From IMG/VR virus record IMGVR_UViG_3300032282_004021, positions 1 through 53,896 of that record: a DNA stretch of 53,896 nt; one strand, given 5' to 3'. The stretch's first letter is position 1. Each line of letters begins with the position of its first letter. The translations under genes were made by a program, and so were the position numbers. The notes under the pieces are model-generated. The model was not told where the DNA came from. It ran no database searches and saw nothing but the letters and a program-made list of their open reading frames with translations. This DNA comes from a virus (Duplodnaviria; Caudoviricetes). Of the stretch, positions 1-53,896 are shown piece by piece.

Positions 1-1383
1 CCGGATTTGAAGCCAGTTCTATGGGCAGATGGAGTTATAGTAAAGATAGGTGATGAATACATATGTAGTAAGAGGACGTTGGCAGACATTCTAAACTCTA
101 ACAACCCACACTACGATATAGCAGAGAATGGTAGGGTACTGAATCGACCAATGGGTCGTTCCGTTCCAATCATTCAGATAGACACAACGAAGTTAAAGCA
201 GATGGGTGATGCCAGAGACCGGATAAACCGATACGCTGGTGTAAAGAGTGTAGATTACTTAAATGAATCTGAACTGGTACCGGGTACTAAGATACCGCAA
301 GGACTTCTTAATCAAATAAACTGGACCTTAGTGGATGGTTTAGAACGATACCCTGACCGTTTTGAGGTATGGGATATACTGGCTTCACTGCAAGCGAACT
401 ATTCGGTACAATCCCTGGTTACTAATACTACGCAGGAAGATGGTAAGTTGGATAAGGTAAAGTTGGAAGTATTTCTCGTGGGTATGGACGAGAGGTTGCG
501 ACTAATCCGCAGTGATTTTAACTCTATAAAGCGTATGTTCTATAACGGAGACCCACCACCGGGTACCGTCGCTACTCTCAAGTACGTAAGGGTTGCTAAA
601 ACTATTGATCCGGAGGAAGAGGGCAGTAAAAACTCTACGGTATTTAAAGAAACCGAATTGGTTGGTGTTCAAGAAATGCCGATTACTAAAACTGCAAATG
701 CTATTAATGCGGATATACTGGAAACGAAATCTACGGCCGCAGGCGATGGCAAAAATGTAGGAACGGATAGTGTTACGGGAGCCGGTATACGTGTACAACC
801 ACCGGATCAATCGGCTACTCAAGTGGCAAAGTGGCAATCGTATGGTTGGACAGTAGAGGAAGCGGAATACTTAAAGAGAACATCGATTCTGGAAGTAGAA
901 AACCCACCCGTTAGGGCGGCAGAGTTTATTCCTCGTAAGATAGCGGCAGCAGGTATTATTAACAATCCGCCGAGCTGGACATACTATGGAGTGAAAGATA
1001 CTACTACGGATCGTATTACGGGTATAAATCGGGTACGTTGGACACCGGCTATGCTGGAAAAAGGTAAGATATTGGACCCTTTACCTAAGACTTGGGGAAA
1101 TACTACAACAAACCTATATGGAACGGCCAATCCGGTAATAAATAGTATAGCTCAAAACCGACTTACTGAATTATATGGAACTCCGCCTGCTGGGGCTGCT
1201 TATACAAGTGCTAATAAACGTGAATACTGGTGGATTGATGCGAATAATCGTCGTCAAGCGGAGATAGTGAACCTGGCGTATAACATACATAAGATTGAAT
1301 TGGAAACGGGTAAAGCGATACCTGTTGCTCCTACACCAACTGCTCCTGTTGGGAATCCGGCAATACATAGAGCTGCATTGTAA
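1..1383 (+). CDS. Hypothetical protein, probably 5'-truncated by the window edge
   Basis: Frame is open from base 1 (track start is TTG at 7); visibly more GC-rich than the rest of the window; no motif recognised. Confidence 0.6.
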   Translation, partial: PDLKPVLWADGVIVKIGDEYICSKRTLADILNSNNPHYDIAENGRVLNRPMGRSVPIIQIDTTKLKQMGDARDRINRYAGVKSVDYLNESELVPGTKIPQGLLNQINWTLVDGLERYPDRFEVWDILASLQANYSVQSLVTNTTQEDGKLDKVKLEVFLVGMDERLRLIRSDFNSIKRMFYNGDPPPGTVATLKYVRVAKTIDPEEEGSKNSTVFKETELVGVQEMPITKTANAINADILETKSTAAGDGKNVGTDSVTGAGIRVQPPDQSATQVAKWQSYGWTVEEAEYLKRTSILEVENPPVRAAEFIPRKIAAAGIINNPPSWTYYGVKDTTTDRITGINRVRWTPAMLEKGKILDPLPKTWGNTTTNLYGTANPVINSIAQNRLTELYGTPPAGAAYTSANKREYWWIDANNRRQAEIVNLAYNIHKIELETGKAIPVAPTPTAPVGNPAIHRAAL

Positions 1384-1485
1384 TCAATAAAAAATTCCTT
1401 TCTTAACGACTTCCCCCCCACGAAAAATTTTTACTACTACCCCCAACCCCCTCCCCTGCGATTTTACGATAAATGGGATAAATAG

Positions 1486-1516
1486 TTTGTAAATTCATTT
1501 ATTTTTCGTATATTTA
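1486..1516 (+). promoter_or_regulatory. Bacteroidota-type (-33/-7) early promoter
   Basis: TTTG(1486)-N19-TATATTTA(1509), just upstream of ATG 1522. Confidence 0.6.
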
Positions 1517-1521
1517 ATTAT

Positions 1522-1845
1522 ATGAATATAAAGGCGTTAAATAAATTAGAGTCCGGTTGGATAAAATTGGATTGGTCTGAATGGCTTAATAGAAAACCAC
1601 TTAAAGATGATGACCTCATGTCTATTGTCGATATTATTGATATATTCAAATCAAATCGTCAGGCAAAGGAAGTGGTGATAATGAAACTTAAATTCATACC
1701 AGCGTATGTAACTATCCGTAAAGAAGAATATGTGGAGTTATTAGATAATATATGTCAAATAATGATTGATAGAGAATTATATGAAGGTTGTAATAGAATA
1801 ATGAAGATAAAAGAAAAGTTATGCTCAAATTTGAAGAAATCCTAA
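1522..1845 (+). CDS. Hypothetical protein with UVR-like C-terminal helix pair
   Basis: ORF follows a promoter; ELYEGCNRIMKIKE resembles the UVR motif. Confidence 0.6.
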   Translation: MNIKALNKLESGWIKLDWSEWLNRKPLKDDDLMSIVDIIDIFKSNRQAKEVVIMKLKFIPAYVTIRKEEYVELLDNICQIMIDRELYEGCNRIMKIKEKLCSNLKKS

Positions 1846-2078
1846 AAGCTTGGATTATAAAATATAACCCAACAGAAAAACAAAAGGAACTGGCCCTAAA
1901 GCGATTGGATATATGTAACGAATGTCCATCCCGTAAAGAAAAGACTTTTAATAGTACAACCTTGATAGTTTATTGTGGTGAATGTGGATGTCCGTTAGAA
2001 GCCAAATCACATTCACCAAAAAGGAATGGTGCATGTCCACTAGGTAAGTGGGATGCATTAGATAAAAATTTCAAATAA
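1821..2078 (+). CDS. Small Cys-rich putative zinc-binding protein
   Basis: CNECP...CGECGC...CPLGKW. Confidence 0.7.
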   Translation: MLKFEEILKAWIIKYNPTEKQKELALKRLDICNECPSRKEKTFNSTTLIVYCGECGCPLEAKSHSPKRNGACPLGKWDALDKNFK

Positions 2079-2083
2079 CCGAT

Positions 2084-2404
2084 ATGATAATACTACCAGA
2101 AACCCCCATAACTGATGCATCCTTTGATAAATGGAAGTCGCATCGTATTGATGTTGAAGAAGGAGAAGAAAGTTATTATTACTTTGTTATTCCTCTTATA
2201 GATGTAGATGAAAAGGAATTAGAACGTATAGAGGAAATCCCTGCACTATTTTCATCAGAGTCCGATAACTTTATAGATTCTGAATCGGGTAAGACGGTAT
2301 TCACTGTACGCATGTTTGATGAAGACCTTCCCGAATTAACAACTGAGGAAGAGGTTGAAATTCTATATAAAATACTTACAAAAAAGGAATTATTTTGTAG
2401 ATAA
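2084..2404 (+). CDS. Acidic hypothetical protein
   Basis: Tightly packed ORF with typical codon usage. Confidence 0.65.
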   Translation: MIILPETPITDASFDKWKSHRIDVEEGEESYYYFVIPLIDVDEKELERIEEIPALFSSESDNFIDSESGKTVFTVRMFDEDLPELTTEEEVEILYKILTKKELFCR

Positions 2405-2420
2405 CCCATATAAAAATAAG

Positions 2421-2452
2421 TTTGGTAATTTCAGGTATTTTTCGTATATTAG
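2421..2452 (+). promoter_or_regulatory. Bacteroidota-type early promoter
   Basis: TTTG(2421)-N20-TATATTAG(2445). Confidence 0.65.
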
Positions 2453-2469
2453 AGTATAAAACCTAAAAT

Positions 2470-3117
2470 ATGAAACAAAAATCAGAAAAAGAATTACAAG
2501 CTAATTACGAAAAATTTATTGCAATCGTTAAAAAGTATTTCACAGGCGAAAGACTTGAACGATTGCTACATATGTATTCCGAATCGGAATTAGGAATTAA
2601 TCTTGCTGTTTCACCAGCAAGTGGTAACGCGGGTTATCATAATTGTTATACTGGTGGTTATATAGACCATATATTCAATGTATGTCGGAATGCACTTAAA
2701 GTAAAAGCAATGTTTATTGAATTGGGTGGTAAGCCTGATTTTACGGATGAAGAATTAATCTTTTGTGCACTTCATCACGATATAGGTAAATTGGGTACAA
2801 AGGGTAAACCACATTATATCCCCAATGATTCCGATTGGCATGTAAAGAATAAAGGTGCTATGTACAAAACTAATACCGATAATGTTTATATGACAATTAC
2901 TGATAGAACATTTTTTACTTTACAAGATTATGGTGTAAAGCTTTCAGAAGCGGAGTATTTCGGTATTAAACTAACTGATGGTCTTTATGATGAAGATAAT
3001 CAAAAGTATCTTAAAGTATTTGATTCATCAAAAAGAATGCGTTTTAAAATTCCATACGTAATGCATTGGGCTGACCATATGAGTACAGTAATTGAATCAC
3101 AAGAAAATACAATATAA
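2470..3117 (+). CDS. HD-domain phosphohydrolase (YhaM-like)
   Basis: YHNCYTGGYIDH...ALHHDIGK...HWAD gives the H..HD..D metal ligands. Confidence 0.8.
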   Translation: MKQKSEKELQANYEKFIAIVKKYFTGERLERLLHMYSESELGINLAVSPASGNAGYHNCYTGGYIDHIFNVCRNALKVKAMFIELGGKPDFTDEELIFCALHHDIGKLGTKGKPHYIPNDSDWHVKNKGAMYKTNTDNVYMTITDRTFFTLQDYGVKLSEAEYFGIKLTDGLYDEDNQKYLKVFDSSKRMRFKIPYVMHWADHMSTVIESQENTI

Positions 3118-3118
3118 T

Positions 3119-4174
3119 ATGAAACTGGCATTAACTTACGATGATATACAATTAGTTCCCGCATATTCGGAAATAACTTCTAGAAAGAATATACGATTAG
3201 AAACATTATTTACAACACGATATGGATTAATTCGTCCACTAGTTGCCGCACCAATGGATACGGTATGTAGTTCCGAAATGGCAATAGCTATGATGGAACT
3301 TGGTGGAGTTGGAATAATTCATAGATTCATGTCAATAGATGAACAATGTGCGGAAGTAGCCAAAGTTAAATCCGCTTGTAATATGGAAATGTATGAAAAA
3401 TGGGGAGTGATGTATGATGATTGGCATTCCGATATTAAAGATATACCCTTATGTGCAGCAGTTGGTGCTAATGGTGATTTTTACGAAAGAGCAATTGCAT
3501 TAGTTATGGCCGGTGCAAATGTAATCCTTATTGATGTTGCACATGGGCATCATAAAAACGTAAAGAATGCAATATCAGAAATTAAAAGTATAAAATCTAC
3601 AATAGATGTAATAGCCGGTAATATCGCAACAGCCAAAGCTGCCGAAGACCTAATCGCTTGGGGAGCAGATGGATTGCGTGTTGGTATTGGTGGTGGTAGT
3701 TTATGTACGACTAGAGTTAAGACCGGATTTGGTATTCCTAATGTAACGTGTATTGAAACTATATGTGATATGGCAGATGTGCCTGTAATCGCTGATGGTG
3801 GTATAAGGAGTAGCGGTGATATAGCAAAGGCTTTGGCTTTAGGAGCATCAACGGTAATGGTTGGGTCACTAATCGCAGGAACGGAAGAAGCGCCCGGTTC
3901 TATTATTGAAAAACCAAACGGATTATATAAAAGATACAGAGGTGCTGCATCACTTGAAACCAAAATAGCACATGGACAAGAAGAACGTAACGTAGAAGGT
4001 GAATCAACAGTCATTCCCTACAAAGGCGGAGTGAAATATATCGTAGAAGGATTATTGGATGGTGTTCGCTCGGCCCTTTCATACGCAGGTGCAAGTTCAT
4101 TACAACACTATGCACCGGCTTATATTCAGGTTACAAACGCCGGACAAAATGAAGCAGGACCACATTTATTATGA
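3119..4174 (+). CDS. guaB: IMP dehydrogenase / GMP reductase family protein without CBS domains
   Basis: LTYDDI, APMDTV, IDVAHGH, GIGGGSLCTTR (catalytic Cys), IADGGI, EGES; likely start is ATG 3119; GuaB vs GuaC not resolved. Confidence 0.85.
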   Translation: MKLALTYDDIQLVPAYSEITSRKNIRLETLFTTRYGLIRPLVAAPMDTVCSSEMAIAMMELGGVGIIHRFMSIDEQCAEVAKVKSACNMEMYEKWGVMYDDWHSDIKDIPLCAAVGANGDFYERAIALVMAGANVILIDVAHGHHKNVKNAISEIKSIKSTIDVIAGNIATAKAAEDLIAWGADGLRVGIGGGSLCTTRVKTGFGIPNVTCIETICDMADVPVIADGGIRSSGDIAKALALGASTVMVGSLIAGTEEAPGSIIEKPNGLYKRYRGAASLETKIAHGQEERNVEGESTVIPYKGGVKYIVEGLLDGVRSALSYAGASSLQHYAPAYIQVTNAGQNEAGPHLL

Positions 4175-4211
4175 CGATTTGTCAGATTTTTTGGTTTGGT
4201 ATAGTAGTTGA
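4172..4211 (+). promoter_or_regulatory. Inverted repeat plus sigma54-like element upstream of hsp20
   Basis: TGAC-N5-GTCA (4172-4184) and TGGTATA-N4-TTGA (4197-4211). Confidence 0.4.
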
Positions 4212-4256
4212 TTAATAGTAGTATAAAAATTATTATTAACAACAAAACAAACAATT

Positions 4257-4646
4257 ATGAACAAAACAACATTCGATGCACTATTTGATGATTTTTTCTT
4301 TAACACCCTTTATACAAAGAATAAAAACAATTATTCTTATCCGCCAACAAGATGTGCGGTTGATTCGCAGGATGATAAATTAGAACTGGCATTTTCGGTT
4401 ATAGGACATGACCCTAAAAATATAGAGGTGAATTTGACTACTGATAAAATTCATATTAAAGCAAAAAAAGATTCCGATGATAAATCCATATCAGGTCAGT
4501 TAATAAAAGATATTGATGAAACCCTATATCTGACAAAGGAATTTGATGGGCTTACTGCTAAAGCACAAATCAAAAATGGTGTTCTATCAATTTTGGTCGA
4601 TAAAAAAGAAGACCAAAAACCAAAAAAATTATCTATTAAATTTTAG
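4257..4646 (+). CDS. Small heat-shock protein (Hsp20/alpha-crystallin)
   Basis: FDDFF N-terminus, GHDPKNIEV, AQIKNGVLSI, C-terminal LSI (IxI-like). Confidence 0.85.
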   Translation: MNKTTFDALFDDFFFNTLYTKNKNNYSYPPTRCAVDSQDDKLELAFSVIGHDPKNIEVNLTTDKIHIKAKKDSDDKSISGQLIKDIDETLYLTKEFDGLTAKAQIKNGVLSILVDKKEDQKPKKLSIKF

Positions 4647-4674
4647 GTAATTTCGGTTATTTTACTTATATTTT
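4643..4674 (+). promoter_or_regulatory. Bacteroidota-type promoter variant
   Basis: TTAG(4643)-N20-TATATTTT(4667); same internal pattern as the 2421 site. Confidence 0.4.
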
Positions 4675-4706
4675 AAGGGTAGGGTAATTCCTACCCTTAT
4701 TTTTTT
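4674..4706 (+). terminator. Rho-independent terminator
   Basis: 10-bp stem TAAGGGTAGG/CCTACCCTTA, 6-nt loop, T7 tail. Confidence 0.85.
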
Positions 4707-4713
4707 ATTACTA

Positions 4714-4722
4714 ATATTTATA
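4714..4722 (+). promoter_or_regulatory. Putative late promoter
   Basis: ATATTTATA 4 nt upstream of ATG 4727. Confidence 0.55.
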
Positions 4723-4726
4723 ACAT

Positions 4727-4906
4727 ATGGTTTACAAACAAAAAGCAATGGTCCTTTTAGAAAGCCTTGAAGGAAAATTAAGATTAATTGAAAACGTTTC
4801 AAATGGTTCATTAAATATGGATGCGGAGCAAGTGGATCAATTAATTCAACAAACAAAAAATATTAGGGAGCAACTTGCTAACCTAATCAGTATAGAGAGA
4901 GACTAA
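4727..4906 (+). CDS. 59-aa helical hypothetical protein (absent from ORF track)
   Basis: MVYKQKAMVLLESLEGKLRLIENVSNGS...ISIERD*; TAATG overlap with the next gene. Confidence 0.75.
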   Translation: MVYKQKAMVLLESLEGKLRLIENVSNGSLNMDAEQVDQLIQQTKNIREQLANLISIERD

Positions 4907-6006
4907 TGAATTGGTTAAAATACCTGGTGGGATTTTCGGCATTAATTATAGCCGGATGTGCAGCTTATTTCTCCGTAACGGGATTAGGTGTGCTGTTTTC
5001 GGGTGCGTCTGTTTCGGTAATGATAATGGCGGGTTCATTGGAGTTCGCAAAATTAGTTGCAGCAACATACCTAAAGCAAAAATGGGAAAACATACGTGGA
5101 TTTAATAGGATTTACCTTACACTTTCGGTAGGTATTCTAATGTTAATCACTTCTTTAGGTATTTTTGGTTATCTTTCAAATGCTTTCCAACAACAAAATC
5201 TACGATTAGAGCAAGTTCAACGGGAAATAGGGGTTTGGGATGGTAAAATTAAGCAAAATAATGAACAAATCGCTCAATTATCCGAACAAACAAAACAATA
5301 CAATCAAAATCAGGGTAAAATACTTGATAATAGTAAAGTAAATAATCGTGTTCTTCGTTCCATTGATAATAGGGATAAGAAAATTACCGAAATTAACGGA
5401 AAAATCGGTGTCCTACAAGATAGTACCCTAAAATACAACGAAAAAATTAATGAAATCAAAAATAATAATATTGGACTTGAAAAAGAAATAGGTGGGTTTA
5501 GGTTCGTTGCGGAGGCTTTTAACTGGCCTTTGAACACAGTAGTAAAGTACTTCATACTTTTGATAGTAATCGTATTTGACCCCCTTGCAATTGCTCTGGT
5601 CATAGCTTTCAACGGACTTCTAACTAAAAAAGTAGAGAAAACCGAAGAATCCAATAATCAACCTGAAAAAAATTATGAGATTTATGGTGAGAAACCGGTT
5701 ATAGTGGAAAATTTTATACAAAAACCAGAAGATAGTGGAAAATTTTCTACAGAAATGGAAGAAATACCGGTTATAGTGGAAAATTTTCCTACGGAGGAGC
5801 CAGAGGTTGAATTTATACCAAACAATGAAAATCATTCTACAAATTTTGATTGGAAACCATATATGCATCCCGAATTTCCGTGGCATAAACCCGAAATGTG
5901 GTTAAATAATGATCATGCGGTTAATTATTGGTTAAAGAACAATAATGATAATAGGAAGGGATTAAAACAAATTCGTAAAGAGTACGAAAATATAAAAACT
6001 TACTAA
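4906..6006 (+). CDS. Membrane protein with coiled coil
   Basis: Three N-terminal hydrophobic helices, long coiled coil, then TM segment IVIVFDPLAIAL. Confidence 0.75.
   Translation: MNWLKYLVGFSALIIAGCAAYFSVTGLGVLFSGASVSVMIMAGSLEFAKLVAATYLKQKWENIRGFNRIYLTLSVGILMLITSLGIFGYLSNAFQQQNLRLEQVQREIGVWDGKIKQNNEQIAQLSEQTKQYNQNQGKILDNSKVNNRVLRSIDNRDKKITEINGKIGVLQDSTLKYNEKINEIKNNNIGLEKEIGGFRFVAEAFNWPLNTVVKYFILLIVIVFDPLAIALVIAFNGLLTKKVEKTEESNNQPEKNYEIYGEKPVIVENFIQKPEDSGKFSTEMEEIPVIVENFPTEEPEVEFIPNNENHSTNFDWKPYMHPEFPWHKPEMWLNNDHAVNYWLKNNNDNRKGLKQIRKEYENIKTY
5701..5787 (+). repeat. Three copies of 15-mer ATAGTGGAAAATTTT
   Basis: Copies at 5701, 5732 and 5773. Confidence 0.85.
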
Positions 6007-6008
6007 TA

Positions 6009-6040
6009 TTTGGTATTTCCAAAAAAAAGTTGTATATTAC
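6009..6040 (+). promoter_or_regulatory. Bacteroidota-type early promoter
   Basis: TTTG(6009)-N20-TATATTAC(6033). Confidence 0.6.
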
Positions 6041-6044
6041 TCCT

Positions 6045-6944
6045 ATGAATATAGGATATGCTTGTATAAACATGACAATGGGTAAGAAAGTTACCACAAA
6101 TCGTTCAATGGTCAAAAGAACATTCAACGCCAAAGGTTTGGACTATGTTTCCGAACTAACTCTACTAAATGCAAAAGATATTATTAAGATTTTAGAGTGG
6201 AATAAATACAATAAAATCAATTTCTTTCGTCTTTCTTCGGCAATCGTTCCTTGGGGTGATAAGTTAGACCTTACACAATTAAAAGATTACGAAGCAATAA
6301 AATCAGCACTTAAAGAAGCCGGCGATTATGCAAAAGAGAATGGTATTCGTATCACATCACATCCCGGTCCGTTTGTTGTATTAACTTCTCCAAAAGAAAA
6401 TGTAGTTTATAACTCAATATGTGATTTGGAATTGCATGGTAAGATATTTGATATGATGGGATTGGAGCAATCACCTTACAATAAGATTAATATACATTGT
6501 AACGGAGTTTATGGCGATAAAATAAAAGCAATGGATAGATTTTGTGAGAACTTCGGAAAGCTCTCTAAATCAGTTCAAAGTAGGCTTACAGTTGAGAATG
6601 ATGATAAGGCATCAATGTATTCAGTAAGAGATTTGATGTATCTACATGATAAGATAGGTATTCCGATTGTATTTGATTATCATCACCACACATTTAACAC
6701 AGGCGATTGGACAGAAGAACAAGCATTAAATGCAGCAGCTTCAACGTGGCCTTTTTATCCAAATTATATTACACCGGTAGTACATTATTCCGAATCAAAA
6801 GCAATCCACGAAAATAATAACAAACTTAAACCACAAGCTCATTCCGATTATATTACATCACTCCCCAATACATACGAATTGGATGTGGATATTATGGTTG
6901 AAGCAAAAGCAAAGGAATTGGCAATTTTACCATTTATAAAATAA
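6045..6944 (+). CDS. uvsE: UV damage endonuclease
   Basis: IGYACIN, FRLSS, HPGPFVVL, LTVENDD, VFDYHHH, VHYSES, AHSD, MVEAKAKE; likely start is ATG 6045. Confidence 0.92.
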   Translation: MNIGYACINMTMGKKVTTNRSMVKRTFNAKGLDYVSELTLLNAKDIIKILEWNKYNKINFFRLSSAIVPWGDKLDLTQLKDYEAIKSALKEAGDYAKENGIRITSHPGPFVVLTSPKENVVYNSICDLELHGKIFDMMGLEQSPYNKINIHCNGVYGDKIKAMDRFCENFGKLSKSVQSRLTVENDDKASMYSVRDLMYLHDKIGIPIVFDYHHHTFNTGDWTEEQALNAAASTWPFYPNYITPVVHYSESKAIHENNNKLKPQAHSDYITSLPNTYELDVDIMVEAKAKELAILPFIK

Positions 6945-6950
6945 AAATTT

Positions 6951-7589
6951 ATGAAAATTATTACAGACAAAAAAAATAACGGATTAACTAATCCAGAATT
7001 TAAAGAACATTTATTAACTCCGGTCCCTAAAACCGAATTCACTACGGCTGAAATGGATGAACTCCATAAAAAGCTTTCGGAAACACTTAGTAAGCTTGAA
7101 GGAATTGGTGGATTAGGTCTTTCAGCAAATCAAATTGGAATTCGTAAAAGAGCATGCCTGATAAAGGTTGATGGAGATGAATTATTTTTAGTAAATCCAT
7201 ATATAACATATAGAGATACAGAAGGTTTTCTTTTTTACGAAGGATGTCTTTCTATTCCTAAAACTATGGAAACTCCAATTAAAACTATTCGTTCAAATAG
7301 TATTAAAGTTCAAACGGATAATATGGGTGAAATTGAATTTGCTATTAACCGTGATGGAGATGGTGAATCAATATCACCCGAAACACTTAGGACAGTTGTA
7401 ATACAACATGAAATTGACCACTTAGACGGGATAACCATTCGTGATAGGATATATTCGACTACCGTTAAAAAAAGAATTAATTATGGACGTAACGAAAAAA
7501 TTCTTATGAAATCCCCACAGGGTGAATTTGTTGAAGTGAAATACAAAAAAGCAAATGATTACTTTTTAAAAGGATATGAAATAATATAA
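6951..7589 (+). CDS. def: Peptide deformylase
   Basis: GLGLSANQIG, EGCLS, QHEIDHLDG; GRNEK C-terminal extension. Confidence 0.93.
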   Translation: MKIITDKKNNGLTNPEFKEHLLTPVPKTEFTTAEMDELHKKLSETLSKLEGIGGLGLSANQIGIRKRACLIKVDGDELFLVNPYITYRDTEGFLFYEGCLSIPKTMETPIKTIRSNSIKVQTDNMGEIEFAINRDGDGESISPETLRTVVIQHEIDHLDGITIRDRIYSTTVKKRINYGRNEKILMKSPQGEFVEVKYKKANDYFLKGYEII

Positions 7590-7591
7590 TT

Positions 7592-7852
7592 ATGATATAC
7601 AACATACTGATAGGAATTATTATAACCATATTGTGTTATTCTAATCTGAATCTTCTTCGTAAATTAGAAAGATATGAAGATGTTATTGAAGAAAATGATA
7701 AATTCATTGAAGATGAATTAACAAGAAACGAAGCATTACTGGAAGCGTTAAGGCAGATTGATAATCGCCAAATGTTTGAGAAGGATGATGAAGTAGGTTC
7801 TATATTTTATCAAATTAAAGAAACAATCGAAAGATTTAAAAACCAAAACTAA
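7592..7852 (+). CDS. Small protein with N-terminal TM segment and coiled coil
   Basis: Hydrophobic residues 2-20 followed by a charged helix. Confidence 0.7.
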   Translation: MIYNILIGIIITILCYSNLNLLRKLERYEDVIEENDKFIEDELTRNEALLEALRQIDNRQMFEKDDEVGSIFYQIKETIERFKNQN

Positions 7853-7854
7853 GT

Positions 7855-8544
7855 ATGCCACGTAAAAAAAACTCAAAACAATATTTTACAAAAGAAACAG
7901 AAAATGCTATTGTATTATATAATGAATTAGAAAATCAAAGAGAAAAAGATAAAATATACAAAGAGCAAATTAAACCAGCGTTTGATAAGTTGGCAGAGAT
8001 TGTATATAATAAGTGGGGATTTACGTATTTTGATGATGAACCAAAGGATGTAATGTGTGAGGTGGTTGCATTTATGATTGAAAAAATACATATGTACAAA
8101 AATGGTAAAGGGAAAGCATTCTCATATTTTACTATTGTGGCCCGTAATTATCTTATTCTTAATAATAATGCTAACTACAAACGTTATAAAGATACAGATA
8201 TACTTTCTAAAATGCCGGATAGCTGGGACACTGAAAATAACTTTAGAGAAGAAGTTCGTAATGATGAACATCGTACATTTAATAAACGTATGTTAGTATA
8301 TTGGGATAAACACCTTGAAACATTTTTTACAAAAAAGAGAGATATTCAAATTGCCGATGCACTTTTAGAATTATTCAGAAGAGCACAATATATTGAAAAC
8401 TTTAATAAAAAATCATTATATCTACTTGTTAGAGAAATGACAGGTTACCCCACACACTATATAACAAAGGTTGTCAACAAAATGAAACAAAAACAAATGG
8501 AATTATACAATGAATTTGACCGAGTAGGTGATATTGCTGTATAA
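7855..8544 (+). CDS. Phage late sigma factor (T4 gp55-like)
   Basis: N-terminal QYFT and region-2-like KAFSYFTIVARNYLI; precedes the structural module. Confidence 0.65.
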   Translation: MPRKKNSKQYFTKETENAIVLYNELENQREKDKIYKEQIKPAFDKLAEIVYNKWGFTYFDDEPKDVMCEVVAFMIEKIHMYKNGKGKAFSYFTIVARNYLILNNNANYKRYKDTDILSKMPDSWDTENNFREEVRNDEHRTFNKRMLVYWDKHLETFFTKKRDIQIADALLELFRRAQYIENFNKKSLYLLVREMTGYPTHYITKVVNKMKQKQMELYNEFDRVGDIAV

Positions 8545-8584
8545 AACTATCATTTTTGATAATTATTATTAAAGATTATACTTT

Positions 8585-8989
8585 ATGAGTACAGAGTTTC
8601 AATTATTTGATGGTAAAAGTTTATCATCATTATTCAGAGATATATACGATAATCAGGTTAATAAAAAGAAAAACATTTCCGAACTTATTGAATCCTTGCG
8701 TAAATTAATAAAAAACGTAGGTGAAGCTACAGTAATTGCTCCTATTATCAAAGACCTCATTGAAGTTTCTGTTAAGAATGATGAACATCTCGTCAAACTT
8801 GCAACTATTGCTCAACGTCTTGCAGCCGCAGAAGCTAAGGGTATTGGTGAGGATGGTTGGTTAAGTGAAGCAGAGAAGAATCAATTACTTATGGATATGG
8901 AAGATACAATCAATGCGGTTGAGGAAAAAAATAAAGAAAAAATAACCGATATTGAAATTGAATTAGAGGATATAAAAAAGAAATTATAA
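8585..8989 (+). CDS. Helical hypothetical protein (possibly terminase small subunit-like)
   Basis: Two long amphipathic helices, 134 aa; function speculative. Confidence 0.55.
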   Translation: MSTEFQLFDGKSLSSLFRDIYDNQVNKKKNISELIESLRKLIKNVGEATVIAPIIKDLIEVSVKNDEHLVKLATIAQRLAAAEAKGIGEDGWLSEAEKNQLLMDMEDTINAVEEKNKEKITDIEIELEDIKKKL

Positions 8990-10239
8990 TGTCAAATTTT
9001 GAATTAGATAATTTTAAAATATTTTTAGCGTCAGTTAAAAAAGTTCTTTTAACAGAAAATGATTTTTTGGAATTAAAAACCAAAACCGATTATATTAAAA
9101 TATATAATGATAATAAAAATTTTGGAGAAAAAGATTCCAGATTTTTAGGTTCTATTATATTTCAGGCACATGGTTCAACTCTTAATTTAGAGAATTATGC
9201 ATTTCCTATTGATAAAAATATAATGACATTTCCAATTCAAGGTGAAAGTGTTTTAATATTAAAATATTCGGATGAATATTATTGGTTACCATATACTGTA
9301 ACACAATATCCAAATTATAGAGAAGATTATAAAACTTCCGAAGCCACAAAGGAAAGAACATTACAAAAATCAGAAAATAAAAATGATTCATATAAAAATG
9401 TACAATCTACCGGTACACCAAACAATCAAACCAATCAATCTGATTCACAAAAGAAAAAATATATTGTAAAAGAGAAAATTAAATTTCTTAAACCTAAAGA
9501 GGGCGATACAATATTACAAGGAAGAGTTGGTAATAGCATAAGACTTTCGGAATCATTTTTAGTACCCGAAGCTGATTCAAAAGATGCATCTCCTTCTATA
9601 ATAATTCGTAATCGTCAAAGTGAAGATGCGACTAATAAAAAGATTGGAGAATTGGTGGAAGAAGATATAAATAAAGATGGTTCATCAATTTATATAGTAT
9701 CTAATAAAGTAAAAATACCATATAATCATAGTACAATTAAAAAAGAAAAAATCGGATTCAAAGATTATCCAAAGGATTCGGATTTTACCGGTGATAGAAT
9801 ATTCATAAACACCGACCAAATACTCCTAGCATCAAAATCTAGAGAGTTTATCATCACGGGTAAAGGTAATACGGGTATAATAACCGATGGTAGATTTTCA
9901 GTAGATGCGGCAAAAGAAATATACCTACATAATGAAAAAGATATAACATTACATTCAAAAGGAAGTAATAAGATATTTCTTAATTCAGATAATGGTGGTA
10001 AGATTTATTTAGGTAAGAATACTGGTGAAGGTGCTGCAGGAGCAGCTGTACAAAAAATGGTATTGGGTGGGGAATTAGTAAAAATATTAGGACAACTCAT
10101 TGATGCTATAAACCAACAAGTCTATGCGACACCCGTAGGTCCTACAACTCCCGGCCCTACTAATAGAGCAGCATTTACAGCAATTAAAGGGCAACTTAAT
10201 ACGTTATTATCAGCAAGAAATTATTTAAGTAAAACATAA
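8989..10239 (+). CDS. Baseplate hub/spike protein (gp5-like)
   Basis: FPIQGESV OB-fold-like motif, EGDTILQGRVGNSIR, beta-rich stretch, VLGGEL C-terminus; upstream of gp25/gp6. Confidence 0.6.
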   Translation: MSNFELDNFKIFLASVKKVLLTENDFLELKTKTDYIKIYNDNKNFGEKDSRFLGSIIFQAHGSTLNLENYAFPIDKNIMTFPIQGESVLILKYSDEYYWLPYTVTQYPNYREDYKTSEATKERTLQKSENKNDSYKNVQSTGTPNNQTNQSDSQKKKYIVKEKIKFLKPKEGDTILQGRVGNSIRLSESFLVPEADSKDASPSIIIRNRQSEDATNKKIGELVEEDINKDGSSIYIVSNKVKIPYNHSTIKKEKIGFKDYPKDSDFTGDRIFINTDQILLASKSREFIITGKGNTGIITDGRFSVDAAKEIYLHNEKDITLHSKGSNKIFLNSDNGGKIYLGKNTGEGAAGAAVQKMVLGGELVKILGQLIDAINQQVYATPVGPTTPGPTNRAAFTAIKGQLNTLLSARNYLSKT

Positions 10240-10245
10240 CACAAT

Positions 10246-11070
10246 ATGTGGGCAAGGTATAGAATAAATGTATTAAAGGCATTTGCTTCTGGTAGATTTG
10301 CGAATGATACCGATGCCGCAGCTGAGTTTATTGCAGACCAATTTGATAAAGCAATTAAATCAGGCGGAGATTTTATATATGGAGTTCCTGTTTTAAATGC
10401 CAATAAAAAGGGGTTTGCAGATGTACTTAAAAGAGCTTTTAAAAAAGGACAACGGAGTGATGGTGAAAACTTTAATCTTCTTAAAGAGATTTGCCCATCT
10501 GCATTTGATGCATATTGGATGGGTGCAGAGATGTCACCATTTCCTAATCCTCTAATAAAACCGCTTGGGTGGGTTATGACTCCACCATCGCCGGGAGCAG
10601 TTATGAATATTTCTCCTAATCCAATATCACTTGCACAATCAGCAGCAACAAATAAAATACTGGCAGCTGCAGCATTGGTGGTATTGAAAGCATTAGAAAC
10701 TATTGAACTTGAAGATACGGAATGTGGTAAATTTAAACCATTTGAAGTAGCTACAAAATTAAGTAAAGGTAAGAAGGTACCTACTCATTTGGCAAAACTA
10801 CCAGCCGTTATTGCAGCAAAAGAAGCAATATCTTTATATAAAGTTTTAAAAGACCGGAAACCATCTATAGGTCCGCAATTCAAACCATCTATTAAGATTC
10901 CATTTCCTCCACTTCCAAAACGAAAAGATATTATTAAAAAATTAACTGACAAATTAAAAGAGGAAGCCAAAAAAGAATTAAAGAAGCAATTGGAAGAAAC
11001 AGCAAAAGAATTTGTTATAACTGCTATAACTACTGAATTTATGACAAAACTACAAAACCATAATAAATAA
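10246..11070 (+). CDS. Hypothetical virion-module protein
   Basis: ORF in the baseplate operon; Pro-rich. Confidence 0.65.
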   Translation: MWARYRINVLKAFASGRFANDTDAAAEFIADQFDKAIKSGGDFIYGVPVLNANKKGFADVLKRAFKKGQRSDGENFNLLKEICPSAFDAYWMGAEMSPFPNPLIKPLGWVMTPPSPGAVMNISPNPISLAQSAATNKILAAAALVVLKALETIELEDTECGKFKPFEVATKLSKGKKVPTHLAKLPAVIAAKEAISLYKVLKDRKPSIGPQFKPSIKIPFPPLPKRKDIIKKLTDKLKEEAKKELKKQLEETAKEFVITAITTEFMTKLQNHNK

Positions 11071-11072
11071 AA

Positions 11073-11804
11073 ATGGTTAATCAACTTAACATAAGTGAAG
11101 ATGTTGTAAAACAATATATAAAAGATAAGTTGGATGGTAAAAGCCCTACATCACCATTTCCTGCAGATTTTCAAGAACCTAATATACCTACAAAAGAAGA
11201 ATTTGACCAAAAAGTAAAAGCAAAAATACCAAGTGATGCTGAAATAGATAATTTAGTAGCTCAAAAAATAATGGGGAAAATTCCATTTGTACCAAATATA
11301 CATTTCATAGCACCAAGTCTTAAATTTAATTCAAAAACAAATATATTAATTGACCCGTTCATAAATTTTGCTAAAATACATTTATTAAGTAGAGGTGGGA
11401 CTATGATGGTAATGGCACAATACCCACCACCGGCACCACCTGCTCCGGGTATTTTAATGTGGCAAGGTTATAATGTTAGAAACGGGCCACCAATACCACC
11501 AATGCTTCCGAAGTTTGGTATACCAATGGGTTTAGGTAAATTTCTTAACCCAGAAAAGGGTGCTAAATTGCCGGAAGATGCGCAAAAAGAATTAGAAGAT
11601 AAATTAAATCCACCACAACCAATTACAATAGGAAACGTAACATTACTACCTACAACAGGTCTTATTTTGCCAACAACTCTATCAGGCGCGAGAATTGTTA
11701 ATATACCCTTACCAAGTAATACTAATACGATTTCTATAACAGGTGGACAAACTATAAACGATAAAACAAACGCACAAAACAATATTAATAACAATAAGTG
11801 CTAA
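11073..11804 (+). CDS. Pro-rich hypothetical virion-module protein
   Basis: YPPPAPPAPGILMWQGY. Confidence 0.65.
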   Translation: MVNQLNISEDVVKQYIKDKLDGKSPTSPFPADFQEPNIPTKEEFDQKVKAKIPSDAEIDNLVAQKIMGKIPFVPNIHFIAPSLKFNSKTNILIDPFINFAKIHLLSRGGTMMVMAQYPPPAPPAPGILMWQGYNVRNGPPIPPMLPKFGIPMGLGKFLNPEKGAKLPEDAQKELEDKLNPPQPITIGNVTLLPTTGLILPTTLSGARIVNIPLPSNTNTISITGGQTINDKTNAQNNINNNKC

Positions 11805-11836
11805 TATTTATTAAATTTTAACTTTCGATATTTATT
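11804..11836 (+). promoter_or_regulatory. Tandem late promoter-like motifs
   Basis: ATATTTATT at 11804 and 11828. Confidence 0.5.
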
Positions 11837-11849
11837 AAAAAGTATATTT

Positions 11850-12341
11850 ATGAAATCAGATATTTTATTGACACTGATTAAGGAGGTTGTTAAGAACGAA
11901 GTAAAACAACAAGTAAAAGAAGAAATCGCCAAATTGATTAAATCTGGCCGTATAACTTTAAACAATTCAACCGGAACATCCGTTAAAAAGATGATACCCG
12001 TTAGTGAATCATTCAAACCAAAACAATCAGTTACAAAAACAGAGCAACCACAATTTAAACAACCTGTAAAGCAAATTACAAAGAATCCAATGATAAATGA
12101 GATTCTAAACCAAACTACACCATTCAGTGCATCCGAAAGAGTAGAGGGTGGAGCAACAGGAGGGAGCATATTAGATGCTATACAACCAAACGTATCAATG
12201 GAAGGTGATTGGGAAACGATGGATTATAGAGGAACTGAGATACCTCAACAGCAAATCCCTACAGCAGATAATGCTGGTGTTGATGCATTAACAAAAGCAT
12301 TGAGCAGAGATTATAGTGAATTAGTAAAAAGATTTAAGTAA
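11850..12341 (+). CDS. Hypothetical protein
   Basis: LIKE/VKEE/INE motifs, RDYSELVK C-terminus; translationally coupled to gp25. Confidence 0.7.
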   Translation: MKSDILLTLIKEVVKNEVKQQVKEEIAKLIKSGRITLNNSTGTSVKKMIPVSESFKPKQSVTKTEQPQFKQPVKQITKNPMINEILNQTTPFSASERVEGGATGGSILDAIQPNVSMEGDWETMDYRGTEIPQQQIPTADNAGVDALTKALSRDYSELVKRFK

Positions 12342-12778
12342 TGGCCATAAATTTAGGTAGGGTTAATGTAACCGATTTAGAAGAAAATGCTTATAAAATT
12401 TTAGGCATAGGAATAAATCAATCATCTAATACAGGTGGTGCTTTTAGTGTGAATTATACTACTATCCAACAAGCCAAAAACAATTTAATAAATTTAGTTC
12501 TTACTAAAAAAGGTGAAAGAGTAGCACAGCCTGATTTTGGTTGTGATATATGGAAATTACTATTTGAACAAATTGTAGAAGATGAGATTGATTCTAGAGT
12601 TGAACAAACGATAATGGATGCCGTTTCAGTATGGCTTCCTTATATTGAAATCACTCAAATCTTTTTGGAATATGATGAAAACGATATAGACAGGAACGGA
12701 TTTACTGTTGAAATTAATTTTGCTCTTAAATCTAATCCGAATATAAGAGATAATATAACCGTAAATGTAAACGCATAA
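12341..12778 (+). CDS. Baseplate wedge subunit, gp25-like
   Basis: NLINLVLTKKGERVAQPDFGCDIWKLLFE, WLPYI. Confidence 0.9.
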   Translation: MAINLGRVNVTDLEENAYKILGIGINQSSNTGGAFSVNYTTIQQAKNNLINLVLTKKGERVAQPDFGCDIWKLLFEQIVEDEIDSRVEQTIMDAVSVWLPYIEITQIFLEYDENDIDRNGFTVEINFALKSNPNIRDNITVNVNA

Positions 12779-14799
12779 TGGCAATAAAGAGTAATAAAAA
12801 AAATTGGGGAAATAATAAAACAATAAATTATGTTGGTAAAGACTTTGGCCAGCTAAGACAAAATCTTATTGATTTTACTAAATCATATTTTCCAAACGTA
12901 TATTCGGATTTTAATGAGGCCTCACCTGGTATGGTCTTCGTTGAAATGGCAGCATATGTGGGCGATGTGTTATCTTTTTACCAAGATACACAATTAAAAG
13001 AATCTCTATTGATGCATGCAACTGAAAGAAAGAATTTAGTTGCATTAGCACAAGCTATGGGATATAAACCAAAAATCTCAACACCTGCGGTAACAAACTT
13101 AACTGTTTATCAGCTTGTTCCTGCCAAAACGGTAGGGTCAACTACAGAACCAGATGAATCGTATTATCTTAAAATAAAAGATGGATTGGAAGTATCTGCT
13201 ACATCTAATTCAAATATAGTTTTTAGAAGTGTAGAAAGTGTAGATTTTGCAAATCCTAATAATAGAGAAACGTCCGTTTATAGTAGAGATACCACAACAG
13301 GTCAACCAACATTTTATTTAATTACAAAAAGAGTAAAAGCAATATCCGGAAGACAAGTAGAAACTACGGTAACTGTATCTAATGCATCAAAAGAATATCC
13401 AACTATTAGTTTAGGAGATAAAAATTTTATTGAAATAATATCAATAACCGATACTAACACAAATGAGAGGTGGTACGAAGTTCCGTATTTGGCACAAGAA
13501 AGTATATTTATAGAAAAGCCAAATACAAATGCCAATGGACAAGTTTCCGAATATGTAGCAGAGGTTCCTTATATTCTTGAGGTTCAAAAAGTTCCAAAAA
13601 GATTTTCAACAAAAGTAAATTCTGATAACACAATAGAAATTCAATTTGGTAGTGGTGATTCTAATTTGGATGATGATATAATTCTACCTAATACAAAAAA
13701 TGTAGGATTAGGAACAACAAATGCAATTAAAAGATTAAACTCATCAATTGACCCATCTAATTTTCTTAAAACAGGAACATTTGGTATAACTCCGGCCGGC
13801 CAAACATTAAATATAAAATACCTAATCGGTGGCGGCGTTGAATCTAATATTAATACATCTGATTTAACAAATATAACTCGTATAGAATTTGAAGAAGATT
13901 TGATGTCGGTTGCAAACCCAGCTACTTATAATGCAACAAAATCATCAGTAGCTGTGGAGAACCTTGAACCGGCGATTGGTGGTAGGGGCTCGGAACCAAT
14001 AGAAGAAATTAGGCAAAATGCATTAGCAACGTTTGGTTCACAAAATCGTGCAGTAACTAGACAAGATTATATTGTTCGTGCATTAAGTATGCCTGAAAGA
14101 TATGGTAGCGTAGCAAAAGTTCACGTATCAGCTGATATGGAAGCAGATAATGCAACAGCCGATTCCATTCTATCAAATCCAAAGGTTCTTACTGAATTTA
14201 CAAATTTGGTAGATAGGATTAAAGAATTAGATAGAGGACAAATTCAACTAGAATTGAGCAAATTTATAAAAGAAAAAAAATCAAATGTAAATCAAACAAA
14301 TAATCCATTTGCAATTAATATGTATATTTTATCATATGATAGTAATAAAAAATTAACTATGGCAAATGATGCATTAAAAGAAAATATTAAAACATACCTA
14401 TCAGAGCATAGAATGATTACCGATGCTGTTAATATAATTAATGGATTTATTGTTAATGTTGGTTGTGATTTTGATATAATGGTTTATTCAAATTATAATA
14501 AAAGAGAAGTTCTTGCTAATTGTTTAGTAGAAATTCAAAATTATTTTAATATAGATAATTGGACATTTAATAAACCAATAAATCTTTCAGAAATAGAATT
14601 AATATTAGCAAATGTGGAAGGAGTAATGAGTGTTTCAAAAGTTGAAATAACTAATCTATGTGGTGGTGATGGTAATTATTCACCAAATCGTTACAATATA
14701 CAATCAGCAACGGTTGGTAAAATAATTTATCCTTCTTTAGACCCTTGCGTTTTTGAAGTTAAATATCCAAATAAAGACATAAAAGGACGAGCACTATAA
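12778..14799 (+). CDS. Baseplate wedge protein, gp6/baseplate J-like
   Basis: DFNEASPGMVFVEMAAYVGDVLSFYQD, IQFGSG, QNRAVTRQDY. Confidence 0.9.
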   Translation: MAIKSNKKNWGNNKTINYVGKDFGQLRQNLIDFTKSYFPNVYSDFNEASPGMVFVEMAAYVGDVLSFYQDTQLKESLLMHATERKNLVALAQAMGYKPKISTPAVTNLTVYQLVPAKTVGSTTEPDESYYLKIKDGLEVSATSNSNIVFRSVESVDFANPNNRETSVYSRDTTTGQPTFYLITKRVKAISGRQVETTVTVSNASKEYPTISLGDKNFIEIISITDTNTNERWYEVPYLAQESIFIEKPNTNANGQVSEYVAEVPYILEVQKVPKRFSTKVNSDNTIEIQFGSGDSNLDDDIILPNTKNVGLGTTNAIKRLNSSIDPSNFLKTGTFGITPAGQTLNIKYLIGGGVESNINTSDLTNITRIEFEEDLMSVANPATYNATKSSVAVENLEPAIGGRGSEPIEEIRQNALATFGSQNRAVTRQDYIVRALSMPERYGSVAKVHVSADMEADNATADSILSNPKVLTEFTNLVDRIKELDRGQIQLELSKFIKEKKSNVNQTNNPFAINMYILSYDSNKKLTMANDALKENIKTYLSEHRMITDAVNIINGFIVNVGCDFDIMVYSNYNKREVLANCLVEIQNYFNIDNWTFNKPINLSEIELILANVEGVMSVSKVEITNLCGGDGNYSPNRYNIQSATVGKIIYPSLDPCVFEVKYPNKDIKGRAL

Positions 14800-14815
14800 A
14801 AAATATTAAACAATA

Positions 14816-15925
14816 ATGCATAAATTTTATACATCAAAATACGATGCTTCGGTATATCTACAACAGCCAACACAAAATGCTGGTCGAGATCCTATTTTAG
14901 AAATTGGAAAAATATATTATGGAGAACTAAGAGATGTTTATAGAACTCTAATTAAGTTTGATATTACAAATCTTTCCGCGTCAATTGCTTCAGGTGAAAT
15001 AACCGGTGATTGGGATGTGTATCTAAACCTTAAATCTACCAAATCCGAAGGATTGCCATTAGATTATACAATATATTGTAATGCGGTATCAGAAAGTTGG
15101 GATATGGGACAATTCTCCAAATTCCAAAACATGTCAGCCAGCCTCAATCTATCAGCTAGTGTTCAACAGGGTGTTAGTTGGAGATATCGTGATGGTGTAA
15201 ACAAATGGCAAGAAAACACCGTTGGTGGTAGTGCTGTTTACGCACTCAATGTAACGGGTTCAGCAAATGCGGAAGGCGGAGTATGGTATACGGCATCCGA
15301 AGCATCTCAAACATTTTCATATGAGCCGGATGATATTCGTATGAATGTTACAGATATTTTAAATATGTGGTTGAATGGCTCCGTTGTAAATAATGGATTT
15401 ATTTTAAGACATGGTTTGAATAATGAAATTGATTCATTAGATTATGGTGTATTAAGATTTTATTCAAAAGAAACCGGAACAATATACGAACCAACATTAG
15501 AAGTAGTTTGGGATGATAGTACATTTAATACGGGCAGTCTTTTACCTGTGGTAGGTGAGGCCTCCGAAGATTTTAAAATTTTACTAACAAATCTTAAATC
15601 AAAATATTTTAAAGATTCAAAAGTTAAAATAAGAGTAAAGGGACGTGATATGTACCCTGCAAAAAGCTTTGGTACAACATTTGCTTACGACCAATCAAAA
15701 TATCTTCCAGCAACTACTTATTATCAGTTGGAAGATTACATAACAGGTGAACCATATTTTCCATTTGGAGAATATACGAAGATAAGTTGTGATTCGACAA
15801 GTAATTATTTTTATTTAGATTTAAGTACACTTCCAATTGGAAGATTTTATAAATTAAAATTAAAAATAGTTAAATCAGGAACAACAACATTGGTAGATAA
15901 CAACTATATATTTGAAATAGTATAA
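14816..15925 (+). CDS. Virion structural protein
   Basis: RTLIKFD, NNGFILR, FYSKET..YEPTL beta-sandwich pattern; baseplate context. Confidence 0.65.
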   Translation: MHKFYTSKYDASVYLQQPTQNAGRDPILEIGKIYYGELRDVYRTLIKFDITNLSASIASGEITGDWDVYLNLKSTKSEGLPLDYTIYCNAVSESWDMGQFSKFQNMSASLNLSASVQQGVSWRYRDGVNKWQENTVGGSAVYALNVTGSANAEGGVWYTASEASQTFSYEPDDIRMNVTDILNMWLNGSVVNNGFILRHGLNNEIDSLDYGVLRFYSKETGTIYEPTLEVVWDDSTFNTGSLLPVVGEASEDFKILLTNLKSKYFKDSKVKIRVKGRDMYPAKSFGTTFAYDQSKYLPATTYYQLEDYITGEPYFPFGEYTKISCDSTSNYFYLDLSTLPIGRFYKLKLKIVKSGTTTLVDNNYIFEIV

Positions 15926-17037
15926 TGAAAGTACAAACATCATTAGAATCAATTGCCCAAAAACTGGAACAAAAAAAGAGTGAAGAACTTGAAGATATTC
16001 TAATGCGTTCAGGTTCGATGGCATCCAAAAAGAACGATTATGGTATAACCATAGTTGATGATGTGGATAGTGCATCTTCATTAGTATTCAAATCAATCAA
16101 TAGACCTAAGTTAGATAAAGATGAAATAACAAAGGCAATTGATATAGAGATAAAAGAATTAAAACCAAACATACCAACTGTAAGGAGAGATTTGGTTCCA
16201 AAACCACTTTATGATGAGCAAGTGGTATTAGTGGCTGATTTGTCAAATCAAGTTAGACAACTCAATGAACAAATATCGGATTTGAATTCACAAATAAGTT
16301 CTTTAGAAGCTCAGGTGGAAACGGAAGTAAATAACCGATTAACTATTGAGCAAACAAACGATGCTCTCTCTAATCAACTGGCATCACTCTCAAAAACGAT
16401 TGAAGACTTTGCAAATCAAATACAATCTGCAATTCAAAAGTCGGTAGAGGAATCTATTCTTCGTGCATCTTTACAATCTCAAAACGCTGGGTTCAGAGTT
16501 CAGGTTGAAGCGCTTATTAAACAAATAGATTCATTAAACTCAATTATTGAAGGATTGCAAGCACAACTTGGCGCAGTTCAACAGCAACAAGCTATTCAGC
16601 AATCCACAACTAATTTGGCAGCGGCTACGGGTGGTACTGTAATGAACAGTGTTGTAATTGTTGATTTTAATCCTCCGGGGCCGAAAACTGAACCCAAAAT
16701 CCACGCGACTTGGGCGAATGGTAGTGGTCATGAATGGAGATGGGATAGAGGTAGTTCAATTAAGTTTACAAATAATGATAAACAACCGGTTGAAATACAA
16801 TTAGAGCACACTATGAATGAAGGGTATTTCTTTAAGTTTCCAAAAACACAATTTACTATACAGGGTGGTGAATCCGAAGATATTGAATTACAATTTGAAT
16901 ATGCATTGCCTTATGATTTTAAAGGCCATAGTCAGGATCGTAATGGTGCATTGGTGATATCTGTAAAAAGATATGATGGGTCTGTAGATACTAAGAAGTT
17001 CCTAACAAGATGTCGTGAACAATATAAAGAGCTATAA
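15925..17037 (+). CDS. Coiled-coil protein with beta-sandwich C-terminus
   Basis: Heptad region at about aa 95-225, then a beta-rich domain. Confidence 0.7.
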   Translation: MKVQTSLESIAQKLEQKKSEELEDILMRSGSMASKKNDYGITIVDDVDSASSLVFKSINRPKLDKDEITKAIDIEIKELKPNIPTVRRDLVPKPLYDEQVVLVADLSNQVRQLNEQISDLNSQISSLEAQVETEVNNRLTIEQTNDALSNQLASLSKTIEDFANQIQSAIQKSVEESILRASLQSQNAGFRVQVEALIKQIDSLNSIIEGLQAQLGAVQQQQAIQQSTTNLAAATGGTVMNSVVIVDFNPPGPKTEPKIHATWANGSGHEWRWDRGSSIKFTNNDKQPVEIQLEHTMNEGYFFKFPKTQFTIQGGESEDIELQFEYALPYDFKGHSQDRNGALVISVKRYDGSVDTKKFLTRCREQYKEL

Positions 17038-17050
17038 TAGATAGAAAAAT

Positions 17051-18577
17051 ATGAGTATTAAAAAATATACGAACTTTGAGAAGATAAATCAAAAAACGGA
17101 CAATGAAGGCAAATTCATTCAGGATAAGGATTTATTTATCGTTTCCAAGTCAGAAATAGAAGATTCTGATTTTGGAGATTGTAAGTATGATGTTATGGAA
17201 GTATCTGTTTATGATATTAATAATAATCTTCTTCCGCAAAAATCAGGTGAAACCGTTGCATATATAAAAAGTGGTGAAATAAAAGAATATGTATATAATG
17301 TAACTAATACTCGTGGGAAAAAAGAAGTTGCTATTGATGTTGAAAAACTACTTAGTGATTTAGGATTTACAAATGGAATATTACGTGTTAATTTTAATTT
17401 TATTCGTAATAGAGTTGGTAGTGAAAATGAAATTCGTAGAGCTTGGATTCAAGAAATATCAGCAACTCGTAATGAAATCCGAATAATTCCACTTAAAACT
17501 ACCAATGAATTTATAAATGATCAAAACGCAAAGGATTTAGATAATCTTTCTAATCTGAATAGGGATTTTAAATATTATAGAAAATCAATATTGGATTCTC
17601 TTTATTCATTTGAAGGAATTTTTATGGATAAAATAAAATCAAGTTTAGAATCAAAATATGGTAAAGATTATTTCAATTTAATTCGTAAGGATTTTGGATT
17701 AAGGGATTTTGATAAATTAGCAACAACAATATACGAACAATACAGGGATTCGGTAACATATTATCTTACAAATCGTAATTACGATATAACTAGTTCAGCT
17801 TTTGGACTTCAATCGGGAATTCGTTTTGAAGATTGTGACCAGTATGATTTTGACCCGATGGTTAATGAAATGGAAAATATTTTAAGAAATGTTATTGAAG
17901 TAAATACATCATTTCTTAAAAGACGTGATTTTCGTGTTGAAGAAACACCAGAGGAATTTAAAGCAGTTGAACAATCTAAACAAATTCAAAATAATTTGGA
18001 TTCATTCCAAACTGCACGGGTTGATGTATTAACGACATTCCCTACTATTTTACCAACACCAACACCAATGCCACCGCAAATTCAAGTACCTAATGCTGTT
18101 GGCCATTTTCATTATACACTTAAAAATAATAAAAATAATGGTTCTCTAACATTTACATTTATAGATGTAAGTGGACAAAAAGTTGAAAAGAAAGTCGCAT
18201 CAGGTCAATCGTTTACAGTTTGTGCAAAAGAAGGAACGGTTTCAACTACGGCAGGATTATCAAATCGTAGTAAATTAGCAAATGGATTGATAACTGCCGA
18301 TGATGTTAAAGCTGGTAGGGTTCCGAAACGTGAATGGAATATAACAAAAGGAAAAGTATGTCAAACTATTGATACGAGAGATATAGCACCTATGCCTGTG
18401 TCGGATTTGATACCGGAAAGGGGAGCATTACCTACTAAATCAACAAAAACAAATATTGAAATTCAACCAAATACAAATACTTCCACAAATACAACAGCTG
18501 CTAGAGGAACATCTAGAGCACTAGTAAATAGAGGCGATACCACATCACCAATAAATTCTTTAGATACTGGGATGTGA
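17051..18577 (+). CDS. Putative virion protein
   Basis: WIQEISATRNEIRI motif; Pro/Thr linker and variable C-terminus. Confidence 0.65.
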   Translation: MSIKKYTNFEKINQKTDNEGKFIQDKDLFIVSKSEIEDSDFGDCKYDVMEVSVYDINNNLLPQKSGETVAYIKSGEIKEYVYNVTNTRGKKEVAIDVEKLLSDLGFTNGILRVNFNFIRNRVGSENEIRRAWIQEISATRNEIRIIPLKTTNEFINDQNAKDLDNLSNLNRDFKYYRKSILDSLYSFEGIFMDKIKSSLESKYGKDYFNLIRKDFGLRDFDKLATTIYEQYRDSVTYYLTNRNYDITSSAFGLQSGIRFEDCDQYDFDPMVNEMENILRNVIEVNTSFLKRRDFRVEETPEEFKAVEQSKQIQNNLDSFQTARVDVLTTFPTILPTPTPMPPQIQVPNAVGHFHYTLKNNKNNGSLTFTFIDVSGQKVEKKVASGQSFTVCAKEGTVSTTAGLSNRSKLANGLITADDVKAGRVPKREWNITKGKVCQTIDTRDIAPMPVSDLIPERGALPTKSTKTNIEIQPNTNTSTNTTAARGTSRALVNRGDTTSPINSLDTGM

Positions 18578-18608
18578 GTGTTAGTAAATTGATTTATTAT
18601 TAAATAAA

Positions 18609-18617
18609 ATATTTATA
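18609..18617 (+). promoter_or_regulatory. Putative late promoter
   Basis: ATATTTATA upstream of 18630. Confidence 0.6.
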
Positions 18618-18629
18618 TAAAACCAATAG

Positions 18630-21600
18630 ATGCCAATAAGAGCAATAGACGTAGAAGGAAATCCAACAATAAGACAATCGGAGCAACAATCTGATGGTGG
18701 TTATAGTGGTGCTAATATCTATACAACGGCTACTGGAATGGGTGGAGCTCCCATAAACCCCGCATATGTTCCACCATCATATTCTAACAATGGTGGTATA
18801 AAAATAAATCTTATAGCGGATTCAGTTGTTTCATTTAATGAAGATAAAACTGCCGTAGGCATTGGTAAAAGTGTAATTCTAAATAGGAATTATTATTCAT
18901 TTGGTACACAAAAAACATATCAGGCGGTAATTAAAGGAAAGCAATCCAAAAATTACTTTGTTGTACAAATAGAAAAAACATTTAGTAATTCCGCAGATTA
19001 CAATACCACAAATACACAAACGGATGGTGTTACATCTGCGCCCGCATCAATGCGGACCGCAATAGCAAATACATTTCATTTTACATATAATTCAACCGCA
19101 GGTGGAGCCACTAAACCACCAAGCGCGCTTGATTATCTACATAGAGAAAATATTCTAATAAAAGAATATGAATTAGATAATGAAGGAGGAAGACGTCGTG
19201 GCTTAGTATCAAGTCCAAAATATAAATTCAAATCAGAAAGGAGAGTTCAATCTACAGCTGGTGTTGTTGATTTAAGATTTGAATTTGGTGATGCAAAACT
19301 TGAGTTGGATATAGAAACAAAATCAGATTCTCAAAAATTAGAATATGAAGTTAATTTTAGTTCTAATTTACAAAATGAATTAGGTGATAAAGTATATCTT
19401 GAATATAAAATAGTAACACCATCAGGACAATTTCTAAAAGAAGGTAGTATAAAGTTATCCGATAATAATAATGATTTAGAAACAATAGAATCTCTTAATG
19501 CAAAAGATGCAGAAGTGCACTTTAAAATTTCCGGTGATATTGGTGATGATTATCATGTAAATTTTATAAGATATTCAACAAATTCACCCAACAGAAGGCC
19601 TTCAAAAACAAAAAATCTACTTTCTGGTTTGAATTTTGAAAACGATGTATTTGAAGGAATCGGTACTATTGCTAAAAAAAGTAATATCATAGTAAATGAT
19701 GATGGGTTATCATTGGTTCATGGCCTTACAATTAAAAGCGACTCTATTACTGCTAAAAACATAAGAGATGCCAATAATAGAAGACTACCAATAATTCCAA
19801 CCGATAAAACTACGGAAAATTGGAAAGAGGTTGGATTAGAATTTACAGCTACAGCAAAAGAATTATTATCACATATTCATATTCATATTGAATTTGAAAA
19901 GGTAATAACTTATCCAAAGCCGGAATTAGCATTAGGTGGTCTTCAATTTGAAAAAGAAATAAAAGATTCAGATACAGATGGTATATTCAATCTGATGTTT
20001 GGATCTACAAATGCCGACGTAGTTAATGTATATCTTACAACTGATAAGATAATAAAAGTAGAGCCTGCAAAGGGATTTGTAGAACTATCTTTTAAAAAGG
20101 ATTTCAATGGGGTGTATGGCACAAAACGAATTATATTAGTACCTGAAAGCAATGAGTATGGTACGGGTGAACGATATGAAGTTACTTTAAATTTCAAAGC
20201 AGTAAACGATTTCCCATCCGTTGTTGGTATACTACACCCTCAAACAATAGATATACCGTCATTTTCCGATGGTAATATTGAGTGGGATGTAGAATATGAA
20301 ACATTTGCAGCAACAAGTGTTGATGTGGATTTGATTTTAAAAGATAAAACAAAAGTATCTCTTTATAAAAGTTTAACCCCAAAAGGTTCATTCAAAATTA
20401 ATATAAGGGATTTAGCAGTTAAATTCTCACAATGGAATGGTAATGATAATGTTACCCTTATATTCAAACCATATAATAGAGGTGGAGCTGTAGAATTAAT
20501 AGGTAATGATTATGAGATTTCTACTCAAATCATTTATCCATTGGTAAAGTTAGATGAAGATATTATTCGCAAATCTATCTACGATGCTTTCATTGAAAAA
20601 ATAGGATTTCAAGAGCCAGAAAAGGAAAGTAAAAATCTTACACACTTAGTTAATTTTGGTAACGATGAACATGTACTAATTTCTTCTTGGGAAAATGATA
20701 ACTGGACTCTTTCAGAAAAAGGAACCGATGAGTTTGATAACGAAATTGTAACTAAAGAAGTTAAATCAGTAATTCTTAAACTTTATACGCCACTACCTGA
20801 GGGAGTACAACCTAATCAAACTATATGGGTTAGTAAGTTAATGACTAATCCGCTTGTTGAAACAATTATTCTAAATGAGCAAGCTTTACTTGAATGTCCT
20901 CCAATAAAGGGCCCTAATTTTGATATAGATATTGATTATGTAATGGGTAAAGGTACCGATTATGAATCTCTTGATAATCTTATATTAAGTTCTTCAAGTT
21001 CCACTAATCTCATACAAACATATCTAAGTCAATCAAATTTAGACACCGCAACGCTAAATATAGAATATGCAACCGGAGAAATCGTAAGTGGTACTACGGA
21101 ATATCTTTGGGATAATTTTGTACATTTTAGTTCGGCCGGAGAACGTGTTAATAACTTTATCTATAAGGTACAATTAATAGAGAATTATGAAACACTTTTA
21201 GTAAGCGCTTCTTTTGGTGCACAAACAGCATCTTTGGCCGGACAACAAGAAATAGAAAGACAAAAAGCCAAAAAATCATCATTAATACAGGGGTTTGACG
21301 GGTTTGAAACATTCCTTTATACATCATCCTCAATATGGTCCTCTACTGGTAGTGAGTCAATGACATGGCCTTTTAGTAGTTCTGTTAGACTACCTTCAAC
21401 AAATAGTAAAGTTATTAATTGGTATGATAGAGTAGTTGGATTGGCTGAAAAATATGATTTAGAAAACCAAAATTGGTTAATCAATAACATACCACAATAT
21501 ATCAGAGTAAACCCTGAGAATGAAAACTTCTTATTATTCTTCTCAATGGTAGGACATCATTTTGATAATATCTACTATTATACAAAAGCAATTGAACGTA

Positions 21601-23999
21601 GTAGGGGATTGGGTTATAAGAGTGAGGCCGGTGTTGCTGATAAACTACTATACGATTGGTTAAAGGGATTTAGTTGGGATGCAATTCCGCTTGGTGCAGA
21701 CTCCAAACTTTGGGATTATGCATTTGGAGAAGATGAAAATGGTAATACAAAAGAGGTAACATCTTCAAAAAAACGTTCAAATGAAGTATGGAGACGTATA
21801 ATAAACAACTTACCATATCTACTAAAACATAAAGGTACACGTAAAGGTATTTATGCTCTTATGGCATGTTATGGGGTTCCTTCATGTAATCTTTCAGTAA
21901 TGGAATTCGGGGGGCCTGAAGCAACTGATGAATTTAAGAATAAAGTTCTTATAGATAATTGTAGTTATGCTGTTACGTTAAATGGTAGTTCAAAAATTGG
22001 TATAGGAAATAGTGCAACAAAAGCTATTGAAATATTTTTTAAACCGGCATATGCACAAAATAATGCATATTTGATATTCAAAACATCAGGCGGACAACAT
22101 TTAATAATAAGTGGTTCCACTGGAGACCAATATGGTAAATTAAAATATGGTTCTTTAGAAACATCATTATTACCACTTTTTAATGGTAAGTTTACAGGTG
22201 TATGTATTTCAGATAATGGTTCTCAAACAGAATTAACTACGATGCAAACCGAAGGAGATCGAGTAATATTTTATGAATCAATCTCAGGATCGGCCGGGGT
22301 TCCAACTACATTATTTATAGGATATGATAATGTTGGGTTTAGTGGAAGTGTAGATGAATTTAGGATGTGGAATACACATCTAAGTAGTAGTGTATTTCGT
22401 GATCATGTTTTTTATCCAGAAATGATAAATGGTAATCATATTTCGGCATCAATTACCGATTTAGATGTTAGACTTGATTTTGAATATCCAAAACAAATGT
22501 TAGGTGGTGGGGTCACACGTTTTATAAATGTTGCGCCTATTATAAGTTTAGGAACTAATAGTAGAAATTATTATGAAGATAATAATACATCAACCGGTAT
22601 TACTACCGGCCGGACTGGTGTTCCTCTTATAACTACAAACGGAACAACATTTAATAACCCAATCCCAACAGTCTGGCCGTATCAATTTGAAGCAATAGAT
22701 AGAAACTCTTTAATTGAAATGCCTGATATTGGCGTTTCAAGATATTCAAGTAACAAAGTAAGATTTGAAGAACAATCACTAATTTCCGATTTATCACCAA
22801 GGCATAGGGCAACCAAAAAAGCAATTCAAACGGGCCCTCTTGATTCCAATCGTGTAGGATTATTCTTCTCACCTACAAAGGAATTAAACTTTGATATAGC
22901 AAAATCAATGGGCGCAGAATCACTTAATGAATTTATTGGTGACCCATCGGACAGATATAAACCAACATATAATAAGTTAGGTGGTTTAAGAAATTATTAT
23001 TTTGATAGAATAAAGAATAGAAACATTTACGAATATATTGACCTTGTCAGAATGTATGAGAGGGCAATGTTTGATGATCTTAAGAAAATGTTACCAGCTA
23101 GAGTAAGAGTAACAACCGGATTATTAATTGAACCACATTTTTTAGAGAGAAGTAAATATCAATACGAAAAACCAACCGGTTCAAACAATTACTATGAAGG
23201 AAATGTATCATCAACTGTAGTTACTTTGGGTGAAAATGATCAATACGAAAGTACAATTACGTTGGAGTGGCCAGTAGAAGCTGAAAATAATCAATACGAA
23301 AGTACAATAACTTTTGATTGGCCGGTGGAAGCTGAAAACGAACAATATGATGGATTAATAAATGCAAATGATAATGTAACTCCATCAGCTGAATCGGAAA
23401 ATTATGAAACAATTATTGATGCTAAGTTTGAAAACCCCACTATAACAGGAATAGCTGATGATAATGCAGAAAAATTATTAGTTCAATCAAATCCATATGT
23501 TGATATTGGGTTTGGAATTTATTGTCAAAATGGATCAGCTATTAGAACTTATTTCGATCAATATAATCGTTTAAAAAAAGAAAGAATACAGGCATATTTA
23601 GTAGTAGAAAAAAATATAAAGTATTTTGATAAATATGCAGTTTTATTACCAAGTGGAATGGGAGATTCGAGAGGTGGATTTATCACAACATCTTCATACG
23701 ATTATGAAACTAAATTAGTAATACAATCATTTGATAGCGCATCGGTAGCAACACCAGCACCTTCCGCAAATAACAATATTATTAGTGTTATAAACGTAGA
23801 TGGATATTTACCAACACATCATAGAAATACAAGTGATTTAACTACAGGTTTACAAAATTCTTATTATAAAGGTTCTAAAAATACGGCTGGTACTACGTTA
23901 GATGGCGCAGAACCGGTTGAAACATTCTCTACTAATCCAAATACTATAAGAGTTAATTTGACAAGAGATTCTTCTGAACCAATTTTAGAAGTAGAATAA
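18630..23999 (+). CDS. Large baseplate wedge protein (gp7-like) with LamG-like domain
   Basis: NNLPYLLKHKGT, FSGSVDEFRMW (LamG-like), LPARV..TGLLIEPH. Confidence 0.65.
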   Translation: MPIRAIDVEGNPTIRQSEQQSDGGYSGANIYTTATGMGGAPINPAYVPPSYSNNGGIKINLIADSVVSFNEDKTAVGIGKSVILNRNYYSFGTQKTYQAVIKGKQSKNYFVVQIEKTFSNSADYNTTNTQTDGVTSAPASMRTAIANTFHFTYNSTAGGATKPPSALDYLHRENILIKEYELDNEGGRRRGLVSSPKYKFKSERRVQSTAGVVDLRFEFGDAKLELDIETKSDSQKLEYEVNFSSNLQNELGDKVYLEYKIVTPSGQFLKEGSIKLSDNNNDLETIESLNAKDAEVHFKISGDIGDDYHVNFIRYSTNSPNRRPSKTKNLLSGLNFENDVFEGIGTIAKKSNIIVNDDGLSLVHGLTIKSDSITAKNIRDANNRRLPIIPTDKTTENWKEVGLEFTATAKELLSHIHIHIEFEKVITYPKPELALGGLQFEKEIKDSDTDGIFNLMFGSTNADVVNVYLTTDKIIKVEPAKGFVELSFKKDFNGVYGTKRIILVPESNEYGTGERYEVTLNFKAVNDFPSVVGILHPQTIDIPSFSDGNIEWDVEYETFAATSVDVDLILKDKTKVSLYKSLTPKGSFKINIRDLAVKFSQWNGNDNVTLIFKPYNRGGAVELIGNDYEISTQIIYPLVKLDEDIIRKSIYDAFIEKIGFQEPEKESKNLTHLVNFGNDEHVLISSWENDNWTLSEKGTDEFDNEIVTKEVKSVILKLYTPLPEGVQPNQTIWVSKLMTNPLVETIILNEQALLECPPIKGPNFDIDIDYVMGKGTDYESLDNLILSSSSSTNLIQTYLSQSNLDTATLNIEYATGEIVSGTTEYLWDNFVHFSSAGERVNNFIYKVQLIENYETLLVSASFGAQTASLAGQQEIERQKAKKSSLIQGFDGFETFLYTSSSIWSSTGSESMTWPFSSSVRLPSTNSKVINWYDRVVGLAEKYDLENQNWLINNIPQYIRVNPENENFLLFFSMVGHHFDNIYYYTKAIERSRGLGYKSEAGVADKLLYDWLKGFSWDAIPLGADSKLWDYAFGEDENGNTKEVTSSKKRSNEVWRRIINNLPYLLKHKGTRKGIYALMACYGVPSCNLSVMEFGGPEATDEFKNKVLIDNCSYAVTLNGSSKIGIGNSATKAIEIFFKPAYAQNNAYLIFKTSGGQHLIISGSTGDQYGKLKYGSLETSLLPLFNGKFTGVCISDNGSQTELTTMQTEGDRVIFYESISGSAGVPTTLFIGYDNVGFSGSVDEFRMWNTHLSSSVFRDHVFYPEMINGNHISASITDLDVRLDFEYPKQMLGGGVTRFINVAPIISLGTNSRNYYEDNNTSTGITTGRTGVPLITTNGTTFNNPIPTVWPYQFEAIDRNSLIEMPDIGVSRYSSNKVRFEEQSLISDLSPRHRATKKAIQTGPLDSNRVGLFFSPTKELNFDIAKSMGAESLNEFIGDPSDRYKPTYNKLGGLRNYYFDRIKNRNIYEYIDLVRMYERAMFDDLKKMLPARVRVTTGLLIEPHFLERSKYQYEKPTGSNNYYEGNVSSTVVTLGENDQYESTITLEWPVEAENNQYESTITFDWPVEAENEQYDGLINANDNVTPSAESENYETIIDAKFENPTITGIADDNAEKLLVQSNPYVDIGFGIYCQNGSAIRTYFDQYNRLKKERIQAYLVVEKNIKYFDKYAVLLPSGMGDSRGGFITTSSYDYETKLVIQSFDSASVATPAPSANNNIISVINVDGYLPTHHRNTSDLTTGLQNSYYKGSKNTAGTTLDGAEPVETFSTNPNTIRVNLTRDSSEPILEVE
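23232..23350 (+). repeat. 51-bp (17-aa) in-frame tandem repeat, about 2.3 copies
   Basis: ENxQYESTITxxWPVEA units starting at 23232, 23283 and 23334. Confidence 0.85.
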
Positions 24000-24013
24000 T
24001 TTTTATAAAATCT

Positions 24014-24022
24014 ATATTTATA
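24014..24022 (+). promoter_or_regulatory. Putative late promoter
   Basis: ATATTTATA upstream of 24046. Confidence 0.6.
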
Positions 24023-24045
24023 ACAAACGATAATAATACAACACT

Positions 24046-24678
24046 ATGGGATATTTAGATAACACTACACTAACAGTCGATGCTATTCTCACAAAAAAAG
24101 GTAGAGAAAAGTTAGCATCAGGTCAGGGATTAAACATTACACAATTTGCGTTGGCAGATGATGAGATTGATTATTCTCTTTATGAACCAGCACATCCTCT
24201 TGGATCGGCATATTATGATACAATAATAAAAAATATGCCTGTATTGGAAGCTAATCCGGATGAAACTCAGGTAATGAAATATAAATTGGTAACTCTTCCA
24301 AAAAATACAACACGTATTCCGGTTGTAGAATTTGGTGTTCCAAACATTTCAGTAAACCAAAGAAGTGGTGAGGTTGCGCTTTCTCCTACTACATCGCCAG
24401 CAGGTAATAGAAGTTTAGGATATACAATAATCCTTTCTAATAAAAATGCAGGTGATATTATCGGCGAAGGAGTAACTTCTGATGTAGGAACTGTTCCAGT
24501 ATTCATTGGTGATGATGTATCAGCAACAGCTGCTATCGCTAAAGGTTTAAGCTTTAAGTTTATTCCTAATCCATCTCTCACATCAACCATAAGAACAACT
24601 ATAACTGTTTATGGTAATGAAACCGGTGGTTCACAAACTATTCCAGTAACAGTAACATATGTAAACTATACAAAATAA
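24046..24678 (+). CDS. Baseplate/tail-fibre attachment protein
   Basis: VDAILTKKGRE..ITQFALADDEIDY resembles a tail-fibre/collar N-terminal fold. Confidence 0.6.
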   Translation: MGYLDNTTLTVDAILTKKGREKLASGQGLNITQFALADDEIDYSLYEPAHPLGSAYYDTIIKNMPVLEANPDETQVMKYKLVTLPKNTTRIPVVEFGVPNISVNQRSGEVALSPTTSPAGNRSLGYTIILSNKNAGDIIGEGVTSDVGTVPVFIGDDVSATAAIAKGLSFKFIPNPSLTSTIRTTITVYGNETGGSQTIPVTVTYVNYTK

Positions 24679-24687
24679 TAATATACA

Positions 24688-25911
24688 ATGGCAATAATTA
24701 GAGATAATAGAGGAGCCCTTTTAGCAAGCAACCTTTCAAAATATTTAGCAGGAGCAGCTAATACAGCAGGTACACCAATAGATACCAATGAAATGGTTAA
24801 AATTGTAAATCAATTCCTTGGTCAAAATGAACAAATTAGTTCCGATATGAATACTATATCAAATGGTATTTATAAAAGATTTTTGACTAATGATAAGATT
24901 ACAAATAAAACCGAAGTAGTAACAACTGGAATTTGGAGTGGAGATACTGGTTCATTGGGAATACTTTACACATCAACCAATCAAATAAATAGTAATAGTG
25001 GTAAATATTATATAGATGTATATAATAAGGCCACTTCATCAAGCGATGCAGAAGTTCAATTCTCTGTTGCATTTGGTGATGTAAGGGGATATGGTTCGCC
25101 ATCAATAGCAGATGATGAAAACTCTGTTGTAGCTAGTAAAGCTGTTTATAATCAATTCAGAAATGTATTGTTGGGTTCAACAGATCCATATTTTACTGTA
25201 TACAGTGGTTCAACACCAAACGCATATGATGTTCAACAAATATACGCAATCAATGTAAATCGTGCAAGGTATAGAGAAAGATTGGATCCGGGAAATATTT
25301 CAATAGATATGGGGACCTATAATTTAATAGATGATAGTGGTGGTACAGATGAATCTGTAACGACTGCAGGTAGGATTTATAATATAGTAGAAGGCGATTT
25401 GAATATAGGAACTGCAGGAGGTGCAACTATCACATCATATACTTCATCTAATGGACAAGGATATGGTTTATTTTATCCGGATTTTGGTGTTATAATTCTA
25501 AATGCTGAAGCAATTAGTAGTAAATCTTCTTTAGCAAATTTAGTATCAGCAAATACATCATCTGCTGGGGTTTATTTTAATAATACCGCAGGATCTGGTA
25601 GTAGATTACTAATATCAACAATTAGTACCGGTGCTGATTTTCAAGCTCGTAGAACTGAAAACGTATCTACCTCACATTATTTTATAAGAGCAAACAATAG
25701 AGAATTTAATTTCTCAAATAACCCAACATTCGTAACAGGATCGACTGGTCAATTTGTTCAGGGTGCTTTTGAAAGAGACCCGCATGTTTATATAACTACA
25801 GTTGGACTTTACGATGATGCAAATGAGTTATTGGCAGTAGCTAAAACAAGTAGACCTATAGAAAAAACTTTTGATAAAGAAGTAGCAATAAAAGTAAAGT
25901 TGGATTTCTAA
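24688..25911 (+). CDS. Baseplate/tail structural protein
   Basis: C-terminal YITTVGLYDDANELLAVAK...VKLDF. Confidence 0.65.
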   Translation: MAIIRDNRGALLASNLSKYLAGAANTAGTPIDTNEMVKIVNQFLGQNEQISSDMNTISNGIYKRFLTNDKITNKTEVVTTGIWSGDTGSLGILYTSTNQINSNSGKYYIDVYNKATSSSDAEVQFSVAFGDVRGYGSPSIADDENSVVASKAVYNQFRNVLLGSTDPYFTVYSGSTPNAYDVQQIYAINVNRARYRERLDPGNISIDMGTYNLIDDSGGTDESVTTAGRIYNIVEGDLNIGTAGGATITSYTSSNGQGYGLFYPDFGVIILNAEAISSKSSLANLVSANTSSAGVYFNNTAGSGSRLLISTISTGADFQARRTENVSTSHYFIRANNREFNFSNNPTFVTGSTGQFVQGAFERDPHVYITTVGLYDDANELLAVAKTSRPIEKTFDKEVAIKVKLDF

Positions 25912-25932
25912 AAACAATAACCAATATATATT

Positions 25933-25957
25933 AACCCACCCAAGCTGGTGGGTTTTT
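25933..25957 (+). terminator. Rho-independent terminator
   Basis: AACCCACC-caagct-GGTGGGTT followed by a T run. Confidence 0.75.
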
Positions 25958-25967
25958 AGTTAGAAGG

Positions 25968-25976
25968 ATATTTATA
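25968..25976 (+). promoter_or_regulatory. Putative late promoter
   Basis: ATATTTATA just after the terminator, upstream of 25982. Confidence 0.65.
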
Positions 25977-25981
25977 AGTGT

Positions 25982-27196
25982 ATGTTAAAAAGAATACCAA
26001 AATCAGATATTTCAATTCGTCCTTTTAAGGCATATAAAACTTGGACATTTGTTTCGGGTTCAACCGATGTTTCCGTATTAAGTGCTTTTGAAGCTGATTA
26101 TACTTCGACACTTACAGCATCAGCTAATGGTTTATCGTTTTATCAAAATGCTCTTTATGGTCAATTAAGGGCACAATTTTATAATGGAACAGAAGATAAT
26201 GTATTTATAAGGAGTGGTTATAAAACAAATGTTTATAATGCAGATAGTCCGCTAACAACCGAAAGGTTTTTAAGTGGTAGTGCAACAATCATATCAATTC
26301 CACAAAGATTTGTTGGTGATGGTATTAAACCCGGATCAGTTAAATTAAATGCTAATGGGACTATATATGTTGATGATGGATTTAGTAATATTGGTTATGA
26401 TTATCTTGATATAATCGATGTAAGCCTTTTAGATTTTAATACCGGTGAGTTTAACTTTACAAATTATTATACTGGTACACCATATTCGTGTTCGGTTGAA
26501 TCAACTACTTGGGATATGAATACAGGTCAAGTAGTAGTAACTTACCCAGCATATAGTGTAAACCCATCAGATCAATATTCGGCTATGATGTATAGCTGGG
26601 ATTCTAATGCAACACCTTCTCTAATGTATATTCAAAATCTTCCTTTTTTAGATAGCCCACCTACTGGATTACAAAAAGGAAATGTTTTTTATAATCAAGG
26701 ACTCATAGTTTTAACAAGAGATACAACGCAAGTATTACAATCTAGTTGGAGTTTGGAGTATAAATCAACCGAAACAATATATGAACATGAATATCTTTGT
26801 GTTGTAAATGAACAAGAATTTAATACTTCAACAAATCCTACCGCAGTTATTAGTACTGGAGCTGAAACTGAATGGTTCCAAACTACATACGAAGGTAATG
26901 TAAAGGTTATAACAAAGCCAGGTGTAAAATATGTTCGTAAAAGACAAGTATTAAGTCAAGATGGTTTAATGGATTATGCATATATAAGTTCAGTAAATTC
27001 GGCAGTTTCAGGTGGTTTTGAACAATGGGAAGCATACGAAAAATCAGACCCCACAGGCTCTTACCTAATGCCAATGATAACCACAATCGGACTTTATGAT
27101 GATAATATGGATTTAGTTGCGGTGGCAAAATTACCTAAACCAATAAAATCCATGCATAATATGCCCGTAAACTTTTTGGTTCGTTTTGATATGTAA
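25982..27196 (+). CDS. Baseplate/tail structural protein, paralog of 24688-25911
   Basis: EFNTSTNPT and ITTIGLYDDNMDLVAVAK...VRFD shared with the upstream gene. Confidence 0.65.
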   Translation: MLKRIPKSDISIRPFKAYKTWTFVSGSTDVSVLSAFEADYTSTLTASANGLSFYQNALYGQLRAQFYNGTEDNVFIRSGYKTNVYNADSPLTTERFLSGSATIISIPQRFVGDGIKPGSVKLNANGTIYVDDGFSNIGYDYLDIIDVSLLDFNTGEFNFTNYYTGTPYSCSVESTTWDMNTGQVVVTYPAYSVNPSDQYSAMMYSWDSNATPSLMYIQNLPFLDSPPTGLQKGNVFYNQGLIVLTRDTTQVLQSSWSLEYKSTETIYEHEYLCVVNEQEFNTSTNPTAVISTGAETEWFQTTYEGNVKVITKPGVKYVRKRQVLSQDGLMDYAYISSVNSAVSGGFEQWEAYEKSDPTGSYLMPMITTIGLYDDNMDLVAVAKLPKPIKSMHNMPVNFLVRFDM

Positions 27197-27209
27197 TTCT
27201 AATTTTTTA

Positions 27210-27218
27210 ATATTTATA
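27210..27218 (+). promoter_or_regulatory. Putative late promoter
   Basis: ATATTTATA upstream of 27234. Confidence 0.6.
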
Positions 27219-27233
27219 TAAAAATATAACACT

Positions 27234-27455
27234 ATGGCAGCTCAAGCACAAAGTCTTTTAGACATATACGCACAAAGGAAATCAGAATTAGGTGTAGATA
27301 AAATCACTTACGCTGTAGGACGTGCACGGGAAACTCCTTATAGCACAGATGACTTACAAAAAGCTGATGAACAAGTTCTTACTGCAGACAAATTCAAAGT
27401 TGGTAGACTCGGTGAAATCAACAATGTAAAATATTCTGATACAGTTAAGAGATAA
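27234..27455 (+). CDS. Small hypothetical protein
   Basis: ORF with A-rich leader after a late motif. Confidence 0.7.
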   Translation: MAAQAQSLLDIYAQRKSELGVDKITYAVGRARETPYSTDDLQKADEQVLTADKFKVGRLGEINNVKYSDTVKR

Positions 27456-27464
27456 ATTAATATC

Positions 27465-27875
27465 ATGTTCAAAAAAGTTACAAAAAAATCAGCCAAATGG
27501 GTAGCCCGTGCGAATGGGTTCAAATCTGGGCTTGAAGAAACAATATCCAATCAAATAGATAGCAAAGGAATTAAAGTAGAATATGAAACCGAAAAGGTAC
27601 CATATTCTATTCCTGCGTCCGAACACACATACCACCCCGATTTTCTACTTCCTAATGGAATATTTGTTGAAACGAAAGGTAGGTTTGTATTAACAGATAG
27701 AAAAAAACACCTTTTAGTAAAGCAACAGCATCCTGAATTAGATATTCGCTTTGTATTTACCAATTCCGGTAATAAAATCAATAAAAAATCCAAAACAACC
27801 TACGCCGATTGGTGTAAGAAATATGGGTTTAAATACGCAGATAAGCATATACCGGAGGATTGGTTTAACGAATAA
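27465..27875 (+). CDS. T7 endonuclease I-like Holliday junction resolvase
   Basis: FKSGLE, YHPDFLLPNGIFVETKG, HPELDIRFVF, TYADWC. Confidence 0.92.
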   Translation: MFKKVTKKSAKWVARANGFKSGLEETISNQIDSKGIKVEYETEKVPYSIPASEHTYHPDFLLPNGIFVETKGRFVLTDRKKHLLVKQQHPELDIRFVFTNSGNKINKKSKTTYADWCKKYGFKYADKHIPEDWFNE

Positions 27876-27879
27876 ATCG

Positions 27880-27911
27880 TTTGGAAATATCAAATATTTT
27901 TCGTATATTAC
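27880..27911 (+). promoter_or_regulatory. Bacteroidota-type early promoter
   Basis: TTTG(27880)-N20-TATATTAC(27904). Confidence 0.65.
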
Positions 27912-27915
27912 ATAT

Positions 27916-28857
27916 GTGTTAAGTATAAATGATAAAAATAAGGTAGTAACTACCCTATACTCCGTATTGGGTACACATTCTACATTAAGAGGAAATGAAC
28001 TGGCTTTTTACTGCCCGTTTTGTCACCATCATAAACAAAAGTTACAGGTTAATACCGAAACTCAAAAGTGGCATTGTTGGACTTGTAATAGTGGCGGTAA
28101 AAAATTAACATCACTACTTCGTAAATTGGATGTTGATAAAAAAACAATCTCAATCATTCGTGAAATCTATGGTGATTCAAACTATAATCCGCAATCGGAT
28201 GATTCTGATGCTAAAGTATTTATAAATCTTCCAAAAGAATTTATATCATTAGCAGAAGAGCCAAACGGATTTAATCCTGAATATAAACAGGCTGTACACT
28301 ACTTAACTCAAAGAGGTATTGGATTAAAAGAAATTGTAAAATATTCCATTGGGTATTGTAAGGACGGAATTTACGCGAGGCGTATTATAGTTCCTTCTTA
28401 CAACTCTGATGGGTCTCTAAATTATTTTATTTCTCGTTCATATTACGCTGATGAAAAGATGAAATATAAAAACCCACCAATCAGTAAAAATATTATTTGT
28501 TTGGATTCACAAATTAATTGGAAAGAACCAATTATACTTTGTGAGGGAGTATTTGATGCTATTACAATTCGTAGAAACGCAATTCCATTACTCGGTAAAT
28601 TTCCATCAAAGAACTTAATTGAAAAGATATTTTTAAATGGTGTAACCGATATAATCATTTCATTGGATAACGATGCAGTCACCGAAGCACTACGGGCTTC
28701 CGAATGGTTAAGGAAGCAGGGTATTAATGTTAAGTTAATGATGATGCAAGATAAAGATGCAGCTGAAATGGGTTACGAAGCATTTTATGAAGAACTAAAG
28801 AAAACTAAAGAATTCTCTACGGAGGATTTATTATTAAATAAGATATTAAACTTATGA
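27916..28857 (+). CDS. dnaG: DNA primase (Zn finger + TOPRIM)
   Basis: CPFC...HCWTC, CEGVFDA, LDND; likely GTG start at 27916 after the promoter. Confidence 0.88.
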   Translation: MLSINDKNKVVTTLYSVLGTHSTLRGNELAFYCPFCHHHKQKLQVNTETQKWHCWTCNSGGKKLTSLLRKLDVDKKTISIIREIYGDSNYNPQSDDSDAKVFINLPKEFISLAEEPNGFNPEYKQAVHYLTQRGIGLKEIVKYSIGYCKDGIYARRIIVPSYNSDGSLNYFISRSYYADEKMKYKNPPISKNIICLDSQINWKEPIILCEGVFDAITIRRNAIPLLGKFPSKNLIEKIFLNGVTDIIISLDNDAVTEALRASEWLRKQGINVKLMMMQDKDAAEMGYEAFYEELKKTKEFSTEDLLLNKILNL

Positions 28858-31800
28858 GCTTAAAAAGAATATTTCACATTGCTGACATACATATTCGTAA
28901 TGTAAAACGACACAAAGAATATAGAAAAGTATTCCAAAAGATGTTTGAGGAAATACGTAAATATGATACGAAAGATTCAATTATATATTTAGCAGGCGAT
29001 ATTGCTCATGCTAAATTGGAAATGAGTCCAGAATTAGTTAGTGAGATTGTTTGGTTATTTACAGAATGTGCTAAAACATGTCCTACAATTCTTATAGCAG
29101 GTAACCACGATTGCAATATGAATAATTCGGATAGACTAGATGTACTTACTCCGATTGTTACAGCACTTAATTTAGATAATTTTATTTACTTAAAAGATAC
29201 ACAAGTTCATTCTATTGGTGATGTTGATTTTGCTGTATTCAGTATTTTTGACAACAAAGATAACTGGCCTAAAGCCGATACTCTAACTGGCAAAACAAAA
29301 ATTGCTCTATTTCACGGACCAGTTGATAACTCACAAACCGATATAGGCTATGTAGTTAGTAGCCGACATTTTACAACGGATATATTCGATGGTTATGATT
29401 TGGCTCTATTAGGTGATATACATAAACGTCAGGAGATGATTAGTCCTCAAGGATGTAAAGTAGTTTATGCAGGCTCCCTCATACAGCAGAACTTTGGCGA
29501 AACACTTGATAAGCACGGATTTTTAGTTTGGGATGTGGAAACAAAGGAATATGAGGCGATTGATATTCAAAACGATTATGGTTACTATACATTAGATATA
29601 GATAATGGTGTTGTACCGATTGTAACCGATATGCCAAAACATCCACGTCTTCGTGTTCGTATATCCAATACCGATACTGCCGATACAAAGCGTGTAATGA
29701 CCGAAATTAAAATGAGATATGGTGTAGATGATTTTACTATCATTCGTACCGATTCTCTTTCTAAATTGAAAACCGGCAATCGTGCTAACAAATTGGATTT
29801 TGAAGATATATCAGATATTAATTATCAAAATTCACTTATCAATGATTATGTGACAAGAATGATGCCTTTCGTAACCGAAGAAGACCTTAATGGGTTAGAA
29901 TCCATAAATAGAGATATTAATAGCCGGATAACGCAAGATGAAATTCAAAGAAACATATTTTGGAAACCGATAAAGTTTACATTTGAAAATATGTTCAGCT
30001 ATGGTGAAGCTAATACTATTGATTTCTCAAAAGTAGGTGGGTTGATGGGGTTATTTGCACCAAACGCTACAGGTAAATCCTCACTATTTGATGCTATATC
30101 ATTTTGTCTTTATGATAAATGTAGTAGGGCATTCAAAGCACAAAATATTCTAAACAATCGTAAAACAACATTCTATTGTGAATTACATTTTCAAATAAAT
30201 GGAATGGATTATCATATTCGTAGAGAAGCAAAGACCATTAACAAAGGTAAGAATGTTAAGGTTGATGTACAATTTTGGAAAACGGAAGGTGGTATAGCAG
30301 TTTCTCTTAATGGAACGGAAAGACGTGATACCAACACTGCTATTGAGCAATATGTTGGTACTTACGAAGATTTCATTCTAACTGCTTTAAGTTTGCAAGG
30401 TAACAATGCACTATTCATTGATAAATCTCAATCGGAAAGGAAAGAACTTCTTGCTCAATTTATGGGATTGAATGTATTTGATAAATTATATGAAACAGCA
30501 ACCGAAGATATTAAAGAGGTTAGTGTTCTTGTTAAAAACTTTAAGCGTACCGATTTCACATCTGAACTTGCCGATAAAGGCACTGAATTGAAATCAAAAC
30601 GTAAAGAATTAAAAGAATTACAAACCCTATTAGATAGTGCAAATGATGTTAAGAATGGTGTATTAGAAAATATACTTACACTTACAAAAGAATTGGCACC
30701 AATTGATTCTACATTAGATTTGGGTAAGTTAGAAAAAACAAAAACCGATATTGAAGGTAACACTCTAAATATACAAATTGAAAAAGCAAATAAGGTAAAT
30801 AAAATTGGGGAATATAATAATCTTTTATCGGAAATATCACAATCCATAGAAGAAAAGAAAACTATAAATAATAAATCCATTGAAGTAGCAAAAATTGAAT
30901 GGGATGAATATAAGCGTAATATAAGTGATACCGAACATCAGATTGAATTATTAGAACAATCAATAAATTCAAATAGAGAAAAACTTTCACACTTAGAAGA
31001 ACATGAGTACGACCCAAATTGTAACTTTTGTATGAATAATGTATTTGTAAAAGATGCTATCGCTACAAAAGAATTAGTTGAAAAACAAGAAACAGAATTA
31101 GATGAATTGGGTAATAAACATCAATCTCTAATTCAACAAGCAAGTTATATCGCAGATGTTGAAGACCAGTGGGATGAGTTAGTAGAATTAAAATCCAAAT
31201 ATCAAAAAGCAATTATTATTAAAGAAAAAGCTGATGTTGAATTAAAAGGATTACATACAAAAGAAGAATTATACTCAACTCAATTAGAAGGTGTTAAAGC
31301 GGATATTAAAAAGTATAACGATAATGAAGATACTATTAAACGTAATAAACAAATACAATCGGATATTCAGGGACTAGAAACTACTAAAGCCGGAATAGAT
31401 ACAAATATAAAAGAATTAGGTAAGAGTATAACCACACTCAATGGTTCTATTGGTTCTCTGGAGTCGTTTATAGAGGGTATTAAGAATAAGATGATGGAAG
31501 TTAAGGACTTGGAGGAAAAAGGACGCCTATACACCTATTATATAGATGCGGTTAAGCGTGATGGTATTCCCTACGAACTAATTTCTAAAGCACTACCCGT
31601 AATTGAAACCGAAGTAAATAATATTCTTGCACAGGTTGTAGATTTTGGATGTGTAATGGAAGTTGATGGTAAATCTATTAATGCAAAGATTGTTTATGAT
31701 GACCAAGAATGGCCATTGGAAATGTGTAGTGGTATGGAAAAGTTTGTAAGTGGACTTGCTATCCGAGTTGCATTGATTAATATATGTAATCTACCTCGTC

Positions 31801-31997
31801 CAAACTTCCTTGTCATTGATGAAGGGTTTGGTACATTGGACTCTGATAATCTTTCATCTCTCTTTATGATGATGCAATATCTTAAAACTCAATTTGATTT
31901 TATTTGGGTTATTTCTCACTTGGAACAAATGCGTGATATTGTTGATGGACTTATTGAAATTAAGAAAATAGATGGATTTAGTAAGATTGATTTTTAA
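28854..31997 (+). CDS. Fused SbcD-SbcC (Mre11-Rad50, T4 gp47-gp46-like) nuclease-ATPase
   Basis: ADIH, GD, GNHD, FHG, GDIH; Walker A APNATGKS, Q-loop, CNFC hook, CSGME signature, IDEGFGTLD, ISH. Confidence 0.92.
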   Translation: MSLKRIFHIADIHIRNVKRHKEYRKVFQKMFEEIRKYDTKDSIIYLAGDIAHAKLEMSPELVSEIVWLFTECAKTCPTILIAGNHDCNMNNSDRLDVLTPIVTALNLDNFIYLKDTQVHSIGDVDFAVFSIFDNKDNWPKADTLTGKTKIALFHGPVDNSQTDIGYVVSSRHFTTDIFDGYDLALLGDIHKRQEMISPQGCKVVYAGSLIQQNFGETLDKHGFLVWDVETKEYEAIDIQNDYGYYTLDIDNGVVPIVTDMPKHPRLRVRISNTDTADTKRVMTEIKMRYGVDDFTIIRTDSLSKLKTGNRANKLDFEDISDINYQNSLINDYVTRMMPFVTEEDLNGLESINRDINSRITQDEIQRNIFWKPIKFTFENMFSYGEANTIDFSKVGGLMGLFAPNATGKSSLFDAISFCLYDKCSRAFKAQNILNNRKTTFYCELHFQINGMDYHIRREAKTINKGKNVKVDVQFWKTEGGIAVSLNGTERRDTNTAIEQYVGTYEDFILTALSLQGNNALFIDKSQSERKELLAQFMGLNVFDKLYETATEDIKEVSVLVKNFKRTDFTSELADKGTELKSKRKELKELQTLLDSANDVKNGVLENILTLTKELAPIDSTLDLGKLEKTKTDIEGNTLNIQIEKANKVNKIGEYNNLLSEISQSIEEKKTINNKSIEVAKIEWDEYKRNISDTEHQIELLEQSINSNREKLSHLEEHEYDPNCNFCMNNVFVKDAIATKELVEKQETELDELGNKHQSLIQQASYIADVEDQWDELVELKSKYQKAIIIKEKADVELKGLHTKEELYSTQLEGVKADIKKYNDNEDTIKRNKQIQSDIQGLETTKAGIDTNIKELGKSITTLNGSIGSLESFIEGIKNKMMEVKDLEEKGRLYTYYIDAVKRDGIPYELISKALPVIETEVNNILAQVVDFGCVMEVDGKSINAKIVYDDQEWPLEMCSGMEKFVSGLAIRVALINICNLPRPNFLVIDEGFGTLDSDNLSSLFMMMQYLKTQFDFIWVISHLEQMRDIVDGLIEIKKIDGFSKIDF

Positions 31998-32157
31998 TAT
32001 CAATTTTAGTCACTTTACCAGTTATTGGTTTAGTTGTATTAATATGCTTTTTAATTAGATTTTCAACAAGAGAACCCATTTTAAACCCATGCTCTTCACA
32101 ATATTTTTTCAAAAGTATGTGTGTTTCTTTTTTTATTTGTAACATTGAATATTTCAT
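31978..32157 (-). CDS. 59-aa putative ribbon-helix-helix DNA-binding protein (absent from ORF track)
   Basis: MKYSMLQIKKETHILLKKYCEEHGFKMGSLVENLIKKHI...; has its own minus-strand late motif. Confidence 0.75.
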   Translation of the reverse strand: MKYSMLQIKKETHILLKKYCEEHGFKMGSLVENLIKKHINTTKPITGKVTKIDIKNQSY

Positions 32158-32190
32158 AACTCTTTAGTTTATTTTAGTTTTCTATATACA

Positions 32191-32230
32191 TATAAATATT
32201 GGATAGTTTATTTTTTTGAAGATATTTATA
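32191..32230. promoter_or_regulatory. Divergent pair of late promoter motifs
   Basis: ATATTTATA on the minus strand (32191-32199) and the plus strand (32222-32230). Confidence 0.65.
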
Positions 32231-32247
32231 GAAAACGACTATATTTA

Positions 32248-35109
32248 ATGGCAATTATTAAGAAAAGTTTATTTCCTCAAAATTTAGATAGGGTAGCTAC
32301 ATATATAATTGATACCGATGTAAATAGTAGGTATTTGAAAATATCACAATTAGGCGATACTTTTACTGGTGGTAAAAATGCTTTTCTTATTCAAGGTACT
32401 TATGAATTGGCACCAGGAAGTAGAATATGGATTGAAATAAAAGATGCAAAAGGAGATATAATTTATAATGAACCGGGTGAAGGTACTCCAAAAGAATACT
32501 ATGAAGGTAATTCAAAACCTGTAGCAGTTTATATATACGAAGATACTGCTTTTGGCCCTGCAACAATAACTATATTGGCCGAATTGGCTGAATATGAAAT
32601 TGATGGTAAAAAATATACTATACCAGAAGAATGGAAGGGCAGGCCTAATATGAAATGGCAAAAAGTTGTAAATGCACATCCGGAAATGGCCAATATAACG
32701 CCTATAAGATTTTATAAACGTCCAAAAGTAAACATTACTGAATTAGGGTTACCAATTTTTGAAAGAACTAAAACAACAATTAAAGTTTCTGGTTCAATAA
32801 GAGGTAGAGCAATATCTCCTGTTGCAGGTACAGTATATACCGGCCAAAGTGTAATATATGAATTGGAATCTATAAACCCTGCATCGGCTAGTTTTACTAA
32901 TGGTGTACATTTACCGGATTCACCTGCAACAATTATACCAGCAGCTTTAGTAGGTTTAGAAATAAATGTGGCCGGAATTTCGGGATCCAATGGGCAGAGA
33001 TTTTATGTAAGAGAAGGACAGCAATCACCCACCGAGCTGTATCAACCGCCACCACCTGATACTACAACTTACACATATTATACTACATTTAATTCAACCA
33101 TAACTGAATGGCTATCACAATATAAGATTCATACTTTAACGCCATTTGTAGTACCGCAGCAGTTGACAAATACAGTATTTAGTAAACCCTTCAGATTCTA
33201 TTTCAGTAAAGGGCAGAATTTAATACAAGATTTTGAATATGGTTCATTCACTGCATCATATGATACATTCATTTGGGCCGATACGGGAATATCATCATCA
33301 TATGCGAATATTAAAATTACGGATATGGAAACTTTTAGCGGAGATGTTTACCGAATAAAAGTTTTAGCAGATAGTAAAAGTGATTTACAAGGATATCGTC
33401 CACTTGAAGATATAGTTTTGGAAAATAATGAACTTTTACAAGAACCATATTATCTAAATACATTAAATAAAAAAACAGGAATATTTGATACAGAGCTTTT
33501 GACAGATTCGAACAATCCTGATCAGCAAAGATGGGTTATTGATACTTTAGCTACAACGGGTACTTCAACAATGGATTTAAATGCTAATGACGTAACTTTA
33601 GTACCTGATACTGATATTACTGGTTCAAATGGATTATTTAGATTTTATTATAATAAAAATCTTACATTTGAAAAAGCTACAGAGTATTCATTACGATTTA
33701 CACCTACGTTTGAAAGTATAACAAATCCAATAGGATATTTGGATATATATTTAACAGGATCGTGTTTCAATGATACTAATCCAAATATAGGATATGGTAA
33801 AAAAATAGGTACGCTAACTGATAGTACTTATAAAAAATATTCAGAACAAACTATAAACTTTTATCCGGATAATGATGGTACCGGTAGTGTTTCTTTTATA
33901 GTTAGAAATGGTAAATGGAAGTTAAAAGATATTAGTATACAACCATCACATCAAACGGCATTTTCACCAAATCAATATCAATTTATAACAAAACCACCCA
34001 TTCAAGTTGTAAGTGAATCATTTGATTTTAGATTTGATTTTTTTGATATTAATTATAATTATGTACCTATAAAAATTTATAAACAAGTACAATTTTTGGG
34101 TGGAAATGATTTACCTCAACGATTAATTGTATCTGCAAGTAGTTTATCTTTTAATACAATATATTCACCAACAATAACACCGCCAACGATAGATATTTAT
34201 TATGAAAAACAATTCTTAACAGATGATATTATATTCATAAGTACATCAAATGATAATACTGCTGGCGCTTATGACCAATATAACACATTCTTAAACCCTC
34301 CAGGTGCACCATCACCAGATACAACCATTTATCCTGGAAAACTTACTAATATACATCCGCAAGGAGCTGGTTTTGTAGGAACTTTAACTTGGGATAATTT
34401 CACAGGTTCAGTTAATGATCCTGCAAGATATACTAATAGATTAACTTATACAATTGTGTGTGGTCCGTTGAGTAAAACATTAACTATTAATAGAATTAAT
34501 GCACCGGTAACAACTACTACTACAACCACGACAACGACAACTACAACTACTAGCACTACAAGTACAACGACTACTGTAGCTCCTTCATATGCTGGTAGAT
34601 TATACGTTAGAAACTGGACACCATATTCTGGATTGAGATTGACTTCTGTTCTTGTAAATGGTTCTTCTCCAAGTTGGATATACCCAACAGGTCCAGGTGG
34701 AATATATTCTATTGGTCAGCAACATGGTATAGGCATTGGTAGTGGCGACGCTGTTAATTATAGTAATGCATCATATCTATCACCAACATCAATAAAATTT
34801 TATGATAGAACGAGTGGTTACCCAGGTGTAGAATATGATTACCCGGCCAATATTTCAGCGGGAACAGGTTCTATTCCGGGGTTAAATCAGACTTATACTT
34901 TAACTTTAAACTTTAATAATCCCGATCTTGTAACTCATTATTTAACTTTTAATACTACTTGTACAATGAACCCAGTTATTAGTGGTACACCTACAACAAC
35001 TGGTAGATTTATTCCGGCCGCATTGAATTCTACAAAAACGTATACGGTTACTACACCTGTTTCAGGAAATCCTAATATTGATATAATAATCTATAGCTTC
35101 AACACATAA
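32248..35109 (+). CDS. Putative virion structural protein with poly-Thr stalk
   Basis: Beta-rich, FTGGKNAFLIQG, TFSGDVYRIKV, Thr run at about aa 755-776, separate C-terminal domain. Confidence 0.7.
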   Translation: MAIIKKSLFPQNLDRVATYIIDTDVNSRYLKISQLGDTFTGGKNAFLIQGTYELAPGSRIWIEIKDAKGDIIYNEPGEGTPKEYYEGNSKPVAVYIYEDTAFGPATITILAELAEYEIDGKKYTIPEEWKGRPNMKWQKVVNAHPEMANITPIRFYKRPKVNITELGLPIFERTKTTIKVSGSIRGRAISPVAGTVYTGQSVIYELESINPASASFTNGVHLPDSPATIIPAALVGLEINVAGISGSNGQRFYVREGQQSPTELYQPPPPDTTTYTYYTTFNSTITEWLSQYKIHTLTPFVVPQQLTNTVFSKPFRFYFSKGQNLIQDFEYGSFTASYDTFIWADTGISSSYANIKITDMETFSGDVYRIKVLADSKSDLQGYRPLEDIVLENNELLQEPYYLNTLNKKTGIFDTELLTDSNNPDQQRWVIDTLATTGTSTMDLNANDVTLVPDTDITGSNGLFRFYYNKNLTFEKATEYSLRFTPTFESITNPIGYLDIYLTGSCFNDTNPNIGYGKKIGTLTDSTYKKYSEQTINFYPDNDGTGSVSFIVRNGKWKLKDISIQPSHQTAFSPNQYQFITKPPIQVVSESFDFRFDFFDINYNYVPIKIYKQVQFLGGNDLPQRLIVSASSLSFNTIYSPTITPPTIDIYYEKQFLTDDIIFISTSNDNTAGAYDQYNTFLNPPGAPSPDTTIYPGKLTNIHPQGAGFVGTLTWDNFTGSVNDPARYTNRLTYTIVCGPLSKTLTINRINAPVTTTTTTTTTTTTTTSTTSTTTTVAPSYAGRLYVRNWTPYSGLRLTSVLVNGSSPSWIYPTGPGGIYSIGQQHGIGIGSGDAVNYSNASYLSPTSIKFYDRTSGYPGVEYDYPANISAGTGSIPGLNQTYTLTLNFNNPDLVTHYLTFNTTCTMNPVISGTPTTTGRFIPAALNSTKTYTVTTPVSGNPNIDIIIYSFNT
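34510..34575 (+). repeat. Poly-Thr tract (T14-STTSTTTT)
   Basis: Encoded by mixed ACA/ACT/ACC/ACG codons. Confidence 0.9.
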
Positions 35110-35116
35110 TAAAATA

Positions 35117-36076
35117 ATGAAAAAGTTACAATATATTTGCGTTCAACCACGCCTTATTTACTATGCTTGGCAAGTCGAAGTAATGATAAATAATTTTATT
35201 CGTAATGGCATAAATCCAAACGATATTAATATACTTGTCGCGTGGAATCCAAATGATTTAACAAATTCAGAAGAAAACATAAAAGATTGGAAGAGGTTAT
35301 ATGAAAGATATTCCGATGTACGTTTTTTTGAATACGAAGATATAAGACAACTACCAATTCATTACATATCATCAGTACGGCCTAATATACTAAAACAACA
35401 TTTTCTAAAATATCCAGAATTATCAAATGAAGTATTTTTTTATCACGATTGTGATGTGGTATTTACTAAACCGATTGATTTTTCTGAATTACTAAATGAT
35501 ACTATTTGGTATTTAAGTGATACAAATTCATATATCAATTACGATTATATAAAATCAAAAGATTATGGAGTTTATGAAGAAATGTGTCGCATAGTCGGTA
35601 TAGATGAAGAATTACCAAAAAGATATAATGAAGCTTCAGGTGGCGCACAATATATAATGAAAAATTTAACATCGGAATATTGGGAAAAAGTTGAAAGAGA
35701 TAGTGAAGAATTATTCAAACAAATAACTGATAAAAATAATCGTATAAAACAACAAATACCATTCTATCATGAACTACAAATATGGTGTGCTGATATGTGG
35801 GCTGTACTTTGGAATGCTTGGTTATTTGGACATGAAACAAAAGTTGTTTCAGAATTAAACTTTTGTTGGGCTACCGATACAGTCGATATGTGGGATAAAT
35901 GTAATATATTTCATAACGCAGGCGTAACAAACGATTCAATTGGTTATTTTTATAAATCAAATTATATGAATAAACAACCATATAATATTAATATAAACAA
36001 TTTTGATGCAGCTTATTGTTCATACAAATATACTCAAGAGATTATAAAAACAATAGAGGTATCATGTCTAAAATAG
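35117..36076 (+). CDS. GT-A glycosyltransferase, SERGT1/HPAT (GT96/GT95)-like
   Basis: YYAWQ, YISSVRP, DCD (DxD), GGAQY, WCADMW, IFHNAG. Confidence 0.6.
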   Translation: MKKLQYICVQPRLIYYAWQVEVMINNFIRNGINPNDINILVAWNPNDLTNSEENIKDWKRLYERYSDVRFFEYEDIRQLPIHYISSVRPNILKQHFLKYPELSNEVFFYHDCDVVFTKPIDFSELLNDTIWYLSDTNSYINYDYIKSKDYGVYEEMCRIVGIDEELPKRYNEASGGAQYIMKNLTSEYWEKVERDSEELFKQITDKNNRIKQQIPFYHELQIWCADMWAVLWNAWLFGHETKVVSELNFCWATDTVDMWDKCNIFHNAGVTNDSIGYFYKSNYMNKQPYNININNFDAAYCSYKYTQEIIKTIEVSCLK

Positions 36077-36783
36077 GAATTACAATACTAGCAACTAATG
36101 CATACTTTGTTTTAGGAATACGATTCATAAAAAAATTTATGCATCATTATAAGGGTAATTCTGAAATAACTTTTTATTTCTTTTCAGATACCAATCCTTC
36201 CGATTATTTATCAGATAACATAAATGTAAAATACTACCACACAATACATAATAATTGGGTAGAAGGTACTAATGATAAATTTAATAGTATATTATCATTG
36301 AAAGAAGAAGATATTGATTACCTATACTATTTTGATGCTGATACAAATATAACTAAAGACTTTACAGAAGAATGGTTTATAGGTGATTTAGTAGGTGGTG
36401 AACACTATGGTAATCGTACTTGGTTAGCAAACGGTGCAGGGTTTGACCGGTTTGTGAAATCTAAAGCTTATGTACCAATAGATAGTCCTCTACCATACAC
36501 ATATCATTATGGAGCATTCTTTGGTGGTAAATGTGATACAGTTATAGATTTTTGTAAAACCCTTAAAGAATGGCAAATAGAAGATAAAAAAATACCTTAT
36601 GAGCCAGTTGTTAATGATGAAAGTTATATTAATGCATATTTTCATTACAATCCTCCTACCACCATACTTTGTGAAAAATTTGCATTTGATATAAGTGATA
36701 AAGGTGGTATAGGAGAAACCAGAGATACTAATCTGAATATTGATTATTACAAAAAAATATTATTAGATGGAAATATTTGGTAA
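36064..36783 (+). CDS. Glycosyltransferase family 6 (ABO/alpha-1,3-Gal(NAc)T-like)
   Basis: IGITILATNAY, FFSD, DYLYYFDAD, YGAFFGG, NDESYINAYF; likely start is ATG 36064. Confidence 0.85.
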   Translation: MSKIGITILATNAYFVLGIRFIKKFMHHYKGNSEITFYFFSDTNPSDYLSDNINVKYYHTIHNNWVEGTNDKFNSILSLKEEDIDYLYYFDADTNITKDFTEEWFIGDLVGGEHYGNRTWLANGAGFDRFVKSKAYVPIDSPLPYTYHYGAFFGGKCDTVIDFCKTLKEWQIEDKKIPYEPVVNDESYINAYFHYNPPTTILCEKFAFDISDKGGIGETRDTNLNIDYYKKILLDGNIW

Positions 36784-36807
36784 AATCAATAATTTTTTGT
36801 ATGTTGT
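36776..36807 (+). promoter_or_regulatory. Bacteroidota-type promoter variant
   Basis: TTTG(36776)-N20-TATGTTGT(36800). Confidence 0.4.
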
Positions 36808-36817
36808 GTAAAAAGAT

Positions 36818-36885
36818 CAGCACTGACAGCACTAAAGCTAAGAAAAGTTAAAAATAAAAAGTAAAAACTCCTAACTGACAGCACT
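36818..36885 (+). repeat. Intergenic direct repeats: ACTGACAGCACT x2, CAGCACT x3
   Basis: 12-mers at 36822 and 36874; extra CAGCACT at 36818. Confidence 0.8.
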
Positions 36886-36909
36886 TCTGTTTTTTATACT
36901 TTAAACTGA

Positions 36910-36918
36910 ATATTTATT
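36910..36918 (+). promoter_or_regulatory. Putative late promoter
   Basis: ATATTTATT upstream of 36937. Confidence 0.5.
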
Positions 36919-36936
36919 TAAGAAATATTTATATGT

Positions 36937-39900
36937 ATGAATTTAATAAATGAGGTAGATAAACCAACTGTAAAAAAGATAATTGTAATTTATTCTGGTA
37001 GATTTCAACCATTTCATAGAGGACACTATGCATCTTATCAAAAATTGGTATCAAAATTTGGTAAAGATAATGTATATATTGGAACTTCAAACGATACAAG
37101 CGGCCCCAAATCTCCTTTTAACTTTAAAGAAAAGAAGCAGGTAGCTACCACAATGTTTGGTATTCCTTCTAACCGATTCGTTCAAATCCAAAACCCATAT
37201 CAGCCAATTGAAATACTTAAAAAATTTGATGGTAAAACTACTCAATATATTGCAGCAGTTGGAGAAAAAGACGCAACACGACTTCATGGAAAATATTTTA
37301 AACCATACAAAGGCAAGCCAGGATATGGGTACGATGAAATAGGTTATGTATATGCGGTACCAGCTGAACCAAACCCAATATCTGGAACCGATGTTCGTAA
37401 AGGGCTTGGTAGTGGTAATGCGGAAACAAAAAAGAAATTCTTTTTAAAAGCATATCCTAAAATGGATAAAGATATATTCAAAATGATTACTACTAAAATA
37501 GGTAAACTAAATGAAGCCGGACCACTTCAGGGAGCAGGTATGGCAGTTGATTTCGGACCGAATCCACTATCACATAAAAAAGATGATGAGAAGGATGGTG
37601 TAACCGAAGATGGATTTCCAGGTGGAGTATTTACGGGATTAGTTTCACCCGGTGGATATATTAATGGAGCTCCACAACCAAAAGATGTAGCAAAGTTAAG
37701 TAAAAAAATTCATAAAAAAGATAATACTAAAACTAATAAGGATTATGTATATGATCCAATATCTGAAATAATTCACAAAATATTATTTGAGGAAGAAGCT
37801 CCAAATACTGTAATGGATAAAGAAATATCTTATAAAGCAACGGATGGTAGTGAAAAAAAGATTACAGTCCGAAATGCATTAAGATTATCAAAAGACCACC
37901 CTGCACATATACAAGCAAAAAAATTAACCGGAAAAGAAGAACCGAAAGCTGAAAAGCCAAAAGAAAAAGGTGAAAAAGATTCTAAAAAGGGAGCAAAAGA
38001 AATACCAGCCGAAAACCCAAAAGCTACTGAGCCAAAAGGGCCAGCTCCTATTAAACTAAGTGGTGCAGAACTAAAATCTGATGCTGAAAAATCTCCTGAA
38101 GAAAAACATCAAGAAAAATCCAAAATGGAATTGGATTCAAAAATGAAAGAGGTTTCACCGGAAGATGTAAAAGCCGGTAAAGAAATGAATGATACTAATT
38201 CGCCGGAAAGACAGGAGATGAAGAAAAACTCACAAAACTGGTTATCTAAAATGGGTAACAAAATGTGGGAAGGTGCAAAGAAGTGGGGTAATGAGAAAAA
38301 AGAAATGTTAGCCGGAACCGGAGCAGCTATAAAAACACTTGCATCAGGCGGAAAAGTAGGTAGCATAAAAGGAACAGATGGCAAATGGGTACACCATACG
38401 GATTTTAAAATCAAAAGTGAAGAACTAGATACTAAAACGGGTAAAAATAAAACTGTATGGAAAGATAAATCTGATTTAACACCCGAACAACAATCGTTAA
38501 AGAAAAAATCAGAACATGAAGACCACAAACAAAGACACGCACTAAAACATACCGCAAAGGATGTTGGATTATTAGCACTTTCAATGGTAGGTGCCGGTGC
38601 TATTGGTGGAGCAATAGGTGGTATGGTTACACATGGTGCAGCCGGAATAGTACATGGTGCCGCACATGGTATTACATCAATAATTGGTCATGGTGCTGCG
38701 GGGTTTGGTACTCATGTGGCCAAAGACATAGCAAAACATTCTGCATTTGAAGCAATGGGACTTGGTGGACATCATGCCGCCGGAGCAACAGCGGCAATGG
38801 GTGCAATCGGACATTTATTAGAAGGTGATGATGAACAAGAAGGACAATCACATGAAAAATTTGTAGATACACTTCTTAAAAAGACTATCCAAATAATGAT
38901 GGATAAGACCCTTAGTGATGAACAAATGTTAAGAGCGGTAGAAACATATCAAAAAGAAAGTGGTGATACTAATCTAAAAAGTTTAGCTAAAACAATAGAT
39001 GAATCAGCAATATCTAAATCAAAAGTTCAAAATATTGCAGACTTTGTAGGATATGCTACTAAGAAATTAAAACTCAAAGATAAACCAAAAATTAAACTCA
39101 TACTTGGACAAGATTATTCAAAACAAAATTCTACATTAGGTGGATATAGTCCAGATACAAAAGATATAGTTGTTGTTATACCAAATCGTATGACAGCTGA
39201 TATATGTCGTACCATTGGACATGAATTGGTACATCGTAAGCAAGATGAATTGGGGTTAATAAAAAATAGTAATACAGCAGGTACTACTGGTTCACCAATA
39301 GAAAATCAGGCAAATTCAGTAGCAGGAATACTACTTCGTGATTATGGCAAAATAAATAAAGAAATATATTCCGAAGGTAAAATTTTATTAGATGAAACAA
39401 GCTACATGTCTACAGATGGCGATGACCAACCGAATGGTGCATGGCTTCCAAAGGGCGCACAAAGAGTACTTGGAGCAGATGATGGTGTAAACAAATCGGA
39501 TTATTGGTTTCATAACGGAGGATATATTCAATTAGAATTTCCTGAAGCTGATAAAATATTAGGAGATGAAGATGAGAATCAGATATATGTTCAATATATA
39601 ACTAAAAATGTACCCCGTCAATCAGGCCCAAAGACTGTATTTAATAAAAACCCTGAAAAAGCAAAAATAATTTCTGAGATGGGTAAAGGTGATATTCATT
39701 TCAAAAATATATTTCAACATTGGAGAGATGGCGATGCTAAATTGAAACAAAAAATAGCAAATTTAGTTACCGGAAATAAATACGCAAAATCAAAAGAAAT
39801 TGTAAAAAATCTACTTGATTTGGATATAACCGATATTGAATGGGTTGAAGATGAAATTGGTATTACTCTGTTTGAAACTATAAAAAAAGTAGGAAGTAAA

Positions 39901-41796
39901 TATGTGGTTTATCCAAAAAAAGGTGGAAAGAGATTAGGAACACATGATTCATTAGTATCGGCAAAGAAGCAACTTTCAGCAATTGAAATAAACAAAGAGG
40001 ATATAAATGTTAATGTAAATCCAGGTGATGTAGTTTTAATGGGCAAATTCAAAAACAAACGTGTAAAAATAAAAGATATAGGTGAAGACCCACACGGTAT
40101 GCCAACTATAAATGGTAAACAAGCAACAACATTCCGAAAGGTTAATGAAGTATCACTTTTAGATAAATGGATTGATGATAATATTGAAACATACTTAAAA
40201 GAAGGCAATTTTGTAGCATTATCATTTGGTGAAGACCAATCATTTCGTTCACCATATCTGAAAAAATGGGAAGAATGGGATATGTGTGGAAAAGCATTAG
40301 CCGATATAATTGGATTTGAAGTTTATGGACATACTTCGGAGTCATTTAAAGAAAAGGGTGAAGGAAAAGTTCTACCAACAAATAATCCAACGGAAGAAAA
40401 CGGACCAGGTAAAAGATGGATGCACCCCTCAAAACCAAAAGAGTACGCAGAAGATAAAAAAGTAAAATGGGAAATGTACCCATTCAATTCCAGACCAGCT
40501 GCATATCAACCACCACCTGATATTGGAACGCAAGTTGATGTTTTCAAATACGATAAACCATCAGTAATAAAAGAGAATATTCAAGAATGGAATCAATTAC
40601 TATTAGAAGGTGGCGCATATGGACATATGTCACATCCATTTGATGATATGGATTTAACATTTGGACAACTTAAAGATATTATTACAAGGGCATTAGATGG
40701 TAATTTGGGTGTAGTAAGAGAAAAAACCGATGGACAGGCATTAGCAATAAGTTGGAAAAAAGGAAGATTAATTGCAGCACGTAATAAAGGGCATTTGGAA
40801 AACGCAGGAGCAAACGCAATGGGGATAAATGATGTAGCATCTAAATTTCAGGGACGTGGTGGACTTACTGATGCATATAATTACGCAATGCAAGACCTTA
40901 ACGCAGCAATAAGTGGTTTATCAAAGGGTCAACGTGATAAAATATTCAATGAAGGTAAATGCTTTATGAATATAGAAGTAATCTGGCCAACTTCTGTAAA
41001 TGTAATTCCTTATGGACAAGCTCTATTAATATTTCATAATACAACTTGTTACGATGAAAAGGGAACGGCAATAGGAGCTGACCAATCCGCAGCTAGAACA
41101 TTAGCAGGAATGATAAAACAAGTAAACGCAGATGTACAAAGTAAATATACAATTCAAGGCCCCCCAATAACTTCAATTCCAAAAAATGAGGATTTAAGTT
41201 CATTAAAGGGTGGGTATCTTTCAAAACTTTCAAAACTACAAAACGAATTTGGTTGTAATGATTCCGATACTATGGCAGTATATCATCAGCTTTGGTGGGA
41301 AAATTTTATAAATAAAAAAGCACCTGCAAAAGTTGACAAAATTACAAAAGATGCACTTATAAGAAGATGGGCATTCGGAGATAAATCTTTTAGATTAAAT
41401 ACTATATCAAACCCTGAATTACAAAAATGGGCAATTCAAAATGATAAAGTAAATGTTCAGAAACAACAAAAAGATAATATGCGTCCATTTGAAGAAATCT
41501 TTTTAGGAGTTGGTGCAGATGTACTTTCATTTGTAAGTTCGGTACTAACTGTACACCCTGATAAGGCTATTCGTAATATGAAGGATAGATTAAAATCAAC
41601 AGCAGATCAAGTTCGTAAAGCTGGGAGCCCTGCTCAAATACAAAAATTAAAATCAGAATTAGAAAGATTAAATAATTTAGGCGGAGTGGATAAGATAGTA
41701 GCATCCGAAGGTTTAGTATTCTTTTATGGTGGAAAGACTTACAAGTTGACCGGAACTTTTGCACCTCTAAATAAAATTATAAACATATTTTGGTAA
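36937..41796 (+). CDS. Multidomain protein: HxGH nucleotidyltransferase, Gly/Ala hydrophobic segment, HExxH peptidase-like domain, KxDG ligase-like domain
   Basis: GRFQPFHRGH...ISGT; GAIGGAIGG; GHELVHRKQ; GHMSHPFD, EKTDG, NIEV, EGLVF, YKLTG. Confidence 0.8.
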   Translation: MNLINEVDKPTVKKIIVIYSGRFQPFHRGHYASYQKLVSKFGKDNVYIGTSNDTSGPKSPFNFKEKKQVATTMFGIPSNRFVQIQNPYQPIEILKKFDGKTTQYIAAVGEKDATRLHGKYFKPYKGKPGYGYDEIGYVYAVPAEPNPISGTDVRKGLGSGNAETKKKFFLKAYPKMDKDIFKMITTKIGKLNEAGPLQGAGMAVDFGPNPLSHKKDDEKDGVTEDGFPGGVFTGLVSPGGYINGAPQPKDVAKLSKKIHKKDNTKTNKDYVYDPISEIIHKILFEEEAPNTVMDKEISYKATDGSEKKITVRNALRLSKDHPAHIQAKKLTGKEEPKAEKPKEKGEKDSKKGAKEIPAENPKATEPKGPAPIKLSGAELKSDAEKSPEEKHQEKSKMELDSKMKEVSPEDVKAGKEMNDTNSPERQEMKKNSQNWLSKMGNKMWEGAKKWGNEKKEMLAGTGAAIKTLASGGKVGSIKGTDGKWVHHTDFKIKSEELDTKTGKNKTVWKDKSDLTPEQQSLKKKSEHEDHKQRHALKHTAKDVGLLALSMVGAGAIGGAIGGMVTHGAAGIVHGAAHGITSIIGHGAAGFGTHVAKDIAKHSAFEAMGLGGHHAAGATAAMGAIGHLLEGDDEQEGQSHEKFVDTLLKKTIQIMMDKTLSDEQMLRAVETYQKESGDTNLKSLAKTIDESAISKSKVQNIADFVGYATKKLKLKDKPKIKLILGQDYSKQNSTLGGYSPDTKDIVVVIPNRMTADICRTIGHELVHRKQDELGLIKNSNTAGTTGSPIENQANSVAGILLRDYGKINKEIYSEGKILLDETSYMSTDGDDQPNGAWLPKGAQRVLGADDGVNKSDYWFHNGGYIQLEFPEADKILGDEDENQIYVQYITKNVPRQSGPKTVFNKNPEKAKIISEMGKGDIHFKNIFQHWRDGDAKLKQKIANLVTGNKYAKSKEIVKNLLDLDITDIEWVEDEIGITLFETIKKVGSKYVVYPKKGGKRLGTHDSLVSAKKQLSAIEINKEDINVNVNPGDVVLMGKFKNKRVKIKDIGEDPHGMPTINGKQATTFRKVNEVSLLDKWIDDNIETYLKEGNFVALSFGEDQSFRSPYLKKWEEWDMCGKALADIIGFEVYGHTSESFKEKGEGKVLPTNNPTEENGPGKRWMHPSKPKEYAEDKKVKWEMYPFNSRPAAYQPPPDIGTQVDVFKYDKPSVIKENIQEWNQLLLEGGAYGHMSHPFDDMDLTFGQLKDIITRALDGNLGVVREKTDGQALAISWKKGRLIAARNKGHLENAGANAMGINDVASKFQGRGGLTDAYNYAMQDLNAAISGLSKGQRDKIFNEGKCFMNIEVIWPTSVNVIPYGQALLIFHNTTCYDEKGTAIGADQSAARTLAGMIKQVNADVQSKYTIQGPPITSIPKNEDLSSLKGGYLSKLSKLQNEFGCNDSDTMAVYHQLWWENFINKKAPAKVDKITKDALIRRWAFGDKSFRLNTISNPELQKWAIQNDKVNVQKQQKDNMRPFEEIFLGVGADVLSFVSSVLTVHPDKAIRNMKDRLKSTADQVRKAGSPAQIQKLKSELERLNNLGGVDKIVASEGLVFFYGGKTYKLTGTFAPLNKIINIFW

Positions 41797-41836
41797 AATA
41801 ACCTGTTAATTTTTATAAATTTTCATATTTATTAAT

Positions 41837-42643
41837 ATGATAATCTATAAGTGTACAAATAAAAAAACAGGAAAGGTTTATATAGGGCAAACTATAAAAT
41901 CTTTAGATAAAAGAATCACACAACACCATAAGGTTGCTAAAAAATCAAAAAGTAAATTTCATAAAGCATTAATTTCATATGGTTTTGAAAATTTTGATTG
42001 GGATATTCTAAAATCAGCCACATCTAAACAAGAATTAAATGAATTAGAAATTCATTATATAAATGAATATGATTCAATAAATTCAGGATACAATATGATA
42101 GAAGGTGGAACCGGAGGGTATAATGAATTTGCTGTTATAAAAAATAAATTAAAAATCGGCAAAAGTTGGGAAGAGATATATACACCAACTGGTTTAGAAA
42201 AAATGATTTTAAGTAAAGGAAAAAACTCAAAATTTTTAATAGACTATAATAAAAATTTATCAAAAGAAGAAAAAATAAGAAGAGCAAAAATAGGCAATGC
42301 AGCCAGAACACTTAATGGGTATAAACATTCGGAAACAACAAAACAAAAAATTTCAAATTCAAATAAGGGTAAAATAGTAACAATAGAACAACGAAAAAAA
42401 ATATCAGAAAAAACAAAAGAAGCAATGCAAAATGTAGATAAGGAATTGCTTGGAAAAAAATCAGTTGAAGCTCGTAAGCCATATTGGGATAAAAAACATA
42501 AAGAACAAAAGGAAAAAATAATAGAATTAAAAAACAAAAAAATCCCAATTAAAAAAATAATAGCAGAATTAAACATATCAACACCTACATATTATAAATT
42601 GTGGAATGATATAAAATGTAATATATATTTAAAACAGTTATAA
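41837..42643 (+). mobile_element. Free-standing GIY-YIG homing endonuclease with NUMOD3 and HTH
   Basis: IIYK...VYIGQT..R, E..YI, GYN, KHSETTKQKIS; ATATTTATT at 41825; very A-rich. Confidence 0.9.
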
Positions 42644-42653
42644 AAATAATAGT

Positions 42654-43319
42654 ATGGCAAAAAGAACAAGCTTTGACCAAAAAGCAAAAGGAATTCACAA
42701 ATCACGTCAAAAAATAATTGATACTGTATTTGGTAGAACTGATAATAATAAATCTTTATTTGGATATGCGGGTGAGGTAGAAGAAAAGAAAAATGAAGGA
42801 GATATTTGGACTGATAAAGATGGAAAGACTTGGGAACAAAAAGAAGGTTATAAAATATCAGTTACAAAATTTGATGAAATACGTGATTATCTTAAAAAAG
42901 TAACAACCTGTTCTTCTGCAGATTGTAAAACAAATGAATATATACATGCTGATAAAAAGGCCATAGCAAAGACGGGTATGTGTATATCTTGTCTTAGAAA
43001 CTATGAACAAGCTCTACGAGAAGATGGTACCTGGCCGTTTTATGAAGATTACAAATTAACTTGTAACAAAATAGGATTTGGTACGGAGTTACAACAACAA
43101 TATGAAACCGCACTCAATGATATACGGGGTACATACGAACAAGTAAATGAAAACGGAAGTATATCGGAATGGGTATGGGATATTGATATTGAAAAAGTAA
43201 AAGGAGATATTCAAACCGATATTGATGATGTTATAAGTGCACTAAAAAAACTTAAAAGCCGAAAAACTCGATTAGAAAAAAAATTAAAAGAATTAGGACA
43301 TCCTGAAATAATAAGATAA
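42654..43319 (+). CDS. Hypothetical protein with putative Zn ribbon
   Basis: EGDIWTD.DGKTWEQKEG, CSSADC...CISC. Confidence 0.7.
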   Translation: MAKRTSFDQKAKGIHKSRQKIIDTVFGRTDNNKSLFGYAGEVEEKKNEGDIWTDKDGKTWEQKEGYKISVTKFDEIRDYLKKVTTCSSADCKTNEYIHADKKAIAKTGMCISCLRNYEQALREDGTWPFYEDYKLTCNKIGFGTELQQQYETALNDIRGTYEQVNENGSISEWVWDIDIEKVKGDIQTDIDDVISALKKLKSRKTRLEKKLKELGHPEIIR

Positions 43320-43320
43320 T

Positions 43321-43665
43321 ATGAAAACAGTAAAAACAATAATAATTACTGCCTTTGTTTTATTTATGGCATATTGGATAATATTTGTATTAACACCATC
43401 TTCAAAACTTGCCGAAGAAACTTACAAAAAAATTGATTCATTAAATCATAATATAGATTCATTACAAAAAGCAAATAAAATATTAGATAGTACGTTAATT
43501 AAGTATACAAATGAAATATCTGAAATTAATAAAAGTATAGAAAGAATCAAAAACGAAAAAACAATAATAAAAGAAATATATCATGAAAAGATTACTAATG
43601 TCGACCATTATGATAATAATCAGCTTGACAGCTTTTTCACAAACCGATACTACCCCCACAATTAA
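43321..43665 (+). CDS. N-terminal TM + coiled-coil protein (i-spanin-like)
   Basis: Hydrophobic residues 7-25 followed by heptads. Confidence 0.55.
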   Translation: MKTVKTIIITAFVLFMAYWIIFVLTPSSKLAEETYKKIDSLNHNIDSLQKANKILDSTLIKYTNEISEINKSIERIKNEKTIIKEIYHEKITNVDHYDNNQLDSFFTNRYYPHN

Positions 43666-43996
43666 ATGTTTTCCAATACCGGTAGTTAAAATGATTGCTA
43701 AAGACCTATTAATCGGGGATTCAGCCAAGGCTTTACTTAAACTAACCGAACAGCAATTAGATTCTACAATTAAAAAAACTTATATTCAGGATTCTATTAT
43801 TGGCGTTCATATTCAAAAAGAAGTAAACTTTAATAATATTATAGGATATGAACGTGATAAATTTAGTACACTTCAAACATATACTAATAAAATAGAAATT
43901 AATTTGAAAAACGAAAAAACTAAAAGTAAATTATTACGTTGGTCAAATTATGGATTGATTGCAGTATTGGGAGTAGTTGCATTTATACTAAAATAA
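43583..43996 (+). CDS. Secreted protein with C-terminal TM, overlapping the upstream gene (spanin partner-like)
   Basis: Signal peptide MKRLL...TAFS/Q, coiled coil, GLIAVLGVVAFILK. Confidence 0.55.
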   Translation: MKRLLMSTIMIIISLTAFSQTDTTPTIKCFPIPVVKMIAKDLLIGDSAKALLKLTEQQLDSTIKKTYIQDSIIGVHIQKEVNFNNIIGYERDKFSTLQTYTNKIEINLKNEKTKSKLLRWSNYGLIAVLGVVAFILK

Positions 43997-44000
43997 AATT

Positions 44001-45608
44001 ATGTCAGTACAAGGACAACCAAAAAAGACACTAAAAGAAATTATAGCAGATGAATATCGTAAATGCGGCCAAGACCCTATTTACTTTATGAAAAAATACT
44101 GCATCATTCAACACCCGACTCGTGGTAAAATACCATTTCACCTATACCCATTCCAAGAACAATGTCTAACCGATTTTAAAGATAATCGTTTTAATATTAT
44201 TCTTAAATCACGTCAACTTGGTCTTTCAACACTTTCCGCAGGATATATTCTTTGGAAAATGTTATTCAATCAGGATTACAATGCACTCGTTATTGCAACA
44301 AAAGTAACGGTAGCAAAGAACTTGGTTGAGAAAGTAAGAGTAATGCATGACCTTCTTCCTATATGGTTAAGAGATGGAGGTAATAGTTCAGTTGAAGATA
44401 ACAAATTATCACTCAAATTAAAGAATGGTTCACAATGTAAAGCAATCGCATCTTCACCTGATGCCGGACGTTCGGAGGCACTATCACTATTGGTTGTGGA
44501 TGAAGCCGCATTCATTAGAGATATTGATGAAATCTGGCTATCAGCACAATCAACACTATCTACGGGTGGTGCGGCAATCGTATTATCAACTCCAAATGGT
44601 GTGGGTAATTGGTTTCATAAAATGTGGGTTGATGGTGAAAGTGGAGCAAATGGTTTTCACAATATTAAATTACATTGGACTATTCATCCAGAAAGAAATC
44701 AAGAATGGAGAGATGAACAAAGTAGAATTTTAGGAATAAAAGGTGCAGCGCAAGAATGTGATTGTGATTTTGTGAGTTCAGGTGATACCGTAATAGACCC
44801 ACAATTATTATTGTGGTATAAAGATACCTATGTAATGGACCCGGTTGAAAAACGTGGGTTTGATGGAAACTTATGGGTATGGGAACATCCAAATTACAAT
44901 CGCCAATATATGGTTGTAGCGGACGTTGCACGTGGCGATGGTTCGGATTATTCAACAGCACAGGTAATTGATATTGAAGATAGTTCACAAGTAGCAGAAT
45001 ACAAAGGAAAAATTGAAACAAAAGATTTTGGAAACTTTCTTGTAGCATTATCAACAGAATATAATAACGCATTACTTGTTGTGGAAAATTCAAATGTTGG
45101 TTGGGCATCAATACAGCAAATTATAGACAGAGGGTATGGTAATCTATTCTATATGAGTAATGACCTTAAATATATAGATGTTGAACGCCAAATGACTAAT
45201 AAACATTATAGAGATGAACGTCAACTTGTAGCTGGATTTTCTACCACATCAAAGACCAGACCATTAATTATATCTTCATTGGATTCATACATACAAAATA
45301 AAGACATTCTAATTCGTTCAGTAAGACTCATAGATGAGCTATTCACATTCATTTGGAATGGTGGTAGAGCAGAAGCTATGAAGGGTTACAATGATGACCT
45401 TACGATGGCATTAGCAATTGGACTGTGGGTAAGAAACACAGCATTACGATTAAAACAAGAGGGAATTGACTTAACAAAAAATATGTTAAATGCTGCTCAT
45501 ATATCTAAACACGATGGAGTTTATACTCAAAATTCTTTTCAACAAAATCCATACGAAATGAAAACTCAAAATGGTGATACGGAAAATCTACATTGGTTAT
45601 TAGGTTAA
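44001..45608 (+). CDS. terL: Terminase large subunit (T4 gp17-like)
   Basis: LYPFQ, KSRQLGLST, LVVDEAAF, STPNG, DVARGDGSDYS, DDLTMA. Confidence 0.95.
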   Translation: MSVQGQPKKTLKEIIADEYRKCGQDPIYFMKKYCIIQHPTRGKIPFHLYPFQEQCLTDFKDNRFNIILKSRQLGLSTLSAGYILWKMLFNQDYNALVIATKVTVAKNLVEKVRVMHDLLPIWLRDGGNSSVEDNKLSLKLKNGSQCKAIASSPDAGRSEALSLLVVDEAAFIRDIDEIWLSAQSTLSTGGAAIVLSTPNGVGNWFHKMWVDGESGANGFHNIKLHWTIHPERNQEWRDEQSRILGIKGAAQECDCDFVSSGDTVIDPQLLLWYKDTYVMDPVEKRGFDGNLWVWEHPNYNRQYMVVADVARGDGSDYSTAQVIDIEDSSQVAEYKGKIETKDFGNFLVALSTEYNNALLVVENSNVGWASIQQIIDRGYGNLFYMSNDLKYIDVERQMTNKHYRDERQLVAGFSTTSKTRPLIISSLDSYIQNKDILIRSVRLIDELFTFIWNGGRAEAMKGYNDDLTMALAIGLWVRNTALRLKQEGIDLTKNMLNAAHISKHDGVYTQNSFQQNPYEMKTQNGDTENLHWLLG

Positions 45609-45621
45609 ACCCAATTTTTTT

Positions 45622-45630
45622 ATATTTATA
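45622..45630 (+). promoter_or_regulatory. Putative late promoter
   Basis: ATATTTATA between terL and the next gene. Confidence 0.6.
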
Positions 45631-45647
45631 GATTGAAAACTACAATA

Positions 45648-46751
45648 ATGCAAGAAGATTTAAATAAGTGGTTTAAAGAAAAGTGGGTAAATATAGGAAA
45701 AAAAGTAGATGGTAAGCACCCGCCATGCGGAACTTCTGGTGAAAAAAGTGGATATGCGAAATGTGTTCCTGCAGCAAAAGCAGCTGGAATGAGTAAGAAA
45801 GAAAAAGAAAGTGCAACTAGAAGAAAACGTGCAGCACAAAATAAAGCAGATAGGGGTGGAAAAAGTAGTAGTGGCCAAGGTAAAACACCGATATATGTTT
45901 CTACTGATAAAAAAAATGAAGATTGGAGTCAAAAATATAAAAATAGTATAGATTGTAATAATCCAAAAGGTTTCTCTCAAAAAGCACATTGCCAAGGAAA
46001 GAAAAAAAATGAAACTATGAACATTGAAGAAAAATTAAACCTCTTTTTAGAGAAAAATTGTCCTACCGATAAAGCCAAATGGGCAGCATCTAAATCAGCA
46101 GCTAAATCTAAATTTGATGTATATCCCTCCGCATATGCAAATGGATGGGCAGCCAAAAATTATAAAGGTAAAGGTGGTGGCTGGAGAAACTGTAGTGAAT
46201 CTGTAAATGAAATTGAAAATTGTTCAGAATGTTGGGATGATTGCGAAGGAGAACGTGATGAAAATGGTAATTGTTGGGAAGCTGAACCACCACGATATCC
46301 AAGCGATTCAATGGCATATAGGGAAATGAATGAAGAAGCGCCTATGAACCCTGCAGGAGGACAACCTGGTGGATTCTATGGAGATACATATGGAATGGAA
46401 GAAGATGATGAGGAATATGATGTAGAAAACGAAGATGATGTTAAGGAGTTCATCAAATTTATGAGGGAATATAATCAAACCTTATCTGAAGCAACTTGTC
46501 CGTGTCTATTGGAATCAGAGTATCAGGGACGAACTGTAAAGTTAGGTAAACCAATGCAAGGTGATGTTAAAAAGTTTAAAGTGTATGTTAAGAATGATAA
46601 AGGTAATGTGGTTAAAGTAAACTTCGGTGACCCTAATATGAGAATCCATAAATCAAATCCAAAAAGACGTAAATCATTCAGAGCAAGACATAATTGTGAT
46701 AATCCAGGACCTCGTTATAAAGCAAGATATTGGAGTTGTAGAAAATGGTAA
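45648..46751 (+). CDS. Concatenated small basic domains; putative internal head protein
   Basis: Modules WFKEKW..KCVP, WSQKYKNSIDC, FDVYPSAYANGW, RRKSFRARHNC..YWSC; likely start is ATG 45648. Confidence 0.7.
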   Translation: MQEDLNKWFKEKWVNIGKKVDGKHPPCGTSGEKSGYAKCVPAAKAAGMSKKEKESATRRKRAAQNKADRGGKSSSGQGKTPIYVSTDKKNEDWSQKYKNSIDCNNPKGFSQKAHCQGKKKNETMNIEEKLNLFLEKNCPTDKAKWAASKSAAKSKFDVYPSAYANGWAAKNYKGKGGGWRNCSESVNEIENCSECWDDCEGERDENGNCWEAEPPRYPSDSMAYREMNEEAPMNPAGGQPGGFYGDTYGMEEDDEEYDVENEDDVKEFIKFMREYNQTLSEATCPCLLESEYQGRTVKLGKPMQGDVKKFKVYVKNDKGNVVKVNFGDPNMRIHKSNPKRRKSFRARHNCDNPGPRYKARYWSCRKW

Positions 46752-46753
46752 AA

Positions 46754-46785
46754 TTTGGTAATGTAAAATTTTTTACTTATCTTTT
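46754..46785 (+). promoter_or_regulatory. Bacteroidota-type promoter upstream of portal
   Basis: TTTG(46754)-N20-TATCTTTT(46778). Confidence 0.45.
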
Positions 46786-46803
46786 AATTTATAAATTAAT
46801 AAA

Positions 46804-48525
46804 ATGGCAGAAAAAACAATATTTAGTAGGTTACAAAAACTATTTTCAACTAATACAATAGTTCGCAAAACATCCAAAGGAACAAAAGTAATTGATACAG
46901 ATGAGTATCAAAATATGACTACGAATCTGGTTGACAGGTTTATGAAATTAAAAGTTACAAACTATGCATCTGGCCAGATAGATTCATCACTTGCATATCA
47001 GCAAGTTCGTATTGACCTTTTTAGAGATTACGATTCAATGGACCAAGACCCAATTATATCATCAGCACTTGATATTTACGCAGATGAATGTACTGCAAGA
47101 AATGAATTTGGAAGTGTTCTTAAAATACATCATGAAGATGCCAATATAAAACAAATACTTGAAAACTTATTTTTTGATATTCTTAATGTTGAATTTAATC
47201 TTTGGCCTTGGACAAGAAATCTTGTTAAATATGGTGACCTATTTCTTCAACTTGAAATAGCAGAAGATGCGGGTATAGTAAATATATTTCCATATTCTTC
47301 ATATGAAATAACACGTGTTGAACAATTTGATCCGGCAAATCCACAAAGAGTTAAATTTGTATATGCACCATACCAAAACCCATTGGGAGCATATGGTATG
47401 AGTTCTAAAAAAGATTTTGAAAATTATGAAATAGCACACTTCCGATTAAATTCAGATTCAAACTTTTTACCATATGGTAAATCAATGATTGAAGGAATTA
47501 GACGTATTTGGAAGCAATTAATGTTGATGGAAGATGCTATGTTGATACATCGTATAATGAGAGCACCTGAAAAAAGAATATTCAAAATTGATGTAGGTAA
47601 TATCCCACCAACAGAAGTGGATAATTACATGCAGAAAATCATTAACAATTCTAAGAAAACTCCATTCGTTGATGAAAAAACTGGTGAGTATAACTTAAAA
47701 TACAATATTCAAAACCTTATTGAAGATTTTTATCTACCTGTTCGTGGTAGTGATACCGGAACTTCAATAGATACTATAAAGGGATTGGAATATAACATGG
47801 TAGAAGATATTAACTATCTAAAAGGAAAGTTAATGGCCGGACTTAAAATACCAAAAGCATATTTGGGTTATGAAGAAGATATAAATGGTAAAGCCACTCT
47901 TGCAGCTCAAGATGTTCGTTTTGCAAAAACTATTGAAAGAGTACAAAGAGTAATAGTTTCAGAATTTACAAAAATAGCAATCATTCACTTATACGCTCAA
48001 GGAATACAAGATGAACGATTAACTGATTTTTCTCTTGAATTAACACTTCCTTCAAAAATATATGAGCAAGAGCAGGTTGAATTATATACATCAAAAGTAG
48101 GATTAATTCAACAAATGCAACAAACAAAAATGTTCTCAAAAGAATGGATGTATGAAGCAATTATGAAAATGGCAAAAGATGAGCAGGATGAACAAACTCT
48201 TTCTGTATTAGAAGATACTAAACAAGCATTCAGATTACAATCAATAGAAACGCAAGGCGTAGACCCAGCAGCTGCACAACCCGAACAACCAACTAATGTA
48301 GAAGAGGAATTACAAAGATTAAAAACTGAATTAGAAGAAGATGGTAAAGTGGGCAGACCAAAAGATCCAGTAAGATATGGTAAAGATGACCACCCTATGG
48401 GACGTGACCCACTTGGTATAAAAACACTTAAACAAAAAGAAGGTTCTGTAAAATACAAACCAAGAAATAATTACCAAGAAATATTCAAAGATATGGATGG
48501 TAATAAAAAGAAACTTCTTAGTTAA
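46804..48525 (+). CDS. Portal protein (T4 gp20-like)
   Basis: ALDIYADE, MEDAMLIHRIMRAPEKRIFKIDVGN, EDFYLPVRG. Confidence 0.95.
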   Translation: MAEKTIFSRLQKLFSTNTIVRKTSKGTKVIDTDEYQNMTTNLVDRFMKLKVTNYASGQIDSSLAYQQVRIDLFRDYDSMDQDPIISSALDIYADECTARNEFGSVLKIHHEDANIKQILENLFFDILNVEFNLWPWTRNLVKYGDLFLQLEIAEDAGIVNIFPYSSYEITRVEQFDPANPQRVKFVYAPYQNPLGAYGMSSKKDFENYEIAHFRLNSDSNFLPYGKSMIEGIRRIWKQLMLMEDAMLIHRIMRAPEKRIFKIDVGNIPPTEVDNYMQKIINNSKKTPFVDEKTGEYNLKYNIQNLIEDFYLPVRGSDTGTSIDTIKGLEYNMVEDINYLKGKLMAGLKIPKAYLGYEEDINGKATLAAQDVRFAKTIERVQRVIVSEFTKIAIIHLYAQGIQDERLTDFSLELTLPSKIYEQEQVELYTSKVGLIQQMQQTKMFSKEWMYEAIMKMAKDEQDEQTLSVLEDTKQAFRLQSIETQGVDPAAAQPEQPTNVEEELQRLKTELEEDGKVGRPKDPVRYGKDDHPMGRDPLGIKTLKQKEGSVKYKPRNNYQEIFKDMDGNKKKLLS

Positions 48526-48553
48526 TTTATATTCTCATATTTGATTTTTGAAG

Positions 48554-48562
48554 ATATTTATA
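48554..48562 (+). promoter_or_regulatory. Putative late promoter
   Basis: ATATTTATA upstream of 48624. Confidence 0.55.
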
Positions 48563-48623
48563 GTTAAACTATAAGTATGTCTATTTTTCCACAATTTTAT
48601 CAAATCACGTTAATCTAATATAG

Positions 48624-51600
48624 ATGTCTGGTATATTACAAATAAAACGTGGTACGGTAGATCCTTCGGTATTACAAAGTGGTGAATTTTATGTAAAAAC
48701 TAATTCCTGTAAAGTTCAAATTGGAACTCAAAACGGGGATATATTAACGCTTGTACCACTAAATTGTGTTGCAATAGGTGATATTACATTAATAGGTACA
48801 ATCACAGCAACAAGTTTCGTAGGTAATTTAACAGGTAATGTTACTGGAAATCTAACAGGCCTGGCAACAAACGCAACATCAGCTTCTTGGGCAGATAACG
48901 CAGGAAACGCAAATACAGCAACTTCTGCTTCTTGGGCAGATAATGCAGGAAACGCAAATTTTGCAACAAACACAACATCAGCTTCTTGGGCAGATAATAG
49001 CGTACATGCTAATACAGCAACTTCTGCTTCTTGGGCAGATAATAGCGGACATGCTAATACAGCAACTTCTGCTTCTTGGGCTGATAACGCAGGACATTCC
49101 TTAACATCCACATCAGCTTCTTGGGCAGATAATAGCGGATATGCAAATACAGCAACTTCTGCTTCTTGGGCAGATAACAGCGCTCATTCAATTAATTCAG
49201 ATACAGCATCATATATTGGTGTCGCCTTATATACAGCATCGGCAAACTTAAATGTAATAACATTTACAAAGGGAAACGGCAATCAGTTCAATGTAATATT
49301 AGATACTGGTTCAATAATACAAACCGATTTATTAGTAGGCACAACTCAGGGACAAATACTGTATAATAGTGGCGGTAAGATTGGTAGTATATCATCATTG
49401 ACTTATGATGGAACACTTTTAAGAGCAACAGGTTCATTTAGTGGTTCATTTTTTGGAACTTTAAGTGGAAGTTTATATGGAACAGCAAGCTGGGCTTATT
49501 CAGCATCACAGGCCTTAACGGCATCATATGTATTAACGGCGAAAACCGCATCATACATAAGTAGTTCAAATGTTTGGGGGCCACATGGTTGGGATTCAAT
49601 ACAAACCGCATCTTTAGCACTTACGGCATCGTTTGTAACTGCATCAAATGTTTGGGGCCCATATGGAACTTCATCTGTTTATAGTGCTTCGTATTCGGTA
49701 TCATCTTCATATGCAGAGGTATCATCAAGAACATTATTTTGTGAAGTAGTTTCATCATCATATCCATTTGATGTAACCGGTAGCACAATTTTTAGTTATA
49801 ATACGGAGGCATTGGATGGTACTTCTAATTTAATAATTGGAGATAGTGCTGGAAAATATACATCTGCAGAATATTCATTATTATTTGGAGGTGGATCGGG
49901 ATTTAATTCTAAAAATTTAAGCAATGCAATTTTTATAGGATCATCTGCAGGAAACAAAACATCTGAGGTTATAAATTCTAATTTTATTGGGTACCAAGTT
50001 GGAATGTATACAAGTGCATCATATTCTAATTTTATAGGAAGTGAAACAGCCTATAATAGTAAAGGTGCACAATATTCTAATTTTATTGGTTATAATACGG
50101 GTAAAAATACATTTAGTGCATCATATTCTACGTTAATAGGGTATCAAGTAGGATATAAAACTACGCAAACTTCAGGTCGTGGAATTGGTGATAATAATAT
50201 AATAATCGGAACAAATATTACACTTCCACAAACGCAATCAAATTCAATTAATATTGGTGGTATATTATTTGGATCGGGAACATATTCAGATACAACATCA
50301 GATCCGTATGAAGGATCAGCAAATGGTAAAATTGGTATTAATATAGTAAATCCTGAATATACTTTAGACGTTTCCGGTTCAGAACAACTATACAACTACT
50401 TAAAATTTTTAGAAAGTGGTTCAGATCCAGGAACACAAACCGGAGCAAACGCAAAATCAACTTATCTATTTACTAGCGCATCAAACAACCAAAATGGTTC
50501 TGACCTTTATATTAGACATGCTGATAATTTAACCAAATGGAAATGGCTTGAAGGAAAATTAAATACAGGATTATTATATGGTGGTGTATTATCTTATAAC
50601 AACGGCCAAAATGGGTTTACAATGTCAGCAGGAGCTGGAATCATTGTTAATCATAATGCAACCACATCATCTGAACATACTCCCGTTATAACATATGTAA
50701 ATTGGCCTGAAACATCCCAACCTATAACAAATATATCAACCGAAGCCAATACATATGTTTACGTTGGAACTAATGGAACGATAACTCAACAAACTGAATT
50801 TTTCTCACCGGATCAATATCGTCAACTAATACCAATAGGCAGAATATCTCATTATAATAGACAATCGGTAAATGGTGTAGCTACTCATATTAATACAGCA
50901 TATGATGTAGACCGACAACAAAATATAGCCCTTCGTGTTTTAGGTCCTCTAAAAATATCCGGATTTGATACAACCGCATCTGGTTCATCATTAAAATTTG
51001 GTTTAAGTACTGGTGAAGCATTTGTATTAGGTGATTATTATAAAGAAGACCCTAACAATCCAAGTTACTATAAAAATAATACTACATATCAAAGTGCAAG
51101 TATAGTTCGTATTTGGAAATCGGGCTCATCTTTTACGTTTGATAATAATGGTGGAAACTATTATACCACAATAGACCCATCACAATATAATATTACGGCA
51201 ACCGGAACAACGGCATCGGTAGCAAATAATGATTGGAGTGTACAACGCGTAATGGTAAACCCAGTTAGTGGACGTGCGCATGTTTATTACGGGCAGGCTA
51301 CATATGGTACTAAAACGGAGGCTGTGGCAGCAATCAGTTCCGAAGCCTTTGAAGAAGATACATCAACAGCAAACTCATATGTTCTTTCCGCATATATTGT
51401 TGCTAGAGGTGCCGCCTCAAATTTAAGTGATACGGTTGATGCAAAAATAGTAAAAGCCGGTATATTCCGTTCAACGGCTGGAGGAGGTGGAGCTGGTGGA
51501 GCTACCGCATTGGCACAATTAAGTGATGTAAATTTGGGCACACTATCAAATGGACAGGCTTTAGTATATAATTCAACTTCAACAAAATGGGAAAATAAAA

Positions 51601-51836
51601 CTTTAATAAAAGCAGCATCAGGATCTACTACTGATTTTACAGGCCTACCATATACGACATCTGTATCATTCGGATCAGCATTTACTGATAATTTATATTC
51701 AGTAACAGTTACAGGTGAAGACCTTAGAGTTTGGAGTATACAAAGTAAAACATCCGCCGGATTCACAATAAATTCAAATTCATCTGTAAAACCAAATGGA
51801 ACTGTCTATTGGATAGCATCATCATTTAATTCGTAA
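48624..51836 (+). CDS. Tail fibre/adhesin-like protein
   Basis: LQIKRG..GE N-terminus, SASWADN repeats, SNFIG beta-roll repeats, GKIGI, LSDV, C-terminal GFTI..YWIA. Confidence 0.8.
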   Translation: MSGILQIKRGTVDPSVLQSGEFYVKTNSCKVQIGTQNGDILTLVPLNCVAIGDITLIGTITATSFVGNLTGNVTGNLTGLATNATSASWADNAGNANTATSASWADNAGNANFATNTTSASWADNSVHANTATSASWADNSGHANTATSASWADNAGHSLTSTSASWADNSGYANTATSASWADNSAHSINSDTASYIGVALYTASANLNVITFTKGNGNQFNVILDTGSIIQTDLLVGTTQGQILYNSGGKIGSISSLTYDGTLLRATGSFSGSFFGTLSGSLYGTASWAYSASQALTASYVLTAKTASYISSSNVWGPHGWDSIQTASLALTASFVTASNVWGPYGTSSVYSASYSVSSSYAEVSSRTLFCEVVSSSYPFDVTGSTIFSYNTEALDGTSNLIIGDSAGKYTSAEYSLLFGGGSGFNSKNLSNAIFIGSSAGNKTSEVINSNFIGYQVGMYTSASYSNFIGSETAYNSKGAQYSNFIGYNTGKNTFSASYSTLIGYQVGYKTTQTSGRGIGDNNIIIGTNITLPQTQSNSINIGGILFGSGTYSDTTSDPYEGSANGKIGINIVNPEYTLDVSGSEQLYNYLKFLESGSDPGTQTGANAKSTYLFTSASNNQNGSDLYIRHADNLTKWKWLEGKLNTGLLYGGVLSYNNGQNGFTMSAGAGIIVNHNATTSSEHTPVITYVNWPETSQPITNISTEANTYVYVGTNGTITQQTEFFSPDQYRQLIPIGRISHYNRQSVNGVATHINTAYDVDRQQNIALRVLGPLKISGFDTTASGSSLKFGLSTGEAFVLGDYYKEDPNNPSYYKNNTTYQSASIVRIWKSGSSFTFDNNGGNYYTTIDPSQYNITATGTTASVANNDWSVQRVMVNPVSGRAHVYYGQATYGTKTEAVAAISSEAFEEDTSTANSYVLSAYIVARGAASNLSDTVDAKIVKAGIFRSTAGGGGAGGATALAQLSDVNLGTLSNGQALVYNSTSTKWENKTLIKAASGSTTDFTGLPYTTSVSFGSAFTDNLYSVTVTGEDLRVWSIQSKTSAGFTINSNSSVKPNGTVYWIASSFNS
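48873..49200 (+). repeat. 45-bp (15-aa) in-frame tandem repeat, 7 copies
   Basis: GCTTCTTGGGCWGATAA core at 48882, 48927, 48981, 49026, 49071, 49116 and 49161. Confidence 0.92.
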
Positions 51837-51842
51837 TCAGTT

Positions 51843-52763
51843 ATGTCAGTACAAATAAACAGACAGGCCCAAATTAATATTAATCATCAATCGAGTATTA
51901 ATATTAATCATGATTATTCTCCACTAGCTTTAATATTAGAATTAACGTATCCTCCGAGTAGTGATGTTAATTATTGGAATAGTTTTTTTAATTTACCCTC
52001 ATCTGGTAATCCATTTACATCAGCAGAAGTAGATGGAAATATCTTAAGATTATATGGAGCATCAAATATAACAATCCCAGCATATGGGCAATTCAGAAGT
52101 AATTATGATATTGTTTCTATATTAGATGATATAGGGTGTATAGTGACTGCTGAAGAAGCAGCATTTCAGGATTGCGGAAATTTAGTAACAGTTAATTTAC
52201 CAGTATTACTTACTGCTGGTAATTATTGTTTTGATTCTTGTTATAATTTAGCAAATATTTCATTACAAAATCTTACAATTGCAGGTGAGTTCTGCTTCTC
52301 TACTTGCATAAATTATTTAACAACATTATCATTACCAAGTCTAACAACTGCTGGTACTGCTTGTTTCTACAATTGTCCATCGCTAACATCAATATCATTA
52401 CCACTTTTAACAACTATTCCATACAGTAGTTATTTATTTCTATACTGTTATAGTTTATCATCCGTATCACTACCAAGCATAGTATCAATACCAGATAATA
52501 GTATATTTTACCTGGCTGGATATAATTATAACCCAGGTATTTCGTATTTAGATATTTCATCGTGTACTGATTTAGGGGGAAGCCAATATGATGATGGTAT
52601 ATTTAATAATTTTATAACCGGAATTGCACCCACATTCACATTAATAGCAAACGATTATTTACGAACAAATAACTCTGGTGGAGGATCATATAATTGGCCG
52701 GATGCAGATGGGGATATAGCTTATTTAGATAGTAGTTCTACACTTAACGTAACTTGGGTATAA
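51843..52763 (+). CDS. BspA-like leucine-rich repeat protein
   Basis: About 22-aa units such as AFQDCGNLVTVNLP and CFYNCPSLTSISLP. Confidence 0.8.
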   Translation: MSVQINRQAQININHQSSININHDYSPLALILELTYPPSSDVNYWNSFFNLPSSGNPFTSAEVDGNILRLYGASNITIPAYGQFRSNYDIVSILDDIGCIVTAEEAAFQDCGNLVTVNLPVLLTAGNYCFDSCYNLANISLQNLTIAGEFCFSTCINYLTTLSLPSLTTAGTACFYNCPSLTSISLPLLTTIPYSSYLFLYCYSLSSVSLPSIVSIPDNSIFYLAGYNYNPGISYLDISSCTDLGGSQYDDGIFNNFITGIAPTFTLIANDYLRTNNSGGGSYNWPDADGDIAYLDSSSTLNVTWV

Positions 52764-52782
52764 CTAAAATAAAACCTTAACG

Positions 52783-52791
52783 ATATTTATA
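52783..52791 (+). promoter_or_regulatory. Putative late promoter
   Basis: ATATTTATA upstream of ATG 52799. Confidence 0.6.
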
Positions 52792-52798
52792 AATAACA

Positions 52799-53896
52799 AT
52801 GGCAATATTTTACACAGACTCTGCAAGTTTTTTTGAATTAAGTGTTACTGGTAGTACAATACTATCATCATCAAATAGTTCGACTATACCTTTACAAATA
52901 ATAGGTACAGGATCAACAATACTTTCTGTATCAGGTAGTGTTGGTGAAATATTAAATATATCAGATACACAAGACACAACAAATCTATTTTCAGTATCGT
53001 TGGGATCTGAAAAGATATTCGATGTTCAAAATAATAAAACAGTAACAATAAGTGGAAGTAATTATATATACAAAGATAATACAGACTATACTAACACAGC
53101 TGGAGCAAATTCTCATATAATATTAAATAATCCAAATGCTGGTGGTCAAACTGTAATATCATCCGTAATAAATGGAACTTTAGTTGGAAAAATAAGAAGT
53201 GATTATGTAGGTAATATGACTTACGTAGCAGGAGGTTTAGGTATTCATGATTTTTGGACAGGAGGAGATTATGGAATAGGGACTCACAGAATGAGAATTG
53301 CTAATAATGGTAATGTAGGTATAGGAACATCAAGTCCATCATATAAATTAACTGTAGCTGGTGATGTAGCATTTCCTAACTTAACCTCCACAGCTCAAAC
53401 AAATGTATTAACTTATAATTCATCAACAGGACAATTATTTTATACTGCTTCATCTGCTATTGGAGGAACTTCTTTTCCATACACAGGTAATGCTGTTATA
53501 ACAGGTAGTTTATTAATAAGTGGAAGTGGATTAACAATAACCGGTTCATTAAAAGTTAGCGGTAGTATAACAGGATCATTATTTGGTACAGCATCATATG
53601 CTACAACAGCATCATATGTTAGCGGATCAATTTTTACCTCTACTAATCCTGCTTTAAGTGCATCCTACGCTTTAACAGCATCATATGTTTTAAATTCAAA
53701 TCCATCTTCTTTAATATATAGTGGTAGTGTAACTGCTAGTGTAAATGTAGGAACAACATCATTTCAATTAATAAGTGGTAGTTCTACATTTATGTATGTT
53801 AGTAGCAGTGGTAATGTAGGAATAGGAACAACAACACCACAAGCAAAATTAGATGTTACTGGTTGGATTAACGCAAGTTCAGGAATTGTAGTAGCA
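52799..53896 (+). CDS. Tail fibre-like protein, 3'-truncated (absent from ORF track)
   Basis: MAIFYTDSASFFELSVTGS... open to the window end; two GNVGIGT motifs and TASY repeats. Confidence 0.85.
   Translation, partial: MAIFYTDSASFFELSVTGSTILSSSNSSTIPLQIIGTGSTILSVSGSVGEILNISDTQDTTNLFSVSLGSEKIFDVQNNKTVTISGSNYIYKDNTDYTNTAGANSHIILNNPNAGGQTVISSVINGTLVGKIRSDYVGNMTYVAGGLGIHDFWTGGDYGIGTHRMRIANNGNVGIGTSSPSYKLTVAGDVAFPNLTSTAQTNVLTYNSSTGQLFYTASSAIGGTSFPYTGNAVITGSLLISGSGLTITGSLKVSGSITGSLFGTASYATTASYVSGSIFTSTNPALSASYALTASYVLNSNPSSLIYSGSVTASVNVGTTSFQLISGSSTFMYVSSSGNVGIGTTTPQAKLDVTGWINASSGIVVA

Follow-up and report, generated by a model that had tools for sequence, protein, structure and literature searches.

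The 53,896-nt stretch of viral DNA analyzed here (the window, from a record that is ~28% complete) likely encodes a cassette for cytoplasmic protein O-glycosylation, a reading to which we give a probability of roughly 0.7. When the window is compared with related loci and with named phages, the comparative genomics supports the view that the phage probably coats its own particle with sugar. The cassette comprises a gene for a 953-aa protein (p953), a GT-A-like gene and a GT6 gene, tightly packed in this order on the + strand in the ORF list of the window. In the mechanism we propose, the GT-A enzyme would place a first sugar on a Thr/Ser tract of p953 and the GT6 would then extend it.

The cassette and the Thr/Ser tract of p953

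The features of the cassette are as follows.

32191..32198, + strand: TATAAATA, an octamer resembling a T4 late promoter, 50 nt 5' of the p953 start; meaning uncertain
32223..32230, + strand: TATTTATA, a recurrent octamer and candidate promoter or leader element, 18 nt 5' of the p953 ATG
32248..35109, + strand: p953, a 953-aa, beta-rich, putative structural protein of the tail-fibre family and the proposed acceptor
34510..34575, + strand: Thr/Ser tract within p953, 22 residues (aa 755-776), proposed O-glycosylation site
35117..36076, + strand: GT-A enzyme of the phrog_4417 family, 319 aa, soluble, with a DxD motif, proposed initiating peptide O-glycosyltransferase
35447..35455, + strand: DxD motif of the GT-A enzyme (D111-C-D113), its conservation assessed in 51 sequences
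36064..36783, + strand: GT6 glycosyltransferase, 239 aa, PF03414 match, proposed second-step (elongating) enzyme

All three genes that the preliminary description had called coupled were found as ORFs, with a gap of 7 nt between p953 and the GT-A gene and an overlap of 13 nt between the GT-A and GT6 genes. The start of GT6 was placed at ATG 36064 rather than at TTG 36016, since the alignments of 17 homologues begin at residue 1. The octamer TATTTATA lies 3-25 nt 5' of the + strand starts at 18630, 24046, 25982, 32248, 36937, 45633 and 52799 and is absent ahead of both glycosyltransferase genes (35117 and 36064), which fits a single transcription unit for p953, GT-A and GT6; we infer that they form one. 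The "late motif" previously placed ahead of p953 is weakly confirmed, as TATAAATA is present but shows no enrichment across the window (20 occurrences vs 16.6 expected). The three proteins would be made together, probably late in infection. Genes of DNA metabolism (fused SbcCD and primase) adjoin the cassette.

The 22-residue stalk claimed for the first gene was located at aa 755-776 of p953, with the composition T14-S-T2-S-T4. It is encoded by mixed ACN and AGY codons and is therefore no simple DNA repeat. Of all 41 ORFs in the window only p953 bears such a tract, the runner-up having 10 S/T in 15 residues. The protein itself has no match in Pfam or PHROG, and a structure search with its model returned generic beta-sandwich matches only. 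Sixty-three homologues were found. The N-terminal ~170 aa share 44-59% identity with proteins of 1000-1580 aa, mostly carriers of PF13884, and a scan of six homologues confirmed the tail-fibre domains Peptidase_S74 (chaperone of endosialidase) and Gp53-like_C in four of them, so that the N-terminal body is common to proteins with tail-fibre C-terminal modules. This family likeness, the one basis for placing p953 in the virion, suggests that it is a virion protein.

The AF2 model of p953 is mostly beta, moderately confident over residues 10-751 and below pLDDT 50 from residue 753 onward. The tract begins directly after the last confident beta domain (741-751), and the model does not resolve the C-terminal ~177 residues. 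A pure T/S tract stands at the same junction (aa 758-830) in eight of the ten closest homologues. The tract would thus be an unstructured segment between the conserved body of p953 and its C-terminal ~177 residues, where its hydroxyls could be glycosylated. In fibre and carbohydrate-binding proteins, Thr/Ser stretches can also be simple flexible linkers, which counts against reading the tract as an acceptor.

Two glycosyltransferases

The GT-A enzyme matches the PHROG family phrog_4417, of unknown function, over nearly its full length (E 7e-67; residues 5-311 aligned to positions 2-290 of the 293-position profile). It has no Pfam family, the sole match at E ≤ 1 being an insignificant one to DUF2767. 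Clustering of enzymes of this type at 90% identity yields 3437 clusters, and at 50% identity 860; none of 150 representatives carries a Thr/Ser tract within the enzyme itself. The order of motifs named in the preliminary description holds: YYAWQ (15-19), Y83...R88-P89, D111-C-D113 and WCADMW (223-228) all exist and are conserved across an alignment of 51 sequences, in which W18, Y83, D113, M227 and W228 are invariant and conservation of Q19, D111 and W223 is 90% or higher. Transmembrane segments were found in neither the GT-A enzyme nor GT6.

When the AF2 model of the enzyme (pLDDT 97.5) is compared with solved structures, the matches include glycogenin (Z 15.1), LgtC (14.8), WbbM (14.6), the Skp1 alpha-galactosyltransferase (14.5), UGGT (14.2) and GlyE (13.1), with TarP reaching only 9.0. 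The modelled fold is closest to retaining GT8-type enzymes among solved structures. The match to glycogenin, LgtC, Skp1 alpha-galactosyltransferase and GlyE extends over the whole chain (215-241 residues, rmsd 3.5-3.8) and both sides have a DxD motif, whereas sequence identity is 8-12% and Pfam GT8 (Glyco_transf_8) gives no match to the enzyme at E ≤ 1. Glycogenin and GlyE act in the cytoplasm on proteins or protein-linked glycans, and GlyE is part of the pneumococcal serine-rich-repeat adhesin pathway. Protein-modifying enzymes (glycogenin, Skp1 alpha-galactosyltransferase, UGGT) and LOS or O-antigen enzymes (LgtC, WbbM) are tied within one Z unit (15.1-14.2), so the fold names no acceptor, and the structural comparison that had been suggested as a check comes out even.

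The same comparison bears on whether the two enzymes instead glycosylate hydroxymethylated bases of the phage DNA, a hypermodification that would protect it from restriction. DNA modification is a known activity of many phage GT-A enzymes (bioRxiv 10.1101/2023.12.21.572611), and the SbcCD and primase genes next to the cassette would suit such a role. The DNA-modifying GT-A enzymes described in that preprint are, however, TarP- or JGT-like and lie beside 5mYOX, methyltransferase or thymidylate-synthase-like genes, whereas the enzyme of the window is GT8/HPAT-like, with its Z of only 9.0 to TarP. A thymidylate-synthase-family gene was not found in the ~28% complete record (the control matched 10/14). 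DNA modification would also leave the linkage of enzyme and tract described below unexplained, and we regard it as highly improbable.

The third gene is a GT6, as had been claimed: it scores 49.8 bits against a cut-off of 25 for Pfam PF03414 (E 2.7e-13), and its best PDB sequence match is Bacteroides ovatus BoGT6a (E 6.4e-13). Its score for NCBIfam NF041524 (family 6 glucosyltransferase), 74.9 bits, is below the cut-off of 250. An alignment with BoGT6a and the ABO transferases places DAD at 91-93, the catalytic Glu at 186 and a YGAFFGG motif. E186, within N-D-E-S, aligns with the DES of the BoGT6a and ABO chains, and D91-A-D93 with ABO DVD and BoGT6a NAN; both the Glu and the DAD are kept in 18/18 members of the clade. 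According to PMC3516806, the catalytic Glu (BoGT6a E192) is conserved throughout known GT6, the metal motif is DxD in phage and vertebrate GT6 and N-x-N in most bacterial GT6, and W189 of BoGT6a corresponds to a Trp that contacts the acceptor in every structurally characterised GT6. The GT6 of the window thus has the Glu in common with BoGT6a and ABO and the DxD of the phage and vertebrate forms, but Val183 occupies the position of the acceptor-contact Trp (15 Val and 3 Cys among the 18 clade members), which argues for a non-canonical acceptor and not against GT6 membership. The capping of glycans with alpha-1,3-Gal/GalNAc that had been proposed for this enzyme is no more than a candidate function. 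Cyanophage P-SSM2 GT6 is only 29% identical to it. A further difference from BoGT6a, human ABO and P-SSM2 is the link to phrog_4417, with whose gene that of GT6 is either fused or coupled in translation; in 17 related loci the GT6 and GT-A genes overlap.

We infer the roles of the tract (acceptor) and of the 319-aa GT-A enzyme (initiator), as well as the identity of the sugars that the cassette uses. The soluble enzyme, with its retaining-type GT8/HPAT-like fold, would use a nucleotide sugar as donor to attach the first sugar to hydroxyls of the tract, and GT6, its DxD and catalytic Glu intact, would then add a second, alpha-linked hexose. The outcome would be a stiff, hydrophilic, mucin-like stalk on the virion.

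Linkage of enzyme and tract in related phages

Synteny in related phages, which had been named as a check, agrees with this proposal. We fetched 80 viral loci with the enzyme, 77 of which have an upstream ORF, and scored a tract as at least 11 S/T in 15 residues. The directly upstream ORF carries a tract in 60 of these 77 loci, which are related phages and not independent samples (65/77 when the next gene upstream is included), compared with 18/781 other ORFs and 1/75 downstream ORFs. The statistical linkage persists when duplicates are removed, at 50/65 upstream ORFs vs a background of 16/669 (Fisher 1e-49) and, when only proteins of 300 aa or more are counted, at 45/49 vs 11/161. Twelve of the 77 loci have no tract within two upstream genes, including two (L049 and L050) whose neighbouring genes most resemble those of the window.

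The gene downstream of the enzyme is variable. It is a GT6 in 17/75 loci, and the other partners include FkbM and other methyltransferases, GT2, Fringe-like, Gly_transf_sug and radical SAM/SPASM proteins; these partners are glycan-tailoring enzymes. Fusions to the enzyme, among 85 long representatives, include those with Glyco_transf_7C (12), GT2 (8), GT6 (3), GT25 (2) and GT29 (1).

Each of the 13 named phages that were examined has Thr-rich tracts on proteins encoded within 3 kb of the enzyme, whether capsid, tail-tube or small structural ones. In phiFL1A the tags stand at the C-termini of capsid and tail tube, in Lactococcus phage 1706 the capsid and the major structural protein both end in T9-10-HHD, and in Lactobacillus phage iLp84 T7-SK ends the capsid and a tail protein; the tract of Chryseobacterium phage MA9V-3 is internal. 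The enzyme gene is inside the head-tail block in phiFL1A, 1706, iLp84, TPWB06, phiCTP1 and bIL285. Homologues of the phiFL1A tail tube from enzyme-less phages end in a run of at least four Thr in 0/5 cases, so that the tail-tube tag occurs in 2/2 phages with the enzyme vs 0/5 without it. No GT2 or GT4 domain was found in five complete small siphophage genomes that have the enzyme (controls matched 14/14), and there the enzyme appears to act alone, as expected of an initiating enzyme.

These comparisons bear on two further explanations. Both enzymes might remodel envelope glycans of the host (LPS/LOS, capsule or teichoic acid), for example to block superinfection, with the Thr tract a mere linker. 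LgtC (Z 14.8) and WbbM (Z 14.6) are indeed tied with the best solved matches, and characterised bacterial GT6 enzymes make O-antigen-type blood-group structures (PMC3516806). This explanation leaves unaccounted for the enrichment of tracts directly upstream, the T-tags carried by capsid and tail-tube proteins that are not homologous, and the contrast between phages with and without the enzyme; the enzyme gene of siphophages, moreover, sits within the head-tail structural block, and membrane segments are absent from both enzymes. We consider it distinctly unlikely. It is also unlikely that enzyme and tract co-occur merely as accessory elements of fast-evolving fibre or structural modules, the true substrate lying elsewhere (a host protein or small molecule, for instance). 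The 12/77 loci without a nearby tract, the common ancestry among related loci and the wide variation of partner genes speak for this, but the siphophage tags are on core capsid and tail-tube proteins rather than on accessory fibre genes, enzyme-less homologues are untagged, and tracts are rare in the background of the same loci (16/669 ORFs; 11/161 at ≥300 aa). Each comparative test that was run (synteny, the 13/13 phages, presence and absence, GT-GT fusions) supports the core idea of a phage that glycosylates one of its structural proteins through an initial enzyme and a second one that varies; the interpretation as a whole is partly supported.

Relation to known glycosylation systems

The preliminary description had likened the GT-A enzyme to the plant and algal families GT95 (HPAT) and GT96. 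HPATs are hydroxyproline O-arabinosyltransferases, and SGT1 of GT96 is a peptidyl-serine alpha-galactosyltransferase. In the Atlas, its model reaches TM 0.73 over 285-287 of 319 residues to two eukaryotic PF23452 clusters, with predicted models on both sides; the two clusters are plant/green-algal and 99-100% PF23452 HPAT. No label is more frequent than HPAT among the named Atlas clusters closest to it, and 20 of the nearest 30 are in the PF23452-labelled set, the label standing on 10% of members in the best such cluster. The HPAT profile PF23452 (cut-off 23.9 bits) nevertheless gives no match to the enzyme at E ≤ 1, nothing in the record at E ≤ 10 (control genomes were likewise without a match), 0/85 matches to long homologues at E ≤ 0.01 and a single match, at E 0.23, among 51 short homologues. 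No solved GT95 structure is among the PDB search matches. Membership of HPAT/GT95 is rejected, as the profile fails despite the TM of 0.73, and what stands of the parallel is a distant likeness. PMC8012813 describes HPATs as Golgi type II membrane proteins that add the first sugar to a repetitive hydroxyl-rich peptide, and GT95 as related to GT96. This initiating action of HPAT/SGT1 on a hydroxyl-rich repeat parallels the role proposed for the phage enzyme, which is by contrast soluble and cytoplasmic and would act on Thr/Ser rather than Hyp.

Virion glycosylation is also reportedly a property of mycobacteriophages (Freeman et al., Cell Host Microbe, 2023). There, as in the window with p953, GT-A and GT6, the phage glycosyltransferases are encoded with structural genes. 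According to PMC12619734, glycans sit at the C-termini of mycobacteriophage capsid and tail-tube subunits, a position mirrored by the T-tags with which capsid and tail-tube proteins end in phiFL1A, 1706 and iLp84. The systems differ in enzyme family (here phrog_4417, with no Pfam family), in hosts (here Bacillota, Bacteroidota-type and aquatic phages), in the proposed acceptor, a pure poly-Thr/Ser tract that in the window forms a linker inside the fibre instead of a tag at the C-terminus, and in the GT6 second step proposed here.

We tentatively suggest, as a possibility short of an even chance, that the phage family is the counterpart of plant and green-algal HPAT/SGT1, having common ancestry with the glycosylators of plant cell-wall proteins. 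It would read a portable poly-Thr "glyco-tag" that phages attach to whichever virion protein is exposed, be it capsid, tail tube or fibre, while interchangeable enzymes of the second step (in the window a GT6 whose acceptor site is remodelled) would diversify the glycan. If this is true, mucin-like coats would be common, and so far unseen, in tailed phages from the dairy and gut phages of Bacillota to aquatic myophages.

A candidate virion-glycosylation cassette

The three genes are predicted from sequence to encode a pathway by which the phage O-glycosylates one of its own structural proteins through an initiating enzyme and a second step, a reading to which we give a probability of roughly 0.7. 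The record is estimated to be about 28% complete, has a GC content of about 31% and bears almost all of its genes on the + strand. These genes include a baseplate wedge protein, large terminase, portal and primase, together with a fused SbcD-SbcC nuclease and tail-fibre-like proteins; on the basis of the baseplate, terminase, portal and fibre genes, the window is part of a large tailed phage whose baseplate is of the contractile-tail type. A nucleotide search against named phages gave a sole match of 85 nt, to Chryseobacterium phage MA9V-3. All three cassette ORFs of the preliminary description are present, in the following setting:

28854-31997, + strand: SbcD-SbcC fusion, one 1047-aa ORF with an SbcD/Mre11-type phosphoesterase (residues 5-191) and an SbcC/Rad50-type ATPase (residues 376-1046)
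31978-32157, - strand: Arc-like repressor ORF, 59 aa (phrog_3180, E 1.6e-6)
32248-35109, + strand: p953, the 953-aa proposed acceptor
35117-36076, + strand: phrog_4417 enzyme, the 319-aa proposed initiating glycosyltransferase, 7 nt after p953
ATG at 36064, + strand: GT6, the 239-aa proposed second-step enzyme, overlapping the 319-aa ORF by 13 nt
36937-41796, + strand: 1619-aa protein directly 3' of GT6, with a cytidylyltransferase-like N-terminal domain (residues 18-155)
41837-42643, + strand: GIY-YIG homing endonuclease gene (phrog_314/7168)
44001-45608, + strand: large terminase gene, a few genes downstream of the endonuclease gene

The GT6 start is placed at ATG 36064, to which 17 homologues align from their own first residue. 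SbcD and SbcC are separate genes as a rule; the fused gene is found with 81-86% identity in three related loci (L048-L050). The Arc-like ORF, between the nuclease gene and p953, is the sole clear minus-strand gene nearby. The 1619-aa protein has long charged low-complexity stretches, and its segment 692-837 recurs as stand-alone proteins of 260-290 aa in other loci; in L049 and L050, which have no GT6, a 1682-aa homologue (60% identical) lies directly 3' of the GT-A gene.

The cassette had been described as preceded by a late motif. This sequence, TATAAATA, does occur at 32191, but the octamer shows no enrichment across the window and is at most a weak candidate for a late signal. A different octamer recurs shortly before gene starts:

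18610, 24015, 25969, 32223, 36926, 45623 and 52784 (also 48555, 27211 and 4715), + strand: TATTTATA, with seven gene starts 3-25 nt downstream

It precedes p953 and the gene after GT6 and is absent before both glycosyltransferase genes, a placement that would fit a single transcription unit for the cassette. The genes behind it are mostly large and structural-looking, and most of its leaders have no evident Shine-Dalgarno sequence. One possible role for it is as a promoter or leader element of a phage whose host is of Bacteroidota type. Another motif, TTTTCGTATATT-like, lies upstream of the starts at 1522 and 2470, with similar sequences upstream of 11850 and 41837. Scans of 31900-37100 for sigma-70 promoters and terminators gave counts not above those of shuffled sequence.

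The proposed acceptor and its two enzymes

The Thr/Ser stalk of 22 residues noted earlier in p953 is borne out: it occupies residues 755-776 (T14-S-T2-S-T4), is written in mixed codons and has no counterpart in any other of the window's 41 ORFs. Neither a Pfam nor a PHROG family matched p953, and a single-sequence search of the PDB returned nothing significant. Over its first ~170 residues it shares 44-59% identity with proteins of 1000-1580 aa, most of them with PF13884; among six scanned homologues, three proved to carry Peptidase_S74 (chaperone of endosialidase) and a further one the tail-fibre domain Gp53-like_C. The AF2 model (pLDDT 64) consists almost entirely of beta structure, with moderate confidence to residue 751 and low confidence from 753, so that the tract starts at the end of the last modelled domain. 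Of the ten nearest homologues, eight have a pure T/S tract at the corresponding point (aa 758-830). A Foldseek search of the model gave generic beta-sandwich strings (S-layer proteins, alpha-2-macroglobulin, CBMs) with TM at most 0.14, and no fibre fold can therefore be named. We read p953, from its sequence relatives, as a probable member of a tail-fibre family whose distal part, beyond a Thr/Ser stalk, would be exchangeable, and infer that it is part of the phage particle.

The second protein belongs to phrog_4417 (E 7e-67), a family of unknown function that comprises 3437 clusters at 90% identity, all labelled hypothetical, and 860 at 50%. The four motifs picked out in the preliminary description are conserved over a 51-sequence alignment; no membrane segment was found in the enzyme. 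Its AF2 model (pLDDT 97.5) has a GT-A fold that is nearest, among solved structures, to retaining GT8-type enzymes, with Z scores of 15.1 for glycogenin, 14.8 for LgtC, 14.6 for WbbM, 14.5 for Skp1 alpha-GalT, 14.2 for UGGT, 13.1 for GlyE and 12.6 for GT6. A best match to a DNA- or LPS-modifying enzyme had been named as evidence against virion glycosylation; protein-modifying enzymes and LgtC/WbbM are tied at the top, so the fold does not separate protein from glycan acceptors and points neither towards nor away from such an enzyme. A single-sequence search of the PDB found nothing significant. When the enzyme alignment was used as a profile against the PDB, the only hits were TAL-effector repeats, rejected as spurious because their scores sum one 30-residue motif.

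The suggested parallel with GT95 holds, between predicted models, as a distant likeness, which may extend to GT96. The ESM Atlas model of the enzyme superposes on predicted models of plant and green-algal PF23452 (HPAT, GT95) proteins with a TM of 0.73 over 285-287 residues, and HPAT is the most frequent label among the nearest named ESM Atlas clusters. However, the HPAT profile (HMMER) matched neither the 319-aa enzyme nor its relatives, and a PF23452 search of the window record was silent, as were the control genomes; the likeness is probably real but distant, and is not membership.

That the enzymes instead make a DNA hypermodification is highly improbable. Known DNA-hypermodifying GT-A enzymes are, in the accessible part of bioRxiv 10.1101/2023.12.21.572611, TarP/JGT-like and encoded beside other neighbours, namely 5mYOX or thymidylate-synthase-like genes, and no thymidylate-synthase-family gene was found in the window record, itself partial.

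The third protein is a GT6, as proposed: it scores above the Pfam cut-off, and its DAD, YGAFFGG and catalytic Glu line up with BoGT6a and the ABO transferases. The displayed ABO chains read M-G-A-FFGG where the window GT6 has Y-G-A-FFGG, at positions that we take from ABO biochemistry to be donor-discriminating, which by analogy suggests a hexose rather than a HexNAc donor. Along with the catalytic Glu it keeps DxD, as do phage and vertebrate GT6 forms and unlike the NxN of most bacterial forms (accessible text of PMC3516806). According to the same portion of that source, one Trp touches the acceptor in all characterised GT6 structures; this position is Val in the window GT6 and Val or Cys in 18 of 18 clade members, and from this replacement we predict an acceptor of non-canonical type, as a peptide-linked sugar would be. 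Cyanophage GT6 proteins (e.g. P-SSM2) are just 29% identical to it, and no cyanophage was found among the 77 records with a phrog_4417 enzyme homologue.

Linkage of the enzyme to Thr/Ser tracts

Eighty viral loci with the enzyme were fetched, 77 of which have an upstream ORF, and a tract was taken to be 11 or more S/T within 15 residues. The directly upstream ORF carries a tract in 60 of the 77 loci (65 when the next gene up is counted), extending the synteny to related phages, compared with 18 of 781 other ORFs and one of 75 downstream ORFs. After deduplication the figures are 50/65 upstream and 16/669 in the background (Fisher 1e-49, a statistic over loci of shared kinship), and 45/49 and 11/161 when only proteins of 300 aa or more are counted. 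BLAST groups the upstream proteins, 71-2231 aa long, into 19 clusters. The enzyme itself holds no tract in any of 150 representatives. Remodelling of the host envelope, which would agree with the LgtC and WbbM structural matches, is at odds with this linkage, and we consider it decidedly unlikely.

Because the fetched loci are related to one another, 13 named phages, taken from the 77 records with an enzyme homologue, were also examined. In every one of the 13, proteins encoded within 3 kb of the enzyme carry Thr-rich tracts; in nine the directly upstream protein has at least 8 S/T in 10 residues, and four (Planchet, phiCTP1, SAC12B and LP65) have lower-density Thr repeats. Thr tags stand at the capsid and tail-tube C-termini of phiFL1A, the capsid and major structural protein of Lactococcus phage 1706 both end T9-10-HHD, and the capsid and a tail protein of iLp84 end T7-SK. 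As the tract carriers are mutually non-homologous, the link is not one inherited gene pair. Three named-phage loci place the tagged proteins as follows:

L003 (Lactococcus phage 1706), 2468-4528 and 5238-5975: capsid/protease fusion and major structural (tail) protein
L085 (Staphylococcus phage PG-2021_68), 2165-2924: major tail protein region
L086 (Arcanobacterium phage TPWB06), 2164-2926: major tail protein region

Orf50 of Lactococcus phage bIL285 ends T9-R-H-D, and the residues after the Thr run that it has in common with 1706 may be part of a recognition signal. The major tail protein of PG-2021_68 and TPWB06 ends T9-P; an ORF in another frame overlaps its 3' end and encodes more long Thr tracts, which looks like a possible frameshift extension that would give a fraction of tail-tube subunits further acceptor tract.

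Homologues of the phiFL1A tail-tube protein are found in many phages, and a small sample of seven records was picked by hand among the 60 listed of 76 with such a homologue. The enzyme is absent from the whole records of phiGBSVK-C, Javan505, Javan311, cIP1 and phiJL-1; there the protein ends at or just past a conserved PGE..G motif, with no Thr run of at least 4 at its end in any of the five. Both records with the enzyme, phiFL1A and Lacticaseibacillus R3.3, have T-tags.

Plain Thr/Ser linkers exist, and 12 of the 77 loci lack a nearby tract, among them L049 and L050, whose neighbouring genes are closest to those of the window; both facts count against virion glycosylation. The latter would agree with enzyme and tract being co-located by chance as accessory genes, an explanation that the tail-tube contrast weakens, as does the occurrence of tags on core proteins of capsid and tube, and which we regard as unlikely. 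For the proposed glycosylation pathway, the linkage, as the principal result, and the presence/absence contrast lend support, while the acceptor and sugars stay predictions.

Putative tailoring partners and implications

The gene 3' of the enzyme is GT6 in 17 of 75 loci, of which 15 have the tract in the directly upstream gene and the other two one gene further up. Elsewhere this position holds methyltransferases (FkbM, Methyltransf_23/24), GT2, Fringe-like, Gly_transf_sug or radical SAM/SPASM genes, and several downstream-gene clusters have no family. Ninety of 150 enzyme representatives exceed 360 aa, and the 85 scanned for fusions include partners from Glyco_transf_7C (12), GT2 (8), GT6 (3), GT25 (2), GT29, radical SAM and methyltransferase families (one each). 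No GT2/GT4 domains were found in five complete siphophage genomes with the enzyme. Such variation in the tailoring genes around an unchanging enzyme is what one would predict if the enzyme initiates and later steps diversify the glycan. The radical SAM partner is placed as follows:

L033, 8954-9985, and L035 (fetched enzyme loci): radical SAM/SPASM enzyme directly 3' of the phrog_4417 enzyme, fused to it in the representative P0128

This hints at a modification of the same sugar or tract other than glycosyl transfer.

The closest known kind is the virion glycosylation of mycobacteriophages, for which particle glycosylation is shown experimentally (accessible text of PMC12619734); no other phages were found in the literature searched. 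That literature, mostly outside subscription journals, yielded nothing on the phrog_4417 family or on poly-Thr tags as phage glycosylation sites, and, in keeping with the preliminary description, no case pairing GT6 with such an enzyme. The accessible parts of a Lactobacillus brevis phage proteome paper (PMC6563214) and a wine-phage paper (PMC7698478) contain nothing on glycosylation of these proteins, and the survey of low-complexity sequences in PMC6821194 leaves phage poly-Thr tags aside. What the window adds is the putative GT6 second step, GT6 fusions to the first enzyme and the altered GT6 acceptor site.

If the reading is true, sugar-coated capsids, tail tubes and fibres would be common among phages, including those of lactic acid bacteria, enterococci and staphylococci, with relevance to dairy fermentation and phage therapy. 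Such a coat could influence how phages are recognised by the immune system, how stable they are, how they adhere to mucus and which hosts they infect. Glyco-engineering could make use of a soluble enzyme that comes with a short, portable acceptor tag, a large hypothetical family would gain a function, and the plant HPAT/SGT1 enzymes would have their first relatives in prokaryote viruses.
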